Shown here: positions 1 through 64,000 of the stretch, in pieces
How the letters are laid out: every line of letters begins with the position of its first letter
Numbering within the stretch: the stretch's first letter is position 1
DNA from: a virus
Direction: 5' to 3' (one strand)
DNA: 64,000 nucleotides
Virus record (IMG/VR): IMGVR_UViG_3300037262_000003
Coordinates: 46,054 to 110,053 of that record
The notes under the pieces: model-generated
What the model was told of the DNA's origin: nothing
Database searches by the model: none
The model's input: only the letters and a program-made list of their open reading frames with translations
Position numbers and translations under genes: made by a program

Positions 1-2040
1 AGCGTGGAGCGACACCGATGGTGTTCCAGTGGATGCGAAAGCCAGCGCGGTAGCGACGTACGTCGCACCAGGGATGGCCGGTACATTCTCGGGGAAGGCA
101 TATCCGTTTACCGCAGTCGATACCAGCGACATAGAGTGCGTGCCATGGTATGCAAAGGAGGCAGACTGTGTGACCGTGGCATTGTTGCCCTGCCAAGGGG
201 TGATGCCCGTCTCGAAGTCGTAGTTCTGGTTGAGTACAACCTGCTGTCCCGGTGGCGTGGCTCCTGTGCTCTGACGCAGGGCGATGAAGTTGGTGTTCCC
301 GAATGACACAACCTGGTTGGTCTGGTAAGTCGTGGTGCTATTCCAGGGCTGAATCCCAGACGGCACTGGCACACCGTGCTCGATTACTAGCTGAGGGTCA
401 GGATACAACGCGGTAGCGGTAACACCTGCGGTTGACCTAGCAACAGACCTTAGCAGGGCGTTGGTTATAGTGCTGCCAGTGTTGTTGTTGACGCGGAACG
501 TGTTGCCGTAGCCATTAGGCCCGGTGACCGGTGTGGTTCCTGACTCTGCCCATGCCTGAGGAGTCGGGAAACCGACTCCCATTGCAGAAGCGTAGGCTGC
601 ACCGGATGCGTTAGTGAACTCCCACGTGCCCGAATTCGATGCCAGACCGGAGATGCTGATAGGAACGTTGTACTCGGCACCGTTCTTATCGCCGCCGTAG
701 ACGGCGGTCCAGTAAGTCGTCGCGCTCAGAGAACCCGAAGGCTGCTCGTTCTCATTAGCCAGAATGCAGACGTAAAGGTACGGCCCGTTGACACTCTGGG
801 ACCAGTTGGCTGTAGTCGTCGGGAGGACCTGCGTCGTGTTGGCTACCGTGCAGGTGTAGAACAGGTCGTTGTACATCACGACAGATCCTACGTTATAAGT
901 ACTTACAACACTCCATGACTGCGCTACAGGGAAGGTCACCAGATTGCCTGCGACATAAGACATGTTGGCAGACCAGGGAGCGGTCCTAGGATCATCGGGT
1001 TCGCTCTGGTCATCATCGAGCATGAAGTTGCGAGTCGTCTGAATGTCAGCCTGGTAGCCCGTCAGCAGTGTGATGTGCTCTGCGATGCCCGCAAGTGTGC
1101 CGCGCTCCTGCATGACACGGCCCCAGAACAGGGCAGCCTTACGTGTGGTGTAAGCCGGAAGCTCTGGGTTATACGGCAGGCCGATCTCAGCGCAAAGATT
1201 CTCAAGATCCCCGAGGCTCATGGTCATGGGGTTGTTGAGGGAGTTGAACTTCTGATCGTACTGCGACTTAACAAGGTCAAGCCCCATGCCCACTACTGCC
1301 AGGAACTGAGGCAGGGCTTGGTTGTCAGGCTGTTCAGCCCTGTTGACCCACTGCCATTCGGGCGCACTTGAGTAGGAGATAGTCACACTGCCGTTAGCGG
1401 GAAGCGTGAAGAACGACTGCATACCAAGCGGAATGTTGTTAACCAGGACATTGCAGGCGAAAGATAGCCATACGTCAACGTCGTAGCTGTAAGGGTTTGA
1501 GACATTTCCGCCAGACGATGGCATAGTGGGCGCGGGTACGGGAATGTCTGTGACAACCGTGTCTATGGTCTGGCTCTGGAAGAACGCAGGCAGATCCTGC
1601 ATGAGCTTGATGTCATAACCGTAGTAGTAAGGCATGAGACCGGCGGTGAAGCCACCGCGAAGCCATACCCCGGCGGACAGTACGTAGATCCCGTAGTACT
1701 GGACCGTTCCAGGGCTGGGAGAGGTGTCAACGTACGAGTAAGGGTACGACGGAGGCGCACCTGTGACATCTAGGACAATGGTTCCGTCATTCTCGTCAAC
1801 CGGGAATCCCCAGGTGTTGGAGATCAGACGGAACTCAGTCACAGTTGCGTTAGTGCCCGGCCCGAGAGGACCCCAGGTCACAAGAATGTTGCCGTAGTCC
1901 TGAACGGTAGCAGCCATACCCGGAAAGATATAGGCCGTGTTGACTACCGGGATGGTGATCTGTGAGCCAGGGTAGTTCCCGGTGGGCGGAGTCGGCCCGT
2001 AAGTAGACAGACCGTAGTCGTCATAGCCATAAGTCGCCAC
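1..2040 (-). CDS. Baseplate wedge / tail protein I-like with carbohydrate-binding repeats (partial, runs off window)
   Basis: GTG at 2040 after GGGGGA. Read by hand as MATYGYDDYGLSTYG...; contains RKAALFWGRVMQERGTLAGIAEHITLLTGY and W-x4-Y CBM-like repeats. Absent from the ORF track because it has no stop in the window. Confidence 0.75.
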   Translation of the reverse strand, partial: MATYGYDDYGLSTYGPTPPTGNYPGSQITIPVVNTAYIFPGMAATVQDYGNILVTWGPLGPGTNATVTEFRLISNTWGFPVDENDGTIVLDVTGAPPSYPYSYVDTSPSPGTVQYYGIYVLSAGVWLRGGFTAGLMPYYYGYDIKLMQDLPAFFQSQTIDTVVTDIPVPAPTMPSSGGNVSNPYSYDVDVWLSFACNVLVNNIPLGMQSFFTLPANGSVTISYSSAPEWQWVNRAEQPDNQALPQFLAVVGMGLDLVKSQYDQKFNSLNNPMTMSLGDLENLCAEIGLPYNPELPAYTTRKAALFWGRVMQERGTLAGIAEHITLLTGYQADIQTTRNFMLDDDQSEPDDPRTAPWSANMSYVAGNLVTFPVAQSWSVVSTYNVGSVVMYNDLFYTCTVANTTQVLPTTTANWSQSVNGPYLYVCILANENEQPSGSLSATTYWTAVYGGDKNGAEYNVPISISGLASNSGTWEFTNASGAAYASAMGVGFPTPQAWAESGTTPVTGPNGYGNTFRVNNNTGSTITNALLRSVARSTAGVTATALYPDPQLVIEHGVPVPSGIQPWNSTTTYQTNQVVSFGNTNFIALRQSTGATPPGQQVVLNQNYDFETGITPWQGNNATVTQSASFAYHGTHSMSLVSTAVNGYAFPENVPAIPGATYVATALAFASTGTPSVSLHA

Positions 2041-2050
2041 GGATTCCCCC

Positions 2051-2725
2051 TTACGACTTTAGGAAGTACGCTGATAGATTCATACTCTGGACTGCCAGAG
2101 GGTTGACGTTAGTGAAGTTGCCCGACGATACCCCTATGACCGTGCCCGGACCTACCCAGCCTACGTACGTGGCTTCATTGTGCCCGTCAAGGTTAAGGAA
2201 CCTCTCACCATAGGCGTTCGATCCAGAGCCAGGGAACTGACTGTAGCTAAAGATATCACGGCGCAGCACAGCGCCATTGGACATTAGCTGCATCATGACC
2301 CAGCCCGAGCCAGCGTAGGCCCAGCGCTGGAATGCGTGGAGAATCCACACACCACCGTCCACGATAGTAATGGTCCCACTGCCGTTAAGGTAGTTTCCCC
2401 AGCCTGTCGTGGTAGTTCCGAAGGGGTTAGCCACGGCGTGGAAGGTGCTCACGTCTGTGCTGTGCGCCACATTCCAGTTGGTGTTCCTTGAGATCTCAAC
2501 AAAAGGATGTCCAGTCTGAGCCTGAGCTGCCGCAAGACGAGCAGACATAGAACTGAATGTCTTGGTCGCACCGTTGACTGCGAAGGACTCGATCTGAGGG
2601 TTAGGACCGATGTAGGTCTCAAGGGCGGCGATCTCAGCAGCCAGAGCGTTAGGGTCGGCAGCCCACACAGTCTCGCCATCGATCCTCTGCGTCCAGTTGA
2701 CTACTGACGTAGGATATGAAGCCAT
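2051..2725 (-). CDS. Virion (baseplate/tail-associated) protein
   Basis: 224 aa, coupled to baseplate J, coiled N-terminus NALAAEIAALE. Confidence 0.6.
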   Translation of the reverse strand: MASYPTSVVNWTQRIDGETVWAADPNALAAEIAALETYIGPNPQIESFAVNGATKTFSSMSARLAAAQAQTGHPFVEISRNTNWNVAHSTDVSTFHAVANPFGTTTTGWGNYLNGSGTITIVDGGVWILHAFQRWAYAGSGWVMMQLMSNGAVLRRDIFSYSQFPGSGSNAYGERFLNLDGHNEATYVGWVGPGTVIGVSSGNFTNVNPLAVQSMNLSAYFLKS

Positions 2726-4230
2726 TAGATACCGCCGCTCACACTCAAAGTAAAGTTGCCGGGCACTGGGATCTCGAATGCACGGAGCTGAATCGGGTTG
2801 GTGTTCGTCTGGGGTGCGTCTTCACGCGAGATGATAGTCACCACTGCGTATGCCACGCCCGCCACTCCTAGTATTGTCCCGTAGATTCCGCCGACAGTGA
2901 GAAGCTGCCCGAACGTGGTGTTGGGGTTGCTCAGCATGGTGTTCAGGGATGACTCCACGGATGCCAGCACGCCCGAGTTGCTGTAGCTAGGAAGAACCTG
3001 AATGCTGGCGGTGACATCTACTGCCACAAGAGTAGGGGCGGCGGCACTGACAGTCACGCCAGCCAGGGTCTTGCCCACGAAGGCAGCCAGTACGGAAGCC
3101 TGCTGTGTCGAGCTTGCAGGCTGGTTGTTGTTGCCCATGAGGTACAACGTCACGCTAGTGCTGTGCAGAGCTACCGCTGCCACCGTCGTGATGCCAGGGA
3201 CGTTCTCAGCGATGGACTCGAAGTCGTCAAGAGAGACTGCTCTCTGTATCGTAGTGAACGCAGCAGGTGCATTGGCGCGGATCTGATCGTTGGTCTCGGG
3301 GTCAGTTCCGCCTGTCATGGCGGTCGATACGTAGGCGTTGGAGATGAGCTGCGTGGCAACGCCCGTGATTGGGGTCAGGAAGGTACCAACGCTGCCCGCT
3401 GAGACGTTCCCAGCACTTCCCTGACCAACTCTGTAGGTAGCGGTGATAGTCCCCCCAGAGACCGGTATAGCCCCGTTAACGTTGTCCCCGAACTGGACCC
3501 ATGTCAGGCCGGTCGAGTCAAGGTACGTAGTGTAAACCAGATCACCAGGACCGAAGTCCCCTAGGAACTGCACGTAGCTCCACTGTACCGCTGTGCCACC
3601 TACGGCGGTGACCTGAACAGAGACAGTGCCGTCGATGATGCCAGTCTGAGGCAGGCTGAATGCCTGCGCGGCAGTGCCAGCAGACGTGCCTACAGTGTAG
3701 TTCGATATTGTCTCACCCTGCGTTACTGTGAGCGTGAGTGTTCCGCCGTTGGCTGGTACCAGGTAAGAAGCCTGGCCCGGATCGATCTCGTAGACCACAG
3801 TCGTGTCGGTGATGGCGTTGAAGCCAGTCATGAGCTGGGTCAGCGGAGGCACAGTAGTAGCAGGTGAGCCCGCGAAGGTCTGTAGGGTCACGCTTCCGAT
3901 AGCAGGAGTGCCATTGGATACCGTGTATCCCAATAGCGCTGCGATGTTTAGCAGACTCTGGCGCTGTGTGGCAGTCGGAAGGTATGCCTCCTGGCTGATC
4001 CTATCGCCATAGTAGGACAGGATATCACCCTCGTAGGCGAATGCCTCGATGATGGCCAGGCCGATGTCACCCTCAGAGGTTCCAATGTCCCAGCCCGGCA
4101 TTGCTGTCGCGACGTAGGTCTGCAATGATGACATGAATCCCAGGAAGTCCTTGGACGTATAGTCCACGGACGCAGGGATGGTAAGCCCTGTGATGACCGG
4201 GGGAGTCGCGAAAGGATTAGTTGTTACCAT
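2725..4230 (-). CDS. Baseplate J-like wedge protein
   Basis: DYTSKDF, SYYGDRISQEAYLPTATQRQS, GGTDPETNDQIR, RAVSLDDF motifs. Confidence 0.9.
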   Translation of the reverse strand: MVTTNPFATPPVITGLTIPASVDYTSKDFLGFMSSLQTYVATAMPGWDIGTSEGDIGLAIIEAFAYEGDILSYYGDRISQEAYLPTATQRQSLLNIAALLGYTVSNGTPAIGSVTLQTFAGSPATTVPPLTQLMTGFNAITDTTVVYEIDPGQASYLVPANGGTLTLTVTQGETISNYTVGTSAGTAAQAFSLPQTGIIDGTVSVQVTAVGGTAVQWSYVQFLGDFGPGDLVYTTYLDSTGLTWVQFGDNVNGAIPVSGGTITATYRVGQGSAGNVSAGSVGTFLTPITGVATQLISNAYVSTAMTGGTDPETNDQIRANAPAAFTTIQRAVSLDDFESIAENVPGITTVAAVALHSTSVTLYLMGNNNQPASSTQQASVLAAFVGKTLAGVTVSAAAPTLVAVDVTASIQVLPSYSNSGVLASVESSLNTMLSNPNTTFGQLLTVGGIYGTILGVAGVAYAVVTIISREDAPQTNTNPIQLRAFEIPVPGNFTLSVSGGI

Positions 4231-4633
4231 TGGTGATTGTTCCCCCAACGCTCATGGTGGCCTGCTGGTAGATCGGAGTCGTCGCAGTGCCCACTACGTT
4301 GACGTTGCTTGAAGAGTACTGAACGTTGACAGCGGCCAGCCCGGACTGTGCGTCAGTTGACTGTGCAGGAGTGACATTCTCGATGTCAATGTTGGGTTCC
4401 CACTGAGAGAAGGCATCGATAACGTCATTCTGTACAACATTTAGCAGGATAGGGTCGTTGTTTCCAAACACTAGGCCCGCGAGGTTCAGTCCGTAGCTAG
4501 CTAGCATGACCCTCTCACCGATGACGGTGGAGATCAGACTCTGGACATGCTGATCAGTGACGGCAGCAGTATCGCTGACCGTCGCAATGATACCGTTCGG
4601 GCCGAGCTGGAACGGAAGCAAAATCTCTGTCAT
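4217..4633 (-). CDS. Baseplate wedge subunit, gp25/GPW-like
   Basis: GERVMLASYG...WEP motif; gene position. Confidence 0.85.
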   Translation of the reverse strand: MTEILLPFQLGPNGIIATVSDTAAVTDQHVQSLISTVIGERVMLASYGLNLAGLVFGNNDPILLNVVQNDVIDAFSQWEPNIDIENVTPAQSTDAQSGLAAVNVQYSSSNVNVVGTATTPIYQQATMSVGGTITNGNN

Positions 4634-4648
4634 ATCATAAGAATACCG

Positions 4649-6274
4649 TTACGCTCCCTTGCGGGTGAATACGCTTCCGTAGTTGGAGGCAGTCTGGGTA
4701 GTTCCCGAGGGATTACCCCCCCAGGAGCTATCCAAGGCGATAGTATTCGACACTGTGGTGTTAAACGCGACATTCGTTGCCTGGCTGGACAGGAACCACG
4801 CGTCAGTGCTAGCCCCGCCCTGAAGATTTCCAGTAAACGCCACTCCACCCTTGATGAAAATGTTGACCACGCCAGACGTACCAGTCGATATGACGACCAT
4901 CCTCAACCGGATCTCTCCGGTGTACGTTGTGCTCGGGGCCATTGCTGTTGCGCCGATAATGTCACCACCGGAAGTAGACACAGCAGTACCGTTGAGGCTG
5001 GGCTTGTACCCGTATGTCTCGACTGTCGTCCAGGTAGTAAAGCTGAATGGAGTCTCTATCTCGTAGATGGTCCCGACCTGGGCGTCATTAGCAGGGATGG
5101 ACCACTGCCTGGTCATCGGATTGTATCCGGTGAGGTTGGCGTTGTTGTCTACGGTATTATCGGCCTGGGTGATGAGAGTGTATCCAGAAAGAGCCGAATG
5201 AGGTGAGGTGACTCCGCCCGATAGCGCGATGGGCGCATTGGCTGTGATCTCGGATGAGTTCCAGACTAGTATTTCCAGGGCTCCCGCCGCAGAGATCGAC
5301 ATGAGGTAGCCCTCACATAGATGACCGGCTGCCAGACCCGTCTCACTGCTCAACAGGGCTATTCCGACACCCTTGCTATCTGCTGTGCTGACCGGGCCAG
5401 TCAACCACGACACAATCTGCTCGGTAGAACCCGATCCCTGAGCCCATGTCTGAAATTTTGCCGGTGTTAGCTCGACAGTAGTACCTGTTGCCTGGACGTG
5501 AGCAGCCGATGATCCGTTAAGGGTGTCTCCGAATACAGTCAAAGCCGAGTAAGCATTGCTTGACCCGGTACCATACGTGGCCACTCCCGAAATGTATTGA
5601 TTGCCATCCGCCTCAGGCACGTTGATTATCTCATAGTCGTTCCCGGGCACGGGGGACACGGAGGCGTCGAGGTTTCCGGATGCCGGTGTTCCAGTATAGG
5701 CGAGGATCTGCCCGCTGGTTCCGTCCGCGATAAACGTAGCTCCGGTGATTGTGCCGCCTGTGATGTCGGGCTCAACCACACCCAGAGGGTTAGTTCCTGC
5801 GCCGCTCTGCGCTGAGGTCACCCAGGAGAATGTGGATGTGCCCGAGTTGAACGTCCAAATCTGGGCAGGACCGTAGAATGTGGTGCCGTCCACTGCAAAG
5901 GTCTCGTACCAGACATCCCCGATCTTAGGGTCAGCGGGAGCGCTCGGAGTGTAGTAAACCGCAGTGATCCCTGCATTGATTATGGGGTCAAGATCAAGCG
6001 GGCCGATCCATGCGGGCTGAGAAGGATCACCGCCAATGAACGAGCAGGCCACTGTGGTCGTGTTATTGGGAATCGAATAGTACGTTCCCAGCGGCACAGC
6101 CCAGGCAGACACAGAGTTGCCCAGAACCTGAGGCACATTCAACTGGAGACGGCCCACGCCAAGAGGGTCATCGTTATTGATGACAGTTCCGGCGTAGATA
6201 CCTGGCCATAGTGGTACTGTGCCCTCGCCTGCGCTGGGTAGATAAGTACTTCCGTTGTTGACTGGGGTTGTCAT
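4649..6274 (-). CDS. Baseplate spike (gpV/gp5 OB-fold) with long C-terminal extension
   Basis: YAGTVINNDDPLGVGRLQLNVPQV...SAWA...FIGGDPSQPAWIG. Confidence 0.85.
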   Translation of the reverse strand: MTTPVNNGSTYLPSAGEGTVPLWPGIYAGTVINNDDPLGVGRLQLNVPQVLGNSVSAWAVPLGTYYSIPNNTTTVACSFIGGDPSQPAWIGPLDLDPIINAGITAVYYTPSAPADPKIGDVWYETFAVDGTTFYGPAQIWTFNSGTSTFSWVTSAQSGAGTNPLGVVEPDITGGTITGATFIADGTSGQILAYTGTPASGNLDASVSPVPGNDYEIINVPEADGNQYISGVATYGTGSSNAYSALTVFGDTLNGSSAAHVQATGTTVELTPAKFQTWAQGSGSTEQIVSWLTGPVSTADSKGVGIALLSSETGLAAGHLCEGYLMSISAAGALEILVWNSSEITANAPIALSGGVTSPHSALSGYTLITQADNTVDNNANLTGYNPMTRQWSIPANDAQVGTIYEIETPFSFTTWTTVETYGYKPSLNGTAVSTSGGDIIGATAMAPSTTYTGEIRLRMVVISTGTSGVVNIFIKGGVAFTGNLQGGASTDAWFLSSQATNVAFNTTVSNTIALDSSWGGNPSGTTQTASNYGSVFTRKGA

Positions 6275-7452
6275 CAGGCTCCGTTGGCTATGCCGTCAAC
6301 AATCACAGTCTGCTGCGATGCCTGCCATACGCCCTTATTGCTGACGCAGGAGACTATCTCCGGTGAGACTGTGACTATATTCTTGTAGGCCGGGACTGGC
6401 CCGCCACTGTTTCTTAGGATGTCTACTTGTGTAGTGTACTTGTCGAGTGTGGCCAAGGGTGAACCTGACATCAAGAGAAGATGTCTTGTCCTGGATATCA
6501 CCCAGTACCCAATATTACCAGCGGGCAGGGCGTTACCATCTAGGTAAACAATCTTGCCGGGATAGAGGCCCTGGTCACCGAAGAACTCAGCGGAAGCCCC
6601 GATCCAGAACTGACTAAGGCCAGCCCATGCGTTGATGACCTGCTGACCTTCGCCTATGCTGGTGACTGATCTCGTAGTGTTGACAATAGTAGGTCCGCTT
6701 CCTCCTGTGGAGTTGGAGATGAGGTTGCCAGTAGCTCCGTCAATTCCGTAGACGACACGATTTGCCACAGTTGCTCCGGGTAGGTTATTTCCCTGGAGGA
6801 CGGTGAAGTCTCGCATGGTGTCCTGCTGAAGCTGGGACTTGTCCTGCTGGAACGTAGACACATTCTGGTTGAATCCTCCCATGAAGTAGATCGCGGGGTC
6901 CACGAAGTACAGCGTGCCATTGCTGCACCAGAATCTGTACCCCGTCTTCTGGGCGAGATAGTTCATGAACTGGAAGTCAGACATGTTGGCCTGGGTCAAC
7001 TGATTCTGTATCTGAGCGCCCGACGTTACGACACAGCGAAATCCGTACTTCTTGGCCATGGACTTAGCCACGAACGTGCCAGTGACATTACCCCACTGAT
7101 AGCTCTGCTGGGTGTTCATGGGATAGCTAGTCCCGATGCAGTAGTAAGTGATCTGAAGATTGTGCGAGCCCGACTCTGCGTTCGACTTCATCTCGTAGTG
7201 GTTCAAGTACCCGTACCAGGTCATGAGCGCACCCGAAGACTGGCCCCAAGTCATAGTGATCAGGGCGTCAGAGGGCCATGTCACGATAGAAGACATGTCC
7301 TCACCACGGTTGTATTCGATACGCATGGCTGCGATGTCGTGCATACCCCAGCACATGTCAAGTGAGACGTTAAGTATCACATCTGATACAGGCACGCCGT
7401 TTACGGTCACTGCGTAAACGACGGGTGCTACTGGTATTAGCGTGGACGCCAT
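6274..7452 (-). CDS. Baseplate hub (gpD/VgrG-like)
   Basis: QANMSDFQFMNYLAQKTGYRFW...LYFVDP. Confidence 0.8.
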   Translation of the reverse strand: MASTLIPVAPVVYAVTVNGVPVSDVILNVSLDMCWGMHDIAAMRIEYNRGEDMSSIVTWPSDALITMTWGQSSGALMTWYGYLNHYEMKSNAESGSHNLQITYYCIGTSYPMNTQQSYQWGNVTGTFVAKSMAKKYGFRCVVTSGAQIQNQLTQANMSDFQFMNYLAQKTGYRFWCSNGTLYFVDPAIYFMGGFNQNVSTFQQDKSQLQQDTMRDFTVLQGNNLPGATVANRVVYGIDGATGNLISNSTGGSGPTIVNTTRSVTSIGEGQQVINAWAGLSQFWIGASAEFFGDQGLYPGKIVYLDGNALPAGNIGYWVISRTRHLLLMSGSPLATLDKYTTQVDILRNSGGPVPAYKNIVTVSPEIVSCVSNKGVWQASQQTVIVDGIANGA

Positions 7453-7501
7453 TACGATACCGTTCCGATGTACTTGAAGACATTACCCATTAGTCCCATG
7501 T

Positions 7502-7783
7502 CTATGAGACCGGGATTCTGATCTGGACTCCGACTGGCAAGACTGACCAGTCAATGATAACGTCCGGATTGATGTCAGCGATCTGCCACCACAGGGAAGA
7601 GTCGCCTAGATACGTGTTCGCCAAATTATCCAGCCTGTCAAAGCCCGTGACTGTATGAAGCATGAATGAGAACTGTGTGGACTCAGGCTCGGGCAGGGTG
7701 ATGGTCGTCCTGTTGATGCCGTCAGAGCCTGTGATCATGACCAGAGGATCGTTGGCGTACCTGCTGTTTGTTGTGATTGCCAT
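7502..7783 (-). CDS. LysM / tail protein X-like
   Basis: DRLDNLANTYLGDSSLWWQIADINP...GVQIRIP. Confidence 0.85.
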   Translation of the reverse strand: MAITTNSRYANDPLVMITGSDGINRTTITLPEPESTQFSFMLHTVTGFDRLDNLANTYLGDSSLWWQIADINPDVIIDWSVLPVGVQIRIPVS

Positions 7784-9918
7784 TAGCCTGTCACTCCCGC
7801 TGCGATGTTCCTGATGACTGCGCTCTTGGTCAGCCCGGTCTCTACTGCCTGAACCAAAGCAGCGGCGGTTGACTGCACATCAGGAGAGTTGTTGGTGCCC
7901 GACGTTAGGCCGCTTCCGTTGGTGGTCATTGTGATGGAACCGCTCTGGAAGATGATAGACAGTCCGGAACCACCAGAACCACCTATGCCTCCCGAGAATG
8001 AAGGCTGTAGCATCTTGGCAGTCTGTGCAGCGTTGATGATCTGCTGTCCGCCGGACATGGCCACGACTTCAGGGCCACGCTCACCGACAACTGCAAGACC
8101 GGGCTTGGTACTGCTAGACCCGTCCGAGTACCAGTTGTACTGACGCTCATGCGCCCAAGCAGTCTCGGGATCTCCATAGCGCTGCTTGATGTACTTAAGA
8201 CCTGCCTGGATCTGGGTCGCAGGATCACTGCTCTTGGAATAACCTACAGTGCCCCATGTCGTGTTGAGGAACTGGGCAATACCATACGCGGTAGAGGTCG
8301 GATTCTGGGCAGTGTTGTTCCATCCCGACTCCTGGTTCCACAGCGATACCAGGTCGTCCCATTCAGTGCCAGAGTTCCATCCCTTGTAAGAAGAGTTCAC
8401 CGAGATGATGTTCTTGGCCATGGCCTGGTTCTGCGATGCCGAGCTTGACGACGCACCAGTGTTGCCCGCTCCGCTACCACCGCTAGATGTGGAGTATCCA
8501 GTGAGGTCAGCAGCGAGGCCCGTGATGTCCTTGCCTAGGCTGCTGACATTGCCAGCGATAGCGTCAATGACTGTGTTGGAAATACCACCAGCACCTGCCC
8601 CGATTACGCCCGAAGAGTTAAGAGATCCCACAGCGCCAGCGAATCCCGAGGTACCTGCCATGGACTGCAATCCCTTGGCCAGGGCAGCGGTGAACTTGTT
8701 GATCATCCCGGTAGCATCCTGTAGACCCTGCGTGAACGCCTGGTTTCCGCCAGCCTCAGCACCTGTCTGACCTGCCTGGGCCTGAGTCATGGACTGTAGT
8801 AGAGACTGGCTCATGCCATGCTGACTCAGCCAGGACTGGGCCGCCTTCTGCTGAGAAGCCGATCCGTTCATGTACTGGCCGACTTCGTTCTGCATCTGGT
8901 TCATCGTCGTCTTACTGCCGACGACGGCCGTGTTCTCCTGTGCCCACTGCTGTGACCATGTGTTGTACTGAGACTGGCTCATGCCAGTGGCGTCCATGAT
9001 CTGCATCTGGAACAGAGGGTTGTCTAGGTTAGCTGAAAGGTTCTGGCTATTGAATGTGCCAGTAGCGGAGTTGTATCCCTGGAATCCGAATCTCTGCCCG
9101 ATAGCGCCTTCGACGGCGTTGATGTTGTTGGTCTTGCCAGTGCCGAGCTGGAGAGGGGTGGTGTTAACACCCATCATCATAAGGTTGTATGACGTGCTGG
9201 CGTTGTAAAACTGCCCGGCTACACCTGCTGAGCTAGCCATTCCAAGGCCGGGGTTAGCCATGGCAGTAGTTGCGGCAAGACCGAATGCCCCATTGCCTCT
9301 GCCGTATGTTCCTCCAGCAGGTGCGGTGTAATTCGCCTGTCCCGAGATCTGCGACAGGAGCTGTCCTCCGAGACGGGCGTCACTTGCCGATGTGGCCATG
9401 TTGTTCTGTGTGAGGTTTGCGCCGTTTCCACCGCCGAATGCCGTGGTGATGGCGGACTTCGACGAGACGTTCCAGAATGCAGCCTGGGTGTAGCCGTATG
9501 TGTTGATCGTGGCCTGGTTGTTTAGCTGCGCAGCACCGGCAGCGAACTGCCCGTTGACGGCAGAACTTGCAACGTTGACAAGGGCCTGAGCACCCGATCC
9601 GCTACCACCTGTGATACTGAAAGGGTTAACGCCTGACGTACCGCCTGATCCGTTGTATCCGCCCGATCCTAGATTGCTGGCAGCACCATTAGACCCGCCA
9701 CCCGCTCCTGCGTATGATCCACCGGAGAATGCCACTCCCTGAGCCGCAAGACTAGACGACATGGCAGGACTAGTAGTCATGCCGTTGCCGTTAGAGATAC
9801 CCTGGATGGCAGTAGTCAGTCCGTCCATTGTGCTGTCAAGACGGTCAATGGACTGCTGAAGGTCTGCCGACCCTGAGAGTACGCCCCCCATGGGGTCTGA
9901 CTGCGATGGTGTGGTCAT
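7783..9918 (-). CDS. Tape measure protein with lytic transglycosylase (SLT) domain
   Basis: LWNQESGWNNTAQNPTSTAYGIAQF...QIQAGLKYIKQRYG and VGERGPE; ATG at 9918 after AAAGAGG. Confidence 0.85.
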   Translation of the reverse strand: MTTPSQSDPMGGVLSGSADLQQSIDRLDSTMDGLTTAIQGISNGNGMTTSPAMSSSLAAQGVAFSGGSYAGAGGGSNGAASNLGSGGYNGSGGTSGVNPFSITGGSGSGAQALVNVASSAVNGQFAAGAAQLNNQATINTYGYTQAAFWNVSSKSAITTAFGGGNGANLTQNNMATSASDARLGGQLLSQISGQANYTAPAGGTYGRGNGAFGLAATTAMANPGLGMASSAGVAGQFYNASTSYNLMMMGVNTTPLQLGTGKTNNINAVEGAIGQRFGFQGYNSATGTFNSQNLSANLDNPLFQMQIMDATGMSQSQYNTWSQQWAQENTAVVGSKTTMNQMQNEVGQYMNGSASQQKAAQSWLSQHGMSQSLLQSMTQAQAGQTGAEAGGNQAFTQGLQDATGMINKFTAALAKGLQSMAGTSGFAGAVGSLNSSGVIGAGAGGISNTVIDAIAGNVSSLGKDITGLAADLTGYSTSSGGSGAGNTGASSSSASQNQAMAKNIISVNSSYKGWNSGTEWDDLVSLWNQESGWNNTAQNPTSTAYGIAQFLNTTWGTVGYSKSSDPATQIQAGLKYIKQRYGDPETAWAHERQYNWYSDGSSSTKPGLAVVGERGPEVVAMSGGQQIINAAQTAKMLQPSFSGGIGGSGGSGLSIIFQSGSITMTTNGSGLTSGTNNSPDVQSTAAALVQAVETGLTKSAVIRNIAAGVTG

Positions 9919-9973
9919 CGGGCCTCTTTCTCGTAATATGATTAGTATATCTTCTACAAGCTTGGAGTCCCCT

Positions 9974-10885
9974 GTGCCCATCTTCGCAAGCCAGTTTGGC
10001 TATGCCAACGCCTATGACCCGATTGGACTTGATACGGGCACGCCATCAGTCGGTGCCACTCTAGGCAAGTCAGCCAAGGCTTCACCTACTGAGCCCGAAA
10101 AGGTAGGTGCCAGTGTAGGAGCATCAGCCGCAGCGTCAGCAGCAGCGGAAGCGGCAGCGTCCAACGCTGCCAACCAGCAGCTATCCAGCTCTAACGGCAA
10201 CGCAGGATCGACATCACTGGCTAACCAGGGCACACTGAACAAGCTGACCCGTATGGAGTCAATGACTGCCGGGGCCACTAACGCTCCCCTCTCTGACCCG
10301 CAGACGAACACTTACAGGTCAGATAGCGACATGCTTGACACACCGAGTGGCCCGACACCAAAGGAAGCCACTGTTAGCGCCCCGGCAAAGTCGTCTCACA
10401 CTCTTGCTGCATCGTCAGGTGGCGGGGGATTCTTCCACAGCATTGCCAACGGATTCGACACTGCCCGTCATTCTGTGTCAGCGGGAACTGACTGGCTCAT
10501 GAACACCAACGGGACTAACCCCAGTAGCCCGAACAACATGGGATCTGCCAAGACATACGCACCTCGCGGCACTACTGACTCAGGTGTGACAGAACCTTCC
10601 AATGTGTGGAACCCATCTCAGTACACCAACACTCCAAGCCCGAGCGGCAATGGAAGTGTGATGGCTGGCGTGTCCAGCCCTAGTGCTATCGCTGCTGAGT
10701 CAAGCCCGCGTGCCATCGGCATGAACGGTGCCTACAATGAGCAGCAGTTCGGCCGTCTACAGCAGGCACGTAACGCAGCGCAGTCCCAGGTCGATGACAA
10801 TGACGCTCCTGGCTGGATGCAGGACATCGAGAATTTCGCCAACAGCCCGCAGGGCAAGCTTGTAGGAGCAGACGACGACGGCTAA
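9974..10885 (+). CDS. Low-complexity hypothetical protein, antisense within the tail module
   Basis: Fills the gap between two minus-strand genes; GGAG RBS before GTG at 9974. Confidence 0.7.
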   Translation: MPIFASQFGYANAYDPIGLDTGTPSVGATLGKSAKASPTEPEKVGASVGASAAASAAAEAAASNAANQQLSSSNGNAGSTSLANQGTLNKLTRMESMTAGATNAPLSDPQTNTYRSDSDMLDTPSGPTPKEATVSAPAKSSHTLAASSGGGGFFHSIANGFDTARHSVSAGTDWLMNTNGTNPSSPNNMGSAKTYAPRGTTDSGVTEPSNVWNPSQYTNTPSPSGNGSVMAGVSSPSAIAAESSPRAIGMNGAYNEQQFGRLQQARNAAQSQVDDNDAPGWMQDIENFANSPQGKLVGADDDG

Positions 10886-11677
10886 TCACTTCTTCTTGGT
10901 GGTCTTCTTCGGTGGCACATAGTTCTTTAGGTTCCCGTAAGGGTTAAGAACTCCCTGTGCCATCGCCCCATTGGAGAGATAACTGCTTGACGTGCTTGGC
11001 AGCATCTGGAATGAGATGTCAATCGTCGCACGATAGGGCACCATGTTCTGGGTGAATGCCGTGTACGTAACGTCCCACTCGTTGATGAAGCCGTAGTATC
11101 CCAGCCTGTTCTCCTGTGCCATGCGAGTAGCGTTGGCACCCACATTCTGCCCGAAGTACACCCAAGAGAAAATGTTCATCATGACCCCGCCCTTGTTAAC
11201 GGTCGGGGTCTTTATCTTTGTCGTGCCGGAAGCCAGATTCGACAGCATACCGGTGAACTGCATGATCTGCACAACGTCAGACTGCACGCCAATCAATGAA
11301 GGGTCGTTGGACGTGCCGTTTGGCTTATTGTAGTTGACTTCATACGTGCGGTCGAAGTACAGTGTCCATGACACTGACTGGGACAGCGGAATAGCCAGAA
11401 CGGAACTAGCCCCAGGAGCGTTGTAAAGCATGGCTGCCTGGGCCTGGTTCGATTCAATGGAGAACGCAGCATAGACCTGCTGAGGATTGTACATAAAATT
11501 GAACGTAGCCCGGCCACCGTAGGAGCCTCCGGTGTAACCCAGGTTACCTCCGTTGACATCCCAGATCATGTAGCCCTTCTGGAGGTTAGGCGTCAGGCCC
11601 ATGGCCCGGTCCTTGGTAGCCGATAGCTGCTTAGCAAATGGCGGCTGTGTGATTAGGGCCTGTGTTGCTGTAGCCAT
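10886..11677 (-). CDS. Tail tube initiator-like protein
   Basis: FNFMYNP...LYFDRTYE...YYGFINEWDVTYTAFTQNMVPYRATIDISF. Confidence 0.75.
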   Translation of the reverse strand: MATATQALITQPPFAKQLSATKDRAMGLTPNLQKGYMIWDVNGGNLGYTGGSYGGRATFNFMYNPQQVYAAFSIESNQAQAAMLYNAPGASSVLAIPLSQSVSWTLYFDRTYEVNYNKPNGTSNDPSLIGVQSDVVQIMQFTGMLSNLASGTTKIKTPTVNKGGVMMNIFSWVYFGQNVGANATRMAQENRLGYYGFINEWDVTYTAFTQNMVPYRATIDISFQMLPSTSSSYLSNGAMAQGVLNPYGNLKNYVPPKKTTKKK

Positions 11678-11865
11678 TGCTCGCGGGCCTTTCGTTCGAT
11701 TTCAATCATCTCTGAAGCCCAGTTTACATAGTGACGGCGTATCCTTACGGACATCCCCATTAGCTCGTTGAAGCCCCAGCCCGTGAAGTACTGGGACAAC
11801 TCCCCCACGTCCTGAATGGTCTGCTTGTAGTTCAGACCCTTAAACGAAGCCGAGGAGGAGGTCAC
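11653..11865 (-). CDS. Tail assembly chaperone C-terminal part (T4 gp51/GT-like), probably reached by frameshift
   Basis: GWGFNELMGMSVRIRRHY motif; overlaps the upstream gene in the +1 frame; no RBS. Confidence 0.65.
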   Translation of the reverse strand: MTSSSASFKGLNYKQTIQDVGELSQYFTGWGFNELMGMSVRIRRHYVNWASEMIEIERKAREQWLQQHRP

Positions 11866-12676
11866 GAAACAGATCCACCATGCTGAGTGCCAGCTTCACT
11901 TCCTTCTGGCACTCCTCATGCACGAAGCTGATCACGTTGTAACGCGGGCCAGGCTGACGATCGCTAATTGCTTCGACAAGATTGTGACGGTCTGGGATGT
12001 TCATCTCTGCGATGGCACCAGGGAATGCCTGAACGTGAATGCTCGATCCGTCAGTACGCGTGATGGTCTTGACGCAGCGGCGTAGCATCTCGGAGTTACG
12101 CTCTGTGGCAGTCCAGTTCTTGTTGTCGCAAGCCTTCTGATCCACGCCCGTTGGGAATCGGACTAGGGCCTTGGCACCACGACGGAGTTCGATCTCGAAA
12201 CCAGGCTCTCCGTATTCATTGGATTCCAAGGCGACACGTTCAACGCTGTCAGCGAGGGAGAAATTCAAATCACTCTGGACACCGCAGTGCGGGCAGGTCC
12301 ATCCTTCGAGTTCAAAGTCAGGCCCGTACGTAGCCACACGGATCTGGATGAGAAGCTCGTCACGGTCACCTAGCAAGAGGTTGGCAACACTGTCAGGAGT
12401 CGCGGGTATTCCCTGAATGTGCGTCACCCCACGGTTAAGCAGGGTGTCCATGAAGTGGAACGTTGAGTTAGATGCCATCGTCCTAGACAGGGCTTCCTCG
12501 TCAACGCCCGTGAGTTCCTTGACCTGAGCCGTCAGACCACTCGGAAGGTTGATCAGGTCACCGGGAGCGTTGGGGACAAGCGGAATGTCCTGGCTCCCGG
12601 TGAGCTGCGCGATAAGGTCGTTGACTCTGCTGGGGTTAGCTAGAGCTTCTTCTCGACTAATGAAGGTGTTTTCCAT
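11840..12676 (-). CDS. Tail/baseplate assembly chaperone (T4 gp26-like)
   Basis: VKELTGVDEEAL, LLLGDRDELLIQIRVATYG, CPHC, RFPTG. Confidence 0.8.
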   Translation of the reverse strand: MENTFISREEALANPSRVNDLIAQLTGSQDIPLVPNAPGDLINLPSGLTAQVKELTGVDEEALSRTMASNSTFHFMDTLLNRGVTHIQGIPATPDSVANLLLGDRDELLIQIRVATYGPDFELEGWTCPHCGVQSDLNFSLADSVERVALESNEYGEPGFEIELRRGAKALVRFPTGVDQKACDNKNWTATERNSEMLRRCVKTITRTDGSSIHVQAFPGAIAEMNIPDRHNLVEAISDRQPGPRYNVISFVHEECQKEVKLALSMVDLFRDLLLGFV

Positions 12677-12701
12677 TTAATGCTCCAATTTCCTCTGTTA
12701 G

Positions 12702-13289
12702 TTAGAAGGATACTCCGGTGGTGACGTTGGTTCCTACTATGAGATCCCAACCCTCATGGGCCAGAGTCATCTGTGATACGAGAATCTGGTTTGCGCCAGC
12801 GTCAAGATCAGAGTAGGATACGGATGACGGCCATGCGTTGTAGACACGGAACCATGCGTTGATAGGAGCGGCATAGCCCGTTACAGGATGACCGAGGATC
12901 TGAACGTCAACAGTCGCACGGAACTCGCTGCCAGGCCCGTTCGGAAACTGGGCAGTATCATCAGTCGTAGCAGCAGCGGTGCCCTGCATGACCTGGAATA
13001 GCTGCTTGAGCCACGCCAGCTCGTACTGAGTGCCCACGGCAAGTCCACGGCTCAGAACGATCGGGCTGAAGTCAGCCTGCCCAGGAAGCTTCTGAGTTAC
13101 CGTGTTCATTGATCCGTCACGGTAAGCGATAACGCTCACAGTAACCGACAGCCCAGACACAGACATGAATCCGACACTGATAGCACCGCCCGCAGGAGGT
13201 GTGATGCTAACGACAAACTTGAAGTTACGTATCGGGTCTGTCTGAATGCGAGCCACACTGCTAGTCTGTGTGACCTGAATGTTACCGAT
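12702..13289 (-). CDS. Tail tube protein (T4 gp19-like)
   Basis: TDPIRNFKF, GFMSVSGL, YRDG, KLPGQADFSPIVLSRG, NAWP...LAHEG; start codon uncertain. Confidence 0.9.
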   Translation of the reverse strand: MGNIQVTQTSSVARIQTDPIRNFKFVVSITPPAGGAISVGFMSVSGLSVTVSVIAYRDGSMNTVTQKLPGQADFSPIVLSRGLAVGTQYELAWLKQLFQVMQGTAAATTDDTAQFPNGPGSEFRATVDVQILGHPVTGYAAPINAWFRVYNAWPSSVSYSDLDAGANQILVSQMTLAHEGWDLIVGTNVTTGVSF

Positions 13290-13713
13290 GGCCGTAGCCC
13301 CTTTCACGAGTGCGATGCCTATGGCAGTTGGCACACACGACTTCACATTTGGCTATCTCGCGCAGGAGACGTGGCATAGCGTATGTCTTCATAGCAGCTA
13401 CGTTTCCGGACTTCTCAAACCCTGGAAGGTGATCAAAGTCAAGAGCTTCCGGGTACCTATCGTACCCACAATCGGCACAGCCACTCTCTATCTTTATTCT
13501 ATCTATAAATGCTTGACGGTCGGCGTAAGCTTCGGGAGAGATTCGGCAGTACGTGGGATCATCTTCCCGCTTACTCTTGCGCCAGTCTTTCTTCCATTCC
13601 AGCGTTTCATACGACTCGTGACGCCCGTTGTGGCCGAAGACGCGACCGCAGTAGTTACCACGCTTCATGCGATGGTTACAGCGGTCGCTGTCTTCTAGCT
13701 TTTCGAACGCCAC
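13282..13713 (-). CDS. HNH homing endonuclease
   Basis: CADCG...ALDFDHL...EIAKCEVVCANCHRHRT. Confidence 0.85.
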   Translation of the reverse strand: MAFEKLEDSDRCNHRMKRGNYCGRVFGHNGRHESYETLEWKKDWRKSKREDDPTYCRISPEAYADRQAFIDRIKIESGCADCGYDRYPEALDFDHLPGFEKSGNVAAMKTYAMPRLLREIAKCEVVCANCHRHRTRERGYGHR

Positions 13714-13722
13714 GACAGTTCC

Positions 13723-15735
13723 TTACGAGCTAACTGTGGCTGACGAACCTGAGGCCATCTGGGTCAAAGAGATCACCACGAACTCGGCAGGTGCTGCAAG
13801 CGCAACGGCCACGGTCGCGTTAACCATTCCTGCTGCAATTGTATTCGGTGTGTTCACTGTGCTATCGCAGATGACCTGGAAGGAAGTGCTCGGGGTATTG
13901 CCCGCGAGCAGACCGTCCTGCATCTCCGACGTTAGATAGCCCGTGATGGCTGTTGACATGTTCGACCAGAGCACGGAGTCGTTGTTCTGGAATACAGCGA
14001 ACGCTGTGATCGCCTGTAGGTCATGCTGGAGCTTCATCAACGTACGATTGATGTTGATGTACTTGGCAGGGTAGCCAGCGGCAGTTGTCAGACCGCCGAA
14101 GATGCAGAACCCAGTGTTCGGCACGATCTTGATCGGGTTGATCTGAGACGTCTCAAGGTTGCCTAGGTCAGTCGGTGTGAAGTAGGCTTCGAGTGCTACC
14201 GCTGTGACGCTCGTCTGAGTTCCAGCAGGAGTCTGAGCGACATTGTTCTGGTTGTCGTTGACTGCCCACTGGCCAAGTACAGCGCCTCCCGGCGGAACCC
14301 ACTTAGTTGCAGAGGAAGTACCAGCGGCAGGGTCGATGATTGACATCCAAGGACCGTAGATCTGACCGTTCTGAGAGGCCGTCACTGACGATCCTGACTG
14401 GCCCGATGTCATAGTCGTGTATGACGCTGCGACTACGGCACTGGTTGTCAGTCCGCCATTGAACATTCCGTCGATCACAAGAGCGACATTACCCACGCTG
14501 TTAGCCCAGGTGAGTACGTTGTTGAGAAGTGTGTAGTTGATAGTGGGAGATCCGCCCTGCAAGCCAGAAGAATCCGGCAGGTTAAGGTTGAGGATCTGGT
14601 GACCCACAATTCCGGCGAATGATCCCTGCTGCCATGAGACAGACACCGTGGCAGTGCCCGAAAGAGCGCCGTACAGGTCAATGGCAGTGGTTCCGTCTGT
14701 GCCAGGGGTGCTTGAGATAACGGCAGGCTGACTCGGGCCGGTAGCTGTTCCCAGGCTGATCGGGGTAGCGATGGCGTAAGGGTCAGACACTCCTGATACG
14801 TACGATCCTGCGCTCGGGTAATTCGATAGGCGAATGTAAGCCGAACCTGACGTTGTGCTGTTGATCATGCCAGGAGCATAACGGGAGCTTGCAGGGTTAA
14901 GGGAGATGCTTGGCCAGATCTCTACGACGTTGGCTGCATTCGGGCCACCCTGGTAGATCTGTAGAGTGAAGAGGCTAGTAGCAGAGCCGTTAGTCGGGGT
15001 GATGCTGATGAACAGGTTAGATCCCCATACGCCAGGGAACAACGAGGTAACCGTCATAGACTGTACGCCCGTGGTGTTTGTCGTCGGAGGAACTGCGCCA
15101 GTAGAGGTAGGAGGTGCGGTGATCGTCAGCGCTGTGCCAATGGCAGTCGGGCTGCCTACAGTCTGCTGACGAGTGTACGTACCGGAGCCGCCTACCTGAG
15201 TCGAGTAGCAGTACCAGCCCGTTGCGTTAAGATCCGTTGGCGGTGAGGGGATGGTGATCGTTGATGTAGAGCCCGTCGTCAGGATAGATCCTGACGGAGA
15301 CGGAGTGGTCTCACCATTGCCCGTGACGTAAGTCACTTCGAAGCGATACGTACCGGCTGCGACAGTACCGCCAGAGGTAGCAGTAGTTGGAACTGGCGCA
15401 GATGGAGCCGAAAGCTCAGGGCCAGTAGTGTCAGCAACAGTCAAAGCAGCCTGCGTGGCATCGCTGTTAGGAACACGCAGGACGTAGCAGCCCGTGCCAC
15501 CGTTAGCGAAATACTGGTACACGGCGTATGGAAGATAGCTCGCAGAGCCCGAGCTGAACCCTCCGTACAGACGCTGGAATGCCTGCCAGTTGGTGATAAA
15601 CGTCGGAACAGTAGGACCCACGTTGTAGTTTGCGGCGAAGGCTGCAACGGCCTCGCCCGGAATGTTACCGGCACTGACCGTAACAGGTGCTGGTACCTGG
15701 TTTACGTACACACCTGGGTAAGTGTAGGCGGTCAT
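13723..15735 (-). CDS. Tail sheath protein with inserted Ig/FN3-like domain
   Basis: YPGVYV, YFANGGTGCYVLRV, WVPPGGAVLG, INPIK, KYININR, PAEFVVI. Confidence 0.95.
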   Translation of the reverse strand: MTAYTYPGVYVNQVPAPVTVSAGNIPGEAVAAFAANYNVGPTVPTFITNWQAFQRLYGGFSSGSASYLPYAVYQYFANGGTGCYVLRVPNSDATQAALTVADTTGPELSAPSAPVPTTATSGGTVAAGTYRFEVTYVTGNGETTPSPSGSILTTGSTSTITIPSPPTDLNATGWYCYSTQVGGSGTYTRQQTVGSPTAIGTALTITAPPTSTGAVPPTTNTTGVQSMTVTSLFPGVWGSNLFISITPTNGSATSLFTLQIYQGGPNAANVVEIWPSISLNPASSRYAPGMINSTTSGSAYIRLSNYPSAGSYVSGVSDPYAIATPISLGTATGPSQPAVISSTPGTDGTTAIDLYGALSGTATVSVSWQQGSFAGIVGHQILNLNLPDSSGLQGGSPTINYTLLNNVLTWANSVGNVALVIDGMFNGGLTTSAVVAASYTTMTSGQSGSSVTASQNGQIYGPWMSIIDPAAGTSSATKWVPPGGAVLGQWAVNDNQNNVAQTPAGTQTSVTAVALEAYFTPTDLGNLETSQINPIKIVPNTGFCIFGGLTTAAGYPAKYININRTLMKLQHDLQAITAFAVFQNNDSVLWSNMSTAITGYLTSEMQDGLLAGNTPSTSFQVICDSTVNTPNTIAAGMVNATVAVALAAPAEFVVISLTQMASGSSATVSS

Positions 15736-15744
15736 CTAGTCTCC

Positions 15745-16494
15745 TTAACCGACGTTGACCTGGCTGACAAGTCCCGCGCTCAAGACCCCTGTATTGAGCG
15801 CGATCCCAGCCGGGCTATCAAGATCGATATCGCCCAGATCGGAGTATACGGAGAGGTCAAGGTTTATCATGCTTACAGGAATAAGCGTACCACCCCAAGC
15901 CACAGAACTCCGAATGTCCTCTAGTAGCTCTGTGTAAAGACGCACACGGTAGACCACCTTGAACAGACGCTTGCCGTCTTCATCGAGGCCATAGCCTTCT
16001 TCTGGTCCACCCAGGAGACGCATTGTTCTTAGTGTCCCGTTCTGTGGTACCCACATGGCACCCATCTTCGCAGGAAGACGCCAGAGTGTGGCAAGCTCAG
16101 CAATGAGAGGCTGGATGTGCTCGTTCCAGAAACGCCCGTACAGCGTGACCTGGTAGTCAAGGTTGTACGGAGTTGGCGGGAACGGTGTGTAATACGGCGA
16201 ATCCCGAGGGTCTAGCGCATGAGGATCAAACGCCGTGCCGAAAGCGAAAGGCGTCAGTCCTTCTGGCGTGTAAGGGATCTGCACCATCGCGCCCGACTGC
16301 ATTCTCTCCTGGTCAGGATAGATACCAGCGTGCTCGATGATGATGACAGGGTATGTGAGGTTAGCCAGCTCGTCCTGAGGCAGACGGAATCGCACGCCAA
16401 CAGGACGACCTCCGACAGGAGCGTTCGTGTCTGTTACCGTGAGTCCCTGTAGACGCCACTTCATAACGGCGTCCTCATCGCGCAGCCATGGCAT
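15745..16494 (-). CDS. Tail terminator / sheath stabiliser
   Basis: Lies between neck and sheath; TYPVIII, PYNLDYQVT, GKRLF. Confidence 0.65.
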   Translation of the reverse strand: MPWLRDEDAVMKWRLQGLTVTDTNAPVGGRPVGVRFRLPQDELANLTYPVIIIEHAGIYPDQERMQSGAMVQIPYTPEGLTPFAFGTAFDPHALDPRDSPYYTPFPPTPYNLDYQVTLYGRFWNEHIQPLIAELATLWRLPAKMGAMWVPQNGTLRTMRLLGGPEEGYGLDEDGKRLFKVVYRVRLYTELLEDIRSSVAWGGTLIPVSMINLDLSVYSDLGDIDLDSPAGIALNTGVLSAGLVSQVNVG

Positions 16495-17061
16495 TACTGT
16501 GTACCCCCACCAATTGTGCTAGGCGGCCCGTTGGTAGTGTAAGGCCCGCCCGGAGCCCAGTCAGCGAACTGCGAGTCCCAGACCAGCTCGTCGGGCTTGA
16601 CCTGTGTCGTGGAGATGGCAACGATGATGTCACGACGCTGCATCTGACCTCTGACGGAGATCTGGCGTACTCGGAATACCTTCCTGTCGTACACCACGCG
16701 ATCCTTCATGTAGTTGCCTGTCATGATGTCAGCGTAATCCATACCGGCCTGTAGCATCTTGCTGAACGAGACGATGAGGGCGGCGTCGTCGTTGTAGTAG
16801 AATCCGTTCTCAGACTCTTCGTTGGCACCTTCCACGTGCTCGATATGCATACACTGTAGACGCTGTGACGGCAGGTACATAAGCCCGTTGCCCGTAGGCT
16901 CGTCGTAAACGTCATCCATCTGAGAGTTGGCCTCATCGAAACGGAAGTAGTCCGCCCAGTCACCATCAACGGCCTGCCATCCGTCCATGGCACCGAGGAT
17001 CTTGTCAGTCTCATAAATAGTCCGGATTAAATCTTCCACGCTTGAAGTCCATGCGGCTCAC
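16494..17061 (-). CDS. Head-closure/neck protein; 5' end apparently frameshifted
   Basis: DDVYDE, GFYYND, KDRVVYDRKVFRV; the strong RBS leads to GTG 17061, which is in a different frame from the gene body. Confidence 0.65.
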
Positions 17062-17291
17062 CGGCTAACCACCTCCTTCAGCACCCACTCCGCGAACAAG
17101 CGTAGCTGTTCGGGCGATGCATCTCGTTTCATGCTGTTAGCCAGGTGGCTAATGACTTGGACATTACCTGGGACATACCCTAGGGCAGGGACGATGCGGT
17201 CAAGGCTTGGAGCATTGTGCCCTGGACCTCTTCCAGTACCAGGATACAGGGAAATCCCCAAGACAGGGCAAACATCTGGGATGTAGAACAC
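17058..17291 (-). pseudogene. C-terminal remnant of an HNH-like endonuclease
   Basis: IPDVCPVLG...PSLDRIVPALGYVPGNVQVISHLANSMK; N-terminal half missing. Confidence 0.65.
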
Positions 17292-17293
17292 TA

Positions 17294-17638
17294 CTACTCC
17301 CAGTCCTCGTGATAGACGCGTGCCGGAATTATCCCACCCATCTTCTGGGCGAAACGCTCTCCGTCATCTGTGCGCTCTGGTGCGTGCATGAGCTGCCCGC
17401 CAGTTGCGGCCTGGGCGCGCTGGTACAGAGCTGTTCCTATTCCCCTGCCACGATCTGCCTTGTCGTAGACCTTTACCTCACCGATCTGCGGACGAGACTG
17501 GCCTGAGTCGTAGTTAGACAGATAGCTCAGGTGCGCCACGGGCTCGTCATTCCGCATGGCGAATACGTGGCCCGAGTTGGTGTCCGGGTCGTGGTGCTCC
17601 TCGAACTGCACACTGTTGAGGTGGTCTGTCGCTGACAT
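17294..17638 (-). CDS. GNAT-family acetyltransferase
   Basis: Motif A: VYDKADRGRGIGTALY. Confidence 0.75.
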   Translation of the reverse strand: MSATDHLNSVQFEEHHDPDTNSGHVFAMRNDEPVAHLSYLSNYDSGQSRPQIGEVKVYDKADRGRGIGTALYQRAQAATGGQLMHAPERTDDGERFAQKMGGIIPARVYHEDWE

Positions 17639-18039
17639 TACTTCATCCTCGTCTTGTAACCCTTGTCGCCACGCTCTCCAAGGGAATCTCTTGCCTTCTG
17701 TTCATCAGGATTGCGGGCTGTTGACCACGAGTCGTGGACTGCATTAGGCTGTGCCGTAGGATTGTCACCCACGTCTACGGCAGGCAAGGGCATTCCTAGC
17801 CTTGCGGCTACTGCCGCCCGATGATGCCCGCCACCCTGGATCTGGTAGTTACCAGCACGGTCGTTGAACTTGACACCCACAGGAGTCTGAAAACCATTCT
17901 CCTTGACGTGCGACTCCAACTTGGACATGTACTCGGGCTCGCGGTTGTATAGCGTGTCAGCCACAGCGTGAAGGGACTTGCCCTTCACACCGGGGTCTGA
18001 GCCTACGACATGCTTGAACTGTTCAGGCGAGAACTCCAT
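17638..18039 (-). CDS. ParB/Srx-like N-terminal domain protein
   Basis: HVKENGFQTPV...GGHHRAAVAARLG. Confidence 0.7.
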   Translation of the reverse strand: MEFSPEQFKHVVGSDPGVKGKSLHAVADTLYNREPEYMSKLESHVKENGFQTPVGVKFNDRAGNYQIQGGGHHRAAVAARLGMPLPAVDVGDNPTAQPNAVHDSWSTARNPDEQKARDSLGERGDKGYKTRMK

Positions 18040-19001
18040 TAGACACCCCAGTTCGCAAACCAGGGAGAAGGCAGACCAGAGTTGTCGTCGTAGCGGTGAT
18101 CCACCGGAGGAATCTGACGTACCGGCCAGCGGTGGTCATCGTACTCGCGATCCTTGAACAGAGGAACGAGTCTTCCGGTTGTCCTAGACACACGACGCAA
18201 TGGCAGGGTCTCAGAACGGTAGAGCCCGACGTTGAGCTGTCCGCAGTAGTCCATGTACCGGGCCGTAAGGCCCTGGATCTGCTCCATGATCTGACGGTAT
18301 CTTGTGGTCCTGTCAATGACAGTGCCCTCAGCCGTCTGAACATTGGAATCACTGGCTGCATCATTAGCCAGAGCCCAGAATGCATTGATCGTCGTGAGCA
18401 TCTCGACTAGAGGTTCTTCGATAGCCGGTAGGTTCTGTAGCGTCTTGGTCTCTTCACGATACGAGTAGAACCCACGGGCGTCTAGGTAACGTTCGTTGAT
18501 CTCCTGCCCGTAGACATGCTGACGAGTCGAGTCCATTGCGATGATCGCAAGCTCGTAGTCAGAGAACAGAGACCAGGCCGACCCCACGATGATCAACGTT
18601 GAGTTCAGCGGAACAGGAGCGCCCAGGAAGATCTGCCCGTTAATGGTGTCGATAGCGTAAGCCGAGGCTGTGTCATCCTGCCAGTAGGCCGTGCCGCCAG
18701 AAACGGGAGCGTAATCTATGTTGTCCTGTAGGGCAGTGTAGAACCCCAGTTCATACGCGACCTGGTTGCCTGCGCCGTATGTGACGGTGCTCGACCACGG
18801 AGTAGCTGACGTGAAGTCCGCCAGTACCGTCTCTATGGCCCCTGAGACGACCGTGACGGCTAGAACAGAGGACCGGTTGACTTCCTGCTTGGGTAGGTCA
18901 TACCAGAGCGTCTGTCCGTCTCCTAGGGCCGTTGTACGGAACGGCGTAGGCGGGTCACCGATCTGGAATCGGACCCTGTGAATAAGATCCTTTAGATGCA
19001 T
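18039..19001 (-). CDS. Head-tail adaptor-like protein with CBM-like insert
   Basis: RVRFQIGD, LRRVSRTTGRLVPLFKDREYDD; insert PWSSTVTYGAGNQVAY...AYW. Confidence 0.6.
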   Translation of the reverse strand: MHLKDLIHRVRFQIGDPPTPFRTTALGDGQTLWYDLPKQEVNRSSVLAVTVVSGAIETVLADFTSATPWSSTVTYGAGNQVAYELGFYTALQDNIDYAPVSGGTAYWQDDTASAYAIDTINGQIFLGAPVPLNSTLIIVGSAWSLFSDYELAIIAMDSTRQHVYGQEINERYLDARGFYSYREETKTLQNLPAIEEPLVEMLTTINAFWALANDAASDSNVQTAEGTVIDRTTRYRQIMEQIQGLTARYMDYCGQLNVGLYRSETLPLRRVSRTTGRLVPLFKDREYDDHRWPVRQIPPVDHRYDDNSGLPSPWFANWGV

Positions 19002-19017
19002 CGGTTATCCCTTCGGT

Positions 19018-20109
19018 CTACTCACTAGGATACATGTAGTTCCAGCGATCAAATGCTAGCTGACGCATGTTGCCCTGGTAAGGAGCGCCTGCCACACACG
19101 CACTCGTGAGCGTTGACACCAGACTCGCCTCAGCATTGCAGGCAACCGTGATTGACGCCGTTACTCGCCCCGCATTAGGGTTAAGCGCTATGCCTACGGC
19201 GATGAGCGCAGGAATGACGTGCATCGTCGCGCCGACGTGTTGTCCGTGGCTACGCCCGGTGAAGAACGTAGGAGTCTGAGTGCTAAGAGCGCTTCTAAGA
19301 TGACCGCGCTTCCGATTAGCCGTAAACGTCGGGGACTGCGCGCTAGTAGCAGACCTTACGCGTCCTCGGATATGTACCGCCAGGAACGTAGGAATCTGGG
19401 TACTCGTAGCAGAGCGATAGTGCCCGCGAGTCCTTCCCGCAGAGAATGTCGGGCTCTGGTTGGAGGTAGCAGAGCGCTTTCGTCCGTGGATTCTGGTGGC
19501 AATGAAGTTCGGCGTTACACTCATTACCGCGCTGCGAACAATGTTCCCACCGGCTACGAGAGCCGTAGCCAGGAACGTAGGACTCACCGAAAGAGTGGCG
19601 TGTCTTCCGTGACCGTGAATCCTGGTGGACACGAATGAGGGAGTAATGCTCGACAGGGCAGACCTCACACGCCCGCGTGTACGTCCAGCATTGAACGTTG
19701 GCGTGAGCGTCAATGTTGCCTGACGTGGATGACCATGTAGCTTCGTGGTAACAAACGTAGGGTTTGGCGTCAATGTTGCGTGACGCCCATGTCCGTGAAT
19801 ACGTGTGGCCAGGAACGTCGGAGTGATAGCCGCGAGAGCTGACCTGACACGGCCTCTCGTGCGCCCGGCATTGAAAGTAGGAGTCGGAGTGAGAGATGCA
19901 CTGCGTGGGTGACCATGATGCTTTGTAGCGACAAACGTAGGACTCTGGGTGCTCAGCGCTGAACGGACACGACCTCTGATTCTGGTCACGTTGAAAGTCG
20001 GGGTTACCGACAGGGATGCTGAAGGCGTATGAGAACCGCTAGCCCCAACGTTACCGGGATTGGCCGAACCGGGCGACATGCTGCCCGGTGTCGCACCAAA
20101 GGATGTCAT
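19018..20109 (-). CDS. Basic 20-aa tandem-repeat protein (putative fibre/decoration)
   Basis: About 13-14 repeats of A-x5-PTF-x3-R-x-(H/R)G(H/R)-x-RS. Confidence 0.7.
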   Translation of the reverse strand: MTSFGATPGSMSPGSANPGNVGASGSHTPSASLSVTPTFNVTRIRGRVRSALSTQSPTFVATKHHGHPRSASLTPTPTFNAGRTRGRVRSALAAITPTFLATRIHGHGRHATLTPNPTFVTTKLHGHPRQATLTLTPTFNAGRTRGRVRSALSSITPSFVSTRIHGHGRHATLSVSPTFLATALVAGGNIVRSAVMSVTPNFIATRIHGRKRSATSNQSPTFSAGRTRGHYRSATSTQIPTFLAVHIRGRVRSATSAQSPTFTANRKRGHLRSALSTQTPTFFTGRSHGQHVGATMHVIPALIAVGIALNPNAGRVTASITVACNAEASLVSTLTSACVAGAPYQGNMRQLAFDRWNYMYPSE

Positions 20110-20114
20110 ATCGG

Positions 20115-20240
20115 TTACGCTATCTTAGACACTTCTAGGACTGCGCCTTCTTCAATCTTTATCTCATCACCAGAAGTGGTGCTCTGGACGGTCAACTGAA
20201 GTGTACCGGGTGCCGCCCAGTCGATCCTGACGCCGCCCAT
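20115..20240 (-). pseudogene. Probable relic C-terminus of the ancestral tail-fibre gene
   Basis: GTLQLTVQSTTSGDEIKIEEGAVLEVSKIA; native GC content resumes here. Confidence 0.45.
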
Positions 20241-23200
20241 TAGTTGACCCGCTTCCAGCAGCCGCCATTGATCGTTACCGACACGCCCGCAGCCGAGGGG
20301 GTCATGCCCACCATCATCTGCTCCGCGCCCGTGGTGACCACGGTGGTGAGCTGCTGGCCCATCGTGGTCAGGAAGTAGTTCATGTACAGCGACGCCGTGA
20401 CGCTCGCCTCGGTCGTGCTCAGGAACTGGACGATCGCCGAGTAGCGCATCGCCGCGCCCGTCACCGCCGCGCCCGCGTTCGGGTTCGCCGCCCCGGAGCT
20501 GACGAGGCTCGTCCCGGCGAGGCCGCCGTAGAAGACCTGCCAGGTGAGCGTCTGCGTGTCGACCGTGGTGGTCACGGTCCCCCACAGGTCCAGCTCCCAC
20601 GTCTGCCCGGCCGCGATGCTGCCGCCCGCGATCGTCGGCCCCGGGAACACGTCCACCGCCACCGTGCCGCCCGTGTAGGGGCCGCCGGGCAGCGAGGGGA
20701 TGTAGACGCTCCCGGGGTGAACGTGGCCCGCGTCGGCCGCCTTGCCGGTGGCACCTGCCGCCTGCGTGCCGAGGGGCTGGATGTCCGCCGCGGTCCCGTC
20801 CAGCTCCACCGCGCCCTGCGCGCTGGTCGTCGCCGCCGGCAGGTCGCCCGAGGCGATGGTGCCCCAGCCCGGCGCGGCGGAGGCGCTGCCCGTGCCCGTC
20901 TGGGTCAGGAACTTCTTCGTGGCGGCCGTGTTCCCGGCCAGCCGCGCCGCCGTGCCCGCCCCCGACTCGTACTCCAGGTCCCCGGTCGTCGTCATCGGCG
21001 ACAGGGCGTTGTACGCGGCGGCGGCCGTGATCGCGCCGGTCCCCCCGTTGGCGATGGCGAGCGCGTTGTTCTTCGCGAAGTCGGACGGCCCCGCGCTCTG
21101 CACGTACCAGGTGGTGCCGATGTAGACGACGGCGAAGGTGTACCCGGCCGGGATGGCGATGTTCCCGCTCGTCCCGAAGTTGCTCAGGGTCGCGCCGCTG
21201 CCGGGGGCCAGCGTGACGGAAACCGAGGCGGCGTTGGTGACCGTGTTGATCGAGCTGCCCGGCGGCGACGCGGGCAGCGTCAGCGTCTGCCCCGTGGTCG
21301 ACCCGGTGAAGACCGTCTCCTCGCCGGGCAGCAGCGTCGCCGTGGCGGTCCGCGCGGTCGCGTTGTTCAGGTCGCTCACCAGGGTCGCCTCAGCGCTGGT
21401 GATCGCGACGCCCTGGACCTTCCCAACGGTCGTCGCGCCCTGCGTGCCGGTCACGTCCCCGGCGAGGCTGCCGGTGAAGCTGCCCGCCGACCCGGTGATG
21501 TTCTCCGCGTTGGGCCCGTACCACAGCGACGTGTTCGTGTCCCAGAAGAACTGCCGGGACGAAAGCGCGGGGATCACGTCTGCTGTTCCGTCTGCGACGT
21601 TGCTTGTTCCTGCCGCTGCGAAGGTGAGTGCGTTCGCCGACTGGTTGACGACCGTCACCATCTGCCCGCTTGTCCCTGCTGTTGCGAGGATCAGCCCCGT
21701 GTACGCAGCCGCTGCTGTCACGGGCACGAACGACACCGAGGTCGGGATCGTCTGCCCGTTGGCTGTGAGCGCGGTAGGTCCGGCGTAGTTCCCGATCGCG
21801 AGCCCGTACGGCGTCTGTACCTGGGTGGGGAAGATGTTGGTCACGCTGGCGAGGACGGAGTCGCCGAGCACCTGCCCGTAGTACCCGAAGTTGCTGGTCT
21901 TGTTGCTGGCGGTGAACGGGTAGGCCCCGGCGGCGAAGGACAGGAGCCCGCCGCAGGCGAAGCTGTAGTTCCCGGTCGCCCCGAAGTAGATCGTGTACGG
22001 GGCCAGGAAGGTAGCGTCGTCCAGCTCGACGCCGATATTGAAGGTGCTGTCACTGATGAAGCTGTAGCCGGGGTCGGGCCCGGCGAGGGCGGTGTTGTTG
22101 CCGGTGATCCTCAACACGGCGTACTGAGTCGTAGAGGTGCTGAAATTACCGAAGATGCCGAGCTGGACGGCGTTCTGGGCCAGAGCGCCGTTCTGGAAGA
22201 CGACGCCGTCACCCCCGTGGCCGTTGGCGTTGGAGACCGTGAAGGAATCCATGACGAGGCCGGAGCCGCCCTGCCAGATCTCAAACCCGGCCTGGCAGTC
22301 GATCAAATACCAGGCGGAGTTGCACCAGCCCTGGGTGATCATGTACTGGATGAGGTAGTACATGTCCACGGTCGCGGTGGTGACCTGGCTGGTGAATTGG
22401 AAGCTCGCCGTGCCTTCGGTGGCGTTAGCCCACGAGCTCTGCCAGTACACGTCGAACGTGTTCGCGCCGATCGTCACATTGGACGCGTAGAGCGTGCCCG
22501 GCGGGGTCACGCCGGTCGAGTTGGCCATCCAGACCATGACCTCAAGGCCGTTGGTGGCGTTGTTCGTCGGGTCCGGTGCCGTGTTGATCCAATGGTCATG
22601 GACGCAGTCCCAGATGTCGGAGCCGCCCGCGCCGAGCGTGACCGTATTCGATACGACGACCTGGCCCGGTGTGATGCTAGAGCAGACCAGCGGGAACGGA
22701 TTGAGCGGGCTCAGCGACCCGTACTGGTTGCCGACGTAAACAGACGGGTAGGCGGCCGGGGAACCTGGGTGGGTGTTGGCGAGGGAGGAGGCGGCGACCG
22801 AGAACGTGGTGGGCAAGCCGATCGTGTAATCGACGGTGAATGCCGCTGACGAGTCGTAACGGTTGCTCTGGATGACATAAGGCCCGTCATTGACCTGCTG
22901 TAGTGCGGTCAGCGTGCCGCTGCCGCTGCCGTACTGGCCGGAGCCGGTCCCGTTCTGGTTGATGAAGATATTGAGATTCATCCGGTCGTAAGATCCGGTC
23001 GCATTACCCGAGGTGTTCGCCGTGTTGTCGAAGACGACATGCTGCGTGCAGTTCTGGGCGAAGATCTCGCCCTCCATCTGCTCGCACCACGAATACTGGT
23101 TGTCGAACCAGATGCCCTTGCTCGTGGTGCCTGCGAAGAAGTTCTGGACGCCGACATCGAATTTTAGCTTGAAGATGTCGCCGACATGGACGCCGCTGGA

Positions 23201-23866
23201 ATTCCCGGTCGCATGCGTCCCGTCGACCGTCAGGCCGAGGAAGCCGCCGCCGTTGACCGTCTTGCTCGACCACAGCGTCGAATCGTAAATACGGAATACA
23301 TCACCCGTGCCGTACCACTCGATGTTAGAAGACCACTTGCCGTCTCCTAGGAAGTACACTGCGGTTCCCGCTACATTCTGCGTGACCGTCGTGGACACCT
23401 TGTATGTACCGGCAGGTATGTAGACGACACCACCTCCCTTGGCCACTACGGCGGCACTCGCGGCCTGGAATGCTGACGTGGAGTCGCTTACTCCTGTCTT
23501 GTCAGCTCCTAGCTGAGTGACGTTGACGATCACCGCCTGCAAGGTCTGAATAGAAGCCCTTGTGAGTACCTGCTTGACGGTGAAAGGCGTTGTATGAGCT
23601 ACCGGGGTAGTTCCGTCTGCTCCTCGCGTCACTGTCGCCGTGTAAGGCCCGGTGCCAGTGACATTCGTAAAGAGCACCTTCTCAGTCTCAACAGACGCGA
23701 GAGAATCAGCGGCATAGCACTGGGTCGCGGGGGTCGAGGAACTAGAGATCGTCGGCAGAGTAGACGCTGATAGCGTCCACGTCTCTACCGTTCCGGCAGC
23801 GGGCGCGGTAGTGCCACCGCTGGATACCGTCGCCGTCGCGTCGTTCGCGAAAACCTCTATTGCCAT
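20240..23866 (-). CDS. Tailspike/fibre: pectin-lyase-like beta-helix with inserted GH12 endoglucanase domain
   Basis: NVTQLGADKTGVSDSTSAFQ...GGGVVYIPAGTY; GH12 motifs YVIQSNRY, YPSVY, LEVMVW, WYL..QAGFEIW. Confidence 0.85.
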   Translation of the reverse strand: MAIEVFANDATATVSSGGTTAPAAGTVETWTLSASTLPTISSSSTPATQCYAADSLASVETEKVLFTNVTGTGPYTATVTRGADGTTPVAHTTPFTVKQVLTRASIQTLQAVIVNVTQLGADKTGVSDSTSAFQAASAAVVAKGGGVVYIPAGTYKVSTTVTQNVAGTAVYFLGDGKWSSNIEWYGTGDVFRIYDSTLWSSKTVNGGGFLGLTVDGTHATGNSSGVHVGDIFKLKFDVGVQNFFAGTTSKGIWFDNQYSWCEQMEGEIFAQNCTQHVVFDNTANTSGNATGSYDRMNLNIFINQNGTGSGQYGSGSGTLTALQQVNDGPYVIQSNRYDSSAAFTVDYTIGLPTTFSVAASSLANTHPGSPAAYPSVYVGNQYGSLSPLNPFPLVCSSITPGQVVVSNTVTLGAGGSDIWDCVHDHWINTAPDPTNNATNGLEVMVWMANSTGVTPPGTLYASNVTIGANTFDVYWQSSWANATEGTASFQFTSQVTTATVDMYYLIQYMITQGWCNSAWYLIDCQAGFEIWQGGSGLVMDSFTVSNANGHGGDGVVFQNGALAQNAVQLGIFGNFSTSTTQYAVLRITGNNTALAGPDPGYSFISDSTFNIGVELDDATFLAPYTIYFGATGNYSFACGGLLSFAAGAYPFTASNKTSNFGYYGQVLGDSVLASVTNIFPTQVQTPYGLAIGNYAGPTALTANGQTIPTSVSFVPVTAAAAYTGLILATAGTSGQMVTVVNQSANALTFAAAGTSNVADGTADVIPALSSRQFFWDTNTSLWYGPNAENITGSAGSFTGSLAGDVTGTQGATTVGKVQGVAITSAEATLVSDLNNATARTATATLLPGEETVFTGSTTGQTLTLPASPPGSSINTVTNAASVSVTLAPGSGATLSNFGTSGNIAIPAGYTFAVVYIGTTWYVQSAGPSDFAKNNALAIANGGTGAITAAAAYNALSPMTTTGDLEYESGAGTAARLAGNTAATKKFLTQTGTGSASAAPGWGTIASGDLPAATTSAQGAVELDGTAADIQPLGTQAAGATGKAADAGHVHPGSVYIPSLPGGPYTGGTVAVDVFPGPTIAGGSIAAGQTWELDLWGTVTTTVDTQTLTWQVFYGGLAGTSLVSSGAANPNAGAAVTGAAMRYSAIVQFLSTTEASVTASLYMNYFLTTMGQQLTTVVTTGAEQMMVGMTPSAAGVSVTINGGCWKRVN

Positions 23867-23875
23867 ATTGACCTA

Positions 23876-24247
23876 CTAAGAAGCTGTTGGAAGAGTGATT
23901 GTGATAGGAGTTATTGACAGCGTGTCAGTCGTCGCCATTGTTGCCGATGAAGACAGTGTGATCGAGAACTCAAAGGTTCCAGATGTTGACGCAGACCAGA
24001 AGCTAACGTCAGTCACGACCTCGTTGTTGGTACCTGCCCAAGACGGCCATGCCGGTGTGGTAGTGGCGCTGATAGAACCAGCGGAAGCGCCAGTTGCCCA
24101 TGCAACAGCCTCACGCGTGGTTGTGCTAGAAACGTTGGAGGTACCAGCAGTGCCCGGATCTCCGGTGTGGAGCTGCGCAAACAACGCTGAGGTTGTCCAG
24201 TTGTTCAACGCTGTGTCGGCGTTGAGTACAGAAAGTCCGTCAGCCAT
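23876..24247 (-). CDS. Small tail-fibre-associated virion protein
   Basis: AQLHTGDPGTAGTSN...REAVAW. Confidence 0.65.
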   Translation of the reverse strand: MADGLSVLNADTALNNWTTSALFAQLHTGDPGTAGTSNVSSTTTREAVAWATGASAGSISATTTPAWPSWAGTNNEVVTDVSFWSASTSGTFEFSITLSSSATMATTDTLSITPITITLPTAS

Positions 24248-24255
24248 GATGTCTC

Positions 24256-24798
24256 CTAGGAGATGGTGTTGAAGGTGACCTGGAGGTTGAACTGGCTTGT
24301 GCCCGGATTACCCGTAGCCGTTCGCCTGATCCAGACAGGAAGAACCTGTCCTGGTCCTATATTACCAGCCTCTAGTCCGCCCGATACTGTGGCAGAAGGG
24401 CTGGAGTAACTGGAGATACCAGCGGGTGCGACATACGGGGAAGAGATTTGGAGAGCCTGCTGTGAGCCCGAGTTGTAATTCGATACGCCGGTAGGGTCAA
24501 GTGCGTAGGCCCAGGTAATACATGAGCTAGTCACAGATGATGTGGGAATCCACACTGTCGGGGCGATCATCGTGTCAGTGTCGTCACTGTTGTAGACGAA
24601 GACGCACTGATAGTCGATCTGCTGGGCTGCGTTCTGCGGGCCAGTAAGATCAGGGAATAGATTGTTCAGGACAGTGGAAAGGTTGACCTGCGTAGTCGAG
24701 CAGTACATTCCATTGGAGTTGTACACAGAGCCCGGAGTTGAATATCCACTGTCAGCGTTCGGTGCTGACAGAAGATACTGAACCTCGTCAATGTTCAT
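24256..24798 (-). CDS. Virion protein, unknown
   Basis: LNNLFPDLTG...DYQCVFVYN...VWIRR. Confidence 0.55.
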   Translation of the reverse strand: MNIDEVQYLLSAPNADSGYSTPGSVYNSNGMYCSTTQVNLSTVLNNLFPDLTGPQNAAQQIDYQCVFVYNSDDTDTMIAPTVWIPTSSVTSSCITWAYALDPTGVSNYNSGSQQALQISSPYVAPAGISSYSSPSATVSGGLEAGNIGPGQVLPVWIRRTATGNPGTSQFNLQVTFNTIS

Positions 24799-25382
24799 TA
24801 GCTCACTCCGATTTCAAAGGTCCCAGGAGCGACCTGAATGCTCTGAGTGCTGAGAACCTGCTGAGCCACGGGAACCTGCCATACGTACAGCAGAAGCCCG
24901 TTCAGCACGGTGCTGGCGATGGGAGTGTAGGAGCTTGAGTCAGCGAATGGCACGCCGATCATGGCAGCCCACCCGATAGGAGCGGCCTGGTTAGCCGTGT
25001 AAGGCCCGAAGGTCACGGTGTTAGTGTTCGTGAATGACGTGGGCTCGGATGCATTAGCAGCACCGAATGTGATGGGCTGACGTAGATAACCCGTCGTGGT
25101 GTCCTCAATGGCGGCGATGTCAGAGATGTTGACTACCAGGCCACCACCAGGACCGGCCACGGTGGGGTCACTAGTCAGAAGACATAGGTAACGTTCATAG
25201 GGGCCAGTAACCCAGGTCGAGGTGTGCGGATCGTATACGTTCAGGACTGATCCCGAGGTGTTGATCCACTCCTGTCCCACAATCCAAGTTCCAGGTGCGG
25301 ACGCACCGATAAAAGGAGTGGCGATGCCGCTGATCTTGTTAGCGACGTACTCCGCCCCGTACTGGGTTAGCTGGCCAGCCAT
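24798..25382 (-). CDS. Tail-fibre-associated virion protein
   Basis: YLCLLTSDPT...GYLRQPITF...NTNTVTFGP. Confidence 0.6.
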   Translation of the reverse strand: MAGQLTQYGAEYVANKISGIATPFIGASAPGTWIVGQEWINTSGSVLNVYDPHTSTWVTGPYERYLCLLTSDPTVAGPGGGLVVNISDIAAIEDTTTGYLRQPITFGAANASEPTSFTNTNTVTFGPYTANQAAPIGWAAMIGVPFADSSSYTPIASTVLNGLLLYVWQVPVAQQVLSTQSIQVAPGTFEIGVS

Positions 25383-25387
25383 ATGTC

Positions 25388-25627
25388 CTACTCAGAGAAG
25401 TTGTAGGTGGATACTGTGCATGGAAGAATGCTGACGTTATCGTGGAACGTCCATGAGACGCCGTCGTGCGCATCCCACCACGGGGTCCACGGCTGGTACG
25501 GAACAGCGGGCTGCTCGACCTTGACACGATCCAGGGTGAACTGGTACGCTGCAACCATGCCCTCAAGCTCGGCTACCCTAACCTTGAGGTCGTTGATCTC
25601 GGCTTCTAGCTCTGCCTTTGTCTTCAT
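25388..25627 (-). CDS. Hypothetical protein
   Basis: AAGGAGG RBS; short coiled coil. Confidence 0.6.
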   Translation of the reverse strand: MKTKAELEAEINDLKVRVAELEGMVAAYQFTLDRVKVEQPAVPYQPWTPWWDAHDGVSWTFHDNVSILPCTVSTYNFSE

Positions 25628-25684
25628 TAGTCCTCCTTAACGGGACCACGATGGTTAAGCGTCAACATAGTACAGTAACCGACA

Positions 25685-26173
25685 TCATTCATAGATATAT
25701 CCGAGGTTCGCCAGGTGGTCAGCATGATCTGCATCGACCGTGTACCAGCGTCCCTCCTCGAATGTGAAGTTACGGAGACCGCCCAGGATCGGCGGCCTGA
25801 TGTACCCGCCGAACTCATTAAGTTCACCTGCGAAGACGACCTCACGCCCGAACGTCTGGTCCTCGATGGGGTAGTTCACACGGATACGACGCTTCGGAAG
25901 CTCAAGTTCGACTTCCTCAACGACTACCTCAGTGGTCGCTTCACCATCGACCTCGACAACCCGCTCGACAGGACGCTTGACAACCGGCCTAAGCTGAGTA
26001 GAGTAGTCCACATCAGTGTTGAGCTTAACTTCGCGATCAGACACAAGTGCGTCCTGAACCTGACGCTTGGACTCCTCGTGCTCGCGGGCAGCCTCTGTTG
26101 CTAGCTGCTGGCCACGGACACCGGTAAGGTCACCTGGACGCTTGCGCTGAGTACGGTTAGTTGCTGGAGGCAT
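25685..26173 (-). CDS. Hypothetical protein (head module)
   Basis: RPGDLTG, FEEGRWYTV...HL..LGYI; RBS AAGGGG. Confidence 0.6.
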   Translation of the reverse strand: MPPATNRTQRKRPGDLTGVRGQQLATEAAREHEESKRQVQDALVSDREVKLNTDVDYSTQLRPVVKRPVERVVEVDGEATTEVVVEEVELELPKRRIRVNYPIEDQTFGREVVFAGELNEFGGYIRPPILGGLRNFTFEEGRWYTVDADHADHLANLGYIYE

Positions 26174-26235
26174 TTCGTTCCCCTTGTCGTGTACGATTCT
26201 TGACTCCAGCATACCAGTTTCGCAAAGGAGGAAAC

Positions 26236-26598
26236 ATTAACAGTCTCTATCATGCCAAGAGCAGCGCCCGAAAGTGGGGCGGCCACTGGACGGACTACAT
26301 TGACATCCATGAGTTCATCGACAGTTCCAAGCACATCATCGGAGACGCCCGGCACAGGAGCATCTACCATCACACCGAGGGTGTCTGGTTGACACAGCGC
26401 ATCTTCGGGCGTACTCTGGTGCGTGGCAGGATCGAGATCCCGGTCAGGGAGATCGCTGAGCTTCACATCATCGAGGATCTGGGGTGGCTTCCGAGCCCGA
26501 AGGATTACATCGACAACATGGAGCTTCGCCCGTGGATGGGCGGGGACAAGACCAAGCGCATCATCGCGCTAAGTGACTTCACAGGAGGAAACAAGTGA
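26236..26598 (+). CDS. DUF6915-like His-rich phage protein (probable ATT start)
   Basis: HAKSSARKWGG, IHEFIDSSK, RHRSIYHH, ELHIIEDLG. Confidence 0.7.
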   Translation: MNSLYHAKSSARKWGGHWTDYIDIHEFIDSSKHIIGDARHRSIYHHTEGVWLTQRIFGRTLVRGRIEIPVREIAELHIIEDLGWLPSPKDYIDNMELRPWMGGDKTKRIIALSDFTGGNK

Positions 26599-27128
26599 CT
26601 GATACGACTCGCACCTTTGCAGGCATCCCGATGTCAGGCGACTTCAACGACGGGTACAGCCGTCCCGAGCAGTACAAGCTGGAGGACTTCCTGCCGATCT
26701 TCAACGCGGTAGTCCAGAACACGCACGTCACCCGTTTCGGCTGGCACCAGTACACCCCGTACTTCAACGACGGTGAGGAGTGCGTCTTCGGTGCTTCGAG
26801 TGTCTGGATCGAGACTGACGCTGATAACGTCAGCAAGGACGAGGAGAACGACGACTACTACAGCCATGACGAGTGGTACAGCATGGACTACGGAGATGGA
26901 TACCTGGCCAAGCATGACTGGAACGGGCCAGGTCACACCGAGGTCTACGCAAACAACGAGCCCTGGGTTGCGTTCCTGCGCGAGCAGGCTTATGCTCTGT
27001 CCGGTGCGGTAGATGGCGGTCACTTCGACAACGTGCTGCTGGATAACTTCGGCAACCATGTAGAGATCACTGTCTACCCTCGTGAAGACAGCCCGAGGAT
27101 CGAGCTTGAGACGTACTCGCATGACTAA
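26595..27128 (+). CDS. Acidic hypothetical protein
   Basis: WHQYTPYFNDGEECVF, FGNH; GGAGG RBS. Confidence 0.7.
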   Translation: MTDTTRTFAGIPMSGDFNDGYSRPEQYKLEDFLPIFNAVVQNTHVTRFGWHQYTPYFNDGEECVFGASSVWIETDADNVSKDEENDDYYSHDEWYSMDYGDGYLAKHDWNGPGHTEVYANNEPWVAFLREQAYALSGAVDGGHFDNVLLDNFGNHVEITVYPREDSPRIELETYSHD

Positions 27129-27465
27129 GCCCATCGTGGCAGGAGGGCACGTAATGCCAGAGCCCTCCTGCCCGCATGGTTACACTAGATCAGATCTCGA
27201 AGCACTGTTCGGTGAAGCCCTACCGAAGTTCAACAAGTGGATGACCGGTCAGACTATGATGATCTGCGAGGCCACCCAGTATCACTACGACCGCAAACAC
27301 GGAGAGTTCTGCGGCCATGCGGAAGGTGACGAGGAGACCTGGCAGTGCGACTACGTGGGCACGGGATACTACGAACCTTCGGAGTGTGCTGACAACCCTC
27401 ACGGTGTGGTGGCTTACGTCTCTGATGTGGTCAGATTCGTCCGGGGCCTGCCCATTCTGGACTAG
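27121..27465 (+). CDS. Hypothetical protein
   Basis: Overlaps the upstream stop; FNKWMTGQT, HGVVAY..DV.RF. Confidence 0.6.
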   Translation: MTKPIVAGGHVMPEPSCPHGYTRSDLEALFGEALPKFNKWMTGQTMMICEATQYHYDRKHGEFCGHAEGDEETWQCDYVGTGYYEPSECADNPHGVVAYVSDVVRFVRGLPILD

Positions 27466-27625
27466 CTCGGGTACATGTAATTCCATCTATCGATGGAAAG
27501 TTGTCGGATCTGTCCCTGCAAAGGCTGTAGGGCAACACACTCGATCGTCATATCAGAGACGAGCGCGGATTGTGCGTTGGCCTCTATGATGAGGATCGTA
27601 GTCATGGTCATGCTCCAAGTTTAGC

Positions 27626-27654
27626 TTGACAGGACACCCCAAGCTGTGTAGGCT
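27626..27654 (+). promoter_or_regulatory. Sigma70-type promoter
   Basis: TTGACA-N17-TAGGCT. Confidence 0.75.
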
Positions 27655-27668
27655 TGGGGTGTCTTTTT
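27633..27668 (+). terminator. Intrinsic terminator overlapping the promoter
   Basis: GACACCCCAAGC/GCTTGGGGTGTC stem followed by a T run. Confidence 0.75.
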
Positions 27669-27689
27669 ATCCAACAAACAGGAGGATAT

Positions 27690-28664
27690 ATGAAGAAGCT
27701 ACTAGCCGCTGTTGGTGTTATCGCCATGTCAGCGGCTCTCGGGCTTAGCGCTGCACCGGCTTTTGCGGACACGTCCAGTAGCATTCCCAGCGCAGGGTGG
27801 ATCAGCACGGAGACTGTGCCCGACTACATTCTTGCCAACGATGGACTGAATGTCACATACACGCCCGGAACGGTGGAGTACTCTGCCACCTGGAATCCCA
27901 GGTTCTCTGCCCAGTGGCAGGATGCGTATCTCGTAACGGGATACTCTCACGGTGCCAACTCGACTGCCCAGGCAGGCTCATACGGCAAGTATGTGTACAA
28001 GATGCCCCTTCGAGTTGACGCAGAATCCCAGTTCACAGGCAGTATGACATACAGCACCAGTTCTGACTTCGACGGCCGGCCGGGCTGGGACATCTGGCTG
28101 TCACCAAGCGGAAGTCAGAATGTTGACACGACTGCCGCGACACTGGAAGCCAACCCCCGTACTGTTGAGGTTCTTCTCCAGCCCGGCACCCTCTCTTATG
28201 AGTCCAACCCAGGTTACGACAGGATCTTTTACGGAGTCGGGTCTCTGTCTGACGTGAATATCGGTGAGTACGTCATCAAGGCCCTTGACTACCTCGGGCT
28301 GGACCCGTCAGAGTATTACTGGGCGGCGATCGACGGCGGCGCTGAGATGACACGGGGATCGTTCACTATGGACAGCTACTCGCTATCAGTCGTAACTGAT
28401 CAGACGGTGGGTTCCAAGACTGTCAAGATCCCCGACTGGGGTGCGACGAAGCCCGCGAGTCACAAGGCTGTCAAGACTTACAAGGCTGTGGTGAAGGCTG
28501 TCAAGAAGGTCACCATCAAGGCAACTCCCGTGGCTGCCACAGTCACTGCCGCACAGCCTTCCTCAGGCATCTCAGGGACAGTCCTAGGACTGTTCGGATT
28601 GGGTGCTCTGCTGGCTGCTGCGACTGGCTTCCTGCTCTGGAGGCGTTCGCGTCGTCGGGGTTGA
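27690..28664 (+). CDS. Secreted, C-terminally membrane-anchored GH12-like protein
   Basis: Signal peptide ...PAFA|D; MPLRVD, GWDIWL, VEVLL, YWAAIDGGAEM...MDSYS; TM helix followed by RRSRRRG. Confidence 0.7.
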   Translation: MKKLLAAVGVIAMSAALGLSAAPAFADTSSSIPSAGWISTETVPDYILANDGLNVTYTPGTVEYSATWNPRFSAQWQDAYLVTGYSHGANSTAQAGSYGKYVYKMPLRVDAESQFTGSMTYSTSSDFDGRPGWDIWLSPSGSQNVDTTAATLEANPRTVEVLLQPGTLSYESNPGYDRIFYGVGSLSDVNIGEYVIKALDYLGLDPSEYYWAAIDGGAEMTRGSFTMDSYSLSVVTDQTVGSKTVKIPDWGATKPASHKAVKTYKAVVKAVKKVTIKATPVAATVTAAQPSSGISGTVLGLFGLGALLAAATGFLLWRRSRRRG

Positions 28665-28689
28665 CGTTCGTTGTCATGCCCTGTAGACT
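28661..28689 (+). promoter_or_regulatory. Sigma70-type promoter
   Basis: TTGACG-N17-TAGACT. Confidence 0.7.
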
Positions 28690-28717
28690 TCTCTTACCAA
28701 CGAAAAAGGGAGGCAAG

Positions 28718-28873
28718 ATGGCCGACAAGACAGACGAAAAGATCATTTGCGGGCACACCTGGAAGCAGAAGTACGAGGATGTGTGGCACGTGAACCACAC
28801 GTGCAAGATCAAGATCGTGCCCGGCGTGCCCCACACTGGCTTTCACATCTGTTCATGTGGAAGGGTTGACTAA
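28718..28873 (+). CDS. Cys/His microprotein 1
   Basis: GGGAGG RBS; C..C..H..H.C.C. Confidence 0.6.
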   Translation: MADKTDEKIICGHTWKQKYEDVWHVNHTCKIKIVPGVPHTGFHICSCGRVD

Positions 28874-29046
28874 TGGCAGCTCACCAGCACGACTACAGGT
28901 ACAGCGGTCCTCACGGGGAGACGACCACAGAGAAGGGCAGAACATGGAACGTCATGTACGCCCGATTCGTGTGCAAGAACCGGGAGACGTTCTGCCCTAA
29001 GCCCGTGATGGACAAGCTCATCCGAAAGACGGAGGTCAAGAAGTGA
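28873..29046 (+). CDS. Cys/His microprotein 2
   Basis: TAATG coupling; MAAHQHDY...CKNRETFCP. Confidence 0.6.
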   Translation: MAAHQHDYRYSGPHGETTTEKGRTWNVMYARFVCKNRETFCPKPVMDKLIRKTEVKK

Positions 29047-29234
29047 AGACCGAGCACAACTGCAAGAAGGCTGGCACATGCTCAAGGGTTGACAAGCCCG
29101 GCAGTCCGTGCAAGAGTCAAGACAAGGTTCCCAGCATGGGAGCCATCCACAAGCCCGATCACGATAACGGGTGCCACGCAGGCTGCTGGCCTGACGCTGG
29201 TGGTCCACCAACTAGTCACCGTAAGAGGCGCTAA
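29043..29234 (+). CDS. Cys/His microprotein 3
   Basis: GGAGG RBS, GTGA overlap. Confidence 0.55.
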   Translation: MKTEHNCKKAGTCSRVDKPGSPCKSQDKVPSMGAIHKPDHDNGCHAGCWPDAGGPPTSHRKRR

Positions 29235-29362
29235 TGAGCTGCCCTGGCGAAGCGCCGGACACACTGGTATGCAATGAGCAAGACACGCACGATCCGCATT
29301 TCTGGCAGGAGCCACATTCGGGCATAACCATGTGGTGTCCGGGTCATACTGAGATCCCATAG
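29234..29362 (+). CDS. Cys/His microprotein 4
   Basis: TAATG coupling; CNEQDTHDPH...WCPG. Confidence 0.6.
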   Translation: MSCPGEAPDTLVCNEQDTHDPHFWQEPHSGITMWCPGHTEIP

Positions 29363-29370
29363 GAGGAACT

Positions 29371-29577
29371 ATGTCAGCACCAAAGCCGCGTTGGGCCAAG
29401 CCCGACGCTCCCAAGTCTGCCAAAAAGTGCCCGCCCCATGACATGAAGGAGGTTCACAAGTCCGTGGGCTTCAAGGGCTGGGGCAAGAACAAGAAGAAGA
29501 TCACAACCAAGTACTTTGAGTGCAAGCGCCCAGGGTGCGACCACGAGGACACCGACGTGACGGAGGTAACAATCTGA
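29371..29577 (+). CDS. Cys/His microprotein 5
   Basis: AGGAGG RBS; CPPH...CKRPGC. Confidence 0.6.
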   Translation: MSAPKPRWAKPDAPKSAKKCPPHDMKEVHKSVGFKGWGKNKKKITTKYFECKRPGCDHEDTDVTEVTI

Positions 29578-29777
29578 TGGGACTAGACGACATGGCGAAG
29601 AAGGCCCTCGCAAGCGCCGTACACAACATCAGGAAGGGCGCTAGCAGGCACTACTGCCCGGCCACCAAGGGAAATCACAAGATGGGTCATTCCGATATGG
29701 GCGGGGGCTGGAAGGTTCTCCACTGCACCGAGTGCGGATGGTTCGACCCCAAGAAGCACCAGCACTTCTTGGGGTAG
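29577..29777 (+). CDS. Cys/His microprotein 6
   Basis: TGATG coupling; CP....H...CTECG. Confidence 0.6.
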   Translation: MGLDDMAKKALASAVHNIRKGASRHYCPATKGNHKMGHSDMGGGWKVLHCTECGWFDPKKHQHFLG

Positions 29778-29785
29778 GAGACACT

Positions 29786-29944
29786 GTGCCTAGGATCAAC
29801 ACGTGGCACTGCGGCAAGAAGGACGACCACCCTGGGCACCACTACCGCAGGCCGGGAAAGCTTCACGGGCGACCCGCTGTGATCAGGCTGTGGTGCCCAG
29901 GTGGCCCTTTCAAGCCGCAGGGCAAGAATCCCCCGGAGGAGTGA
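29786..29944 (+). CDS. Cys/His microprotein 7
   Basis: AGGAG RBS; CGKKDDHPGH...WCPG. Confidence 0.6.
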   Translation: MPRINTWHCGKKDDHPGHHYRRPGKLHGRPAVIRLWCPGGPFKPQGKNPPEE

Positions 29945-29945
29945 C

Positions 29946-30074
29946 ATGGCTGATCTATCGAAGTGTACTTCCAAGAAGTGCGTTCACACCAAAAAGGGCG
30001 GGCACTGCGATAACGCCTGGTGTGGTAACTGGTGGGGGGCTTGCTTTGTACACAACGGGATGATCAAGTCTTGA
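29946..30074 (+). CDS. Cys/His microprotein 8
   Basis: GGAGGAG RBS; MADLSKCTSKKCVH...HCDNAWC...CFVH. Confidence 0.6.
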   Translation: MADLSKCTSKKCVHTKKGGHCDNAWCGNWWGACFVHNGMIKS

Positions 30075-30099
30075 CACTGGCCACAGCATCTGATAGGAT
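30071..30099 (+). promoter_or_regulatory. Sigma70-type promoter for a leaderless mRNA
   Basis: TTGACA-N17-TAGGAT-N6-ATG. Confidence 0.7.
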
Positions 30100-30105
30100 A
30101 TAGCC

Positions 30106-30264
30106 ATGATCAAGATTGTCGAAATGTCCGAAGAGGACGCAGCCACCATTAACAAGTTTGCTGGTGGTGGCACCGAAATTGTACAGTACCTGGGAGCGGG
30201 CCAGGCAGCGGCGCATGTAGAACCCATTGAGGAGGGTGATGGCGAAGCCAGGCCCGAAGCCTGA
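30106..30264 (+). CDS. Small acidic leaderless ORF
   Basis: MIKIVEMSEED...; ATG at the predicted transcription start. Confidence 0.5.
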   Translation: MIKIVEMSEEDAATINKFAGGGTEIVQYLGAGQAAAHVEPIEEGDGEARPEA

Positions 30265-30784
30265 TCCTTCTAAGCCCAACAGCAGGTACAACCCGGCCTC
30301 CCGGCACACACCGGGAGGCTCATCTATCTGTGGGTCCGGGCATGAATGGGTCGAAGGTTCGTATAAGCTACGCGGGGATGGCAAGAAGATTTGCCTGATC
30401 TGCATCGAAGAACGCAAGGGAGACACGTGTAAGGCTGGCCACAGTCGGGAAGAGTTCCAGAACAAGTACGGAGCATGTCGGGCGTGCCAGGCTGAGAAGA
30501 TGGTCGCACGGAGGCTCATGGAGAAGTATGGTTTGACACCTGAGGCACTTGAGGATATGATCAAGGCACAGGACGGACGGTGTGCAGTATGTAGGGAAGA
30601 GTTCGACGCAGAGAAGCACAATGGAATCTGCGTAGATCACGACCACTCGTGCTGCCCCGGAGAAAAGACTTGCGGAAAGTGCGTAAGAGGGATACTATGT
30701 GATTGCTGCAACAAGCTTCTAGGAAACGCTCGTGATAGCGTGGAGATCTTGGAAGCAGCAGTCAAGTATCTGTTGGAGAACTGA
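30239..30784 (+). CDS. Endonuclease VII-family (homing-type) endonuclease
   Basis: KYGLT...QDGRCAVC...VDHDH...RGILCDCCNKLLG. Confidence 0.85.
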   Translation: MAKPGPKPDPSKPNSRYNPASRHTPGGSSICGSGHEWVEGSYKLRGDGKKICLICIEERKGDTCKAGHSREEFQNKYGACRACQAEKMVARRLMEKYGLTPEALEDMIKAQDGRCAVCREEFDAEKHNGICVDHDHSCCPGEKTCGKCVRGILCDCCNKLLGNARDSVEILEAAVKYLLEN

Positions 30785-30811
30785 AAAAGCCCCCTCGTAA
30801 GAGGGGGCCTT
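30785..30811. terminator. Terminator between convergent genes
   Basis: GCCCCCTC GTAA GAGGGGGC preceded by an A run (U tail on the minus strand). Confidence 0.75.
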
Positions 30812-30846
30812 GACAGATGAAGGGATAACCGATACGATCTAATTGG

Positions 30847-31893
30847 TTAGTTCGTTCGGGCGATGACCACAGCCTGGTCTGTTATGAGGCCGAGACCCCA
30901 GATACTATACCAGGCTAGTCCGTGCTCACGGCCGTAGTCAAGGATTCCCGCATCGCGAAGCTCTACAGGGAGTGAGATGGCGTGACCGAACGCGTTGTCA
31001 CCGATGAAGATAGCGTCGTAGTACAGCGCTGTGTTTCCACCAGTAACGCCCGAGTAAGCATTGCTTACAAGGTCGTTCCAGACCTGAGTCGTCTCGATGA
31101 ACACGATATCGTTGATACGCCCGATCTCACCGAGCATGAAATTCCCCGGGGCCGCGTACTTGGTGACTTCGATCCATTCCGGGTCATCACGTAGCTGACG
31201 GCTCTGGTGAGGGTGAACGAATCCTACGTACGAATCCCCTAGCCTCGGGACGTTCTTTGTCGCTAGAGTCTCAGCGACGTCCTTCGTAACCGCAGCGGTC
31301 ATGGCGTAGTTACCCACGGCCAGACCAGTGTAGGTTGATGCAGAGGTACCAGTTGCGCCCGTTGCGGGCACACCGTGGTCGTACGGGCTGAGCGGAGTAC
31401 GAACAGCGCTAGCAAGAGCTGGCTTGTTGTAACCGAACAGCATGGAAGTCGCCTGACGCAGTGTGTCACGAGCTGAACCGTCAAGGTACAGCGCCATGTT
31501 ACGTCCGAGAAGACGAGCAGCGGATGCCATAACGTCATCGAAGGAAGCGTTCAGAAGAAGCTCGGTAACGGCAACGGCAAAGCCCTGCTCAGCTACTGAG
31601 ATGTCGAACTGCGAAGCGGTAAGAGCGACCGGCTCCATACGTACGCCTTCAACAAGCTGTGCCGCAGCAGGCAGGTTGTTGTATCGCATGAAATGGATGG
31701 TCAGACCTGGCTGAACACCAAGCTCTGTCTTCTTTACAGCGAATTGTTCAAAACGAAGCGTGGGCATCGCCATAAACAAAATTTCCTTGCTCCACAGTTC
31801 CTGGACGGCTGGTGTGAGCTGGGAGTTGGCACCGCTATACGCAGACGGGCTACCCGCTAGGAAGCCCGAACCGGTGATTGCTGATCCTGCCAT
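30847..31893 (-). CDS. Major capsid protein (N4-gp56 family)
   Basis: WSKEILF..MP.LRFEQFAVKKTELG, FVHPHQ..LR, GEIGR, DYGREH..AWY. Confidence 0.95.
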   Translation of the reverse strand: MAGSAITGSGFLAGSPSAYSGANSQLTPAVQELWSKEILFMAMPTLRFEQFAVKKTELGVQPGLTIHFMRYNNLPAAAQLVEGVRMEPVALTASQFDISVAEQGFAVAVTELLLNASFDDVMASAARLLGRNMALYLDGSARDTLRQATSMLFGYNKPALASAVRTPLSPYDHGVPATGATGTSASTYTGLAVGNYAMTAAVTKDVAETLATKNVPRLGDSYVGFVHPHQSRQLRDDPEWIEVTKYAAPGNFMLGEIGRINDIVFIETTQVWNDLVSNAYSGVTGGNTALYYDAIFIGDNAFGHAISLPVELRDAGILDYGREHGLAWYSIWGLGLITDQAVVIARTN

Positions 31894-32001
31894 CTACGTT
31901 CCTTCTATGTAGGGAGAGGCAGCGCCTACAAAGTCTGCCAACACTTCTGAGTTTACAGCAAGTGTTTGTGTTGTTTTGTAGGCGCTACCCGTTAGTTACT
32001 A

Positions 32002-32757
32002 TTAGTCGAACAGTCCACGGCCTGAGCCAGTAGGCATGTTTACCTTCTTACGCAGGGCTGCGAACTCCTGCATTGACATCCCACGGATGTCTTCTGCTGA
32101 GAGCTGACGGTCGCCCGGCTGGTCCATAATGGTCACTCCGTTGGTTCCCGATGAGGGAGCCACGCCTGGCATCTGACGCTGCTGGCCCATTCGCGCATTA
32201 CGCGCCGACTCAGCGATAGCAGCACTCTTCTCCTTAAGGATCTGAATGCTGGCCTCTACCTCTTCGGCAGTGTTGCCGTTGATGAAGTCGATAAGCTCAG
32301 GAACGATGTTGGAGTTTTCCTCCGCTGCCCGGCGCTGGATGTAAGCCTCTAGGCGTGCTGCCTCGTTGGCCTTCTCAAGCATCGCCACACGAAGCTCGTT
32401 CTCTGCCTGGATCTGCTCAATGCGTGCATTGAAGTCAGCGTCACGCTTGGCGATAAGATCCTTGGCAGACATCTCTGCCTCTTCCTTGGCACGCTGAGCG
32501 TCCTCCACGGCCTTTAGACGAGACTGCTCGTCCTTCTCTGCCTTCTTACGGAACGCAGACAGCTCCTTGACTTCTGCCTCCATAGCGGCTGCCCGCTCGT
32601 CGGCCTTGCTGATGGTCGGGTAAAGCTTGTCCTTCTCCTGCTGACGGGCCTTCTCGATCATGGCCTGAACGTCTGCCTCGGTGAAGTACTTAGTCTCGCC
32701 CGCTGGCTTAGCAGGAGCGACTGCCGGGTCAGTAACCGGCTCTGCTGGCATAGTCAT
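32002..32757 (-). CDS. Scaffolding protein
   Basis: Coiled coil; ARQQEKDKLYP; immediately upstream of the capsid gene. Confidence 0.8.
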   Translation of the reverse strand: MTMPAEPVTDPAVAPAKPAGETKYFTEADVQAMIEKARQQEKDKLYPTISKADERAAAMEAEVKELSAFRKKAEKDEQSRLKAVEDAQRAKEEAEMSAKDLIAKRDADFNARIEQIQAENELRVAMLEKANEAARLEAYIQRRAAEENSNIVPELIDFINGNTAEEVEASIQILKEKSAAIAESARNARMGQQRQMPGVAPSSGTNGVTIMDQPGDRQLSAEDIRGMSMQEFAALRKKVNMPTGSGRGLFD

Positions 32758-32795
32758 GTTATCCCTTTTCCGAATGAGTTCCACTAATAGAGATT

Positions 32796-34592
32796 CTATC
32801 CTATGGAATCCAACCCTGGTGATTCAGGATTGGAAGCCACCTGACGACGCTGCGGAAGCTTAGTACCGAATGCCTGCGTTACAAGATCAGCCATGAGGTT
32901 AGCCTGTGATCCGTCTACGGCCTGGGCGATGTCACCCATGCCCGGCATCGGAGTCAGCGGGGACTGACCCGTTGGACCGACTGTCGGACCCTTGTCTGTG
33001 GTCTTCTTGGTAGTCGTTCCCGTAGAAGACTTAGACGTGCTCTCAGTATGCTCGCCCGAGTCAACAGGCTGGGCACCGCCGTCTGGCACTACGCCAGTCA
33101 GCATGATGATCGCAGCATCGATCTGAGCGTTGAGGATACGCTGGGCACCAGCCATCTTGGTGTCATCGATCTGCTCCATGAAGAGTTCCTGTAGCTTCTC
33201 ATCAGGGAACTGCTCACCAAGCTTGCGCAGAGCGCCAGCCTTAGACTCAAGGCCGAGCTGTAGCTCAGTCATGATCTCGTTGAGAACGACGAGCTGGTCC
33301 TGTGGCAGCGGCGGCGGGAACATGACTTCGATGTTGTAGATAGCTGGATCGAGAATGTCGATGTACGGAGGCTGACCCTCACGCATGATGCCGTCAGTGC
33401 TCGGATTGTAGACAGCCTGGTCGGGCTCGAAGAACAGCAGAGTCTTCAATGACATCTGGGAGATCTTACGGAAGCCATTGCCGTACTGAGTCTTCTTAAG
33501 ACTGTACTTCAGCATTGTAGGAAAGTACTGGATTGCGAGAGCTACGCCCGAGGTATTAGAGATCTGCTGCTCAGCTCCCATGGCATTCTGGGGCACACCC
33601 ATTAGCTCATGCATCCAGAGCTTGAGCATCTGCATGAACTCTATGGCAGGAGCAAGACCATCCGCACCACCAGTAAGGTTCTCTACACGAGCGTCCTTCT
33701 GCGGCAGAGCCCAGACCTTGTTGGCACCCATCTCAAGGTTGGCTGCCTTAGCTCCGGTGATGATGGTGATAGGTGCGACGTGGTAGTTGATGATGTCAAG
33801 GATGTCTGTGGCTAGTTCGTTGAACGTACGGTTTAGCGGAATGATGTCCTGTACGTCTGAAAGACCCCACGGGGATGCAGCCACGGGCTTGTTAGCGATA
33901 TGCACAATAGGAATGAAGCCAAGCGGGTTCGGACGGCGATCGATGAGTTCGTCATTAACGTATTCCTCAATGTACTGGTCAGTTAGTATTTCTACGTAGG
34001 TGTTAACCATACGTGTGCCCTCCGGGGCAGTACTCCAAAAGCGGTACTTGAGCTTGAACCGGATCATGCGATCCTTGTCATGCGGGTGCCACTCGGGATA
34101 GCAGAATGAGGGGTTGATCGGTAGGATACGGACGCGGCCCGGCTCTATCTCACCTGTCGCCACGTTCTCGTACTCGGGCTCGTATGCGATCTTGACGAAG
34201 ACGTCACCATAGACAGATCCTAGGTTTCCCATGCCCCATAGGAGATCGTCCTTGCGGTTGTCCTGATTCCAGATTCTCTCAAGCAATGCAGGAGTGATGT
34301 GGGTAAACTCAGGATCGACCTGGAACATCACGCTCTTGCCGAAGGTGAAGTTAGTCAGATAGTCAGAGAACGCTGCTACGTAATTCGCTGTGATCTGAGG
34401 CTCACCAGGAGCACGACGGTAGGCCCAGTGGTGACCTAGATAGAACGCTGCCGCGTTAGAGTAACGAGTCAGTCTCGGGCCGTGAACTTCAAATTCTTCA
34501 TCGCTCAGCTCGATAAGGCCGAGTGGGGACACACTGATGGTAAGGTCAGTGCCCGCTGCCCTCATGGACGGGCTAATGAAATCCAGTGCCAC
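32796..34592 (-). CDS. Portal protein
   Basis: FYLGHHW, GDVFVK, NPLGFIPIVH, SNTSGVAL. Confidence 0.9.
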   Translation of the reverse strand: MALDFISPSMRAAGTDLTISVSPLGLIELSDEEFEVHGPRLTRYSNAAAFYLGHHWAYRRAPGEPQITANYVAAFSDYLTNFTFGKSVMFQVDPEFTHITPALLERIWNQDNRKDDLLWGMGNLGSVYGDVFVKIAYEPEYENVATGEIEPGRVRILPINPSFCYPEWHPHDKDRMIRFKLKYRFWSTAPEGTRMVNTYVEILTDQYIEEYVNDELIDRRPNPLGFIPIVHIANKPVAASPWGLSDVQDIIPLNRTFNELATDILDIINYHVAPITIITGAKAANLEMGANKVWALPQKDARVENLTGGADGLAPAIEFMQMLKLWMHELMGVPQNAMGAEQQISNTSGVALAIQYFPTMLKYSLKKTQYGNGFRKISQMSLKTLLFFEPDQAVYNPSTDGIMREGQPPYIDILDPAIYNIEVMFPPPLPQDQLVVLNEIMTELQLGLESKAGALRKLGEQFPDEKLQELFMEQIDDTKMAGAQRILNAQIDAAIIMLTGVVPDGGAQPVDSGEHTESTSKSSTGTTTKKTTDKGPTVGPTGQSPLTPMPGMGDIAQAVDGSQANLMADLVTQAFGTKLPQRRQVASNPESPGLDSIG

Positions 34593-34666
34593 AGTATCTC
34601 CTAATGATGTCTCAGTTAAGTATAACCGTACCACCCTTGACTTCTCGACTAGGGTAGGGTAGAGTC

Positions 34667-35527
34667 ATGACCACAACGAACAAGGAGGAACATTTGGAAG
34701 ACATAACAGCAGACGAGGACTTCCTTGCCAAGTACGTGACGTGGGCTCTCTGGGCTCTTGCGATCATCGTCATCCTCGCAACGGTCACGGGCCAGATCGA
34801 GTCCTACGACGGGCTGTACATCTGGTTCGCGACACACCACATCACAGGGATCTGGGCGGACTTCGCACCCCTCGCTGTAGACGGCCTCACGGTAGTAGGA
34901 GAGTTGGCTATCTTCGCTGCCATAGCCCGAGCATGGGAGTGGAAGAGTCGAATCATTCCGTGGCTGTCCGCTGGCCTGGGATTCTTCGCCTCTGTAGCTG
35001 CCAACGTCGGTGACAAGGTTCAGTTCCACAGCATTCCCACCGACCTGACGGGCGCAGTCTTCCCTATCGTCGGAGCATTCGGAATCGTCATAGGACTAGG
35101 TGTCCTCAAGAGGATAGCCAAGGACCATGACGAGAAGAAGGCTAAGGACAAGCTCAAGCTAGGTCTTACGCCCGAGCAGATCTCAGCTCAGCTACTCAAG
35201 GATAATCAGGAGTTGCAGCGCAAGCTCAACCAGGCCGCACCGGTAGTGGTGGACATCTCGCCTACGCCCGAAGACGGTCCTGGGTACTGGAACGCTAACC
35301 CGCAGATCTCACCTGAGGATCTAAAGGGACGTGTTCACGTCGGTGAGCCGGTGGAGATCAAGGGACTGGACGTGCTCATCCCCCCAAAGGACCCCACTGT
35401 GGTTGCACCTGCTGCCGCGCCCGTAGTCGTGTCTCGGGAAGAAGCCCGTAGGCGTCAGACTGCCGCCGATCGTGGCCTGCTGACGAACACGGGCCAATGG
35501 CAGGCTATTCCGGACGAACTCGCGTAG
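34667..35527 (+). CDS. DUF2637/Spd-like multi-TM protein
   Basis: Four hydrophobic helices; SYDGL, PLAVDG, SVAANV. Confidence 0.65.
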   Translation: MTTTNKEEHLEDITADEDFLAKYVTWALWALAIIVILATVTGQIESYDGLYIWFATHHITGIWADFAPLAVDGLTVVGELAIFAAIARAWEWKSRIIPWLSAGLGFFASVAANVGDKVQFHSIPTDLTGAVFPIVGAFGIVIGLGVLKRIAKDHDEKKAKDKLKLGLTPEQISAQLLKDNQELQRKLNQAAPVVVDISPTPEDGPGYWNANPQISPEDLKGRVHVGEPVEIKGLDVLIPPKDPTVVAPAAAPVVVSREEARRRQTAADRGLLTNTGQWQAIPDELA

Positions 35528-35993
35528 CATTGTAAGACTGATCAGAGAATCGACGGTTCTGACCGCTAGAGACCAGGCGATCGTATGCAGATACGGAGCC
35601 GGGCACTCGGCGGTCAGCTTCGTTTTCGGCGTAGGCTTCGACCTTGCCACGCTTCTGACGATCAAACATGGCATCCTCGAACTGCACCGGATTGACACGA
35701 TGCTGGGATGCATGATGGGCTTCGTGGACTAGCAGTCTACGGCCCTGCAAGGCACGCTGAGGGTCTGGATGCCCGACCATGGTACTAGGTGATCCTTGAA
35801 GGTTGATTGACCTGTCAGTGGATCTGTACGCCCCGGCAGTGGGCTGATCCTGGTTGAAGCGCCAGTTCTGAATGTGCTGAACGGTCTCAATAGGCACACG
35901 ATGCGTCAGGAGGGCAGCAGCCAGAGTCTTGTGCTCGAATGGCTGACTGACACCGTTGATGGCGTCGGAGTAGTCGTTTACCGTATGTGGCAT
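35505..35993 (-). CDS. Putative zincin metallopeptidase
   Basis: AGAY, LLVHEAHH, downstream EAYAE. Confidence 0.6.
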   Translation of the reverse strand: MPHTVNDYSDAINGVSQPFEHKTLAAALLTHRVPIETVQHIQNWRFNQDQPTAGAYRSTDRSINLQGSPSTMVGHPDPQRALQGRRLLVHEAHHASQHRVNPVQFEDAMFDRQKRGKVEAYAENEADRRVPGSVSAYDRLVSSGQNRRFSDQSYNATRVRPE

Positions 35994-35996
35994 GAC

Positions 35997-36248
35997 TTAC
36001 TCCTGAGTGCCGTAAATGAAATTCTTGTATTCCTCAATGGATTCAAAGTCGCCCTGACCAGCGTCCCTCTGACGCTGACGCTGTACTGCTGTGGTCTTGA
36101 TCTTGCGATCTACATCTGCCCGACGATATGCAGGTGTCGCACCCATGATGTGACGGTTGGCCTCAGTCACGGCTGCCTTGTCTAGGGACACGCCAGAGTC
36201 CCCCTCCGCGAACGGAGAGGGACGCCTGTCGTTGTAGAACTTGGCCAC
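35997..36248 (-). CDS. Hypothetical protein
   Basis: AAGGAA RBS before GTG. Confidence 0.55.
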   Translation of the reverse strand: MAKFYNDRRPSPFAEGDSGVSLDKAAVTEANRHIMGATPAYRRADVDRKIKTTAVQRQRQRDAGQGDFESIEEYKNFIYGTQE

Positions 36249-36258
36249 AGCCTGTTCC

Positions 36259-36669
36259 TTAGTCGAGCACCTGTGCTGCATTGCGACGACGGTAGCCCGA
36301 ACCGTCACGGTTGACCTGGATGTAGGTCTGCTCTGCCTCAGGTGAAGATCCGCCTAGAAAGCCCTGTAGGTACGTCGGGCTCTCAGTCCAAGAAGCTGAA
36401 CCTGGGTGAACACGCTCACGCATGGTCTCCTCGGCTGGCTTCTCATAGACGTTCATGTTATGCCCGCGAGGATCAGTTGAGTAACCCTGCTGCATACCAA
36501 AGACGAACTGACCAGGGATGTCAGTGTCAGTCGCAAGCCCCTCTTCGAAACGCATAGGGCCACGGCCACCCGGCATGTCCGGAGCGATCTTGACCTCATA
36601 GACAGAAGAGATCTGCTGGGGGGCCTGGATTGCCGGTGCCAGCGGGCTAGAGTTTACTGCCTCAGCCAT
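36259..36669 (-). CDS. Head-module protein, unknown
   Basis: GPMRFEEGLATDTD...ETMRERVHPGSASW. Confidence 0.65.
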   Translation of the reverse strand: MAEAVNSSPLAPAIQAPQQISSVYEVKIAPDMPGGRGPMRFEEGLATDTDIPGQFVFGMQQGYSTDPRGHNMNVYEKPAEETMRERVHPGSASWTESPTYLQGFLGGSSPEAEQTYIQVNRDGSGYRRRNAAQVLD

Positions 36670-36694
36670 TGTGTTTCCTTTCGACACTTACAGT

Positions 36695-37159
36695 TTAGCC
36701 GTTGCCAGCAATTGTGTATGAGGTAGCCCCGCCCGATGATGCAGTCCAGACGGACACAGTAGTTCCGTCATCTGCCGTAGTCCCGAGAAGAGACGATCCT
36801 AGAGGATAGATTAGACCAGGCTGAGCCGGGCTCGTTGGTGTAGTAGATGTCAGTACCTCAGAGTTCGATCCACCACCAGTAGGAATCTTAGGCACGCCAG
36901 CAGGAATGACCCTGCTGCTCGGATACCAGAGCTGGCCGCCATTGGCAATTGTTGCACTCTCGCCAGGGCCGATGGCCAGGCCGTCAGTTCCGGTCGCTGC
37001 TGCACCGTTAGCTGTGGCGTAGATCTCTCCAGATGTGCTGGTGTTCGTTACCACAACATATCCGAACCGGTCTGCGAAGGTTGTGGCCTCCGCAGTACCC
37101 GGAGTGGCGAATGTGCTGGAGTAGACGTAAACACCAGACGGTACGGTTCCGCCTGCCAT
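36695..37159 (-). CDS. Putative virion protein
   Basis: Thr/Gly-rich beta-type composition; AAGGAG RBS. Confidence 0.55.
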   Translation of the reverse strand: MAGGTVPSGVYVYSSTFATPGTAEATTFADRFGYVVVTNTSTSGEIYATANGAAATGTDGLAIGPGESATIANGGQLWYPSSRVIPAGVPKIPTGGGSNSEVLTSTTPTSPAQPGLIYPLGSSLLGTTADDGTTVSVWTASSGGATSYTIAGNG

Positions 37160-37169
37160 TTGTTACTCC

Positions 37170-37697
37170 TTAGTTGGTCGGCGTGTAAACGACGGCGGTA
37201 GCGTTGCCACCGACAGTCTTGATCCAGCCGCCCGGAGGTACGCTTACCAGGATCGGGTTGGCAGATGCTGTACCAGTGAACACGGTGGTGTAAACCGGAG
37301 TGCCAGTCGTGAATGGCGCAACGGCAACCGATGTGACGGCAGCACCAGTCACGGCAGCGGACGTGTTAACGCCGTAAGGCTGCTGAACACCGGTCGTGGT
37401 CGGGAGTGGCAGGGTAGCCGTCGTAGATAGGTTAGTCGTCGGGCTCACAGAGTATGAACCGTTGACCAGGATCTGAGAGGTGTAAGAACCTGAGTTCTCG
37501 CTGTCGATGTTGCCCGCGCCCGGAGGGTTAGGGAAGCCAGCAGATGTCTGACCTACGTTGGTGGCAGCAGGGACAACACCAGATACGGCGTAACCCTCAC
37601 CTGGGATGCCTGTGGTTGCCTGAGCAGAGCCAGTGCCCTGAACTGTCCAGCCCGGAGACAGGTTCTCGTCCGGAGTCTGCTGTGCAAACTGAGCCAT
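37170..37697 (-). CDS. Putative virion protein
   Basis: Thr/Gly/Pro-rich; RBS present. Confidence 0.55.
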   Translation of the reverse strand: MAQFAQQTPDENLSPGWTVQGTGSAQATTGIPGEGYAVSGVVPAATNVGQTSAGFPNPPGAGNIDSENSGSYTSQILVNGSYSVSPTTNLSTTATLPLPTTTGVQQPYGVNTSAAVTGAAVTSVAVAPFTTGTPVYTTVFTGTASANPILVSVPPGGWIKTVGGNATAVVYTPTN

Positions 37698-37735
37698 GGA
37701 TATTCCTTAAAGTCGGTTAGTTAAAGGATAGCTTA

Positions 37736-39964
37736 TTAGGGTGTGGCGTTGAGCTGAGCGGTTCCGTTGCCCGACGCTGAAGCCTGATGTGTAGTCGCAG
37801 GACCCTGCCAGTTAGCGGTAGTTCCCGTACCGGTCGTGTTCTGCTGTGCAGGCTGAGCCCCACCGGCAGAACGGGCAGAGCCCTTAAGCGGACGCTGTGT
37901 ACCACCAGCACCACCAATGGTTCCGCCAGTCTGACGGTTGGCACCGACGTTTCCACTTCCATGAGAAAGCTTCTCGCCGCTACCACCGGTCTGACCAGTG
38001 ACGTGCTTGATGCCCTTCTGTAGATCGTGGTGGCCCGTCGAGTCGTGATACCAGGCGTTGAACTTAGCGCCGCCACCCGATGACTGATGGTCTTCTGGCT
38101 CGGGCTGTCCGCCTTCACCTGAGCCACCAGACGGACGAGAGTACCCACGTCCGCCAGCATGATCCACATTACCCTGAGATCCGCCCACGTGACCATAGTT
38201 CACGTTGTTGGTGTTGTGGTTGATCACCACAGAACCGTAGTTATGCCCTCCAATGCCTACAGAGTGGTCACTAGTGTTCATACCACCACGCCCGCCGCCT
38301 ACCTCAGGACTGCGAGGAGCGGCACCGCTACGACCACCCCCAGTTGGGGCAGGAGGTGTAGCAACGGCACCACGATCAGGTACATCCGGTGCAGCAGGAG
38401 CAGGAGCGGGAGCTGACGGACGGTTACCCAGTGTCGGAGCTGCTGGAGTAGCCGTAGGAGCCGGGCTTCCACCACCGAGCTTGGCAGGCGCAGAAGGTGC
38501 GGGCGCTGGTGCAGTGACCTTGTTCATCTGTGAAGACATTGGAGTGCGCTGTGGCTCAGGCGCTAGACGCATAGGCGGTGCAGCCGCTGGTGCTGGAGCA
38601 GAACCCACATTTGACTTAGGAGCAGGGGCAGCAGACGGAGGTGGCGTTGGCGGCAGTGTAGCTGGGGATGTCTTGGCCGCTGGTGCAGGCTGTGGTGACA
38701 GAGATGGTGTCTCTGTGACTACCTCCGGGGCAGACTTTGCTGTCTTTGCACCCGTGCGCTTTGCCTTGGCAGCGTCACGCCCGGCCCAGTAGGTGTCGTT
38801 GCTGCCACCGCCAGCGATATGCGATTCGTATCCTGCGCGCATCTTAGAGGCAGGAGCCTTGGGGTTATCGATGGCGCGGGTGACCTCGCCAACCTTAGGC
38901 TTGGCAATTCCCACACTACCGTGGTTCATGGGAGCAGCAGCCTGGGCCTCTGGGCTAGCAGGGAAACGCCCGCCAGCAGGGGTAGGAGCTACAGGAGAGG
39001 GATTAGCAGCCGCCGATGGGGTCGGATGATCAACTGCTGTCTTAGCTGTCTGGTGACCGGCTGAGTCAGCCATGCGAACCGGAGGCTGTGCTGACGGCTT
39101 GTCAGAAATCTTGCTAGACGGGCCGCCCTCGGGCGTGACCATGGCGGCGAAGCCCTCAGCGTGACGACGGCTGGAGTACAGACCGGTCTCCTTCTGCGGG
39201 AACTGACGCCCCATGACAGGGGTGGCTGTAGGAGCCGCTGAGGCAGCGCTACGCGGGCTAGAAGCTCTTGCAGCAGCCTTAGCCTCGGCAGCCTTGCCAC
39301 CTCCCTTAGAGCCTCTTGCAGCGGCTGCACGGGCCTGGTCTCGTTCTGCCCGAGATCCGCCAGCGGTTCGACCGGCGACAGCGGAAGCCCCGTTGTCCTG
39401 CGTACGCGGGGCAGCCATGTTGTTGCGAGCAGCAGTGCCAGCGTCTACGGCCTGTGGCTTCAAGGTGCCAGAGGTAGATGTGCTCGGAGCAGGACTCTTA
39501 GACTGCGCAGATGCCACAGATTCGGGTGTCTGCTTGTCTGACGTACGAGACAGACCGGCCTTAGACATTGCCTCGGCCATGGATGACTGCGGTGCAGAGC
39601 CAGGAGTGGACGTTGAGTGGGCTGCGCCCGATGGCTTAGATCCCCTTGCAGCCGCCTGCTGTTCTTCGGGAGACATCTTAGACCAAGCCTTGTCGGAGTC
39701 GGCGGCCTTCATCGCTGCCGGGTCAAGCTTCTTAACGCCACCGGCTAGCGCCTTGTGGGTGGACGCCACAGTCTCCTCATCTTCGGCTGCTGTGTCAATG
39801 TTGATAGCGTTCTTAGCAGGCTTACGTGACACACGTCCTACCTGCTGCGCCACCTTAGCCTTCTGGGCTTCGAAGCCAGCCTCAGGAGATGGCGCTCCTG
39901 CGTCTTCTGACTTGCGACGGGCACGGTAAGCCTCAAGGCTTTCGCCCGGATACGGTGCAGACAT
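37736..39964 (-). CDS. Large Pro/Ala-rich, probably disordered protein
   Basis: 742 aa low-complexity ORF with AGGAG RBS. Confidence 0.7.
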   Translation of the reverse strand: MSAPYPGESLEAYRARRKSEDAGAPSPEAGFEAQKAKVAQQVGRVSRKPAKNAINIDTAAEDEETVASTHKALAGGVKKLDPAAMKAADSDKAWSKMSPEEQQAAARGSKPSGAAHSTSTPGSAPQSSMAEAMSKAGLSRTSDKQTPESVASAQSKSPAPSTSTSGTLKPQAVDAGTAARNNMAAPRTQDNGASAVAGRTAGGSRAERDQARAAAARGSKGGGKAAEAKAAARASSPRSAASAAPTATPVMGRQFPQKETGLYSSRRHAEGFAAMVTPEGGPSSKISDKPSAQPPVRMADSAGHQTAKTAVDHPTPSAAANPSPVAPTPAGGRFPASPEAQAAAPMNHGSVGIAKPKVGEVTRAIDNPKAPASKMRAGYESHIAGGGSNDTYWAGRDAAKAKRTGAKTAKSAPEVVTETPSLSPQPAPAAKTSPATLPPTPPPSAAPAPKSNVGSAPAPAAAPPMRLAPEPQRTPMSSQMNKVTAPAPAPSAPAKLGGGSPAPTATPAAPTLGNRPSAPAPAPAAPDVPDRGAVATPPAPTGGGRSGAAPRSPEVGGGRGGMNTSDHSVGIGGHNYGSVVINHNTNNVNYGHVGGSQGNVDHAGGRGYSRPSGGSGEGGQPEPEDHQSSGGGAKFNAWYHDSTGHHDLQKGIKHVTGQTGGSGEKLSHGSGNVGANRQTGGTIGGAGGTQRPLKGSARSAGGAQPAQQNTTGTGTTANWQGPATTHQASASGNGTAQLNATP

Positions 39965-40621
39965 TTAGACTCCTGAGTATGGACCTAGAGTGTTATACAG
40001 ATCATCTTCCGGGGTCCACACATTACCATCTGGGAAGACCGGATCGTACTTATACTCTTCAATGGTACCGGGCACAATGAGTGAGTTGATGTCAACTGTC
40101 TCGTTGGCGTCGGTCGATGGGACCTGAATGTGGAATGTTCTTCCGCCCATCCAGTGTTCTGTGACGAAGTAGAAGAAGGCATTGCCCGAATCTGTGGTGA
40201 TTGTCGAGCTTGATGCAGTCTGATCGGTGGCGAAGAGGAAGATATTGAGCTGCCCGAGACGTGTGTACAGACGCTCTGATCCCCAGTTGTTGTACGCGAA
40301 CGCAATGGGATTGTTCATGGTTCCCGTGTAACGGCGCGGCAGACGGAAGGTGTTGCCGTTGTCTACGACTGTGATGTTGTCAGACATCATGACTGTGACG
40401 TACCCGGCCAGAGGGGAACTGTTCGTGTCGAAGTAATTCCCGGTGACATTCACGAATGCAAGATTGGTAGGAAAGCCAGGACCAGTAGTCAGAGTGTCGC
40501 CCGCGAGGATGGTGATCTTGTCCTGCGCCGTCCAGCCCGGAATCCACCAGGGAGCGCGCAGAGGATCATCGGCGTTGTACGTCCCGTTGTAGGCCATGGC
40601 GTAGCTGTTTGGCGTAGTCAA
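39965..40621 (-). CDS. Hypothetical (virion) protein
   Basis: 218 aa; GGGAG RBS before TTG. Confidence 0.6.
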   Translation of the reverse strand: MTTPNSYAMAYNGTYNADDPLRAPWWIPGWTAQDKITILAGDTLTTGPGFPTNLAFVNVTGNYFDTNSSPLAGYVTVMMSDNITVVDNGNTFRLPRRYTGTMNNPIAFAYNNWGSERLYTRLGQLNIFLFATDQTASSSTITTDSGNAFFYFVTEHWMGGRTFHIQVPSTDANETVDINSLIVPGTIEEYKYDPVFPDGNVWTPEDDLYNTLGPYSGV

Positions 40622-40668
40622 GATGACTCCCTTCTCCCCATAATAGTACCTTGACTTCGGGCTGAGCC

Positions 40669-41256
40669 TCAGTACCGACGACGCCTAAGGTAAGTTATTG
40701 CAGAGAATAGCCGTTCAGGGGAGTCCTGAAAATGCCCGAGACCATGGTTACACCCTCGGCACAGGACCCCCCTTACTTCCCCTGTGACATGTGAGTGATC
40801 AATATGCGTATCCTTGCTGTCTAGCTCTAGCATCATTCCGCATATTTCACATCTGCCACCGCAACGCTTCCATAGGCGATCGAAGTCGTCAAAACCGTCG
40901 AGCCCGTAGTTATTGATTAGCCGCTTCATTCGCGCGTAGTGTCTGTCACAGTAACCAGAGCCCCGTGTTAGCTCATCGCAGTCTGAGCGAAGGCATGTAC
41001 CCGCTATGCCACGAAACACCACATGCTTTACAGAGCCGGTAGGAACAACTCCATTACTCTTCCACGACTTGTTATGTGGGTCGCATAGCTGGTTAGCTCG
41101 TTGTTTCCTTTTGCAATCAGACACAATGCAAATCTTCTCATGCCTAACCGGAAGATACGCAGGGTCTCCGTGTGCCTTCCATCGCTTCCAGTGCTTGTGG
41201 CAGTATCCTTGCCCGTAATGTTTCGTCTTGCAGTCGTCTACAGTACATATTCTCAT
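40669..41256 (-). CDS. Endonuclease VII-family homing endonuclease with C-x4-C...C..H repeats
   Basis: HIDHSHVTGEVRGVLCRGCNHGLG. Confidence 0.85.
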   Translation of the reverse strand: MRICTVDDCKTKHYGQGYCHKHWKRWKAHGDPAYLPVRHEKICIVSDCKRKQRANQLCDPHNKSWKSNGVVPTGSVKHVVFRGIAGTCLRSDCDELTRGSGYCDRHYARMKRLINNYGLDGFDDFDRLWKRCGGRCEICGMMLELDSKDTHIDHSHVTGEVRGVLCRGCNHGLGHFQDSPERLFSAITYLRRRRY

Positions 41257-41260
41257 ACTC

Positions 41261-42910
41261 TTAGTGTAGCCGACGACGACGGTAGAAAGGATTAACACTC
41301 ACCTCCACGACGGAGGTCTCCTCTTCCCTGTCACGACTCAACATGCAGCCGATAGCCAGGGAGTCGGCGTAGTCATCATGAGCATCCCTGATGGACGGAG
41401 CCTCAGCCAGGACGTAAGGACCCTTGAAGACTATCTCAAGGTCTTCCATCTCCTGGCGGAAACGCTTCCAGATCTTAAGACGACGTACCTTGGCCCCAGC
41501 GGGCCACATGACCTGACGGCGGTCGATAAGAGAACGTAGGTACTTCCAGCGCTCGGACTGCTCGCTCTGTGACGATCCCAGATCGACAATATCGATGTGC
41601 GGCATAAGAACCCTGAGCCTCTGGGCCACGACATCCCCCAGACCGCCCGAGTCGATGCCTACCTTCCAGATGCTGTAGTTCGAACAGAACTCAACAATGC
41701 GGAAGTACTGTTCTTCCCAGTCCATGCCTTCCAAATCGAGCCAGTTCAGGACACGGTGATGGTACATGCCCAATTCGTCTGGGTGATCCCAGTCAACGAA
41801 GATGGCTGTGACGACGGTCCTGTCCTGCTTTCGGGCGCAGTCGATGCCTATGACGATGGGAGTCCTGTTCCACGCCTGGACAAGCTGCTGCATGGTGATG
41901 TCCCCGCAGGCGTCAAGCTTCTCATTGGTCGTGAACATACCCTTATCGAGCAGCCAGATCAGTCTGTAGGAGAGCTTGAACTCATCAGAGTCTTCTCCCA
42001 TGGCGAGCATGTCGCCCGCTACGGACTTCTTGTAGTTGTCATTCTCTCGCGCTGCTATGCGCCAGTCAACCTCAAAGTGATTCTGACGATGACGGCCCCT
42101 CTTGACGGCCTCTCGCTTGTTGACATTGATCTGCTTGTAGAAGACGTTCTTGGTGTACGTCGGCGTGCCCGTGTAGACTTTGGTGGCGTTATACGCTGCA
42201 CCCATAGGACGTACTGACTTGTCGATGACCTTATCGTCTGCGCCCTGGCATTCGTCAATCAGGATGATGTGGTACGAACGTCCTTCAATGGTTGCCCGAG
42301 GATGGCAAGTCGTCTTACGCACAAGACTATGGCCCTTGCCGTCCTGCAACGGGCGAGGGTTGTTCAGGAATCGAACGTAGACCGTACGGCCCTTCCCTGC
42401 AAGCTCTGCGTTGATCTCAGGGTCATCCATGACCGCCAGGGCGTTGTCTGAGGACAGCCTAGAAACTATACGCCCGAAGAGGTTGTCAGCCTGCTCGTCC
42501 ACAGGGGCGAAGGCACCGACCCAGACACCACCAGCGAACTTGCCCAACAGGTCAGGGAACGCCTTGGAGAGCACGGGGAACATGATCATAGCCGTCGCTA
42601 TAGTGTTGGCCACGGTCTCAGACTTGCCTGTCTGTCGTGCGAACAGGGCCGTTATGGTGGCACCGTCGTTGATGATCAGGCTCTCGAATATGCGACGGGC
42701 GAATGGCTTCTGGTACTCGTACAGAGGGTTGCCAGAAATGATGTCGCAGACCAGCATGAGCTTATCGATTAGCTTGTTGACCGTGGCCTGTGACATATCA
42801 TCAAGGATGACCTCTGTGGCCTCGCGGGCCTCGCGCTCTGCGTCTGTGTCATCCGACTGATCGTCTTCTAGCTCAATGCCTAGATCCAGATCGATATCTT
42901 CTTCTACCAT
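41261..42910 (-). CDS. terL: Terminase large subunit
   Basis: ARQTGKS, IILIDE, GTP, GIDCA..DRT, HDDYADS. Confidence 0.95.
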   Translation of the reverse strand: MVEEDIDLDLGIELEDDQSDDTDAEREAREATEVILDDMSQATVNKLIDKLMLVCDIISGNPLYEYQKPFARRIFESLIINDGATITALFARQTGKSETVANTIATAMIMFPVLSKAFPDLLGKFAGGVWVGAFAPVDEQADNLFGRIVSRLSSDNALAVMDDPEINAELAGKGRTVYVRFLNNPRPLQDGKGHSLVRKTTCHPRATIEGRSYHIILIDECQGADDKVIDKSVRPMGAAYNATKVYTGTPTYTKNVFYKQINVNKREAVKRGRHRQNHFEVDWRIAARENDNYKKSVAGDMLAMGEDSDEFKLSYRLIWLLDKGMFTTNEKLDACGDITMQQLVQAWNRTPIVIGIDCARKQDRTVVTAIFVDWDHPDELGMYHHRVLNWLDLEGMDWEEQYFRIVEFCSNYSIWKVGIDSGGLGDVVAQRLRVLMPHIDIVDLGSSQSEQSERWKYLRSLIDRRQVMWPAGAKVRRLKIWKRFRQEMEDLEIVFKGPYVLAEAPSIRDAHDDYADSLAIGCMLSRDREEETSVVEVSVNPFYRRRRLH

Positions 42911-42974
42911 GAGTTCTCCAAATAAATAGCCCGGCTCCCTCCATACTAGAGGGAAACCGGGCCAATAAGTGGAT

Positions 42975-43226
42975 CTATGCCAGACGACCCTCGATATAGG
43001 CCAGTACAGCCTTCTCAACGGTCTCCAGTGCTAGCTGAACTGCTGCCTGAATCTCGGGCGTAGCGTCCTTGATAGCAACCAGTGCATCAGACTTGGCCTG
43101 AGCCTCTACGTTCTTGACGTCAGACAGAGCATCCAGTACGCCACTGTGGAAGATGTGGGACACGTGGTCCTTGACTTCGACAGCATCATCCTTGAGCTTG
43201 CTCTCGATCTGTGAGAACGTCATCAT
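42975..43226 (-). CDS. Hypothetical helical protein
   Basis: AAAGGGG RBS. Confidence 0.55.
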   Translation of the reverse strand: MMTFSQIESKLKDDAVEVKDHVSHIFHSGVLDALSDVKNVEAQAKSDALVAIKDATPEIQAAVQLALETVEKAVLAYIEGRLA

Positions 43227-43253
43227 AGGCTTACCCCTTTCGTCCTTCTCAGT

Positions 43254-43619
43254 TTACTCCATGACCTCGCTTGGCGCATTCGCAGTGCCAGTCTTGGCCC
43301 GCCGACCCCTTAGGAATCGTCTCGGGGCAGAGTTCGTGATGGTAGCCTGTGGTGGTTCTGACGGTGCAGAAGGAACAGGCGTAGGATCGTCCCTTTCTTC
43401 TACGACGGGCCGGAACTTCCTCTCCATCAGCTCCGTGATCACTAGATTCGCTGTCGTCTCCGCTATCGCCAGCTCCGACAGGTGGTCCGGGTTCCGACTC
43501 GACTGATAGGCTTCCAGGTGACGTTGCATTCCTGGTATTGCTGACCCTAGCCATTCGAGCATCTGCCCCTCTGACATGCCCTTGATTCTCTTCTCAGCTC
43601 GGGCGATATCAAAGGTCAT
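43254..43619 (-). CDS. Hypothetical protein
   Basis: 121 aa ORF in operon orientation. Confidence 0.55.
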   Translation of the reverse strand: MTFDIARAEKRIKGMSEGQMLEWLGSAIPGMQRHLEAYQSSRNPDHLSELAIAETTANLVITELMERKFRPVVEERDDPTPVPSAPSEPPQATITNSAPRRFLRGRRAKTGTANAPSEVME

Positions 43620-43787
43620 CGTTATCCATATAGTCCATCAGACCTAGCATGTCCAGTAGCATGAACTCATCGGTAAGACCTGTAGATGAGCGACTTACGT
43701 ACTCACGCGCTAGTGATCTTTGATTCTTCATGAGTCACCTTACCTCGCAGTCCAGACTGCCCTTCGAGTAGTCCGAGATGGACTCCC

Positions 43788-44147
43788 TCAACGAGTCCAG
43801 AGTTCTTGGGGGACGGATTCATCCCATGCGTCATGTTCTTCATTCGTGCGGTTCCTCCCATGGATAGTAGCGCTGAGTAGCGCTGTGTTCTCATCGTAGT
43901 GCTTCTTTCCCCAGAAGCCCAGGACCAGTGAACGCTTCCACCAGTACCTGACGATGAGAGTGTATCCCTTACGGAAGGGTTCGTCAAGTTCCCATGAGAT
44001 GCCGCCCAGGACAGGAGGCGTGTACCACTTGACGCGTACTGTGTGCCAGAATGCCCGGTGTACCCACGAGCCTGTTATCTTGTTCTCAGCCCAGTCCAGG
44101 GCGTTGTGCAGCCCGGCGATGATGTCTGTGGCGTCCTTGTATTCCAT
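43788..44147 (-). CDS. Hypothetical protein
   Basis: ELDEPFRKG motif; RBS present. Confidence 0.55.
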   Translation of the reverse strand: MEYKDATDIIAGLHNALDWAENKITGSWVHRAFWHTVRVKWYTPPVLGGISWELDEPFRKGYTLIVRYWWKRSLVLGFWGKKHYDENTALLSATIHGRNRTNEEHDAWDESVPQELWTR

Positions 44148-44159
44148 GTGAAGCTCCGA

Positions 44160-44609
44160 TTATCCGACTCTGGTGCCGCTGCCTGGCCCGCCTATTCCGT
44201 TACGGGCCATCCACTTGCCTGTACTGGTACGCTCGCGCTGTAGGTCTGCCCACTGATCGGGAGAAATACCAGAATAGTCATAGGATATACCATCACGGAA
44301 CAGTATCCTGAGCGTCCCGCTCTGCTCGTCGTATGTGGCGTTGTGGGTTCTCGGGCGCGTAGGGTCCATCGTCACTGTTGGCTCGATCGCATCGTCTTCT
44401 ATGAAGTCCGAGGGGGCGGTTGCCAGCCACGCTAGGTCAGCGTCGTAGACATCGCCTATAACGGCCGAGAAATCGTCCTGGGGGGGCTGCTGGTAGGCGG
44501 GTGCCGTAGAGTACTCAGCCACGCCTCCAGGGGCCACAGGAGCCGTCCTGGCCCCTCTACGGGTGACCCACGAAAGAGGGTTAACCCGGCTAGTCCATCT
44601 CGTTGCCAT
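44160..44609 (-). CDS. KTSC-domain protein
   Basis: YDEQSGTLRILFRDG..YDY......W..L....STGKW. Confidence 0.75.
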   Translation of the reverse strand: MATRWTSRVNPLSWVTRRGARTAPVAPGGVAEYSTAPAYQQPPQDDFSAVIGDVYDADLAWLATAPSDFIEDDAIEPTVTMDPTRPRTHNATYDEQSGTLRILFRDGISYDYSGISPDQWADLQRERTSTGKWMARNGIGGPGSGTRVG

Positions 44610-44874
44610 CGGAGCCTATCCTGTCCCACTGGACTGTCCACGCAGGGTTGATCCGGAAACCCGTCTCGTCCTCGACCTTGAAGTGAGGGCACCAGGACTT
44701 CGGGGGACTCTCATGACGACCGTTCAGGTACACGCAGGTATAAACCGTGGCCAAACGTTCATGGCCACGGTTCGGCCTCATATCAGGAGACTCTCTCCAG
44801 AAGTTATTCCGGAAGTCGGGCTCCTGCTTCTTCGGCACTACCGGAGTAGGGATATAGAAGTCGTCGGCTGACAT
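44590..44874 (-). CDS. Hypothetical protein
   Basis: Coupled to both neighbours. Confidence 0.5.
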   Translation of the reverse strand: MSADDFYIPTPVVPKKQEPDFRNNFWRESPDMRPNRGHERLATVYTCVYLNGRHESPPKSWCPHFKVEDETGFRINPAWTVQWDRIGSDGNEMD

Positions 44875-45344
44875 TAGCTACCACTATAAGCCTTTATACA
44901 GTCACGGGGGGCGTCTACCTGCGCAACATGAGACTTGATGACTGACTCCTCGTGCAGGTCATATGCGTTGGTGTTTCCCTTGAGTAGAATGTCAAGGAAG
45001 AAATCCCAGTTGCCGCTATCATCGGCGGCACGAGTGTTCTGGTACTCGCAGCCAGCGATTGCAGCCTTCTGGAAAGACGTAGCCTGACGTTGTGCCGCCG
45101 TTGCCTGACTCTGGACCTGTTCTGTCAGGCTGTACTGATTTGCATAGAGGTATCCAGACACGCCAGCGCCGAGGGCTAGAGCGACTACCACGCCGGTAAG
45201 CCAACGGACAGCAACCTTCCACGGCTTCATCGCGGCGTTAGTGGCAGCCTTAACCAGATCATCGATCTTAGTTAGCTGAACCTCCGCTGCCCGTGCTAGC
45301 TTGCTCTCCTCGACTTCCGCCGCTGTCTGTACCTTGTTCGCCAT
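44874..45344 (-). CDS. Membrane protein (lysis-module-like)
   Basis: One TM helix, external coiled region, Cys pair. Confidence 0.55.
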   Translation of the reverse strand: MANKVQTAAEVEESKLARAAEVQLTKIDDLVKAATNAAMKPWKVAVRWLTGVVVALALGAGVSGYLYANQYSLTEQVQSQATAAQRQATSFQKAAIAGCEYQNTRAADDSGNWDFFLDILLKGNTNAYDLHEESVIKSHVAQVDAPRDCIKAYSGS

Positions 45345-45795
45345 CACCACTCACTTCCAATTGCTTCATTGTGTGCAACAAAATTGCGGCAGCGACTTGT
45401 TCCCCTGGAAAGATCTTGAACGGCGCTGCCGTGCCGTGTTCCCAGTCTCTGATGACTTCTAGATACCCCGAAAGCTCATCCGCCTCTGTAGGAGTTATGT
45501 TCCCATCTAGCAGTGTATCGAGTAGTTCATCCACTCTTGCCCGAGAGGGCTCTGGGTGGTGAAGCACCCTTGCCATGTCTCCTGCGATCTCTCGCCAGAA
45601 GACTTCCATCTTGGTCTCAACGATAGTCACTCGCTCCTTAAGGGGATCGATGACTTCCTCCATGAGCTTATGGAGGGTAGACGTGACTATATTTTCTATA
45701 GCCTTCTTACTTCTCTTGGCCCACAACTGGTAAAAAGTGAACCCGGCGATGACTATAGAGCACACAGCCTCTACGAAGTAGACATCTACATGCAC
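45268..45795 (-). CDS. N-terminal TM + coiled-coil protein (holin-like)
   Basis: TM helix followed by LKERVTIVETK. Confidence 0.5.
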   Translation of the reverse strand: MHVDVYFVEAVCSIVIAGFTFYQLWAKRSKKAIENIVTSTLHKLMEEVIDPLKERVTIVETKMEVFWREIAGDMARVLHHPEPSRARVDELLDTLLDGNITPTEADELSGYLEVIRDWEHGTAAPFKIFPGEQVAAAILLHTMKQLEVSGDGEQGTDSGGSRGEQASTGSGGSAN

Positions 45796-45817
45796 GTCGA
45801 AACCGCCAAATAAGTAG

Positions 45818-45861
45818 AAAAAGGGACGATACCTCTACGATACGAGTATACCGTCCCTTTT
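45818..45861 (-). terminator. Hairpin terminator
   Basis: AAAAGGGACG...CGTCCCTTTT inverted repeat. Confidence 0.6.
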
Positions 45862-45869
45862 CCTTCAAC

Positions 45870-47201
45870 TTACTCACCAGTATGCACAGTGAGTCCTTCC
45901 CATCCGATGCCCTGTCCGGGGGTAACCCATAGGCTAATCATACCAGCCGGGACATCTGATCCGTCAGCACGACGGAACCAGTTAGATCCTCCGTCCAGAG
46001 GCGGGGCCTGAATCCAGGTCCGGTTAGAGCCCATCTGCTCAACCCGCAGGTGATGGAAGTGGCCCGTGAACATCATGTCAGCGAGGCCAGCCTGCTGCTT
46101 GCCGAATGACTGCTTGCCCCACCATGCCTCGAAGCTGTTCGGTGCCTTGGCGAGGTGCCCGTGAGTGAATCCCAGAACGAAGGGCTTGTCCTGCCCACCG
46201 ACGTTCAGCGTGATGACAAGTTCCTCATCCTCAGGGAAGATGAATCCCACGTGCTTGTACTTGGGATTGTCAGCCATGGCGTCAGCAACGGCAGAAGCTC
46301 CCTCGATAGCCCACGAGTCAGTCACGGGCTGCTGGACGATGCGATAGGTCTCATCGTGGTTGCCCGGAAGGACAGGGACGATGACACGAGCCGCATACGG
46401 GGACAGCTCAGCCACGATGTGGGTCAGCAGGCGACGGTACACGCGAACCTGCTCTGTGATGCTGATATCGAGACGTGCCACGAGCTTGCCACCCTGAGAC
46501 ACAAGCCCCTCGATGCAGTCACCGAGCACAGGGATGACGATCAGGTCAGCTCCACCGGCAGCTTCGATCTTCTCACGGATCTCCTGCACAATACGCCCGA
46601 ACCTGTCTACCAGAGCGGCGGTGCCGCCTCCGTCGATCTTCCCTGCCTGTAGGTCAGCGATAGGAACCACGAAGATCCCATTAGCGTGATGCTCTCCACT
46701 GTCCCATCGTGCCAGGCCGTCTCGTCCCTCGTAGTCCTTGAGGATTTCCGAGATCTGATCCACCGAAAGGTCACCTGACTGAGCGCCACGACGACCCAGC
46801 TCCAGCTTGTGGGCTGAAAGCCATTCACCGCCAGCGTTCTGCCAGCGTGATTCCTTGCGGCACGTGACTTCCCACTTCTCGGGGTCGGCTCCGACACTTT
46901 CCAGAAGTTCCTTGTCCTCAAGGGTCACGCCCTCGGTAACAGGAACAGGAAGTGTGCGGGCCTCGCCACGGTCTCTTGAGAGATCAAGACCTGGGAACCA
47001 CTGCACTGTCTGACCAATAGGGCCGGGCTCGCTGATACGCTCCATGGGCTCAGGGGCAACGATGTTACGCTGACGCCAACGACGAATGACACTTTCGTCA
47101 ATATCAAACGTCCGTGCCACCTCCCGGTTGGGCATGGACCTGTTCATCACTGCTGCGGCAAGGAAGCTGTTGTCCCTCATCCGTTCTTCTAGCGTTGCCA
47201 T
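45870..47201 (-). CDS. Calcineurin-like metallophosphoesterase/nuclease with N-terminal HTH
   Basis: ADLQAG, LGDCIE, GNHD, HGH, GHFHH. Confidence 0.85.
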   Translation of the reverse strand: MATLEERMRDNSFLAAAVMNRSMPNREVARTFDIDESVIRRWRQRNIVAPEPMERISEPGPIGQTVQWFPGLDLSRDRGEARTLPVPVTEGVTLEDKELLESVGADPEKWEVTCRKESRWQNAGGEWLSAHKLELGRRGAQSGDLSVDQISEILKDYEGRDGLARWDSGEHHANGIFVVPIADLQAGKIDGGGTAALVDRFGRIVQEIREKIEAAGGADLIVIPVLGDCIEGLVSQGGKLVARLDISITEQVRVYRRLLTHIVAELSPYAARVIVPVLPGNHDETYRIVQQPVTDSWAIEGASAVADAMADNPKYKHVGFIFPEDEELVITLNVGGQDKPFVLGFTHGHLAKAPNSFEAWWGKQSFGKQQAGLADMMFTGHFHHLRVEQMGSNRTWIQAPPLDGGSNWFRRADGSDVPAGMISLWVTPGQGIGWEGLTVHTGE

Positions 47202-47209
47202 GTAACTCC

Positions 47210-48022
47210 TTACTCTATTTTGAGATCCCTGCGGATCTCGCGATTCAGGTACGCTGCTATGGCGGGATTATCCCTGACGTACCTTATAGACTCTTCGGTG
47301 CCCTGCACCGTACGAGAGTCGGGCATCACATACCAGGCTCCTCGCTTAGTGACAATATCATGTTCTGTCCCTATGCGCAAGAGTTCTTCTGCCCAGTCAA
47401 TGCCCGATCCGGGTCTTATGACGTACTCGCAGGACTCTCCCGTCTTGAGGGAAGCCTCGATGACCTTGGAACCGTCCTGATGGGACTTGACGACCTTGAG
47501 GTTCAGTCTCTGACGTGCCTTCTCAGACAGGCCCGTTCCACGTATCGGGGAACGTTCCTTGTCACGGGGCTTGGAGATGAATATCACTGTCCCACCAGAC
47601 ATCTCTGCCTGATCAGCCAGGGCTGTCAGCTCGTCCTTGAACTCCCTGTGCGGGGAGGGCTGATACCAGGGATCGAAGTCAGGAGACTCCTCGAACTCCC
47701 TGCTGCGAATCAGCCCGCCAGCGTGATCAACAACGACCAGACCGGCTCGGATCTGTAGTGCGGCGGTAGTGATCGAGAATACCTCCTCAGCGGTCCTGGG
47801 AGCCACCACAGAGGCCCTAATAGCCCTATGCGGTACCTCTGACCCTACCGACACCCAGAGGCTCTCCAGGGGCGGCTCAAGGTCGTTTACGGTGTGCTGG
47901 GCCAGAGTGGTCTTACCCGTTCCGGTGCCACCCCAGATCTCAGCGATGAAGCCACGAAACCAACCACCGCCAAGCAGGCCATCTACGCCAATTGACCCGG
48001 TGCTTATGTACTCCACTGTCAA
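47210..48022 (-). CDS. Divergent RecA-like recombinase
   Basis: ISTGSIGVDGLLGGG, GGTGTGKTT, GID...KRGAWY. Confidence 0.8.
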   Translation of the reverse strand: MTVEYISTGSIGVDGLLGGGWFRGFIAEIWGGTGTGKTTLAQHTVNDLEPPLESLWVSVGSEVPHRAIRASVVAPRTAEEVFSITTAALQIRAGLVVVDHAGGLIRSREFEESPDFDPWYQPSPHREFKDELTALADQAEMSGGTVIFISKPRDKERSPIRGTGLSEKARQRLNLKVVKSHQDGSKVIEASLKTGESCEYVIRPGSGIDWAEELLRIGTEHDIVTKRGAWYVMPDSRTVQGTEESIRYVRDNPAIAAYLNREIRRDLKIE

Positions 48023-48215
48023 CCTCCTTAGACTTTCGTTCCTCAGCTATCTTCATGCCCACGTCGCCTCTGCGAACGAACAGTTCATCACCACGCCCGA
48101 ATGACTCTATGTGATCGGGCAGGTATGAGTCCCTCCAGTAGACAGTTCCGTACTTGTCGGTGATTGTGTAGTCAAGGGCATAGTCACCTTCCGATGCCCT
48201 TATCTCTACAGCCAT
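47940..48215 (-). CDS. Hypothetical protein
   Basis: ORF between neighbours; 3' end overlaps the recA-like gene. Confidence 0.4.
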   Translation of the reverse strand: MAVEIRASEGDYALDYTITDKYGTVYWRDSYLPDHIESFGRGDELFVRRGDVGMKIAEERKSKEVDSGVHKHRVNWRRWPAWRWLVSWLHR

Positions 48216-48217
48216 CG

Positions 48218-48442
48218 TTACGGGGTGCCCACACCTAGGTTCGGGTGCTCACGGGTCGGGTAGAAGACTCGCATACGCTTAGAGCCCTCGCGAACGTTCA
48301 CCTTGAGCTGCGGTGAGAGGGCCTCGGGTACATCAAACACGTACTTGTGCCAGGTGACCCAGACACCCTCAGGGGTGACCTTCGAGATGTTGCCCCGAAG
48401 CTGTGGGCTCTGGTGCAGGTAAACAGACTCGCCTGACTTCAT
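48218..48442 (-). CDS. Hypothetical protein
   Basis: AGGAGG RBS; upstream TTGACA-N18-TAGTAT promoter. Confidence 0.6.
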   Translation of the reverse strand: MKSGESVYLHQSPQLRGNISKVTPEGVWVTWHKYVFDVPEALSPQLKVNVREGSKRMRVFYPTREHPNLGVGTP

Positions 48443-48527
48443 GTTTCCTCCTAAAATAGAAAACTCCTGCCCCGACTGGGACAGGAGAATACTATCAGGG
48501 CGTTTGCCCTGGTGTCAAGCTCAGAAC

Positions 48528-48953
48528 TTAGAAGGTACCGGTCGCAATGATCACGAACGCGTTCGGGCTGAGCTTGAACTGCATGACGCTAGATGCGCGA
48601 ACGGTGTCGGCAGTGGCAGCAGTCAGAAGAAGCGACACCTGACCGATCTTGTTGTTCGCTGCCTGAGACACACCCGGAACTGGTGCCCAATACTGGTCGT
48701 TCACCGTGGTAGCAGCGATCGATGTAACGACCGGAAGCCAGTGAGCAGCGGTGTCACCTGTAGTCGGCGTGAAGCCAACAGACGTCGGGTTGTACTGACG
48801 GTTGATTCCACCGGCCGGGTCAAGGATACCGGCTACCACTGAGGTACCAGCGACGATGGAAGCGTTGAGAGTATATACAGGTGATGCGTCGGTGCCCGTG
48901 TTCTGAACAACGGGCTGGACCGCGAAAGTCAGACCTGAAAATCCTACAGCCAT
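48528..48953 (-). CDS. Putative virion protein
   Basis: Ala/Thr/Val-rich; GAAAGG RBS. Confidence 0.55.
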   Translation of the reverse strand: MAVGFSGLTFAVQPVVQNTGTDASPVYTLNASIVAGTSVVAGILDPAGGINRQYNPTSVGFTPTTGDTAAHWLPVVTSIAATTVNDQYWAPVPGVSQAANNKIGQVSLLLTAATADTVRASSVMQFKLSPNAFVIIATGTF

Positions 48954-49056
48954 GGTTGGCCTTTCTGGATAAGTACAGAGATGCGATGATTTCCGTACTC
49001 AGTATAGCTTACGATGCAACACAGATACTGTTGCAGTCATACCTCTATTTTACACC

Positions 49057-49245
49057 CTACGCCCGATGCCTACCCTTGTATCGCTTCCTAACTTGGTCTG
49101 CTACTTCCTCGCGATCGGTGATCGCGTCCATCTCGTGTGTGCTGTCGAAGTACGGTCTGACCTGGACGCGAAAGTCATCGTCCGAGGCTTCGTGCAGCTT
49201 AGCAAGCCACGCTTCCATCTCTGCTAGATCTTCGTCGTCGGGCAT
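49057..49245 (-). CDS. Hypothetical protein
   Basis: AGGAG RBS. Confidence 0.5.
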   Translation of the reverse strand: MPDDEDLAEMEAWLAKLHEASDDDFRVQVRPYFDSTHEMDAITDREEVADQVRKRYKGRHRA

Positions 49246-49254
49246 GTCGATCTC

Positions 49255-49467
49255 CTAGTCCGTTAGAGGGGCCTTAATCATCGTAGCCGCCCGGATCTCG
49301 ACGCAGATCTCACCAGGCATGAACGACAGCATCATGGCGTCTAGCGAGATCAGCGGAGTAGAACCCTGCCACCAGAACTCGTACAAGTCCTGTGACGGGC
49401 GGTAGTACCAGCCCATTAGATCAAGATGGAACGCATCTGGCGTTCCTACTGCTGTTGCAGTGCTCAT
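49255..49467 (-). CDS. Hypothetical protein
   Basis: AGGAGG RBS. Confidence 0.55.
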   Translation of the reverse strand: MSTATAVGTPDAFHLDLMGWYYRPSQDLYEFWWQGSTPLISLDAMMLSFMPGEICVEIRAATMIKAPLTD

Positions 49468-49541
49468 CGTTGCCTCCTAGAGATGAGTATGGCCCGGCAG
49501 AGGATACCTCACTACACGTGAGCAGAGCATACCGGGCCAGG

Positions 49542-49612
49542 CTTCGGAACAGGGACTCGAACCCCAATGAGCAGACTCAGATTCTGCCATCCTGCCATTA
49601 GATGATTCCGAA
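49542..49612 (-). tRNA. tRNA-Gln(CTG)
   Basis: Hand-folded cloverleaf; loop ATCTGAG. Confidence 0.85.
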
Positions 49613-49613
49613 G

Positions 49614-49684
49614 TGCCCCCATGAGGATTTGAACCCCAATACGACGGGTAAAAACCGCCTGTCCTACCGTTGAACGATACGGGC
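49614..49684 (-). tRNA. tRNA-Lys(TTT)
   Basis: Loop TTTTTAC; A73. Confidence 0.8.
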
Positions 49685-49689
49685 ATATG

Positions 49690-49761
49690 TTTCGGGACAA
49701 AAGACTCGGACTTCAATCCTCGGCTTCAAAAGCCGGTGTCCTGCCATTAGACGATCCCGAA
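49690..49761 (-). tRNA. tRNA-Gln(TTG)
   Basis: Loop TTTTGAA; weak T arm. Confidence 0.7.
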
Positions 49762-49786
49762 ATATAAGTCTAATATATCAGACCGG

Positions 49787-49858
49787 TACCCCCCCAGGGA
49801 ATCGAACCCTGATTCACTGGGTAAGAGCCAGCTACTCTAGCCGTTGAGTTAGAGAGGT
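49787..49858 (-). tRNA. tRNA-Lys(CTT)
   Basis: Loop CTCTTAC. Confidence 0.85.
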
Positions 49859-49927
49859 ATATAGTGCCGGAATTTTGGGTTCCCTGGCGCTAGAGGTAAC
49901 TAGCGCCCCGACACATGGGGGATCTCG

Positions 49928-49999
49928 CACTCTCGACCGGACTCGAACCGGTGTCTTCCGCTTAGGGGGCGGTAGATCTATCCACTGACCTACGAGAGT
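49928..49999 (-). tRNA. tRNA-Arg(CCT)
   Basis: Loop CCCCTAA (C33). Confidence 0.8.
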
Positions 50000-50005
50000 G
50001 ATTCC

Positions 50006-50034
50006 ATGTTACTACGAAAATCTAGACCTGTCAA
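50006..50034 (-). promoter_or_regulatory. Promoter for a tRNA block
   Basis: TTGACA-N17-TAACAT. Confidence 0.7.
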
Positions 50035-50795
50035 CCCAACGTCCCGAATGTGATGGTGTCTCCACCCCAATCGAAGTTCTGGATCTGCACGTCCTGTCCC
50101 TGTGTTGGAGCCACGATCATGTCCTGGCCTCCCAGGAAGATACCTACGTGGTACACGTACGAAGCAGGATCGCTGTCATCGTGGAAGAACACCAAGTCGC
50201 CCGGACGGGCTTCGCTCTGGGGAATCATCTTGAAGAAGTTGAACTGATCGTCAGCTATTCTCGGCACTGTTGACCCTGCCTGCGCGTAAGCCCACTGTAC
50301 TAGGCCCGAACAGTCAAAGTCAACCCCTGGATCTTCGCCTCCGTAGACGTAGGGTACTCCTATCTGGCTCTCCGCGTACTGGACCACCTTCTGCCCGAGT
50401 GACCCTGAGGTCACTGTGTGAGTGGGCGTTGAACTGGGCGTCGGAGTAGGAGAGGGAGTGGATCGAAGTGTGAAAGTAGGGACAGGGGGCGCTATGACGG
50501 CAGCAGAGGTAGTGTCCGTAGTGACCTTGGCCACTGTTGCTACCTTCTTCTTGACTGCGATCTCAGTCACGATACGCCGAGGGTACATCTGCCACTGCGA
50601 AGGAATGTGGACAGGGGGTACTGCCTTGATCGGGGCAGTATTATGGATCGGCTCTGGATTAAGCTGCATGAGATCTGCCGTAGTGGCAGAATGGGGCATA
50701 GACGATCCTGACAGAAGAACGGCTGTCATTGCCGTTGCGGGCAATGCGACAGCCGTGAACTTCTTGATGATGTTAGGCTTACGGTGCTTTCCCAT
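50031..50795 (-). CDS. Secreted NlpC/P60 peptidoglycan endopeptidase
   Basis: GVPYVYGG...FDCSGLV...PGDLVFF...HVGIF; N-terminal signal/TM. Confidence 0.9.
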   Translation of the reverse strand: MGKHRKPNIIKKFTAVALPATAMTAVLLSGSSMPHSATTADLMQLNPEPIHNTAPIKAVPPVHIPSQWQMYPRRIVTEIAVKKKVATVAKVTTDTTSAAVIAPPVPTFTLRSTPSPTPTPSSTPTHTVTSGSLGQKVVQYAESQIGVPYVYGGEDPGVDFDCSGLVQWAYAQAGSTVPRIADDQFNFFKMIPQSEARPGDLVFFHDDSDPASYVYHVGIFLGGQDMIVAPTQGQDVQIQNFDWGGDTITFGTLG

Positions 50796-50842
50796 ACTTC
50801 AAGGTAACATAACGGAGACGTTACCACAACCCTCCAGGTCAT

Positions 50843-50946
50843 TGGGGCAGCAGCCCGGACATGAACCGGGACCTATCTCTTCACAAGTCGTGCTCTATCC
50901 CGACAGCCCCGACCGGTACCGGGCTGACTGTTTACACCACTGCTGC
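50843..50946 (-). ncRNA. Aberrant tRNA-His-like RNA
   Basis: Perfect acceptor and T stems, C73-CCA, TTGTGAA loop; hairpin inserted in the D-loop; unpaired anticodon stem. Confidence 0.6.
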
Positions 50947-50949
50947 AAG

Positions 50950-51021
50950 AGCCAAGTCAGAGAATCGGACTCTGGACCTCATCCGTACCAAGGATGTGTT
51001 CTACCACTGAACTAACAAGGC
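50950..51021 (-). tRNA. tRNA-Thr(GGT)
   Basis: Loop TTGGTAC. Confidence 0.8.
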
Positions 51022-51114
51022 ATTGCCCGGACCTGCTCCATCCTCAGCCTACTTCTGCGTGGCAGGCTAATCTATTTGGATGGTCGGTATCCAGGGTTGG
51101 GGTATACACCAACG

Positions 51115-51185
51115 AGCCCCACCGAGGGATCGAACCCCGATTTACTCCGTACGAAGGAGTCGTTCTGCCATTTAACTAGCAGGGC
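51115..51185 (-). tRNA. tRNA-Thr(CGT)
   Basis: Loop TTCGTAC. Confidence 0.85.
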
Positions 51186-51307
51186 ATTTTAGTAGTCGCG
51201 CCCGTTTCTCCTCGGGCTCTCCTGTGACATCCGTTCATCCTGGCCTAGGAGTCGGTACAACCCACAGTCGGCATCTTGTCCTGCGCGCCAGACTTCTGCC
51301 GCGACCG

Positions 51308-51376
51308 TAGAGCGCCAGAGAGTCGAACTCTGTCATTGGGCTTAGAAGGCCCGAGCGGGCATCCGTCCCGCGCTCC
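51308..51376 (-). tRNA. tRNA-Arg(TCT)
   Basis: Loop CTTCTAA; short D arm. Confidence 0.75.
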
Positions 51377-51392
51377 ATATTTAGTTTACTTG

Positions 51393-51464
51393 AGCCTCTT
51401 GCAGGAATCGAACCCGCGTCACTTTCTTACAAGGGAAGCATACTCGCCATTGTACTAAAGAGGC
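51393..51464 (-). tRNA. tRNA-Thr(TGT)
   Basis: Loop CTTGTAA. Confidence 0.85.
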
Positions 51465-51559
51465 ATAAAAGCCCGTCTCTTCCTCTGGTCCCTACTCCGC
51501 AAATTCTGCTGTGTTCCCCACAGTCATATCGGATCTAAGGAGGGCATCCAGTCCTTGCG

Positions 51560-51630
51560 TACCCAATGAAGGTAATGCTCCCTCGTCCTCGCCTTGTAAG
51601 GGCGTTGCTCTCCTTTTGAGCTAATCGGGC
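51560..51630 (-). tRNA. tRNA-Val(TAC)
   Basis: Loop CTTACAA; T-loop AGCATTA. Confidence 0.75.
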
Positions 51631-51681
51631 ATACGTGCCTTAACGTCGGCACCAGACGGGCGTAAGTGGAGTCGCCACCCG

Positions 51682-51756
51682 TACACCGTCAAGGAATTGA
51701 ACCTTGCTTAAACTAAGTTATCAGCTTAGCTCTCACAACCAGTGAGACTACAGTGC
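51682..51756 (-). tRNA. tRNA-Ile(GAT)
   Basis: Loop CTGATAA. Confidence 0.75.
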
Positions 51757-51757
51757 G

Positions 51758-51830
51758 TGGAGAAGGTCGGACTCGAACCGACAGCCGTCTGCTTGCAAAG
51801 CAGTTGCTCTACCATTGGAGCTACATCCCC
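51758..51830 (-). tRNA. tRNA-Ala(TGC)
   Basis: Loop TTTGCAA; G3:U70. Confidence 0.9.
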
Positions 51831-51987
51831 ATAATGAGCGGTCCACTTACTCCACCATAGCAGTGTAAAGATTGGGCGTCATAACCACTCAAGCGTGCTG
51901 GTGTGCTGGTGTGCTGCCAGTTACAGCACAGCAAGTTATTGCCCGCAGGCTCACTCACTGGCGGGGTTCGAACCCTCACCACCAACG

Positions 51988-52058
51988 TAGCCCACGCCGG
52001 TTACGATCCGGCCTCAAGAGATTGAAAGTCTCCCGTTCTGCCACTAAACTAGTGGGCC
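51988..52058 (-). tRNA. tRNA-Glu(TTC)
   Basis: Loop CTTTCAA. Confidence 0.8.
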
Positions 52059-52117
52059 AAGATACTTCGTTAGGTTCTTTAGTCTAGCATGTGGTGAAAG
52101 ACGAGTCAAACTACTTG

Positions 52118-52190
52118 CGCTCGCGACGGGATTCGAACCCGCCCTAGCACCTTGACAGGGTGCCGTGCTTACCGCTGACACTACGCGTGC
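52118..52190 (-). tRNA. tRNA-Asp(GTC)
   Basis: Loop CTGTCAA. Confidence 0.85.
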
Positions 52191-52272
52191 ATGATCCCAG
52201 TTTTTAACGTGGGTGAGGCCACGTGTGAGGATATCCTCACATCCATGTGGATGTGAGGATATTATCACAAGC

Positions 52273-52347
52273 CTATCGACGGTAGTAGCCTACGCCGCCG
52301 CCAAGTAGCAGGACAATGAGAACGACTACGATGATAATCAGTAGCAT
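52273..52347 (-). CDS. 24-aa single-TM micropeptide
   Basis: AAAGGAG RBS; MLLIIIVVVLIVLLLGGGVGYYRR. Confidence 0.65.
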   Translation of the reverse strand: MLLIIIVVVLIVLLLGGGVGYYRR

Positions 52348-52380
52348 GGTATCTCCTTTCGTCCTTATCACCGTACCACG

Positions 52381-52453
52381 TATCAGTAACGGGGATCGAA
52401 CCCGTAGCCTCCTGGTTGAGAGCCAGGTGATCTGCCAATTGATCTATACCGAC
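52381..52453 (-). tRNA. tRNA-Glu(CTC)
   Basis: Loop CTCTCAA. Confidence 0.85.
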
Positions 52454-52454
52454 G

Positions 52455-52526
52455 TGGTTCCCAGAGGGATCGAACCTCTGCGCTCCGGGCTTCAACCGGG
52501 TGCTCTACCAACTGAGCTAGAGAACC
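52455..52526 (-). tRNA. tRNA-Phe(GAA)
   Basis: Loop TTGAAGC. Confidence 0.85.
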
Positions 52527-52567
52527 ATAAGAATGGGCTTTTAACGTCATCACCCGAGGACGAGTTG

Positions 52568-52638
52568 AGTCCCACGCGGGGTTCGAACCCACGCTAGCAC
52601 CTTGGCAAGGTACTGTGCTACCACTACACCAGTAGGAC
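52568..52638 (-). tRNA. tRNA-Gly(GCC)
   Basis: Loop TTGCCAA. Confidence 0.85.
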
Positions 52639-52749
52639 ACCGTGCTCCCAGTTTAAGTCAGGAAGCCATGACTGTCAAGACCGTGCTGTTCTTGCTTTTT
52701 ACGGATGACAGAACAGCAAACACTTTCGTCCCACCAAGTGTGTTGGGAG

Positions 52750-52820
52750 AGCCTCATGCCGGTACTGCCCCGGCTCTGAATGCTTGGAAGGCACTCGTGC
52801 AACTTTCACACCCATAAGGC
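52750..52820 (-). tRNA. tRNA-Gly(TCC)
   Basis: Loop CTTCCAA; T-loop GGCAGTA. Confidence 0.75.
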
Positions 52821-52858
52821 ACCGTGGCGTTTTAAAGACTCGCCATGTCTGCTTTACG

Positions 52859-52932
52859 TAGCGGAAGCGAGATTCGAACTCGCGTCGTGCGGCTTATGAG
52901 GCCGGGCTGGGTCCTCTCCAGTCCATTCCGCT
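52859..52932 (-). tRNA. tRNA-Met(CAT)
   Basis: Loop CTCATAA. Confidence 0.8.
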
Positions 52933-52970
52933 ATGAATAAATCTATCACACTGTCGTAGTGTTTGTCAAG

Positions 52971-53042
52971 TCGGCTCGGTGGGGATCGAACCCACTTAAC
53001 TACCTTATAAGAGTAGCGCCTTAACCAGTAGACGACGAGCCA
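52971..53042 (-). tRNA. tRNA-Ile(TAT)
   Basis: Loop CTTATAA. Confidence 0.8.
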
Positions 53043-53043
53043 G

Positions 53044-53124
53044 AGGAAGGATGACGAGTCGAACGCCATGGTTACCCACGTTTCGCTTTCAAGGCGATCT
53101 CAGGCCCGGCCTGATTAACCTTCC
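53044..53124 (-). tRNA. tRNA-Ser(TGA)
   Basis: Loop CTTGAAA; long variable arm. Confidence 0.75.
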
Positions 53125-53125
53125 G

Positions 53126-53194
53126 AGCACAGTATGAGAATCGGACTCATCTTCGTAGGTTTGCAATCTACGCCCATCCCAGATGGAACCATGC
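53126..53194 (-). tRNA. tRNA-Cys(GCA)
   Basis: Loop TTGCAAA; U73. Confidence 0.75.
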
Positions 53195-53249
53195 AAGCCG
53201 GTCCAAGCTTCCGCTGTAGAGGAATTTCCTCAGACTGCCTGGACCCGAG

Positions 53250-53332
53250 CGGAGAGCTGAGGGCACGATCCCCAACGCCGAGACGCCGCGCTCGTTAGCA
53301 GCGAGGCCCGTTCCCTGAACGGTTAACTCTCC
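53250..53332 (-). tRNA. tRNA-Ser(GCT)
   Basis: Loop CTGCTAA; long variable arm; G73. Confidence 0.8.
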
Positions 53333-53347
53333 ATGTACAGTGTAGCT

Positions 53348-53428
53348 TTACTTCTCAAGACACCAGTCTGCGTGGCACGTCGTAGGACGCCCGCAGTAAT
53401 GGCACACTAGGTTCCTCAATATCCTCAT
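53348..53428 (-). CDS. Leaderless 26-aa Cys/His micropeptide
   Basis: TTGACA-N17-TATTCT-N6-ATG; CHYC...CHADWC. Confidence 0.55.
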   Translation of the reverse strand: MRILRNLVCHYCGRPTTCHADWCLEK

Positions 53429-53459
53429 GAAACGAGAATAACACTGAGTTTCTAGAATG

Positions 53460-53630
53460 TCAACCCTCGACCCCAGGCCCGCGAGTCTCAGACCACTCCA
53501 GCCCGCAGTGGTAGCACTTCCAGAAGTCAGTGTGCCACGGGCGACCCTGACGATCACGACCGTTGGCTGTGCCTGTCTTGTGGGGATCTATGTGATTCCC
53601 GCCTCTGCACTTCGGCTTCGCTCTAGGCAT
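53460..53630 (-). CDS. Zinc-finger-like microprotein
   Basis: AAGGAG RBS; C....H...CYHCG. Confidence 0.55.
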   Translation of the reverse strand: MPRAKPKCRGGNHIDPHKTGTANGRDRQGRPWHTDFWKCYHCGLEWSETRGPGVEG

Positions 53631-53642
53631 TATGACTCCTTG

Positions 53643-53725
53643 TACGCCAGGTGGGGCTCGAACCCACACGTCCCTAGGACATCGCCTTTTGAGGACGACG
53701 CGTCTACCAATTTCACCACTAGCGC
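53643..53725 (-). tRNA. tRNA-Leu(CAA)
   Basis: Loop CTCAAAA; long variable arm. Confidence 0.9.
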
Positions 53726-53793
53726 ATGGTCTGCCGTTGCCTATCGGAGCATATAGCCCGTAAGTGGGCCAATCTAGCAGGACGTACCTTGCG

Positions 53794-53865
53794 TCGGGAC
53801 TCTGGGAGTCGAACCCAGTTTCTCCTAGATCCGAACTAGGCAGATTACCGTCTTCCTCAATCCCG
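53794..53865 (-). tRNA. tRNA-Pro(CGG)
   Basis: Loop TTCGGAT. Confidence 0.85.
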
Positions 53866-53873
53866 TTAACTCA

Positions 53874-53970
53874 ACGACCTGCTGGGACTCGAACCCAGTC
53901 CTGCCGCCCTTTTTCACGAGGAACCACCCTCGCTACTCGGGGCCGCTGTGCGCCCATACACTGCTGGTCT
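53874..53970 (-). ncRNA. tRNA-like RNA with expanded anticodon arm
   Basis: D and T arms intact; about 34-nt loop containing the hairpin CGAGG/CCTCG. Confidence 0.55.
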
Positions 53971-54004
53971 CATGAACGTGCTGGTTAGGCTGTCCATGTG
54001 AGCG

Positions 54005-54076
54005 TCAAGCGCCTTGGAGTCGAACCAAGTTTCTCCTGTTTCCAAAACAGGCAGATTACCGTCTTCCTCGCGCCTG
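54005..54076 (-). tRNA. tRNA-Pro(TGG)
   Basis: Loop TTTGGAA. Confidence 0.85.
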
Positions 54077-54086
54077 ATGTCAAGCG

Positions 54087-54157
54087 TACACCCGAGAGGA
54101 TTCGAACCTCCAACTCGTGGTTCGTAGCCACGTGGTTATCCCTTAGCCTACAGGTGC
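54087..54157 (-). tRNA. tRNA-Arg(ACG)
   Basis: Loop CTACGAA. Confidence 0.85.
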
Positions 54158-54191
54158 ATAACGGACGAGTTTAAAGAGTTCCCGACTCTTG

Positions 54192-54263
54192 CTCTCCCGC
54201 CTGGGTACGATCCAAGACGAGCAGATTAACGGTCTGCCATGCTGCCAATTACATCACAGGAGA
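54192..54263 (-). tRNA. tRNA-Asn(GTT)
   Basis: Loop CCGTTAA (C33). Confidence 0.8.
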
Positions 54264-54336
54264 ATGCTTGACCTGGACTCGAAGATCCAGTATACTTACC
54301 TTGTTTCGAAGGTTAACTACAAAACTAGGATATCAC

Positions 54337-54834
54337 ATGAACATCGATTGTCAATACTGCGGAACTACCTTTAGCGCAGACTGGGCTGGAAGAAAGTACT
54401 GCTCCAAGTCATGCTCTGCCAAGGTCAATAACACTCTATATCCGAAGAGGGTCTCTGTCAAGCAATACTGCCTGATGTGCGGCGAAGAATTCACTTCTAT
54501 TGGCCAAAGCAGGCAGAAGTGCCCAGCATGTATCTCAGCTACGAAGAGCGCTGAGTACATATGGAAGGTAACAATGGGTGAGTATAAGAATGGCTTCTCT
54601 CGTGCCGCTCAAGCGTACAACTCAGCACGTACTATATCTCGAAGGATCTACGAGAAGTCTGACCGCCCGAAGTCTTGCTTGATCTGTAGATATGCCAAGC
54701 ATTATGAAGTCTGCCATATCGAGGATCTTCAGCACGTTCCAGATGACAAGATTCTTGGTTTGGCATTGAGCCATCAGAATATCGTGGCACTATGCCCCAA
54801 CCATCATTGGGAATTTGACAAGGGACTTCTATAA
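54337..54834 (+). CDS. HNH endonuclease with Zn-finger repeats, inserted antisense in the tRNA array
   Basis: CQYCG..KYCSKSC; EVCHI...NIVALCPNHHWEFD; own promoter TTGACC-N17-TATACT at 54268. Confidence 0.85.
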   Translation: MNIDCQYCGTTFSADWAGRKYCSKSCSAKVNNTLYPKRVSVKQYCLMCGEEFTSIGQSRQKCPACISATKSAEYIWKVTMGEYKNGFSRAAQAYNSARTISRRIYEKSDRPKSCLICRYAKHYEVCHIEDLQHVPDDKILGLALSHQNIVALCPNHHWEFDKGLL

Positions 54835-54835
54835 G

Positions 54836-54912
54836 CACGCAAGTGACGAATCGAACGCCTGGTTGGCGGGTTTGGAATCCGCTCCCGGCCCAGCCGGGTT
54901 AACAACTCACGT
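54836..54912 (-). tRNA. tRNA-Trp(CCA)
   Basis: Loop TTCCAAA. Confidence 0.75.
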
Positions 54913-54970
54913 ATGATCACCAGGGAAGGAGATCGACCGTTCTTCCCTGGTGAGACTATCTTAACACATT

Positions 54971-57757
54971 TTATCTGATCGGGCAAGCCCCTGACGCACA
55001 TTCCTCTGAGATACTATCACTCGTCCTAGTTGCTTCTGCCACTTGGTAGGCGGCCTCAGAGATCCTGGTGTAGGGTGCCTGATCTCTGGTGGCATCTACC
55101 ATGATAGTTGTTCCCTTGAGCTTTGGCAAGTACGCCCGAAGTATACCGTCCAAGGCTTCTGGTGTCACTGTTCCCTCAGGCACGTTAGCTGTGTAGGATA
55201 TAGCGTTATCCGCCCAGTGCTTCTGGTAGAACGCCTGTAGCTCAAGCATGTCTTCGATTGAGACCTGCTCGGCAGACTCAACCAGATCTACATCCAGCCC
55301 GAGGGCTCGCACCTGAGACACTAGCAGATTCTCAGTAGGAAAGCAAACCACAGCAGTCATGCCCGACTCATCGTAGACATCAGTCTCGACCTTGAATCCC
55401 TGCTGCTGGAATGCCTGGACCTGCTCGAACTCCCTGTCGTCCCTCAACGAGAAACGTACCCTCTGGATGAACCAGCGGGCGTAGATCGCCTGGATACCCT
55501 CGCTCACACCTGGAAGCTTCGACACCGAACCCGTGGGAGCCACCGTAGTGACCTTGACGGGAGCCGGAATGCGAAGCTCGACGGCGTAATCGTTAGCTTC
55601 CTGACGTACGGTGTGATAGAGATGTCGCAGTAGTCCCTGAGGGCTCACGATGCCGTTATCACGCTGCTTGGCGATCTCACTGTACTTCAACTCGTACGCC
55701 TTGGCGAAAAAGCCCTGGACACCCATGTGCCCGACACCGATACGACGGTTCCTGTCCTGAATGACCTTCTGCTTGGGATCTGTGATGTCCCCGAAGGTGC
55801 TACGTACCAGGAAGCGCGTAACCAGGCGATGAGCCTCAAGCAGGAGCTGAGGATCGAAGCCACAGGCTACTTCCTTGTTCACGAACCAGTCTAGGTTAAC
55901 GTGGCCTAGATTGCAAGCCTCCCAAGCCTCTAGCGGGATCTCGCCGCAGTTAGCCGACATGACGCCCGACATGTGCCCTGCAATGGGTTCCGGGTCAAGC
56001 ACGATGTATGCGTGGCTGTCATCCACAGTACCGTTGTACACATCTGCACGACCTGCGGGCTCTACCGACACGACCTTGTGATTCGGTGAGTGCCCGTCCA
56101 TTCCATTTTGCTGACGCAGAGGCATGTCATAACGCCTGTGACCAAGTTCGGTCATTAGCGCTAGATTATCCATACCATTGTTAGTGCCGTCACCGTCTAT
56201 GTGCGCTACGTTGATTCCATCAGGAAGCTCAGTGCCCAGGAAGTTCTCCCAGAGCATACGGTGTGTCCACTGGTGGTTGGCAGCATTCCTGTCGCTATCC
56301 CACCCGTGAATCCTCTCGTGCCCGCTGGAATCTCTGCTAGCAGAGAACGCCCGAATCGACTGACCCTCGCGAAGATGCTGCGCCTGTACCTTCTCCCCAC
56401 GGAATGAGAAGAAGTTATGGTCCGGAGTACAACGCACTTCTAGACCACTGTCGAACGTGACCTTCAGAATTTCTGTGTTCTTTCGGGTCAGTCGTGGCTG
56501 ACGCATCCACCTAACGACGGGCTTCTTAGTCTTTGGATGCCAGGAGTAGACCTGAACATCTTCTCCGACCTCTGCTAGATCCTTAAAAGTTCTTGGACCA
56601 TCGATGGTAGCGATAACAGTATCGCCAGTCAAGCATGGGTTCGTTGCGATGATCGTACCAGGCTCACCCTCGTTTGACAAGTCTGAGTTCCAGTAGCCCG
56701 GCTCACCGTTCTTGAGCACGGCCTCGCAGACCGCCTTGTGGACCTGACGTGCCCAGGCTACATTACCAGTCTGATCATCAAGAGCAGCAAGGAACTCGTT
56801 GTCAATCTCGACTGAGATGTTGGTGGTCCAAAACTTGGAGCCATCCGCCTTGGCGTTGATGAAGTCTATGATGTATGGGTCGTCCCAGTGGCACATGCTC
56901 ATGCGAGCTGAACGACGCTTGCCGCCAGCGATGGCCCCGACCGAGATGACATGATCCATCTCCATAATATCGACTGGGGAGAAATGACCCACTGACCATG
57001 CACGGTTCAGGACGCTCACAATATCGTGAAGCATCTTAGCCAACGGGGCAGGACCGGAAGCCACACCGCCTGATGACACAAGAGGGGAACCCTCGGGGCG
57101 AATCTTGGACAGATCCAAGAATATCGAGACCGGGCGATCCGCCTTACCGTAAATGCTCATGGCCTCATCGATAACATGTGACAGAGCTACAGCCCATCCC
57201 TCACGAGTGTCTTCCACGAGACAAACACCATCGGAGTAGTGACGGGCAGCGTGAGCGACTTCCTTGTCGAATACGTCAGAAGAAGCCAGATACTCGCGCA
57301 TCTTCTCGTAATCAGTATGAGTCTCATCCGCAGCGAGGATCAGGTTGATCGGGTGCTTGGGATATCCGTAGTGCTCGAAGAGTCTGGTGCTGTAATTAGC
57401 CCCGACACCGCCGCCTTCCACCAGTCGCATGAACGTGAATGCGAAGTGGTCGGAGAACTTCTGGCCCCAGCCACTCACGTGACAGTTGAACAGGAACTGA
57501 CGGCCCTCGACACCACTCGCCCATAGCTGACGACCCGCAGGGAGAATGGCCATATTGCCCATGTAGTAGTTGAGGCTGTCGTACTCCTTCCAGACCTCCT
57601 TGCTCCACGTGCTCTGGTGACCATACACGAGTGAGAGGTTTCCACGTGCAACACGGGCAACGGTCTCGGGCCAAGTCTCGTAATTACCGTCTGGCTTGAC
57701 ACGTGAGTACGTCCGCCTGTACACAGCCTCACCAGTGGGGCCAAATGGGGTTGCCAA
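54971..57757 (-). CDS. nrdJ: Class II (adenosylcobalamin-dependent) ribonucleotide reductase, intein-containing
   Basis: RTYSR..ETW, PAGRQLW, FNC, RRSA, TNP[intein]CGEI, CNLG, APTG, C-terminal CASGACP. Confidence 0.92.
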   Translation of the reverse strand: MATPFGPTGEAVYRRTYSRVKPDGNYETWPETVARVARGNLSLVYGHQSTWSKEVWKEYDSLNYYMGNMAILPAGRQLWASGVEGRQFLFNCHVSGWGQKFSDHFAFTFMRLVEGGGVGANYSTRLFEHYGYPKHPINLILAADETHTDYEKMREYLASSDVFDKEVAHAARHYSDGVCLVEDTREGWAVALSHVIDEAMSIYGKADRPVSIFLDLSKIRPEGSPLVSSGGVASGPAPLAKMLHDIVSVLNRAWSVGHFSPVDIMEMDHVISVGAIAGGKRRSARMSMCHWDDPYIIDFINAKADGSKFWTTNISVEIDNEFLAALDDQTGNVAWARQVHKAVCEAVLKNGEPGYWNSDLSNEGEPGTIIATNPCLTGDTVIATIDGPRTFKDLAEVGEDVQVYSWHPKTKKPVVRWMRQPRLTRKNTEILKVTFDSGLEVRCTPDHNFFSFRGEKVQAQHLREGQSIRAFSASRDSSGHERIHGWDSDRNAANHQWTHRMLWENFLGTELPDGINVAHIDGDGTNNGMDNLALMTELGHRRYDMPLRQQNGMDGHSPNHKVVSVEPAGRADVYNGTVDDSHAYIVLDPEPIAGHMSGVMSANCGEIPLEAWEACNLGHVNLDWFVNKEVACGFDPQLLLEAHRLVTRFLVRSTFGDITDPKQKVIQDRNRRIGVGHMGVQGFFAKAYELKYSEIAKQRDNGIVSPQGLLRHLYHTVRQEANDYAVELRIPAPVKVTTVAPTGSVSKLPGVSEGIQAIYARWFIQRVRFSLRDDREFEQVQAFQQQGFKVETDVYDESGMTAVVCFPTENLLVSQVRALGLDVDLVESAEQVSIEDMLELQAFYQKHWADNAISYTANVPEGTVTPEALDGILRAYLPKLKGTTIMVDATRDQAPYTRISEAAYQVAEATRTSDSISEECASGACPIR
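55949..56635 (-). mobile_element. Intein (229 aa) with internal HNH endonuclease
   Basis: CLTGDT start, CTPDH block B, VYNGTV block F, ends SAN|C; HR..W...HIDGDGTNN..NL. Confidence 0.9.
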
Positions 57758-57804
57758 AGTAGACTCCTTGCATAGATTGGTTAAAAGAGAAGTAAAGGAC
57801 TCTC

Positions 57805-57834
57805 AGTGTATCGCTGAGAGTCCCGTGCTGTCAA
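57805..57834 (-). promoter_or_regulatory. nrdJ promoter embedded in a terminator hairpin
   Basis: TTGACA-N18-TACACT; stem GGACTCTCAG/CTGAGAGTCC. Confidence 0.65.
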
Positions 57835-57837
57835 GAC

Positions 57838-58656
57838 TTAGAACAGGTGCTTAATCCAGTTCCAGAAGTTGAAGTGAGGCTTCGGAGCTGGAGGGGTTGG
57901 CGCTGGTGTTTCATACAGAGCATCGAACTCTGCAAGGAGTGATGTGATGTTGAGCCCGAGAGGATCTACGCCCGTCTTCTCGTTGATCCAGTCTTCGGTG
58001 ATAATGACCCAAGCCTCATCGCCATATGTGAGCCAGAACTCGGGTGTCATGGGCTGTAGCTTACCCCACGTCACGGCGTAGATGTAATCAGCGTCCCACT
58101 TCTGTAGATCGATAGCGTGACCACCGACAGAAGGGCTTCCTGGTACTACCGACCATGGCTGACCCTGACTGAACTGGGTCTCAGCGCTCTGGGGGACCTG
58201 GAAGCCCAAGTAAACAGAACCGAACAAGTCTAGGGCCTGCTTCATCTCTACCAGGTCAGTGTGATTGACCTGAGCGAAGGCACGGATCTTGTGTCCGCCT
58301 AGGCCCGACTGCTGGACGTACTTGAGAACGTTCTGCTCGACGGCACCGTTGTCGTTGGCACCAGTGGATGGGTTATAGCCCGAGACGGCCTCGTAGAGGG
58401 CCAGGACGGAGCTAACAGGCACGGTAAGGGTTACACCAGCGGAGTAGGTCGTCCACGCCTCCAGGGCGTGTCCTAGGGCCGCACAGGTGCAGTCTCCAAG
58501 GCGGTCGTTGTCGTACATCGGCCACGAGATGACCTTGGATGCCCAGTCCACAACAGCCGGGACTGCGGGCGTTACAGCTAGATGATCACGCAGGTGAACA
58601 CGAGGAGCTTCTGCCTCGGTTAGCGGGTCTAGCTTGCCATACTTGAAAGCCGTCAC
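57838..58656 (-). CDS. Papain-like cysteine peptidase
   Basis: NDRLGDCTCAA, GGHA, VTWG. Confidence 0.75.
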   Translation of the reverse strand: MTAFKYGKLDPLTEAEAPRVHLRDHLAVTPAVPAVVDWASKVISWPMYDNDRLGDCTCAALGHALEAWTTYSAGVTLTVPVSSVLALYEAVSGYNPSTGANDNGAVEQNVLKYVQQSGLGGHKIRAFAQVNHTDLVEMKQALDLFGSVYLGFQVPQSAETQFSQGQPWSVVPGSPSVGGHAIDLQKWDADYIYAVTWGKLQPMTPEFWLTYGDEAWVIITEDWINEKTGVDPLGLNITSLLAEFDALYETPAPTPPAPKPHFNFWNWIKHLF

Positions 58657-58709
58657 GATTTCTCCCTTGTCCAGTAATACAAGGGTAGATCGTGACGGCT
58701 TCCGGTTTG

Positions 58710-58904
58710 TCAAGCAGAGTTACTCTGCAAAAGGTTGTGCAGGATTTGCTGATCCTCCGCTGACTCAATGTTGCCATTGTCGTCAACGAACTCGCGAACC
58801 AGATGTTCCTGTCGGGGCGTAAGCATCGGCTTGCCGACGTTACCACGCCCCTCGTTCATGCGTGCGATGACCTCACCACGTGCGTCTACGTAATCAGACG
58901 TCAT
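58710..58904 (-). CDS. Hypothetical protein
   Basis: GGAG RBS; coupled. Confidence 0.5.
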   Translation of the reverse strand: MTSDYVDARGEVIARMNEGRGNVGKPMLTPRQEHLVREFVDDNGNIESAEDQQILHNLLQSNSA

Positions 58905-59190
58905 TGTTCTCCAATCTGTGCTCGGGCGGAAGCAGATCATCAAGGATCTTGGCGTACCACAGCAGCGCTGCGGGGCCATCCTCGAACATATCGTTCTCTG
59001 CATCGTCGTCTAGTTCCTCTGCCTTTTCAAGGATGTCGTCACGGACTGTCTGGATGTAGCCCCGGCGATCGGCAATGACTGCTGCCTTGATTGCCTTAGT
59101 CAGGGCTTCCTCCTGAGAGATCCCCCGCCCGTATCCAAGTGCCTGCTGGATCTGGAATACCTCCAGTCCGACTGCGATCGGGTCCATCAT
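58894..59190 (-). CDS. Hypothetical protein
   Basis: ATGA overlap with whiB. Confidence 0.5.
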   Translation of the reverse strand: MMDPIAVGLEVFQIQQALGYGRGISQEEALTKAIKAAVIADRRGYIQTVRDDILEKAEELDDDAENDMFEDGPAALLWYAKILDDLLPPEHRLENNDV

Positions 59191-59432
59191 CTCTCGTCCG
59201 GTAGCTTCCCGCCCCATATACCCTCCTCTTCGCTCATGCCCAGGATCAGGCATTCTGTAATTACCGGACAGGTCGCACAAACGGCCTTGGCTAGTGCGAT
59301 CTGCTTATGCCTTGGGACACGGCCACCCTGAATTTTTACAGTTCCAAGACGTGACGTTCTACCACGCCTGGTGGTCGTGTCCCAATAGCCAGGATCATAG
59401 CCCCAGCAGGCCGCGTTGTCAAGCACTACCAA
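59187..59432 (-). CDS. whiB: WhiB-family transcription factor
   Basis: AAC...AKAVCATCPVITEC...GIWGG. Confidence 0.9.
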   Translation of the reverse strand: MVVLDNAACWGYDPGYWDTTTRRGRTSRLGTVKIQGGRVPRHKQIALAKAVCATCPVITECLILGMSEEEGIWGGKLPDER

Positions 59433-59884
59433 GTCTCTTCTTCTGCTTCCCAGAGATCGTACTCGTTGTTAGAGGCCCACTGGGCCTTCAACTCTTCTAT
59501 GGTGGGGATCTTGGGTCCAGCGCCGGGAACACGCCTAGGCAGATCAGCGATAGCCCCGGTGCCGTGCTTGACAGGAATCCAGTCCGTGACTGTAATCACG
59601 CGCTGCTTGGATTCCACACGGGTGATGGTGACCTCATCCTCGTCTTCCCATGGTCTCTGGTCCTGGTATTCGGTAAGGCCCGAGCTGTAATTAGCCTCGT
59701 AGATCAGGCCGTCATCCGGGGCCTTGAATACGACCGTGTGATGCTGCTCCCAACGGCCCGAGTCACCAAGGATCTCGTCCAGAATCCTGACACCGAGTTC
59801 TTCGTCTGGGTCAAAGGGCACGCCCCAGGTCTCGTAGATGAGTTCCCGTGGAACCTTCCTGATGATGTTAGGACTCATTGTCAC
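59426..59884 (-). CDS. Hypothetical protein
   Basis: GRW...VF...Y..GLTEYQ motif. Confidence 0.6.
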   Translation of the reverse strand: MTMSPNIIRKVPRELIYETWGVPFDPDEELGVRILDEILGDSGRWEQHHTVVFKAPDDGLIYEANYSSGLTEYQDQRPWEDEDEVTITRVESKQRVITVTDWIPVKHGTGAIADLPRRVPGAGPKIPTIEELKAQWASNNEYDLWEAEEETW

Positions 59885-60185
59885 CAGCGACCCAGGTCAT
59901 GAAGGCACCGAAGGCGCTCTCAGCGCTCCACTGGTAGTCGTTGTACCAGACGTGACGACCATCGATCAGGACTTCAATCTCGTAATCAGTCTCCTGGGTG
60001 TACTCCGAGTAACCGCCCGAGACCTCAGACTCAAGAAGAGTCACCCGTCCGGTCAGCCCCGTCCGGGCGATGATACGGTCACGGAGTTCTCCTGAGATTT
60101 CCGATTCGATGGTGACCGTAGGGTAAGGCCACTCGTCAGGATCACCCGGACCCACGATCTCATCGATCTTAGTGATGTCGCTCAT
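59868..60185 (-). CDS. Hypothetical protein
   Basis: AGGAGG RBS; GGYSEYTQE. Confidence 0.55.
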   Translation of the reverse strand: MSDITKIDEIVGPGDPDEWPYPTVTIESEISGELRDRIIARTGLTGRVTLLESEVSGGYSEYTQETDYEIEVLIDGRHVWYNDYQWSAESAFGAFMTWVAGDNES

Positions 60186-60355
60186 TCTGCTTCCCTCCTG
60201 ATTGCGTCGTATAGATCCGAGACGTGCTTGTACTCCTCCCACAGGAGGCGGAACGAGACAGACCCGTTGGACTGCTCGTCCATACTTACGGCTAGCTCCT
60301 CCTGGTGCTCCCGGATCAGATCCAGCACCGAGTCCAGCTTCACAGTTGCTTCCAT
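60182..60355 (-). CDS. Hypothetical protein
   Basis: ATGA coupling to the downstream gene. Confidence 0.45.
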   Translation of the reverse strand: MEATVKLDSVLDLIREHQEELAVSMDEQSNGSVSFRLLWEEYKHVSDLYDAIRREAE

Positions 60356-60365
60356 GACCAGAAGA

Positions 60366-60659
60366 CTACCTTGCCCAGGGATTGCTGTCAATAGGGTCCG
60401 TAGTCGCGTTGTTGCCCGAGGGCTGATAGACGAACTTGTCCGTGAAGGAGACCGTCCGAGGGTTACTGGCGTAGCCCACGAGAACGTCCTGCCAGACCAT
60501 CGGGTCAGAGATGTGGACACGTGACATGTCTTCCTCAAGGGGCTTGCGTATGTAGAAGTAGGCATTCATACAGCTCTGCCCGTCATACGTCATCGAGAAG
60601 TAATCAGCCTTGATGACTTCGTAAGCTGAGTTGGCCATGACGACCTTGTAGGTGAACAT
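60366..60659 (-). CDS. Hypothetical protein
   Basis: AGGAG RBS. Confidence 0.55.
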   Translation of the reverse strand: MFTYKVVMANSAYEVIKADYFSMTYDGQSCMNAYFYIRKPLEEDMSRVHISDPMVWQDVLVGYASNPRTVSFTDKFVYQPSGNNATTDPIDSNPWAR

Positions 60660-60826
60660 TCGGCTCCTAAGTTACTTTGTATAGGACTACTAGAGTTATA
60701 AAACCCTAAAGTCAAAATCAAGATCAAGTACTTAGAGGGTACCAGGACGACCTGAAGATGTCAAGGGGACGTTTTAGCAGGTCAGAGGGTATTGACGCCC
60801 GTAATCAGGTAGTGTAGGCTTCAACC

Positions 60827-61018
60827 ATGGAAACGATCACAGGAAACATCACAGAAGTTCTACTCGATGTCATAGCAGGGACGCTGAAAGTCCTCATGGG
60901 CATCTCACTGGGCGAGTTCGGCCCGATCGAAGAGGAGGAAGCAGTCGGCGTGGCCACTGCCCTCGGGCGTGTCGTCGCTGACGCGCAGCAAAAGGCACAG
61001 GAAGGAGGGTACTCTTGA
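60827..61018 (+). CDS. Leaderless hypothetical protein
   Basis: TTGACG-N17-TAGGCT-N6-ATG (promoter at 60792). Confidence 0.6.
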   Translation: METITGNITEVLLDVIAGTLKVLMGISLGEFGPIEEEEAVGVATALGRVVADAQQKAQEGGYS

Positions 61019-61236
61019 TCGAAGCGCTCGTAGTGGTCTGGTGCTTCGCGAGCTTCGTCGTGCTGGCGGGGCTTCTAGCACTATATCCGCCCGTAAAACG
61101 GGCCACATGGACGTGCTGCGTCATCCTGATGCTGTCCTTCGGGAGTTATTTTGCCTCGGCATGGGCTCTTGGCAACGAGGTCACCCACGGAACCGTCGCA
61201 ATTGTCACTATAGAACCCCATGGAGCCCCGAAATGA
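61015..61236 (+). CDS. Small 2-TM protein
   Basis: AAGGAGG RBS; hydrophobic. Confidence 0.55.
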   Translation: MIEALVVVWCFASFVVLAGLLALYPPVKRATWTCCVILMLSFGSYFASAWALGNEVTHGTVAIVTIEPHGAPK

Positions 61237-61493
61237 CCCCTACGAGCATTCCGACAAGGGCCGGGGGCTTCCATTTCATGCGTCGTGAGGCAGCAGAACA
61301 GTGGTTTCTGAGCCTAGGAGACGCCGCGGAGGCCGTTGAAGCCCTCTTGACAACCGTGGAGGCTTACGGTAGTCTGAAGTTGTTCAAGTGGAGGGACACA
61401 GACGACGCCTGGGGAAAGCACTACGACCTCTGCGTCGAGAGAACCACCCACGGGGAGTGGAATCTGATGCTAGAGGTCGTATGCTACTGGTAA
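61233..61493 (+). CDS. Hypothetical protein
   Basis: ATGA overlap. Confidence 0.5.
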   Translation: MTPTSIPTRAGGFHFMRREAAEQWFLSLGDAAEAVEALLTTVEAYGSLKLFKWRDTDDAWGKHYDLCVERTTHGEWNLMLEVVCYW

Positions 61494-61532
61494 ACGCCGG
61501 GCAGACGTGGGAAATGCCGGGCAAAGACTGGC

Positions 61533-61697
61533 CTAGAAGACCAGCCCGGCCAGGAAGAAGCTTGAAAGCGCGCCCCAGGGCATCCAGGCAACGTCAGAGC
61601 CGGTAGCCCCGAGGATATGGCCCTGGATCAGGGTGTAGATCAGCATCAGAATGAAAGCGATGAGGATAAAGACGTTCGAGCGGGTGAATACGTTCAT
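61533..61697 (-). CDS. Small 2-TM protein
   Basis: MNVFTRSNVFILIAFILML...; AGGA RBS. Confidence 0.5.
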   Translation of the reverse strand: MNVFTRSNVFILIAFILMLIYTLIQGHILGATGSDVAWMPWGALSSFFLAGLVF

Positions 61698-61766
61698 GAG
61701 AGTCCTGCCTTGAAAGATTGAGGGGGTCTAAGAACAGTCTACCCCCGTTTCGGGCAAGGAGGAAAT

Positions 61767-62063
61767 ATGCTAACTACGGGCAGCGTGTACTACAGGGTAG
61801 ATTCCATCGGAAAGACAAGACCAGCAGCGGATTTCTACCTAAGGATAGACGATCGACTAATAGTGTCCGGTATCACGTACCTGGACACAAACGCATGGGT
61901 CATCTACGAGTCATTCGTACCGGAGATTACGGTGATGGGTGGTGGTCAGTCATTCCAAAAGCCTACGCAAGAAGACTACGATGCTAGCATCGTCAACCCG
62001 GATTATATAGAGGGTAGACGGGAAATGCTCACATGGGTAAGGGACAAATTGTCACTGTCCTGA
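61767..62063 (+). CDS. Hypothetical protein
   Basis: AAGGAGG RBS. Confidence 0.6.
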   Translation: MLTTGSVYYRVDSIGKTRPAADFYLRIDDRLIVSGITYLDTNAWVIYESFVPEITVMGGGQSFQKPTQEDYDASIVNPDYIEGRREMLTWVRDKLSLS

Positions 62064-62210
62064 TTTGGGCCTAGACACAAAAAATCCCTGGACAGGAGGT
62101 TGACACTGTCCAGGGTTCGTTTCACTATACGTGCAAAAAAATACAGGCACGCCCAATCTGAGAAGGCAACCCGTTAATGGTGGGGGCCTTCTCTTCATGG
62201 GTTAAGCTTA

Positions 62211-62384
62211 TCAGTGCCGTGTGCTGCTGTCCATGCAGACCTCCAAGAGCTGGTGACCCTTGATCGTGTTCACATTGATGCCCGTGAACTTCCTCTGTGT
62301 GGGCGTCCACAACGCGTTCCACATTGCCTGTTGGATAGCGGTGCGCGTGCCCTTGACGTTCTCTGTCTGCGTGGTGTGTTCCAT
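62211..62384 (-). CDS. Leaderless hypothetical protein
   Basis: TTGACT-N17-TAAGCT-N6-ATG. Confidence 0.5.
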   Translation of the reverse strand: MEHTTQTENVKGTRTAIQQAMWNALWTPTQRKFTGINVNTIKGHQLLEVCMDSSTRH

Positions 62385-62462
62385 GGCTAAAGCTTAGCAA
62401 GAACCAGGGGGGTAGTCAAGGGGATTATTCATGCCCTACGACTACCCCCCCCCCCCTGGCGA

Positions 62463-63050
62463 TTAATTCCCGCAGTGCTGGCAGTCACAGACACGCTTGG
62501 GCTCTAGCGTGAACTGGCAGACCAGCATCTCGATCATGCCTCCCGTGTAAGCCTTAGCAGCCTTGACGACCTTATCGGCTGCGAACACACGCCCCGGGGG
62601 GGAGACGGACAGGTCAGCTATGAGTACCTGCATGAGCTTGGACTTAGCGTCTGCGAACCCTAGAGCCTGTCCCTTGTTGGACAGAAGCGGGAACTTGTAT
62701 CCGGCGTAGGAGGCGACCCAGATGCCGAACGCCTTGCCATCCTTGGGTTTGACCGTCTGTCGCATAAGACCAATGTAGCAGTCGAGCCCGGCGTTGTCAC
62801 GGACACGGAGCTTGTATGTGCTGGAGCCCGTCTTGCTCCAGTCGGAGCCGTAGACCGGGTTGATGCCCGTGAACGGGCTTTTGCGAGGCAGATCGGGCAT
62901 GTCCATGACGGGCATGTAATCAGTGGTGACCTTGGAGGCTAGGCTAGCCGCCATGTAGACGCGGGAGTTAGCGGCGTGCTTGGCCCCGTGCTTGAGTGTC
63001 TGGTTCTTGTGGCCGACCTGCGAGTTGCCGATCGTGGCGTGCTTACCCAT
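62463..63050 (-). CDS. Hypothetical early protein
   Basis: GAAGGAG RBS; promoter TTGACG-N17-TAATGT; C-terminal CDCQHC. Confidence 0.6.
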   Translation of the reverse strand: MGKHATIGNSQVGHKNQTLKHGAKHAANSRVYMAASLASKVTTDYMPVMDMPDLPRKSPFTGINPVYGSDWSKTGSSTYKLRVRDNAGLDCYIGLMRQTVKPKDGKAFGIWVASYAGYKFPLLSNKGQALGFADAKSKLMQVLIADLSVSPPGRVFAADKVVKAAKAYTGGMIEMLVCQFTLEPKRVCDCQHCGN

Positions 63051-63188
63051 GATGTGCTCCTTCAAGAGTGTCTGACGAGAAGAACATTACCAGGCAGCCC
63101 GGAGTCCGTCAAGTAGATGGCTTCCGAATTATCGGGCTCAGAGTGCTTACTCAGGCGAGGTGCTCCGGGCTGCCTTACGTTCCAAACT

Positions 63189-63518
63189 CTAGTCTATGAT
63201 CACGATCTTGTCAAGAAGCGCGGGCATCTGGTCTACGAGATCGGCCAGAAGTGCCTCGCCAGTGCGGGAGGACACCTTGACGTCGAACTCATCCGGCCCC
63301 TGAATCGTAACACGGGCACCTTTATCCGTCAAGGTGTCGATGATGTAGAGGTTCGGGCCACCGTCCCATTCGGGGTCCAGGAACAGCCCGTGTGCGATGA
63401 GCCACGTGCTAGAGCTGATGCCGTTCCGCATGAGTACCTCACGGACCTGACGCTTGCTCGCGTCCATCCACAGAAGCGTACCTCGCTCGTGCTGCGTTGT
63501 CAACCCCTCCATTGTCAC
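63189..63518 (-). CDS. Hypothetical early protein
   Basis: Lies downstream of the tandem promoters. Confidence 0.55.
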   Translation of the reverse strand: MTMEGLTTQHERGTLLWMDASKRQVREVLMRNGISSSTWLIAHGLFLDPEWDGGPNLYIIDTLTDKGARVTIQGPDEFDVKVSSRTGEALLADLVDQMPALLDKIVIID

Positions 63519-63567
63519 GCTCTGTATACCATTACTACATCGCGTGGTGGCTTGGTGACTTGATTGA

Positions 63568-63878
63568 ATACTATCACCCGTGCCAGGGGGGTGTCAACCC
63601 CCGTTGTGCTCACTCAGAGTGACATTTACTGGCCTGCCACTATGTTATACGCCACTGCATTGTGTGTCAAGTTGACATTATGCGTGTGAGATGGTTGACA
63701 TTTACAGTCATTCCACGTGTCCAGCGCTGCCAACACCCAAAGCCCAAAGCCCAAAGCCCAAAGCCCAAAGCTTATCTCATGTGGTACCAGGTGTCAAGTC
63801 CGTTGTCGGCTGCGCTCCGTGAAGAACTGCTTCTGTTTCCATGCCCGAAGTCTAGCGGATAGCGGCCTGTAGTGTCAA
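63568..63878 (-). promoter_or_regulatory. Four tandem consensus sigma70-type promoters
   Basis: TTGACA at 63597, 63670, 63797 and 63878, with TAGTAT, TAACAT, TAAGCT and TAGACT at 17-18 nt spacing. Confidence 0.75.
63736..63770. repeat. (CCCAAAG)x5 tandem repeat
   Basis: Five perfect copies. Confidence 0.95.
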
Positions 63879-63974
63879 CAGGTCATCCAGGTACATGCCC
63901 GGATTGGCGAAGATGTGAGCCATCATGCCCGCGTCCGTGTCGTCCTGGGACTGGTCTGCGGTCTGCGTGTGCAT
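63852..63974 (-). CDS. 40-aa hypothetical protein
   Basis: GGAGGG RBS. Confidence 0.4.
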   Translation of the reverse strand: MHTQTADQSQDDTDAGMMAHIFANPGMYLDDLLTLQAAIR

Positions 63975-64000
63975 GTACCCTCCAGGGTTCGTGCTTGGTT

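Follow-up and report, generated by a model that had tools for sequence, protein, structure and literature searches.

The window analysed here, a stretch of 64,000 nucleotides of viral DNA, contains two genes whose products are predicted to carry a domain with the fold of glycoside hydrolase family 12 (GH12). One, recognized from its open reading frame and translation, lies on the minus strand at positions 20240 to 23866 and encodes a tailspike of 1208 amino acids. The other lies on the plus strand at 27690 to 28664, and encodes a protein of 324 amino acids that a family profile, a structural model and a hydropathy analysis together indicate to be exported, tethered to the envelope and GH12-like. 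We refer to the latter as the anchored protein.

The two genes are carried by a myophage of 110 kb and virulent type, of the same kind as BRock and LuckySocke. Its major capsid protein shares 64-66% identity with its counterparts in these two Streptomyces phages, the portal and terminase are 57% and 55% identical to Streptomyces phage proteins, and the order of the head, neck, sheath, tube and baseplate genes is syntenic with that of the group. On the basis of this kinship the host is probably a Streptomyces-like actinomycete, and the actinomycete host proposed in an earlier sequence-only reading of the window fits with this. The cultured phages used for comparison were BRock, LuckySocke, Alone3, GiJojo and pSt2308, Streptomyces myoviruses of approximately 112-116 kb. 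Among cultured phages the closest relative is BRock, a virulent myovirus of Streptomyces (112.5 kb, 52.3% GC) that is reported to be without lysogeny genes and is close to the window phage in genome size and GC content (PMC7453282). However, neither the GH12 tailspike nor the anchored gene has a homologue in the BRock group. LuckySocke differs further in that its own tailspike is unrelated and is encoded between genes 83 and 85, and in having no opposite-strand accessory island between its capsid and neck genes. The stretch is contained in sequencing runs of peat and permafrost from many studies. Contigs from peat metatranscriptomes, with at least 99% identity, match parts of the GH12 cassette of the tailspike (X12 and X17) and parts of the anchored gene (X18 and X19), recording the presence of both in RNA libraries only.

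When the complete tailspike was searched against Pfam the sole match was to the pectate-lyase-like beta-helix PF12708, at amino acids 113-311, and the GH12 family PF01670 was missed with the 1208-residue query. Matches to the PHROG families for tailspike (2234) and pre-neck appendage (4775) fall at amino acids 101-163, and the gene falls within the structural operon, between the homologues of genes 81 and 82 of LuckySocke. The database gene call for the same protein (P0066) starts internally, at amino acid 170. The sub-region 22229-22906 searched separately matched PF01670 (Glyco_hydro_12) with 55.2 bits and E = 1.4e-14, where the cut-off is 27, and in a genome-wide scan the tailspike match scored 54.2 bits. 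From the Pfam and PDB matches the GH12 cassette comprises amino acids 309-549 (22220 to 22942, minus strand), with Gly/Ser linkers on both sides.

The sequence of the cassette is clearly that of a GH12 enzyme. Using phmmer, it matched the solved GH12 structures 7mkr, 1oa4, 1nlr and 1h0b with E values from 1e-24 to 1e-16. The nucleophile motif (nglEvmvWm) contains LEVMVW, which pairs with TEIMIW of 7mkr; in the acid/base motif (aGfEiwqGG) the sequence AGFEIWQGG is identical in 7mkr, and HDHW pairs with YDIW, placing the Asp of the D-x-W motif. Thus both catalytic glutamate motifs are intact, and the GH12 domain claimed for the tailspike in the sequence-only reading is upheld by sequence. The cassette aligns over its full length with GH12 endo-beta-1,4-glucanases (Acidothermus cellulolyticus GuxA, 7mkr/7mks; 1oa4; CelB2, 1nlr; Rhodothermus marinus Cel12A, 1h0b), with identical catalytic motifs, and this alignment to solved chains implies that it would adopt the beta-jelly-roll fold of clan GH-C. 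Known bacterial GH12 domains are secreted as free enzymes or form part of cellulase systems as modules, whereas here the cassette is found within a tailspike of 1208 residues.

The tailspike is a mosaic, comprising an N-terminal part for virion attachment, the pectate-lyase-like beta-helix, the GH12 cassette, a middle part and a distal fibre module that is widely shuffled. Its N-terminus and those of two other metagenomic spike proteins (P0071 and P0072) share 43-50% identity. The cassette recurs in two other large proteins, one combining GH12 with GH26 (P0067, 67% identity) and the other GH12 with Kelch (P0068, 51% identity), and in both the similarity to the tailspike is confined to amino acids 309-549. 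The distal module (amino acids 788-1206; 20249 to 21505, minus strand), delimited by its identity to metagenomic proteins and by its codon usage, is 56-88% identical to many large metagenomic proteins. The tailspike resembles the beta-helix depolymerases of PF12708 and PHROGs 2234 and 4775 in its N-terminal attachment part, right-handed beta-helix, position in the structural operon and shuffled modular distal parts, but differs from them in possessing an additional, complete GH12 catalytic domain. The GH12 tail cassette was not found by tblastn in 50,697 deposited phage records, nor by a pattern scan of 2.9 million IMG/VR contigs.

The relationship of the anchored protein to GH12 is much more remote. 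As a single sequence it has no match in Pfam, PHROGs or the PDB; neither the whole protein nor its core reaches the Pfam GH12 threshold, with no Pfam match even at E = 10, and BLAST finds no similarity between it and the GH12 module of the tailspike. However, a profile built from its 48-member family matches GH12 chains of the PDB with E values from 9e-15 to 1e-7, and seven of the 48 members match PF01670 directly. Alignment of this family with that of the tailspike cassette using hhalign gave a probability of 94% and E = 1.4e-7, in the same register. An AlphaFold2 model of the anchored protein has a pLDDT of 83.5, with the core above 90. All the top matches to this model in Foldseek are GH12 proteins, and an earlier, weaker model also matched GH12 only. 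With VIA-align the best GH12 matches have Z = 19.6-18.6 and an rmsd of 2.3-2.9 Å over 184-196 residues; GH12 structures span Z = 19.6-15.5 and the next class, GH11, gave values of 15.2 or lower. The model is thus that of a beta-jelly-roll of clan GH-C, lying nearer to GH12 than to GH11. The sequence-only reading had proposed a second, divergent GH12-like protein, and had suggested comparison of both domains with GH12 by profile and predicted structure; the anchored protein takes the GH12 fold by model.

Does the anchored protein retain the catalytic residues? In the profile alignment D134 (in GWDIW), E160 (TVEVLL) and E219 (GGAEM) align with the Asp, the nucleophile Glu and the acid/base Glu of GH12. 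All three are invariant in eight close homologues. Among the 48 diverged members, which are 20-40% identical, D134 does not vary, and conservation of E160 and E219 is 90% or higher. The protein therefore has the same predicted jelly-roll and the same Asp/Glu/Glu triad as known bacterial GH12 enzymes, but differs from them in being streamlined, below the Pfam threshold and anchored in the membrane. The surroundings of the triad are also altered. The Trp that follows the nucleophile in GH12 is missing (E-V-L-L-Q in place of E-I-M-I-W), as is the aromatic that GH12 has behind its acid/base Glu (the W or F following G-F-E), so that the cleft aromatics are replaced by Q/L and M/T, and the profile alignment has a gap following the nucleophile strand, where the protein is shorter by about 17 residues. 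These losses mean that the cleft may be remodelled, or that the protein may only bind glycan.

The anchored protein begins with a signal peptide (amino acids 1-26) that reads as MKK, a hydrophobic core and an AFA|D cleavage site. This is followed by the GH12-like domain (approximately 28-248), a stalk rich in Lys, Ala, Val and Thr (approximately 249-291), a transmembrane helix (292-317) and the tail RRSRRRG. A hydropathy scan finds hydrophobic segments at 1-26 and 292-317, ahead of the basic tail. The protein is thus predicted to be exported by the Sec pathway as a type I membrane protein with its basic tail in the cytoplasm, in agreement with the signal peptide, membrane helix and tail described earlier. 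A transmembrane segment and basic tail are present in seven out of seven full-length close homologues, and in six of the 48 family members, all distant, a wall-binding PASTA domain takes the place of the membrane anchor. Tethering to the envelope thus recurs within the family. The sortase profile TIGR01167 (LPXTG) scores 14.1 bits against the anchored protein, below the cut-off of 15.9, and 16.6 bits against P0004; the alignment begins at profile position 3, without the L-P. At the position of the sorting motif the homologues read QPSSG, QPKSG, ASGSG, HKSNA or NHGRS, and a conserved LPXTG or LAXTG motif is absent from the anchored protein and its homologues. Judged from these sequences, a plain transmembrane anchor is more likely than attachment by sortase. 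No carbohydrate-binding module was found in the protein using Pfam.

The anchored gene runs on the opposite strand from the flanking head and tail genes, and has its own signals for expression. Direct reading of the sequence reveals a promoter, TTGACA-N17-TAGGCT, on the plus strand at 27626-27654, followed by a Shine-Dalgarno sequence AGGAGG at 27680-27685 and the ATG start at 27690. Promoters of this class occur 11 times in the window compared with 0.24 expected by chance, and none of 100 shuffled sequences reaches 11. A separate promoter on the other strand had been claimed at the outset, and the count bears this out. Overlapping the spacer and -10 element is a terminator hairpin (27631-27668, plus strand), with a perfect stem of 15 bp followed by UCUUUUUA and a calculated folding energy of -27.4 kcal/mol (z = -6.26), which ends the upstream plus-strand genes. 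These signals indicate that the anchored gene is probably a separate transcription unit, with a promoter of host-sigma type behind a strong terminator. The upstream genes are accessory (26161 to 27465, plus strand), encoding a DUF6915 protein (26161-26598), a phrog_9564 protein (26595-27128) and a 127-amino-acid open reading frame (27082-27465), and a promoter of the same TTGACA class lies ahead of them at 25977-26004. The 127-amino-acid reading frame also adjoins the anchored gene in a related phage fragment (L002).

There is evidence of past exchange of tail-fibre genes at this place. An open reading frame of 49 amino acids on the minus strand (27462 to 27611) is a stand-alone copy of a 44-amino-acid C-terminal module (...RQL.DRWNYMYPS), with 52-55% identity over 44 amino acids and E = 1e-11. 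The same module ends the gene for a 363-amino-acid repeat protein that lies directly downstream of the tailspike (19018 to 20109, minus strand), and a 283-amino-acid gene of L002. The small reading frame probably marks an earlier recombination of a tail-fibre gene beside the anchored gene. The 363-amino-acid gene and the tailspike together occupy a slot that is filled by other genes in L002 and LuckySocke.

We examined codon usage in the two GH12-fold genes as the G+C content of third positions (GC3), using bins of 100 codons for the tailspike. Codons 1-200 of the tailspike (23267 to 23866, minus strand) have native usage with GC3 of 0.62-0.64, rising to 0.82-1.0 afterwards, including the distal module; the larger reading frames of the window have a mean of 0.633 ± 0.068. 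From about codon 200 onward the tailspike is thus a recent import from a source of high GC content. By contrast, the anchored gene has a GC3 of 0.649, which is native. L002 retains the anchored gene (60% identity by BLASTP over 333 amino acids), but its syntenic tailspike slot contains genes of 199 and 283 amino acids instead, and a GH12 tail protein was not found there or elsewhere on its 28.5-kb contig, which represents 26% of the genome. Relatives of the anchored protein are also present in the non-structural region of another, unrelated actinophage (L007), and, with a PASTA domain, on a seemingly chromosomal contig of an actinobacterial metagenome-assembled genome (L004), while no homologue of the gene was found in the 50,697 deposited phage records. 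The two genes are thus likely to have independent origins, with the anchored gene the older in the lineage. Their presence in one genome, when each is absent from the 50,697 records, hints at a common host substrate.

From these features we infer the substrates and activities of the two proteins, the timing of their action and the benefit to the phage. The tailspike would be a modular depolymerase, with an endo-beta-1,4-glucanase cassette and intact catalytic pair following the beta-helix, that, as the phage adsorbs, attaches to and cleaves a polymer of beta-1,4-glucan type on the host surface. The anchored protein may be an accessory beta-glycan hydrolase that is tethered to the envelope and acts on a wall glycan of the host, a tentative reading that we favour while giving it somewhat less than an even chance. 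The product of this older accessory gene, transcribed alone, would be exported by Sec and kept at the membrane by its helix and basic cytoplasmic tail. The stalk of about 45 residues would position the streamlined domain, with its Asp and two catalytic Glu residues, in the zone of the wall, where as an active retaining enzyme it could cut a host-made glycan on its way out of the infected hypha's membrane, remodelling the surface of the infected cell. The geometry fits a substrate of host origin, in that a stalk of this length would hold the domain within a thick wall.

The sequence-only reading went further, taking the two proteins as a co-evolved system directed at the same host beta-glucan, for example the CslA/GlxA glycan of hyphal tips. 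The tailspike would use the glycan for entry and the anchored enzyme would strip it from the infected cell, giving superinfection exclusion and freeing progeny from being trapped, in the manner of viral receptor-destroying enzymes. Both proteins have a predicted GH12 fold and intact catalytic residues, and the rarity of each gene in the phage records, and of the tail cassette in the IMG/VR contigs scanned, makes their joint presence unlikely to be pure chance. The tether would position the enzyme at the exit point of newly made host glycan, and the anchored gene has a host-type promoter apart from the late operon, as early exclusion genes often do. However, the GH12 part of the tailspike was recently imported, in contrast to the native and older anchored gene; in L002 the latter is present with no GH12 tailspike in the corresponding slot; the cultured relatives have neither gene; and a second phage lineage and an actinobacterial contig also encode relatives of the anchored protein. 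The two domains are moreover remotely related and differ around the cleft, so that a shared substrate is not implied, and we found no literature linking a receptor-destroying enzyme to superinfection exclusion by a phage. The separate histories and the distribution of the genes speak against a co-evolved pair, and we regard a single system as unlikely. Could the anchored protein instead serve metabolism, as a surface beta-glucanase with which an infected peat actinomycete frees sugars from plant beta-glucans or soluble fragments, the tailspike domain perhaps binding the plant debris among which hosts live? Metagenomes of peat and permafrost contain the phage, and glycoside hydrolases borne by peat viruses are usually read as auxiliary metabolic genes, with one GH5 endomannanase shown to be active (PMC6786970). 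GH12 includes classic cellulases and xyloglucanases, from the titles of PDB entries, and in P0067 the cassette occurs joined to GH26, which is a family of mannanases. Yet a short stalk beneath a thick Gram-positive wall gives poor reach to insoluble plant polymers, the anchored protein lacks a carbohydrate-binding module in Pfam, and the proteins that contain the GH12 cassettes are large, modular and similar to phage tail proteins, in which enzymes normally act on the host surface. The virulence of BRock, with no lysogeny genes reported, would leave little time for a metabolic pay-off (PMC7453282), and a metabolic role seems to us unlikely.

A function in lysis or release is a further alternative, whereby the enzyme would remodel or weaken wall glycan from inside and aid lysis by the endolysin, or escape of virions from hyphal pellets. 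The export and tether would place it at the wall, cellular relatives carry the peptidoglycan-binding PASTA domain, and the L007 homologue is about 1.5 kb from a stand-alone gene with a peptidase-type lysin domain, resembling a gene of the window at 50031-50795. In the window, however, the anchored gene adjoins no lysin or holin, the peptidase-domain gene being 22 kb away, and the neighbouring small reading frames have no transmembrane segments in a hydropathy scan. The promoter is of the host-sigma class and not that of the late structural operon, and we know of no GH12 enzyme that cuts peptidoglycan. We consider this role quite improbable. Lastly, the protein might be non-hydrolytic, its GH12 fold acting like a lectin to bind and mask a host protein or a glycan of the surface. 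Its failure to reach the Pfam threshold, the remodelled cleft without aromatics beside both Glu residues and the deletion of some 17 residues beyond the nucleophile strand would be consistent with this, but conservation of the Asp and of both Glu residues at 90% or more in 48 members of 20-40% identity is hard to explain without catalysis, making a purely binding function very improbable.

If the anchored protein is a hydrolase of host wall glycan, one plausible outcome is removal of a receptor, by which later phages would be excluded or progeny protected from debris, and this role would be independent of the GH12 tailspike. In being predicted to be exported and envelope-tethered, and in having a promoter apart from the late genes, the anchored protein resembles the Llp lipoprotein of phage T5 and Ltp of Streptococcus phage TP-J34, which bind a receptor or block the entry of DNA. 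Neither of these is a glycoside hydrolase, however. A parallel on the enzymatic side is provided by endoglucanases of the membrane or periplasm that are associated with glycan synthases, such as BcsZ of bacterial cellulose operons, plant KORRIGAN and Streptomyces CslZ, of families GH8, GH9 and GH6 respectively, in which an endoglucanase-type fold likewise sits on the outer side of the membrane, at the point of emergence of the nascent beta-glucan. Those enzymes are encoded by the host beside the synthase, whereas the anchored gene is encoded by the phage, with no synthase nearby.

The tailspike is encoded by an open reading frame at 20240-23866 (minus strand) that translates into 1208 amino acids. 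The database gene call (P0066) begins at an internal GTG, at residue 170; the ATG start seems preferable, because the Pfam and PHROG matches begin at residues 101-113. When the whole protein was compared with Pfam the sole domain reported was a pectate-lyase-like beta-helix at residues 113-311, which is nearly complete ahead of the GH12 cassette (residues 309-549); the cassette may follow the helix or be inserted in it. The sequence-only reading had placed a GH12 domain in the tailspike, and this is borne out. The sub-region that it marked scores 55 bits on the Glyco_hydro_12 model, and aligns end to end with solved GH12 endoglucanases (E = 1e-24 to 1e-16), an alignment in which both catalytic Glu motifs are kept. 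Gly/Ser-rich linkers bound the cassette at residues 309 and 549.

The cassette recurs at 67% and 51% identity in two other large metagenomic proteins, P0067 (1702 aa, also containing a GH26 domain) and P0068 (1039 aa, on a contig of 7.4 kb, with Kelch-type repeats), neither of which resembles the tailspike outside the cassette. Tailspike residues 788-1206 are common to many large proteins (56-88% identity, on contigs of 17-186 kb), one of which, P0072, also matches residues 2-313 and diverges exactly at the start of the cassette. On these comparisons we regard the tailspike as a mosaic, and its GH12 domain as a mobile cassette. It is a rare one, carried by only three proteins in a collection of 5.8 billion. 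Neither the cassette nor the whole tailspike was matched by tblastn in 50,697 phage records, pattern scans of IMG/VR for the cassette gave no further copy, and residues 547-1208 had no match in the PDB using phmmer. It was also seen that P0067, from an ENA contig of 60.8 kb, combines the 67% identical cassette with its GH26 (mannanase-family) domain, and that its C-terminus is weakly similar to a motif of the tailspike N-terminus (...TVTRGxDGT..AH).

Codon usage divides the tailspike in two. Codons 1-200 have a GC3 of 0.62-0.64 and all later codons one of 0.82-1.00, compared with a mean of 0.633 (sd 0.068) for the 42 larger open reading frames of the window and about 0.60 for the capsid gene. 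The step at around codon 200 indicates that the distal part of the gene, including the GH12 cassette, was recently imported from a high-GC source; the native part is codons 1-200, which encode the N-terminal attachment region and the beginning of the beta-helix. The GC3 of the anchored gene (27690-28664, plus strand, 324 aa) is 0.649.

The anchored gene starts at the ATG at 27690, seven bases past an AGGAGG; a TTG at 27654 falls within the promoter and hairpin described below. As a single sequence its product has no match in Pfam, PHROGs or, by phmmer, the PDB, and BLASTP revealed no similarity to the tailspike module. Seven close homologues at 44-64% identity came from a word-indexed search, and 56 relatives from an exhaustive profile search. 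In an alignment of 48 members D134 is invariant, and E160 and E219 are at least 90% conserved. The profile of these 48 matches solved GH12 enzymes with E = 9e-15 to 1e-7, aligning GWDIW with YDIW, T-V-E-I/V-L/M with T-E-I-M-I-W and G-A-E with G-F-E; Pfam GH12 is matched directly by seven of the members. Profile-profile comparison with the tailspike cassette family gave 94% probability in the same register. The right register was also obtained using hhalign with an eight-sequence family and the single tailspike domain, at a non-significant E value of 0.18.

The modeled structure leads to the same fold. AlphaFold2 gave a pLDDT of 54.5 with eight sequences and 83.5 with the deeper alignment of 48. 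Searching with the AlphaFold2 model in Foldseek, the top ranks were all GH12, and the first of a few GH11 xylanases appeared at about rank 35. VIA-align gave Z scores of 19.6-18.6 (2.3-2.9 Å over 184-196 residues), the next matches being GH11 xylanases with Z around 15. A feature search of the ESM Atlas provided no usable match, and its own low-confidence model reached a TM score of only 0.45-0.50 against a GH12 cluster. Thus the second, divergent GH12-like protein that had been recognized by eye was correctly assigned, and both proteins are GH12 by the HMM and AlphaFold-Foldseek route proposed for checking them, the tailspike by HMM and the anchored protein by profile and model. The latter differs from canonical GH12 enzymes in lacking the aromatic residues beside both catalytic Glu residues, in being about 17 residues shorter after the nucleophile strand, and in falling under the Pfam threshold. 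A PASTA domain is present in 6 of the 48 family members. From its distribution, we interpret the family as a GH12 branch that is associated with the envelope and belongs to actinobacteria and their phages. The anchored protein defines this divergent, envelope-tethered branch, which standard family models miss and which is found in several actinophages and, as one PASTA member, on a MAG contig of an actinobacterium. A wall glycan is a possible substrate.

The signal peptide, C-terminal TM helix and basic tail attributed to the protein are all evident in the sequence. At the N-terminus is a Sec signal of standard form (MKK, a hydrophobic core and AFA|D). We considered a lipoprotein and rejected this, because there is no Cys in the signal. 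The domain is followed by a stalk of about 45 residues, rich in Lys, Ala, Val and Thr and modeled with low confidence, and the stalk by a hydrophobic helix at residues 292-317 and then RRSRRRG. Each of the seven full-length close homologues has this helix and basic ending. Scores on the LPXTG-anchor model are at its cut-off or slightly under it, the match misses the L-P, and the motif falls at a position that is not conserved; a plain C-terminal membrane anchor is thus more likely than sortase attachment. With either, the domain is predicted to stay at the envelope.

The capsid and neck genes that flank the anchored gene are on the other strand; the gene itself belongs to a small plus-strand accessory island, together with DUF6915 and phrog_9564 genes. 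The island is headed by the DUF6915 / phrog_8143 protein at 26161-26598 (plus strand; E = 4e-39). Directly upstream of the anchored gene is a terminator hairpin (27631-27668, plus strand) with a perfect 15-bp stem followed by a U-run (-27.4 kcal/mol, z = -6.3), which should stop transcripts arriving from the upstream plus-strand genes. A promoter motif, TTGACA-N17-TAGGCT at 27626-27654 (plus strand), overlaps the hairpin, in agreement with the claim that the gene has its own promoter on the other strand. The -10 element sits in the loop and 3′ arm of the hairpin, so that a single element of 40 bp would both end one transcription unit and start the next. The window contains 11 copies of the promoter class TTGACA-N16-18-TAGNNT where 0.24 would be expected, for example at 25977-26004, 27626-27654, 30071-30099 and 63849-63878. 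Only three copies lie in the structural region (25977, 27626 and 30071), each before a plus-strand accessory gene. We take the TTGACA-N17-TAGGCT class to fit the Streptomyces principal-sigma consensus. The terminator, together with a promoter of the accessory-gene class, indicates that the anchored gene is its own transcription unit with a host-type promoter, and we infer that it is expressed early. In four peat metatranscriptome libraries, from four studies, contigs match the region at 99% identity or more. They lie over parts of the GH12 cassette (X12, 22047-22779; X17, 22559-22773) and of the anchored gene (X18, 27899-28095; X19, 27851-27995), and report presence only, not strand, level or timing; stretches lacking a contig carry no weight either way.

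The source record is 110,053 bp and rated complete in IMG/VR, and the window spans its bases 46054-110053. The major capsid protein shares 64-66% identity with its counterparts in the Streptomyces phages LuckySocke, Alone3, GiJojo, BRock and pSt2308, and the terminase, portal, sheath, tube and baseplate J genes keep the order of LuckySocke. BRock is described as a virulent Streptomyces myovirus of 112.5 kb and 52.3% GC (PMC7453282). From these relationships we infer a Streptomyces-like actinomycete as host. Many studies of peat and permafrost have metagenomes that contain the stretch 26000-30000; when the region was compared with phages by megablast, nothing beyond a chance-like match of 57 bp was returned.

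Do the two GH12 genes belong together? Tests of composition, synteny and distribution all suggest that they were not co-inherited. By composition the GH12 part of the tailspike is foreign, whereas the anchored gene is native. L002, a viral fragment of 28.5 kb with an 89% identical capsid protein, has the anchored gene in the same place at 60% identity. Between its homologues of 24256-24798 and 18039-19001, where the window has the tailspike and a 363-residue repeat gene, it carries genes for proteins of 199 and 283 aa. Neither belongs to a Pfam family (the 283-residue protein looks DUF4082-like by eye), and no GH12 was found anywhere on the 28.5-kb contig, which is 26% complete. The expected co-occurrence of the two genes in related phages was therefore not seen. 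A second viral fragment, L003, has the anchored gene and ends short of the tail region; in LuckySocke the anchored gene is missing, and the tailspike, at another position, is unrelated. Viral scans found only L002 and L003, and the metagenome scan two contigs (L007 and L008) with relatives at 37-45% identity in a different phage-like context of 62-64% GC, containing Ku-like and HNH genes with no structural genes nearby. Among 185,579 species genomes there was one relative, on a Nocardiopsaceae MAG contig of 70% GC beside helicase-nuclease, MarR and antitoxin genes, and this ends in a PASTA domain. Taken together, composition, synteny and distribution suggest that in the BRock-like peat lineage the TM-anchored version is older than the GH12 tailspike. 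Of the original interpretation, the two GH12-fold proteins, the export, the tether and the promoter stand; the co-inherited pair is not supported. The relatives are fragments, and their genomes may encode a GH12 tail protein outside the parts at hand. That two features, each very rare among phages, should meet in one genome is more readily explained by a host displaying a glycan that GH12-type enzymes cut.

Tailspike depolymerases are well known. The tailspike cassette would cut a beta-1,4-glucan-type polymer during adsorption, and points to such a polymer on the surface of a peat actinomycete as the target of the phage. For the anchored protein, a GH12 fold with its catalytic residues is predicted to be exported, to stand on a short stalk on the outer side of the infected cell's membrane and to be expressed from a separate promoter. 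There it could hydrolyze a host-made beta-linked glycan threaded through the wall, and so change the cell surface during infection. We rate this general role on envelope glycan as having not quite an even chance of being correct. A non-catalytic lectin of the same fold is very improbable. A "cellulase" carried by a peat virus would ordinarily be classed as an auxiliary gene for carbon degradation, and an auxiliary metabolic role in peat carbon use is a general idea in the literature (PMC6786970); here, one GH12 copy is clearly part of the virion, the host envelope is the likelier target of the other, and we think such a role for the anchored protein distinctly unlikely. An accessory function in lysis or release is more doubtful still, as the small open reading frames adjoining the gene lack the TM segments of a lysis cassette.

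Removal of the receptor is a plausible consequence of glycan cutting by the anchored protein, and the receptor-destroying model is a minority reading. That the anchored enzyme cleaves the same surface beta-glucan-type polymer that the GH12 tailspike recognizes is rather unlikely, and we give the joint proposal, in which superinfecting phages are excluded and progeny are kept off lysed cells, a similarly small chance. If true, the same-substrate arrangement would be a bacterial counterpart of influenza neuraminidase and the haemagglutinin-esterase, and the elusive cellulose-like tip glycan of filamentous actinomycetes would become directly testable as a phage receptor; receptor destruction, if shown, would give phages a new way of excluding superinfection. 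Searches of the literature brought up no paper on GH12 enzymes of phage tails (the matches were GH120 and GH129), on the CslA glycan in phage adsorption, or on receptor-destroying enzymes as a means by which phages exclude superinfection. Tailspike depolymerases and accessory envelope proteins of phages are known kinds; the GH12 cassette of the tailspike and the envelope-tethered GH12 branch hidden from standard models are real, and few such cases are known.

Some other genes of this phage group were noted. A stand-alone protein of 254 aa at 50031-50795 (minus strand) has a peptidase-type lysin domain like those of tail proteins with lysin activity (PHROG 329, 25111 and 1015). It may be the lysin of this phage, since the annotated endolysin of LuckySocke has no homologue in this genome. 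L007 has a similar gene (10636-11328, minus strand), which about 1.5 kb separate from the GH12-like gene. Adjoining the capsid gene is a gene of endonuclease VII/HNH type that has a promoter to itself (30227-30784, plus strand), and L002 has three paralogues of it at other places together with a LAGLIDADG-like open reading frame (1983-2687, 12789-13502, 18909-19469 and 7848-8471). All of these are probably homing endonucleases moving within this phage group.

Directly downstream of the tailspike, the 363-residue protein (19018-20109, minus strand) comprises about eight tandem basic repeats of about 40 aa each (...S-P-T-F-x-A-x-R-x-R-G-x-x-R-S-A...), with the DNA repeat families D1 and D2 inside its gene and no match in Pfam. 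It ends in a module of 44 residues, ...RQLAFDRWNYMYPSE, containing DRWNYMYPS, of which there are three copies at 52-55% identity (E = 1e-11). These are the end of the repeat protein itself (19018-19150, minus strand), a stand-alone open reading frame of 49 aa that faces away from the anchored gene (27462-27611, minus strand) and the end of the 283-residue protein of L002 (5095-5230, minus strand). Tail fibre genes may share this module as a conserved element for docking or recombination.

What the first reader, a model, noticed from the sequence alone, without database searches (positions are those of the whole stretch)
22229..22905. Intact GH12 cellulase domain inserted into a loop of a tailspike beta-helix
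The beta-helix sequence ...NIFINQNG breaks at a Gly/Ser linker and resumes at GDGVVFQNG. Between them is a full domain that aligns by eye to Streptomyces CelB-type GH12 (YVIQSNRY, YPSVY, DHW, LEVMVW, WYL..QAGFEIWQGG..L.MDSF). Both catalytic Glu residues are retained. To my knowledge GH12 is uncommon among phage depolymerases; this could be a dual-specificity spike.
Basis: partly seen in the sequence, partly recalled or inferred. Interest (0 to 1): 0.8.

Follow-up and report, generated by a model that had tools for sequence, protein, structure and literature searches.

The report
Cellulase-type domain nested in phage tailspike
A soil phage related to Streptomyces phages carries a complete cellulase-type (GH12) enzyme domain spliced into a loop of its tailspike, an arrangement found in no other protein searched, which suggests the virus cuts a cellulose-like sugar coat on its host.

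Summary
The 1208-aa gene at window 20240-23866 (minus strand) is a pectate-lyase-like beta-helix spike. Residues 321-546 form a complete GH12 domain: Pfam PF01670 E 1.4e-14, solved GH12 structures down to E 3.7e-24, AlphaFold pLDDT 93. Both catalytic Glu residues (E442, E529) are kept.

It is a true insertion. All 61 aligned homologues run straight from "...INQNG" to "DGVVFQNG" with 1-7 residues where this protein has 244. Solved beta-helix chains also superpose across the insert.

Among 1.84 billion representative proteins, only this gene has helix-GH12-helix. No GH12 was found in 50,697 GenBank phage records or among predicted viral structures (BFVD). Contigs from independent peat metagenome runs bridge both junctions, so it is not an assembly chimera.

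The GH12 belongs to a small clade that lacks the four conserved cysteines of secreted GH12s. Members with recognisable context are phage tail proteins. The phage is a myovirus whose portal is 51-52% identical to those of Streptomyces phages BRock and GiJojo; GiJojo has an insert-less tailspike at the same position.

Enzyme activity, a cellulose-like hyphal-tip glycan as substrate, and dual specificity are inferred, not shown. This is a new variant of a known kind. Other first-stage notes on this same genome had flagged the stretch; nothing was found on other DNA.

The parts
20240..23866 (-). Whole spike gene, 1208 aa (P0001). The ATG at 23866 is the likely true start; the stop codon is at 20240-20242.
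   Evidence: ORF list and translation. Homologues P0004, P0007 and P0009 align from residue 1-3, so the 1039-aa database gene call (P0003, which starts at residue 170) is too short.
23531..23866 (-). N-terminal domain, residues 1-112, presumed virion-anchor module.
   Evidence: Shared by 26 of the homologues classified. Its GC3 of 0.62 is typical of the genome. The anchor role is inferred from the usual modular layout of receptor-binding proteins.
22949..23530 (-). Beta-helix, part before the insert (residues 113-306). It ends in ...NLNIFINQNG.
   Evidence: Pfam PF12708, residues 113-311, E 4.9e-7, 30.2 bits against a cut-off of 27. AlphaFold pLDDT is mostly above 95. Family-invariant residues H227, D230, D255, N256, E262, D280, S292 and R295 are kept.
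22907..22948 (-). Gly/Ser-rich entry linker TGSGQYGSGSGTLT (residues 307-320).
   Evidence: Absent from 61 homologues. Model pLDDT is below 50 at residues 308-314. The closest GH12 relatives share 'GTL.ALQ' at the domain start.
22229..22906 (-). Complete GH12 domain (residues 321-546, P0002).
   Evidence: Pfam PF01670 E 1.4e-14. PDB phmmer hits down to E 3.7e-24, covering residues 19-232 of a 244-residue chain. Model of the segment alone: pLDDT 93.3, pTM 0.90. VIA-align Z 21-23 to GH12 chains, with 200-223 residues aligned.
22541..22543 (-). Codon of E442, the predicted catalytic nucleophile in the motif NGLEVMVW.
   Evidence: Invariant column E122 in alignment A2. It aligns with the E-I-M-I-W motif of 1oa4 and 7mkr. 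Position checked. The nucleophile assignment follows established GH12 knowledge and was not tested.
22280..22282 (-). Codon of E529, the predicted general acid/base in the motif QAGFEIWQGG.
   Evidence: Invariant column E209 in A2. It aligns with AGFE of 1oa4 and 7mkr. Position checked.
22211..22228 (-). Exit linker ANGHGG (residues 547-552).
   Evidence: Absent from the homologues. Model pLDDT is below 50 at residues 547-549.
21518..22210 (-). Beta-helix, part after the insert (residues 553-783). It resumes at DGVVFQNG.
   Evidence: 121 of the classified homologues carry this part directly after the first part. pLDDT is around 90. Solved beta-helix chains align across the insert, model range 13..580. 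Invariant residues N574, E614 and D669 are kept.
20243..21517 (-). C-terminal region (residues 784-1208), rich in Ala, Thr and Gly, with no family assignment. Presumed distal or receptor-binding part.
   Evidence: No Pfam hit. Only short partial matches to three homologues. GC3 of 0.97-0.99 against 0.53-0.69 for the other genes measured in the window.
20118..20231 (-). Untranslated remnant of the family's native C-terminus, just after the stop codon and in another frame.
   Evidence: tblastn: the last 32-38 residues of six homologues match here (P0149 76% identity, E 5e-11; P0064 66%, E 6e-9).

Best explanation
The gene encodes a virion spike of a 110-kb contractile-tailed phage from peat soil, distantly related to Streptomyces phages BRock and GiJojo. 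The spike has a pectate-lyase-like right-handed beta-helix of the kind that forms phage depolymerase tailspikes. One turn of that helix, between residues 306 and 553, has been opened. A whole GH12 beta-jelly-roll domain hangs there from two short flexible Gly-rich linkers.

Shown: the domain is complete, keeps the GH12 catalytic pair and the other invariant cleft residues, is a true insertion, and exists in nature in several samples.

Inferred: it is an active retaining endo-beta-1,4-glucanase carried on the virion. It cleaves a beta-glucan on the host surface, most plausibly the cellulose-like glycan that filamentous actinomycetes deposit at growing hyphal tips through CslA/GlxA, so the phage can reach the wall. 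The helix itself keeps its own conserved acidic groove residues on the rungs either side of the insert, so the spike probably has two different polysaccharide-processing sites.

History, inferred from codon composition: the helix-plus-GH12 block (codons about 196-768) entered this genome as one piece, by recombination inside the helix from a relative with higher GC. The C-terminal 440 codons were swapped separately, leaving the old C-terminal end stranded after the stop codon.
For: GH12 identity and integrity:
- Pfam, PDB sequence hits and structure models support a complete GH12.
- E442, E529, D424, W426 and M444 lie in invariant or nearly invariant columns of 25 GH12 sequences.

True insertion:
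- 61 of 61 aligned homologues are contiguous at the site.
- 121 of 154 classified hits have both helix parts and no GH12.
- Solved beta-helix chains superpose across the insert: 7chu Z 26.1, Kp7 gp51 Z 25.5, AlgE4 Z 24.1, phi29 gp12 Z 22.4, Sf6 tailspike Z 22.

Uniqueness:
- Only the window's own gene call shows helix-GH12-helix among the best 150 hits from 1.84 billion representatives.

Not an artefact:
- Contigs of the independent runs X6, X7 and X18 bridge the junctions at 100% identity.

Phage-adapted GH12 clade:
- A tree split with 100/99 support separates 10 sequences, including this one, from the GH12-CBM2 enzymes and the other GH12s sampled.
- All 10 lack the four Cys columns conserved in the other group, which fits folding in the cytoplasm.
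- Members with recognisable context are phage tail proteins. P0005 matches phrog_5313 at E 1e-193 and matches proteins of Streptomyces siphophages. P0101 has tailspike and tail-fibre PHROG hits. The N-terminus of P0078 matches phage tail fibres.

Host and spike role:
- The portal is 51-52% identical to those of Streptomyces myophages.
- The phage has a tail sheath and baseplate.
- GiJojo gp76, annotated 'tailspike protein' (PF12708), sits in the syntenic slot.

Substrate idea:
- Erwinia phage S6 needs cellulose for infection and carries GH5 and GH48 cellulases (PMC9544554).

Second site:
- The helix family's invariant residues H227, D230, E262, D280, S292, R295, N574 and E614 are all kept.

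History:
- GC3 steps at codons 195 and 768, with none at the insert borders.
- A stranded C-terminal remnant lies just after the stop codon.
Against: - No enzyme activity, substrate or host is known; everything about function is inferred.
- The host is assigned only through 51-52% portal identity to Streptomyces phages and through high-GC3 imported segments.
- GH12 members also include xyloglucanases and beta-1,3-1,4-glucanases (PDB titles), so beta-1,4-glucan specificity is not settled.
- The clade changes YDIW to HDHW/FDNW next to the catalytic centre, with unknown effect.
- The trimer was not modelled, and I had no access to model coordinates. So I cannot say which way the GH12 cleft faces or how close it lies to the helix groove.
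- The gene lies between the capsid and neck genes, next to small Gp80-like fibre genes. The spike may therefore sit on a neck or side fibre rather than the baseplate.
Confidence: 0.6

Rival explanations
1. The GH12 domain is used as a carbohydrate-binding, lectin-like receptor-recognition module and does not cleave anything. The beta-helix is the only enzyme.
For: Receptor-binding proteins often recruit glycan-binding jelly-rolls. The clade has altered the YDIW motif to HDHW/FDNW beside the active centre. GH12 has no CBM here, unlike the GH12-CBM2 enzymes found as its nearest relatives outside the clade.
Against: Both catalytic Glu residues, the Asp of the D-x-W motif, and the Met and Trp of E-x-M-x-W are invariant across all 25 sequences, including the 10 in the phage-type clade, despite identity of only 29-67%. 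That is the pattern expected under selection for catalysis.
Confidence: 0.15
2. The GH12 acts on environmental plant polysaccharide (peat cellulose, xyloglucan or mixed-linkage glucan) rather than a host polymer. It would help virions move through, or hold onto, plant-derived matrix where cellulolytic actinomycete hosts live.
For: The sequence is found in peat, permafrost and soil metagenome runs. GH12 includes plant-wall xyloglucanases. The nearest GH12s outside the clade are GH12-CBM2 enzymes, named cellulases or cellobiosidases by their sources.
Against: The domain sits inside the spike next to the helix's conserved groove. It also recurs in other phage tail proteins. That placement is typical of enzymes acting on the host surface. 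In the one known precedent for phage cellulases, the target is host-made cellulose (PMC9544554).
Confidence: 0.12
3. The protein is not a baseplate tailspike. It is the distal unit of a bead-chain neck or side fibre built from the small Gp80-like proteins encoded just upstream. The enzymology is unchanged; only its place on the virion differs.
For: The gene lies between the major capsid gene and the neck and sheath genes. The 123-aa and 194-aa genes upstream hit PF23140 'GP4 fiber I gp80', and the 123-aa one also hits phrog_240 'head protein'. In myophage A-1(L), a neck fibre is a chain of small trimers capped by a larger distal trimer (PMC10966104). There is a PHROG hit to the phi29-type pre-neck appendage, and phi29 gp12 is a structural match at Z 22.4.
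Against: The syntenic gene of the Streptomyces phage relative GiJojo is annotated as tailspike, although that annotation is itself untested. Gene order does not fix virion position.
Confidence: 0.25
4. The helix-GH12-helix arrangement is an assembly chimera or a sequencing artefact.
For: The genome is a metagenome-assembled virus record, and the architecture is unique.
Against: The reading frame is open through both junctions. Contigs from runs of different studies (X6, X7, X18) cover the N-side junction, and X18 (barely also X6) covers the C-side junction, with no differing letters. GC3 is uniform across both junctions.
Confidence: 0.02

Closest known systems
Actinobacterial GH12 endo-beta-1,4-glucanases (Streptomyces lividans CelB2, PDB 1NLR; Streptomyces sp. 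11AG8 Cel12A, 1OA4; Acidothermus GuxA GH12 domain, 7MKR)
   Same: Full-length sequence and fold match (E 1e-19 to 1e-24; Z 22-23). Same catalytic Glu pair and the same E-x-M-x-W and G-F-E motifs.
   Different: Only about 26-30% identity in the structure-based alignments to solved structures and 38-43% to the nearest GH12-CBM2 enzymes. No signal peptide and no CBM2. The four conserved Cys columns are lost. A 3-residue 'WAN' insertion is present and YDIW becomes HDHW. The domain is nested inside another domain rather than free-standing.
Phage beta-helix depolymerase spikes (Geobacillus virus E2 ORF18 7CHU, Klebsiella phage Kp7 gp51 7Y5S, phi29 gp12 3GQ8, Sf6 tailspike 2VBK) and PF12708
   Same: Right-handed pectate-lyase-like beta-helix (Z 22-26, about 270 residues aligned). 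Pfam PF12708 hit. N-terminal anchor followed by helix and then distal domains.
   Different: None of these carries a second complete glycoside-hydrolase domain inside the helix. Sequence identity is only 14-21%.
Streptomyces phage GiJojo gp76 'tailspike protein' (PP725410.1) and BRock-like myophages
   Same: Same genome type (about 110-115 kb, many tRNA genes, contractile tail). Same slot between the capsid genes and the terminator/sheath genes. PF12708 helix present.
   Different: Barely alignable: 29% identity over 123 residues, E 5e-4 pairwise, and no tblastn hit at database scale. It has a K1-lyase_C end domain and no GH12.
Erwinia phage S6 cellulases gp095 (GH5) and gp094 (GH48), with bacterial cellulose as first receptor (Knecht et al. 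2022, discussed in PMC9544554)
   Same: Phage-encoded beta-1,4-glucanases thought to sit on the particle and act on host-made cellulose. This is the functional model proposed here.
   Different: Different GH families. They are free-standing C-terminal catalytic domains, not nested ones. The phage is a podophage of a Gram-negative host. Activity is shown for gp095, whereas nothing is shown here.
Metagenomic phage tail proteins of the same GH12 clade (P0005: GH12+GH26+phrog_5313, 1702 aa; P0101: GH12 followed by a PF12708 helix, 815 aa; P0020)
   Same: GH12 is 39-67% identical, falls in the same tree clade, shows the same loss of cysteines, and in the closest members has the same 'GTL.ALQ ... 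FTVSNA' domain borders.
   Different: In these proteins the GH12 is strung in series with the other domains. P0101 has it before the helix, not inside it.

Membership tests
Glycoside hydrolase family 12 (Pfam PF01670) | Profile-HMM match above the curated cut-off | tested here: met
   Segment alone: E 1.4e-14, 55.2 bits against a cut-off of 27. The scan of the whole protein did not list it, probably a filter effect in a long, compositionally biased protein.
Glycoside hydrolase family 12 (Pfam PF01670) | Complete beta-jelly-roll fold of about 220 residues | tested here: met
   Model of the segment: pLDDT 93.3, pTM 0.90. In the 701-residue model, GH12 chains align over 200-223 of their 216-240 residues at Z 21-23 and rmsd 2.5-3.4. 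The top 50 Foldseek PDB hits are all GH12.
Glycoside hydrolase family 12 (Pfam PF01670) | Catalytic nucleophile Glu in the E-x-M-x-W motif | tested here: met
   E442 in NGLEVMVW. The column is invariant in 25 sequences and aligns with the same motif in 1oa4 and 7mkr.
Glycoside hydrolase family 12 (Pfam PF01670) | General acid/base Glu in the A-G-F-E motif | tested here: met
   E529 in QAGFEIWQGG. The column is invariant.
Glycoside hydrolase family 12 (Pfam PF01670) | Hydrolysis of beta-1,4-linked glucan, xyloglucan or mixed-linkage glucan | not testable with these tools
   Needs an enzyme assay.
Phage beta-helix tailspike / depolymerase (PF12708-type) | Pectate-lyase-like profile match | tested here: met
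   PF12708 at residues 113-311, E 4.9e-7, 30.2 bits against a cut-off of 27. PHROG tail spike phrog_2234, E 1.1e-8.
Phage beta-helix tailspike / depolymerase (PF12708-type) | One continuous right-handed beta-helix | tested here: met
   Solved beta-helix chains align with about 270 residues spanning model positions 13..580, on both sides of the insert. The homologues are contiguous at the site.
Phage beta-helix tailspike / depolymerase (PF12708-type) | Homotrimer attached to the virion through an N-terminal module | not tested
   No multimer prediction was available and no virion data exist. Supported only by synteny with GiJojo gp76 and by the N-terminal module shared among homologues.
Phage beta-helix tailspike / depolymerase (PF12708-type) | Own catalytic acidic residues in the helix groove | tested here: inconclusive
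   Family-invariant D230, E262, E614 and others are retained. Their role and the family's substrate are unknown.
Cellulose-dependent phage infection (Erwinia phage S6 type) | Host makes a surface beta-1,4-glucan that is needed for adsorption | not testable with these tools
   The host is unknown. Streptomyces relatives make a CslA/GlxA glycan (PMC11920096).

The most novel reading that the evidence does not exclude
The spike is a two-enzyme machine in which a nested GH12 glucanase and the beta-helix's own groove act on two different layers of a filamentous actinomycete's envelope. The phage would use the CslA/GlxA cellulose-like glycan as its primary receptor, and so would be aimed at growing hyphal tips. 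This would be the first link between that glycan and phage infection, and the first case of a complete glycoside hydrolase nested in a tailspike helix.
Probability: 0.25. Interest if true: 0.8.

Novelty: new variant of a known kind. Interest (0 to 1): 0.62.

Why it matters
Phage depolymerase spikes are the main determinants of which surface polysaccharide a phage can cross. They are also mined as enzymes and as host-range modules.

A complete second hydrolase nested in a helix turn shows that the beta-helix tolerates a 246-residue domain at a defined loop. That loop is a natural design point for bifunctional spikes.

GH12 has not been described in phages. The small cysteine-free GH12 clade found here looks like a version adapted to folding in the cytoplasm and travelling on tail proteins.

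If the substrate is the cellulose-like tip glycan of Streptomyces and its relatives, this gives a direct, testable handle on two open questions: what that glycan does in phage defence or susceptibility, and how phages find the growing tips of filamentous bacteria.

The finding also shows that routine annotation missed both domains. The database entry carries no Pfam domains and a truncated start.

Tried and rejected
The genomic context of P0004, P0005 and the other metagenomic homologues could not be read.
- **Searches in known phages and viral contigs.**
  - tblastn of the insert and of the whole protein against 50,697 phage records gave no match.
  - Megablast of 10 kb around the gene gave only a 57-bp hit to Gordonia phage Kudefre.
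  - A pattern scan of IMG/VR with the insert found nothing.
  - With the GH12 alignment, the scan found two distant small GH12 proteins (L002 at 35% identity, L003 at 26%). One sits next to a GT2 glycosyltransferase and may be host DNA.
  - Scans with P0004 found nothing, and scans with P0005 found only relatives of its C-terminal domain without GH12.
- **The single metagenome-contig scan** with the clade alignment returned 80 loci, all at 43% identity or less (the type outside the clade). It gave no context for the phage-type clade.
- **BFVD fold search** with the GH12 model gave no hit at E <= 1e-3.
- **Literature.** No paper joins GH12 with tailspike or depolymerase.
- **The idea that the GH12 was captured recently from the host into this gene is rejected.** GC3 does not change at the insert borders, and the nearest relatives are phage tail proteins, not host-type enzymes.
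- **The idea that the second ORF (27654-28664) is a paired GH12 is not supported by sequence.** Pfam, PHROG, PDB and BLAST were all negative. There is only a marginal structural lead.
- **The first 701-residue model** had low confidence (pLDDT about 50) for the first half of the GH12, because few GH12 rows were in that alignment. This was resolved by the second model.
- **I could not read model coordinates.** The orientation of the GH12 cleft and its distance from the helix groove were therefore not determined.
Full report
**What is there.**
- The window is part of a 110,053-bp IMG/VR virus record rated complete.
- The finding lies in a 1208-aa ORF on the minus strand, 20240..23866.
- In frame, window:22229-22906:- gives residues 321-546.

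**Is it GH12?**
- Scanned alone, the segment matches Pfam PF01670 at E 1.4e-14, 55.2 bits against a cut-off of 27.
- It also matches solved GH12 enzymes over nearly their whole length:
  - Acidothermus GuxA GH12 domain 7mkr, E 3.7e-24
  - Streptomyces sp. 11AG8 Cel12A 1oa4, E 1.9e-23
  - S. lividans CelB2 1nlr, E 2.6e-19
- A scan of the whole protein listed only PF12708 and missed GH12. The database copy of the gene (P0003) carries no Pfam domain at all and starts at residue 170, so routine annotation had missed this.
- An AlphaFold model of the segment with 25 GH12 rows has pLDDT 93.3 and pTM 0.90.
- In the model of residues 100-800, GH12 chains align to positions 217..450 at Z 21-23, with 200-223 residues aligned. 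The 50 best Foldseek PDB hits are all GH12.
- In a 25-sequence alignment, E122 and E209 of the segment (E442 and E529 of the protein) are invariant. W106, M124, G207, F208 and W211 are also invariant, and D104 is nearly invariant. The domain is therefore complete and keeps the catalytic apparatus.

**Is it an insertion in the helix?**
- A phmmer search of residues 100-800 against 1.84 billion representatives found 2493 relatives.
- I classified all 154 homologues fetched by then, most of them the best 150 of that search, using local phmmer:
  - 121 have the helix parts before and after the insert directly joined.
  - 10 have GH12 only.
  - One (P0101) has GH12 in front of the helix.
  - Only the window's own gene call has helix-GH12-helix.
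- In an alignment with 61 helix homologues, each has 1-7 residues (mostly 2) where this protein has 244. The consensus reads straight through '...L.I.....G.GDGVVFQNG'.
- In the model (pLDDT 82.5; helix parts mostly above 90; linkers below 50), solved beta-helix chains align with about 270 residues over model positions 13..580, on both sides of the insert. These include Geobacillus virus E2 ORF18 at Z 26.1, Klebsiella phage Kp7 gp51 at 25.5, AlgE4 at 24.1, phi29 gp12 at 22.4 and Sf6 tailspike at 22.

**Is it real DNA?**
- The stretch 22000-23200 occurs in peat, permafrost and soil metagenome runs from several studies.
- Contigs of runs X6, X7 and X18, none flagged as a possible source, cover the N-side junction.
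- X18 (barely also X6) covers the C-side junction. There are no differing letters.

**How rare is it?**
- tblastn gave no match for the insert or the whole protein in 50,697 GenBank phage records.
- The fold search against BFVD found nothing.
- No paper joins GH12 with tailspike or depolymerase.
- IMG/VR holds only two distant small GH12 proteins.

**Where does the GH12 come from?**
- Its nearest relatives are a handful of metagenomic multidomain proteins (P0005 67%, P0020 55%, P0033 53%, P0023 50%, P0036 50%, P0078 45%). GH12-CBM2 enzymes reach only 38-43%.
- A maximum-likelihood tree splits 10 sequences, including this one, from the other 31 with 100/99 support.
- All 10 lack the four cysteine columns that are 87-100% conserved in the other group. 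This is what one would expect for a domain that must fold in the cytoplasm on a virion protein (inference).
- Members with recognisable context are phage tail proteins:
  - P0005 matches phrog_5313 at E 1e-193 and matches proteins of Streptomyces siphophages such as phiSASD1 gp38.
  - P0101 has tail-spike and tail-fibre PHROG hits.
  - The N-terminus of P0078 matches phage tail fibres.
- The GH12 therefore looks like a cassette that moves among phage tail proteins, not a fresh capture from a host.

**The phage and the slot.**
- The phage has a tail sheath, a baseplate wedge, a tape-measure protein, a portal, a terminase, a major capsid protein and 24 tRNA genes.
- Its portal is 51-52% identical to those of the Streptomyces myophages BRock, GiJojo, pSt2308, Alone3 and LuckySocke.
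- In GiJojo the same slot, between the capsid genes and the terminator/sheath, holds gp76. That gene is annotated as tailspike and has PF12708 and a K1-lyase_C end, but no GH12.
- Upstream of the spike lie small genes with the PF23140 'GP4 fiber I gp80' domain. In other phages such proteins build bead-chain fibres, including a neck fibre in myophage A-1(L) (PMC13730344, PMC10966104). The place of the spike on the virion stays open.

**Mosaic history.**
- GC3 is 0.62 in codons 1-195 (the other genes measured in the window run 0.53-0.69), 0.87 in codons 196-768 and 0.98 in codons 769-1208.
- There is no step at the borders of the insert. The helix-plus-GH12 block therefore probably arrived together, by recombination inside the helix (inference).
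- Immediately after the stop codon, in another frame (20118-20231), lies a remnant that matches the last 32-38 residues of six family members (P0149 76% identity, E 5e-11). This is a stranded native C-terminus left by a swap of the distal part.

**How it most likely works.**
- Shown: a complete GH12 with an intact catalytic pair, nested in a depolymerase-type helix that keeps its own invariant polar residues on the rungs flanking the insert (H227, D230, E262, D280, S292, R295 | N574, E614, D669).
- Inferred: the virion carries an active endo-beta-glucanase that cuts a host surface beta-glucan. [quoted passage not shown]
- A precedent exists. Erwinia phage S6 needs host cellulose and encodes GH5 and GH48 cellulases (PMC9544554).
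- A second activity of the helix is plausible but untested.
- Rivals are a binding-only role, action on plant material in peat, and a neck-fibre rather than baseplate location. An assembly artefact is excluded.

**Verdict.** The observation and the core interpretation hold. The component families are known: GH12, beta-helix spikes and phage cellulases. What is new is the nesting of a full hydrolase inside the helix, GH12 on a phage, and the cysteine-free tail-protein clade. I rate it a new variant of a known kind, of moderate to high interest.

Noticed in passing
window 20118-23866 (GC3 steps near 23281 and 21562; remnant at 20118-20231): The spike gene is a three-part mosaic by third-position GC: 0.62, 0.87 and 0.98. 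A 32-38 aa remnant of the family's native C-terminus lies just after the stop codon in another frame. This is evidence of a recent swap of the distal module from a very high-GC donor.
   Followed up: yes
Pfam, PHROG, PDB sequence search and BLAST against the spike's GH12 all found nothing. The ESM Atlas model (pLDDT 0.41) has a GH12 cluster as its top structural neighbour at TM 0.45/0.50, which is only a marginal lead.
   Followed up: partly
window 23876-24247 and 24798-25382 (-), also 24256-24798: The small genes directly upstream of the spike carry the PF23140 'GP4 fiber I gp80' domain, which builds bead-chain fibres in other phages. The spike may be the distal unit of such a fibre.
   Followed up: partly
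window 19018-20109 (-): The 363-aa ORF just downstream of the spike is made of many tandem copies of a motif like 'TPTF.A.R.RGR.RSA.' and is rich in Arg, Thr and Ser. It has no Pfam or PHROG hit.
   Followed up: no
window 20240-23866; database entry P0003: The public gene call starts at residue 170 (1039 aa) and carries no precomputed Pfam domain. A whole-protein Pfam scan misses GH12, which scores 55 bits when the segment is scanned alone.
   Followed up: yes
window 54971-57757 (-): The ribonucleotide reductase large subunit matches its PHROG family in two stretches, with an HNH endonuclease match at residues about 450-556 between them. This looks like an intein or a homing-endonuclease insertion.
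   Followed up: no
window 49540-54263 (-): A cluster of 24 tRNA genes, similar in scale to the tRNA sets of Streptomyces phages GiJojo and BRock.
   Followed up: no
protein P0101 (metagenomic, 815 aa): A different solution to the same combination: GH12 (170-383) placed in front of a PF12708 helix (396-540), with a tail-fibre C-terminal domain. It lies in the same 10-sequence tree group as the window's GH12 but outside its tight 7-member core, and at 39% identity it is the most divergent member aligned.
   Followed up: partly
L003:7278-10030: An IMG/VR contig has a 367-aa GH12 protein overlapping a 706-aa GT2 (PF13632) glycosyltransferase gene. This could be a host-type glucan synthesis/hydrolysis pair carried on a prophage or a misbinned host region.
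   Followed up: no

What the first reader, a model, noticed from the sequence alone, without database searches (positions are those of the whole stretch)
49860..54190. Repeated mini H-type pseudoknots with a UUAA(A) linker just 5' of tRNAs
On the minus strand, each of these ends a few nt before a tRNA: CGTC-TGGTGCC-GACG-TTAA-GGCAC (51658-51635), CGTGG-CCTCAC-CCACG-TTAAAAAC-TGGG (52223), CGTC-CTCGGGTGAT-GACG-TTAAAA-GCCC (52562), AGAC-ATGGCGA-GTCT-TTAAAA-CGCCA (52850) and AAGAG-TCGGGAA-CTCTT-TAAA-CTCG (54190). A larger variant lies at 49865-49925. Sequences differ while pairing is kept, which implies selection on structure. Possible roles are processing signals, exonuclease blocks, or released small RNAs (cf. 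pseudoknot antitoxins of type III toxin-antitoxin systems).
Basis: partly seen in the sequence, partly recalled or inferred. Interest (0 to 1): 0.7.

Follow-up and report, generated by a model that had tools for sequence, protein, structure and literature searches.

The report
Pseudoknot caps before phage tRNAs
Six tiny knotted RNA folds sit 4-8 bases in front of tRNA genes in this soil phage. Similar folds recur in other phages of actinobacteria, so they look like an undescribed standard part of phage tRNA precursors, probably shielding the RNA end until the tRNA is cut out.

Summary
All five listed elements are at the stated minus-strand coordinates, and I found a sixth (52673-52644). Each has the same layout: a 4-6 bp hairpin, a U+A-rich linker, then 4-6 nt that pair with the hairpin loop (H-type pseudoknot). 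Each ends 4-8 nt before a tRNA or tRNA-like 5' end. Shuffled spacers give 0.055 such elements against 6 observed (0 of 1000 shuffles reach 6).

The closest relative keeps two of them at the same positions with both stems changed compensatorily. In 160 long tRNA leaders from relatives and unrelated actinophages, strong pseudoknots end 0-11 nt before the tRNA 23 times against 2.7 expected.

Peat metatranscriptome contigs from three studies suggest that one leader exists as a discrete 36-nt RNA. It runs from 1 nt before the knot to the predicted RNase P site.

In one Streptomyces phage family the knot starts at the transcription start. It therefore belongs to the tRNA leader and does not cap an upstream RNA.

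My best reading is a 5'-leader cap that blocks 5'-end-dependent decay and leaves a short landing pad for RNase P. This function is inferred. There is no support for a toxin-antitoxin link. The "larger variant" is an ordinary nested structure.

This scan noted similar pseudoknots before tRNAs in other phages. I found no published description.

The parts
51635..51658 (-). E1 pseudoknot. S1 is 51658-51655 with 51647-51644; S2 is 51652-51648 with 51639-51635; linker L3 is 51643-51640. It ends 4 nt before tRNA-Val(UAC).
   Evidence: The ortholog in relative G001 has an identical 22-nt upstream flank, but one S1 pair is swapped (U-A to A-U) and S2 is entirely different, 7 bp instead of 5.
52196..52224 (-). 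E2 pseudoknot. S1 is 6 bp, S2 is 4 bp with one G-U, and L3 is 7 nt. It ends 5 nt before tRNA-Asp(GUC).
   Evidence: RNA contigs of two runs cover E2 plus tRNA-Asp as one uncut piece, 52065-52386.
52535..52562 (-). E3 pseudoknot, the weakest of the six. S1 is 4 bp and S2 is 4 bp with one G-U. It starts 5 nt after tRNA-Gly(GCC) and ends 8 nt before tRNA-Phe.
   Evidence: A competing hairpin appears in the nested minimum-energy fold.
52644..52673 (-). S1 is 5 bp, S2 is 6 bp with one G-U, and L3 doubles as a -10 hexamer. It ends 5 nt before tRNA-Gly(GCC).
52650..52678 (-). Consensus sigma-70-type promoter overlapping E6. The -35 lies directly 5' of S1 and the -10 is L3.
   Evidence: 10 of 12 matches, 17-nt spacer.
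52639..52674 (-). Discrete 36-nt leader RNA containing E6. Its 5' end is 1 nt before S1 and its 3' end is position -1 of tRNA-Gly (the RNase P site).
   Evidence: Contigs of three peat metatranscriptome runs from three studies join tRNA 3' ends carrying untemplated CC or CCA to 52674/52675. One contig joins 52639 to +1 of tRNA-Lys(CUU).
52825..52850 (-). E4 pseudoknot. S1 is 4 bp, S2 is 5 bp, and L3 is 6 nt. It starts 8 nt after tRNA-Met and ends 4 nt before a tRNA-Gly(UCC)-like gene.
   Evidence: G001 has a counterpart after its tRNA-Met with different stems.
52751..52820 (-). Non-canonical tRNA-Gly(UCC)-like cloverleaf downstream of E4. It has a 7-bp acceptor stem, a UCC anticodon loop and an atypical T loop.
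   Evidence: Fold. Not called by ARAGORN at default settings or by Rfam at E<=1.
54166..54190 (-). E5 pseudoknot. S1 is 5-6 bp, S2 is 4 bp with one G-U. It starts directly after the encoded 3' end of tRNA-Asn and ends 8 nt before tRNA-Arg(ACG).
   Evidence: tRNA-Arg(ACG) of relative G003 also has a leader pseudoknot with unrelated sequence.
49864..49914 (-). It is a nested structure (7-bp closing helix, inner 8-bp hairpin, A-rich 3' internal loop) ending 5 nt before tRNA-Lys(CUU). It is not a pseudoknot.
   Evidence: z = -3.3. The G001 ortholog keeps a closing helix with changed sequence (by inspection).
51560..51630 (-). tRNA-Val(UAC) downstream of E1.
   Evidence: Rfam RF00005 at 46.7 bits. 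ARAGORN finds it only at a lowered threshold.

Best explanation
The elements are real RNA structures. They are compact H-type pseudoknots with a U+A-rich third loop, and they form in the 5' leader of phage pre-tRNAs.

Each knot folds almost the whole spacer and leaves only 4-8 single-stranded nucleotides before the tRNA. These usually end in A-U.

Proposed mechanism (inferred): the knot sits at or within a few nucleotides of the RNA's 5' end. That end is made either by transcription initiation or by the cut that releases the upstream tRNA's 3' end. There the knot acts as a 5'-terminal stabiliser. It denies 5'-end-dependent nucleases of the actinobacterial host (RNase J exonuclease, RNase E) a single-stranded entry. 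It also keeps the spacer from mispairing with the tRNA. RNase P still has a short free landing pad.

RNase P then cuts at +1 and releases the knot as an RNA of roughly 30-37 nt.

Shown here: the structure class, its anchoring to tRNA 5' ends, its spread among actinophages, and hints of one discrete leader RNA. Inferred: which nuclease is blocked, and whether the released RNA does anything.
For: Enrichment and anchoring:
- 6 elements against 0.055 expected in shuffled spacers.
- In 149 leaders of this phage group, pseudoknots with at least 10 stem pairs number 15 against 2.8 +/- 1.5. Those with an A-rich loop 3 and at least 9 pairs number 14 against 1.6 +/- 1.2.
- Their 3' ends fall 0-11 nt before +1 in 23 cases against 2.7 expected, and are near background further upstream.

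Conservation with changed sequence:
- E1 and E4 have counterparts in G001.
- Leaders of the same tRNA species (Val-UAC, Arg-ACG, Pro-UGG, Ala-UGC) carry knots in several diverged relatives.

Same class in unrelated actinophages:
- Muntaha has 5 of 16 leaders against 0.25 expected. Catera has 3 of 17 leaders against 0.68 expected, at least 9 stem pairs and any third loop. LukeCage also has them.

Position at the RNA 5' end:
- In ten LukeCage-family phages a conserved promoter places the expected start about 0-2 nt before S1. The stems are invariant and loop 3 varies from 4 to 13 nt.
- In the window, E5 starts directly at the upstream tRNA's encoded 3' end, E3 starts 5 nt after it and E4 8 nt after it. 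The 22 nt before E1 form a helix that starts 1 nt after the tRNA end.

RNA hints:
- The 36-nt E6 leader RNA has 1 unpaired nt at its 5' end and its 3' end at the RNase P site. It is joined to tRNAs bearing untemplated CC(A), so it came from RNA, not DNA.

RNase P context:
- Position -1 is U in 18 of 24 tRNA genes and -2 is A in 20 of 24.
- The last paired base lies 3-8 nt before +1 in 84 of 144 leaders against 55 in shuffles.

Established knowledge: 5'-terminal stem-loops within a few nt of the 5' end stabilise bacterial RNAs against RNase E and RNase J. Streptomyces and mycobacteria have both enzymes.
Against: - No experiment shows the fold or any protection.
- The RNA evidence rests on assembled contigs of metatranscriptomes, for one element only, and other spacer fragments also persist in those runs.
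- A contig covering E2 plus tRNA-Asp uncut shows that not every knot-bearing leader is processed quickly.
- E6 and several knots in other phages overlap consensus promoters, so RNA started there lacks the knot.
- Primary transcripts already carry a protective triphosphate, so a 5' cap there is less obviously needed.
- Second stems of 4 bp are individually weak.
- The host is inferred only from cultured relatives.
Confidence: 0.5

Rival explanations
1. A 3'-end cap for the upstream RNA, like the MALAT1 triple helix next to mascRNA. RNase P cuts at the tRNA, and the knot a few nt upstream then blocks 3'-to-5' exonucleases, stabilising whatever RNA lies upstream. Earlier notes of this scan favoured this reading for similar knots in other phages.
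For: The distance to the RNase P site is fixed. E2 follows a 24-codon ORF, and some Muntaha knots follow protein genes. Where the knot overlaps a promoter, only read-through RNA from upstream contains it.
Against: In the LukeCage family and at Muntaha tRNA-Gln the expected transcript starts at the knot, so nothing lies upstream to protect. E5, E3 and E4 follow a tRNA by 0-8 nt, and that tRNA's 3' end must be trimmed free, not protected. The E6 RNA has lost everything upstream of the knot.
Confidence: 0.15
2. The released knots are the functional product. They would be small stable RNAs acting in trans by shape, for example as decoys or sponges for a host RNase, an RNA-binding defence protein or a type III-like toxin.
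For: A discrete 36-nt leader RNA appears in three independent metatranscriptomes. Compact A-rich-loop knots are typically nuclease-resistant (established knowledge).
Against: Sequences differ freely between copies and phages, so any partner could read shape only. There are no tandem identical repeats, and no ToxN-family gene was found (control uninformative). Tight anchoring to the tRNA start is not needed for a free-standing RNA gene. Other spacer fragments persist too.
Confidence: 0.1
3. A folding insulator or RNase P helper only. The knot just keeps the spacer from pairing with tRNA sequence, or it contacts RNase P to speed cleavage. It has no role in nuclease protection.
For: All leader designs in the array give at most about 9 free nt before the tRNA: abutting tRNAs, promoters that start at the tRNA, hairpins and knots. 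The A-U at -2/-1 fits RNase P preferences.
Against: This does not explain why a knot with an A-rich third loop is so often preferred to a plain hairpin. It also does not explain why the knot so often lies right at an RNA 5' end.
Confidence: 0.15
4. The elements act at the DNA level as promoters, with the A/T-rich linker as the -10 box, and the pairings are incidental.
For: E6 coincides with a consensus promoter whose -10 is the linker. The same is seen at Muntaha tRNA-Lys and tRNA-Ala, LukeCage tRNA-Cys and GiJojo tRNA-Thr. The linker lies where a -10 would start transcription just before the tRNA.
Against: E1-E5 have no -35, and E1, E3 and E4 have no TANNNT hexamer (by inspection; the scan finds only E6). 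A promoter does not need two interlocked helices, yet these are enriched about 8-fold or more over shuffles. G-U pairs are strand-specific. Read-through RNA containing the E6 knot exists.
Confidence: 0.06

Closest known systems
5'-terminal stabiliser stem-loops of bacterial RNAs (E. coli ompA leader; B. subtilis ermC and aprE leaders). From my own knowledge.
   Same: A structure within a few nt of the RNA 5' end. In those cases it blocks 5'-end-dependent attack by RNase E or RNase J. Here the knot lies 0-8 nt from expected or observed 5' ends.
   Different: Those are plain hairpins on mRNAs. These are pseudoknots on pre-tRNA leaders that RNase P removes. Protection is not shown here.
MALAT1 / MEN-beta 3' end: triple-helical ENE plus A-rich tract directly upstream of the tRNA-like mascRNA, which RNase P cuts.
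   Same: A compact structure involving an A-rich strand lies a few nt upstream of an RNase P cleavage site at a tRNA-shaped RNA.
   Different: The ENE clamps the very 3' end of a long upstream RNA. Here the knot often has nothing upstream (transcription start or a tRNA end). The fold is an H-type knot with a 4-8 nt free tail.
Small H-type pseudoknots with an A-rich loop in the stem-1 minor groove: luteovirus frameshift knots, and the preQ1-I riboswitch aptamer (Rfam RF00522).
   Same: Size (24-30 nt), topology and loop lengths. The layout of 5-bp stem, then U + A-run, then short second stem mirrors preQ1-I.
   Different: There are no conserved loop nucleotides and no Rfam match at E<=10. The elements are not in a coding region and not in the 5' UTR of a queuosine gene.
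Type III toxin-antitoxin antitoxin RNAs (ToxI, CptI, TenpI).
   Same: Pseudoknotted RNAs of about 36 nt, released by endonucleolytic processing.
   Different: Those are tandem, nearly identical repeats next to a toxin endoribonuclease gene. Here the units differ in sequence, are scattered among tRNAs, and no toxin gene was found.
wcaG RNA motif (Rfam RF01761; Weinberg et al. 2010, PMC2864571). Earlier notes of this scan linked it to pseudoknots next to viral tRNAs.
   Same: A phage RNA built of small pseudoknot modules. According to those notes it often lies beside tRNA genes.
   Different: There is no cmscan match here. According to those notes, the pseudoknots sit just after tRNA 3' ends in giant viruses, and wcaG itself occurs in cyanophages. 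Here the constrained distance is to the downstream tRNA 5' end.
Pseudoknot substrates of bacterial RNase P (PMC12710915).
   Same: A small H-type pseudoknot can interact with RNase P.
   Different: Cleavage there needs a 3' RCCA tail and occurs inside loop 1. These knots have no such tail, and the cut is at the tRNA.

Membership tests
H-type pseudoknot with A-rich loop 3 (structural class) | Two interlocked helices, with the S2 3' strand pairing to the S1 hairpin loop | tested here: met
   All six elements. 6 observed against 0.055 in shuffles.
H-type pseudoknot with A-rich loop 3 (structural class) | Sterically allowed loops: L1 of 0-3 nt across S2, and L3 of at least 4 nt across S1 | tested here: met
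   L1 0-3, L2 0-3 and L3 4-7 nt for S1 of 4-6 bp. E5 is tight if its S1 is counted as 6 bp.
H-type pseudoknot with A-rich loop 3 (structural class) | Pairing kept through compensatory change | tested here: met
   E1 and E4 against G001. There are only two sequences per position, so no formal covariation statistic. The LukeCage family shows invariant stems and a variable loop.
Type III toxin-antitoxin antitoxin RNA | Tandem array of near-identical repeats of about 36 nt | tested here: not met
   The units differ in sequence and are separated by tRNAs.
Type III toxin-antitoxin antitoxin RNA | Adjacent toxin endoribonuclease gene (ToxN/AbiQ family) | tested here: inconclusive
   No PF13958 match in the 110-kb genome, but the control genomes gave no match either. 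Neighbouring ORFs show no such domain.
preQ1-I riboswitch (RF00522) | Match to the covariance model and its conserved loop nucleotides | tested here: not met
   No hit at E<=10 in 681 nt holding four elements.
wcaG RNA (RF01761) | Match to the covariance model | tested here: not met
   No hit at E<=1 over 7 kb or at E<=10 over 681 nt.
Sigma-70-type promoter | -35 and -10 hexamers 16-18 nt apart | tested here: not met
   Met only for E6. E1-E5 have no -35.
MALAT1-type RNase P-defined 3' end module | RNase P site a few nt downstream of the protective structure | tested here: met
   4-8 nt to tRNA +1. The 3' end of the E6 RNA is at -1.
MALAT1-type RNase P-defined 3' end module | The structure protects a long upstream RNA | tested here: not met
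   Knots at expected transcript starts or directly after tRNAs. The E6 RNA lacks upstream sequence.
5'-terminal stabiliser structure | Structure within a few unpaired nt of the RNA 5' end | tested here: met
   E6 RNA has 1 nt. E5 has 0 nt after the encoded tRNA end. The LukeCage-family start is about 0-2 nt before S1. E2 is an exception.
5'-terminal stabiliser structure | Measured increase in RNA half-life, or a block of RNase J or RNase E | not testable with these tools
   Needs infected cells or purified enzymes.

The most novel reading that the evidence does not exclude
Leader pseudoknots are a general phage device: a bacterial counterpart of viral exonuclease-resistant RNAs. They would stop RNase J or RNase E at a fixed point just upstream of each tRNA, letting phages run large tRNA arrays on a host decay machinery that would otherwise destroy the precursors. 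The released knots may in addition titrate that machinery.
Probability: 0.25. Interest if true: 0.8.

Novelty: new variant of a known kind. Interest (0 to 1): 0.64.

Why it matters
Phage tRNA arrays are common and are thought to help phages overcome codon-usage limits and tRNA-targeting defences. How their long multi-tRNA transcripts survive and are processed is largely unstudied.

A small, recurrent, position-locked pseudoknot in front of tRNAs would be a new standard part of these transcripts. It is absent from Rfam and from the papers I could search.

It can be tested directly in cultured Streptomyces and Mycobacterium phages that carry it. If it blocks RNase J or RNase E, it would be a compact natural RNA stabiliser, about 25-30 nt long, of use in actinobacterial genetics.

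It would also improve annotation. Spacers in phage tRNA arrays are not junk, and several "missing" tRNA-like genes become visible next to these knots.

Tried and rejected
- Close relatives for a formal covariation test. Megablast and blastn against phage records matched only tRNA bodies. Relatives of the ribonucleotide reductase have no tRNAs nearby. The NlpC/P60 protein inside the array has no relatives in IMG/VR. A conserved 22-nt flank found only G001 and one more phage, which lacks the E1 knot. The single metagenome scan returned only copies of G001.
- Rfam. Nothing but tRNAs at E<=1 over 7 kb or at E<=10 over 681 nt.
- Nested folding of single elements gave non-significant z-scores. This is uninformative for pseudoknots.
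- Promoter reading. Rejected for E1-E5 and kept for E6.
- ToxN search. No match, but the control was uninformative.
- RNA contigs gave no information on E1, E3, E4 and E5. Cover there was absent or not listed, which proves nothing.
- Arrays of a T5-like Providencia phage and a Caulobacter phage showed no enrichment. Only 20 and 7 leaders were available, so this is not evidence of absence.
- GiJojo and pSt2308, the nearest cultured relatives, lack the strict TTAA form. They do have a knot with a C+A-rich linker before tRNA-Ala.

Full report
**What the window is.** The window is the right-hand 64 kb of a complete 110-kb IMG/VR virus record. It encodes a tail sheath, baseplate, portal and terminase. 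Its terminase is about 55% identical to those of Streptomyces phages BRock, GiJojo, LuckySocke, Alone3 and pSt2308. The DNA occurs in peat and permafrost metagenomes. The host is therefore probably an actinobacterium; this is inferred from relatives only. The minus strand between 49540 and 54263 carries 24 ARAGORN tRNAs. It also carries tRNA-Val(UAC), found by Rfam, and several tRNA-like units.

**Check of the observation.** A mechanical scan found a sixth, E6, at 52673-52644 before tRNA-Gly(GCC).
- The common anatomy is S1 (4-6 bp), L1 (0-3 nt), S2 5' strand (4-6 nt), L2 (0-3 nt), S1 3' strand, L3 (4-7 nt, starting with U and then mostly A), and S2 3' strand.
- A free tail of 4-8 nt follows, up to the tRNA +1.
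- E1 precedes tRNA-Val(UAC).
- E4 precedes a cloverleaf with a UCC anticodon and an odd T loop that no program calls.
- The strict motif occurs 6 times in 3.2 kb of spacers, against 0.055 in 1000 dinucleotide shuffles (none reached 6).
- Outside tRNAs it occurs only twice in the rest of the genome on both strands.
- Only 7 TTAAA words exist on the minus strand of the whole window, and 4 of them belong to these elements.
- Four second stems contain G-U pairs, so the pairing is specific to the tRNA-sense strand.
- The "larger variant" (49864-49914) is a stable nested structure, not a knot.

**Relatives.** IMG/VR holds four large relatives with tRNA arrays, G001 and G003-G005.
- G001 is the closest (terminase 74% identical). 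The leader of its tRNA-Val has the same 22-nt upstream flank as E1. One S1 pair is swapped, and S2 is completely different and longer.
- A counterpart of E4 follows tRNA-Met in G001, again with different stems.
- A general scan of 149 tRNA leaders of this phage group found knots with at least 10 stem pairs in 15, against 2.8 +/- 1.5 in shuffles. Knots with an A-rich L3 and at least 9 pairs occurred in 14, against 1.6 +/- 1.2.
- Random genomic windows behave like the shuffles.
- The same tRNA species (Val-UAC, Arg-ACG, Pro-UGG, Ala-UGC) carry leader knots in several diverged relatives, with unrelated sequences.

**Other actinophages.** The class is not confined to this group.
- Streptomyces phage Muntaha has 5 of 16 leaders with such knots (0.25 expected).
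- Mycobacterium phage Catera has 3 of 17 (0.68 expected at the criterion of at least 9 stem pairs; only one of the three has an A-rich third loop).
- Streptomyces phage LukeCage has several.
- Over 160 leaders with at least 90 nt of upstream spacer, knots end 0-11 nt before +1 in 23 cases against 2.7 expected. Further upstream they are near background.
- More generally, the last base paired in the nested minimum-energy fold lies 3-8 nt before +1 in 84 of 144 leaders against 55 in shuffles. Pairing right up to the tRNA is depleted.
- A T5-like phage and a Caulobacter phage showed no enrichment, but the samples were small.

**Relation to promoters.** The array is full of consensus promoters, 13 found against 3.0 expected. 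Several start transcription at or within a few nt of a tRNA 5' end.
- E6 coincides with one: the -35 abuts S1 and L3 is the -10.
- The same overlap occurs at Muntaha tRNA-Lys and tRNA-Ala, LukeCage tRNA-Cys and GiJojo tRNA-Thr.
- E1-E5 have no -35, and E1, E3 and E4 have no acceptable -10, so the family as a whole is not a promoter.
- The overlap is best seen as dual use. An A/U-rich loop about 10 nt before the tRNA is where a -10 box must lie for a promoter that starts just before the tRNA.
- In ten phages of the LukeCage family, a conserved promoter lies immediately upstream of the tRNA-Glu(CUC) leader knot. The expected start is 0-2 nt before S1. Both stems are invariant, while L3 varies from 4 to 13 nt and stays A-rich. 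There the knot is the 5' end of a primary transcript.

**RNA evidence.** Four peat metatranscriptome runs, available only as assembled contigs, were laid on the array.
- Contigs from three runs of three studies join the 3' ends of tRNA-Met, tRNA-Ile(UAU) and tRNA-Pro(UGG) to position 52674/52675. This is one nt before S1 of E6.
- The tRNA genes encode only the discriminator plus one C. The junctions carry CC or CCA. The partners were therefore matured tRNAs, and the chimeras arose from RNA, not from DNA variants.
- One contig runs from the tRNA-Ile 3' part, through the E6 leader to 52639 (position -1 of tRNA-Gly), and then into +1 of tRNA-Lys(CUU).
- Together these suggest a discrete 36-nt leader RNA. 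Its 3' end is the RNase P site and its 5' end has one unpaired nt before the knot.
- No promoter fits a start at 52674, so this end comes from processing.
- Other recurrent RNA 5' ends lie right after tRNA 3' ends (51306, 50947, 52379), as expected for 3'-end endonuclease cuts.
- A 293-322-nt piece with E2 and tRNA-Asp still uncut is also present.
- Because these are contigs, all of this is a hint, not a mapping.

**Mechanism.** The distance to the downstream tRNA is fixed, while the distance to whatever lies upstream is not. The element therefore belongs to the leader of the downstream tRNA.
- The knot lies at or near an RNA 5' end in most cases. That end is the transcription start in the LukeCage family and at Muntaha tRNA-Gln.
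- It is the end left after release of the upstream tRNA for E5 (0 nt), E3 (5 nt) and E4 (8 nt).
- For E1, a helix occupies the 22 nt from 1 nt after tRNA-Ile.
- For E6 the observed 5' end is 1 nt away.
- This is the geometry of known 5'-terminal stabilisers, which block 5'-end-dependent RNase E and RNase J. Actinobacteria have both enzymes (established knowledge).
- The free 4-8 nt ending in A-U fits what bacterial RNase P needs.
- I therefore favour a leader cap that protects and insulates the precursor until RNase P removes it.
- The phage encodes its own CCA-adding enzyme, which fits its CCA-less tRNA genes.

**Rivals.**
- The MALAT1-like 3'-cap reading, proposed by earlier notes of this scan for similar knots in other phages, fits the fixed distance to the RNase P site. 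It fails where the knot starts the transcript or directly follows a tRNA.
- A trans-acting role for the released knots cannot be excluded. It is not needed to explain the anchoring.
- The toxin-antitoxin analogy has no support.
- Riboswitch families of the same shape do not match.

**Novelty.** Searches of the held literature for pseudoknots in tRNA leaders, phage tRNA clusters or actinophages found no description of such elements. The nearest paper shows that bacterial RNase P can cleave an artificial pseudoknot bearing a 3' RCCA tail (PMC12710915). This scan has noted pseudoknots 3-8 nt before tRNAs in a gut/rumen phage and a freshwater phage. It has also noted wcaG-type knots after tRNAs in giant viruses and cyanophages. 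The present case adds the actinophages, the promoter overlap, the transcript-start cases and the first RNA-level hint.

Noticed in passing
window 49540-54263, minus strand: All 24 tRNA genes end with the discriminator plus a single C and lack the remaining CA. Position -1 is U in 18 of 24 and -2 is A in 20 of 24. The phage encodes its own CCA-adding enzyme outside the window, at G000:C1:24243-24620 on the minus strand.
   Followed up: partly
window 52751-52820 (-); also 53045-53124 (-) and about 50841-50947 (-): tRNA-like units that standard tools miss or score poorly. One is a Gly(UCC)-like cloverleaf with an odd T loop. One is a weak tRNA-Sec-model hit. One is a 107-nt unit after tRNA-Thr(GGU) that appears as a head-to-tail joined RNA in a metatranscriptome.
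   Followed up: partly
window 51659-51680 (-): The 22-nt trailer after tRNA-Ile(GAU) is identical in three otherwise diverged phages (this one, G001 and G006). It forms a 6-bp helix that starts 1 nt after the tRNA end.
   Followed up: partly
window 50841-50947, 51194-51306, 52087-52379 (-): Metatranscriptome contigs show 'goes back' joints that link the 3' end of a spacer fragment to its own 5' end. The 5' ends lie right after tRNA 3' ends. These may be circular RNAs or template-switch products.
   Followed up: no
window 52940-52969, 50006-50034, 52081-52109, 53435-53463, 54327-54354 (-): Consensus TTGACA-N16-18-TAnnnT promoters lie inside the tRNA array. Two of them should start transcription at or within 1-2 nt of the tRNA 5' end, giving nearly leaderless tRNAs.
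   Followed up: partly
window about 52278-52350 (-), about 53348-53428 (-), and 53460-53669 (-): Small ORFs sit among the tRNAs: a 24-codon hydrophobic peptide, a 26-codon Cys-rich peptide behind its own promoter, and a 69-codon Cys/His-rich ORF. A perfect 15-bp inverted repeat lies between the first of these and E2.
   Followed up: no
window 54971-57757 (-): The class II ribonucleotide reductase gene is interrupted by an intein with an HNH endonuclease domain.
   Followed up: no
window 50031-50795 (-): An NlpC/P60 peptidase gene lies inside the tRNA array and has no detectable relatives in IMG/VR.
   Followed up: no
L006 10028-11614 (GiJojo); L033 359-1987 (LukeCage): Related and unrelated Streptomyces phages carry a Ro-like RNA-binding protein gene inside or beside their tRNA arrays. 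No such gene was seen next to this window's array.
   Followed up: no
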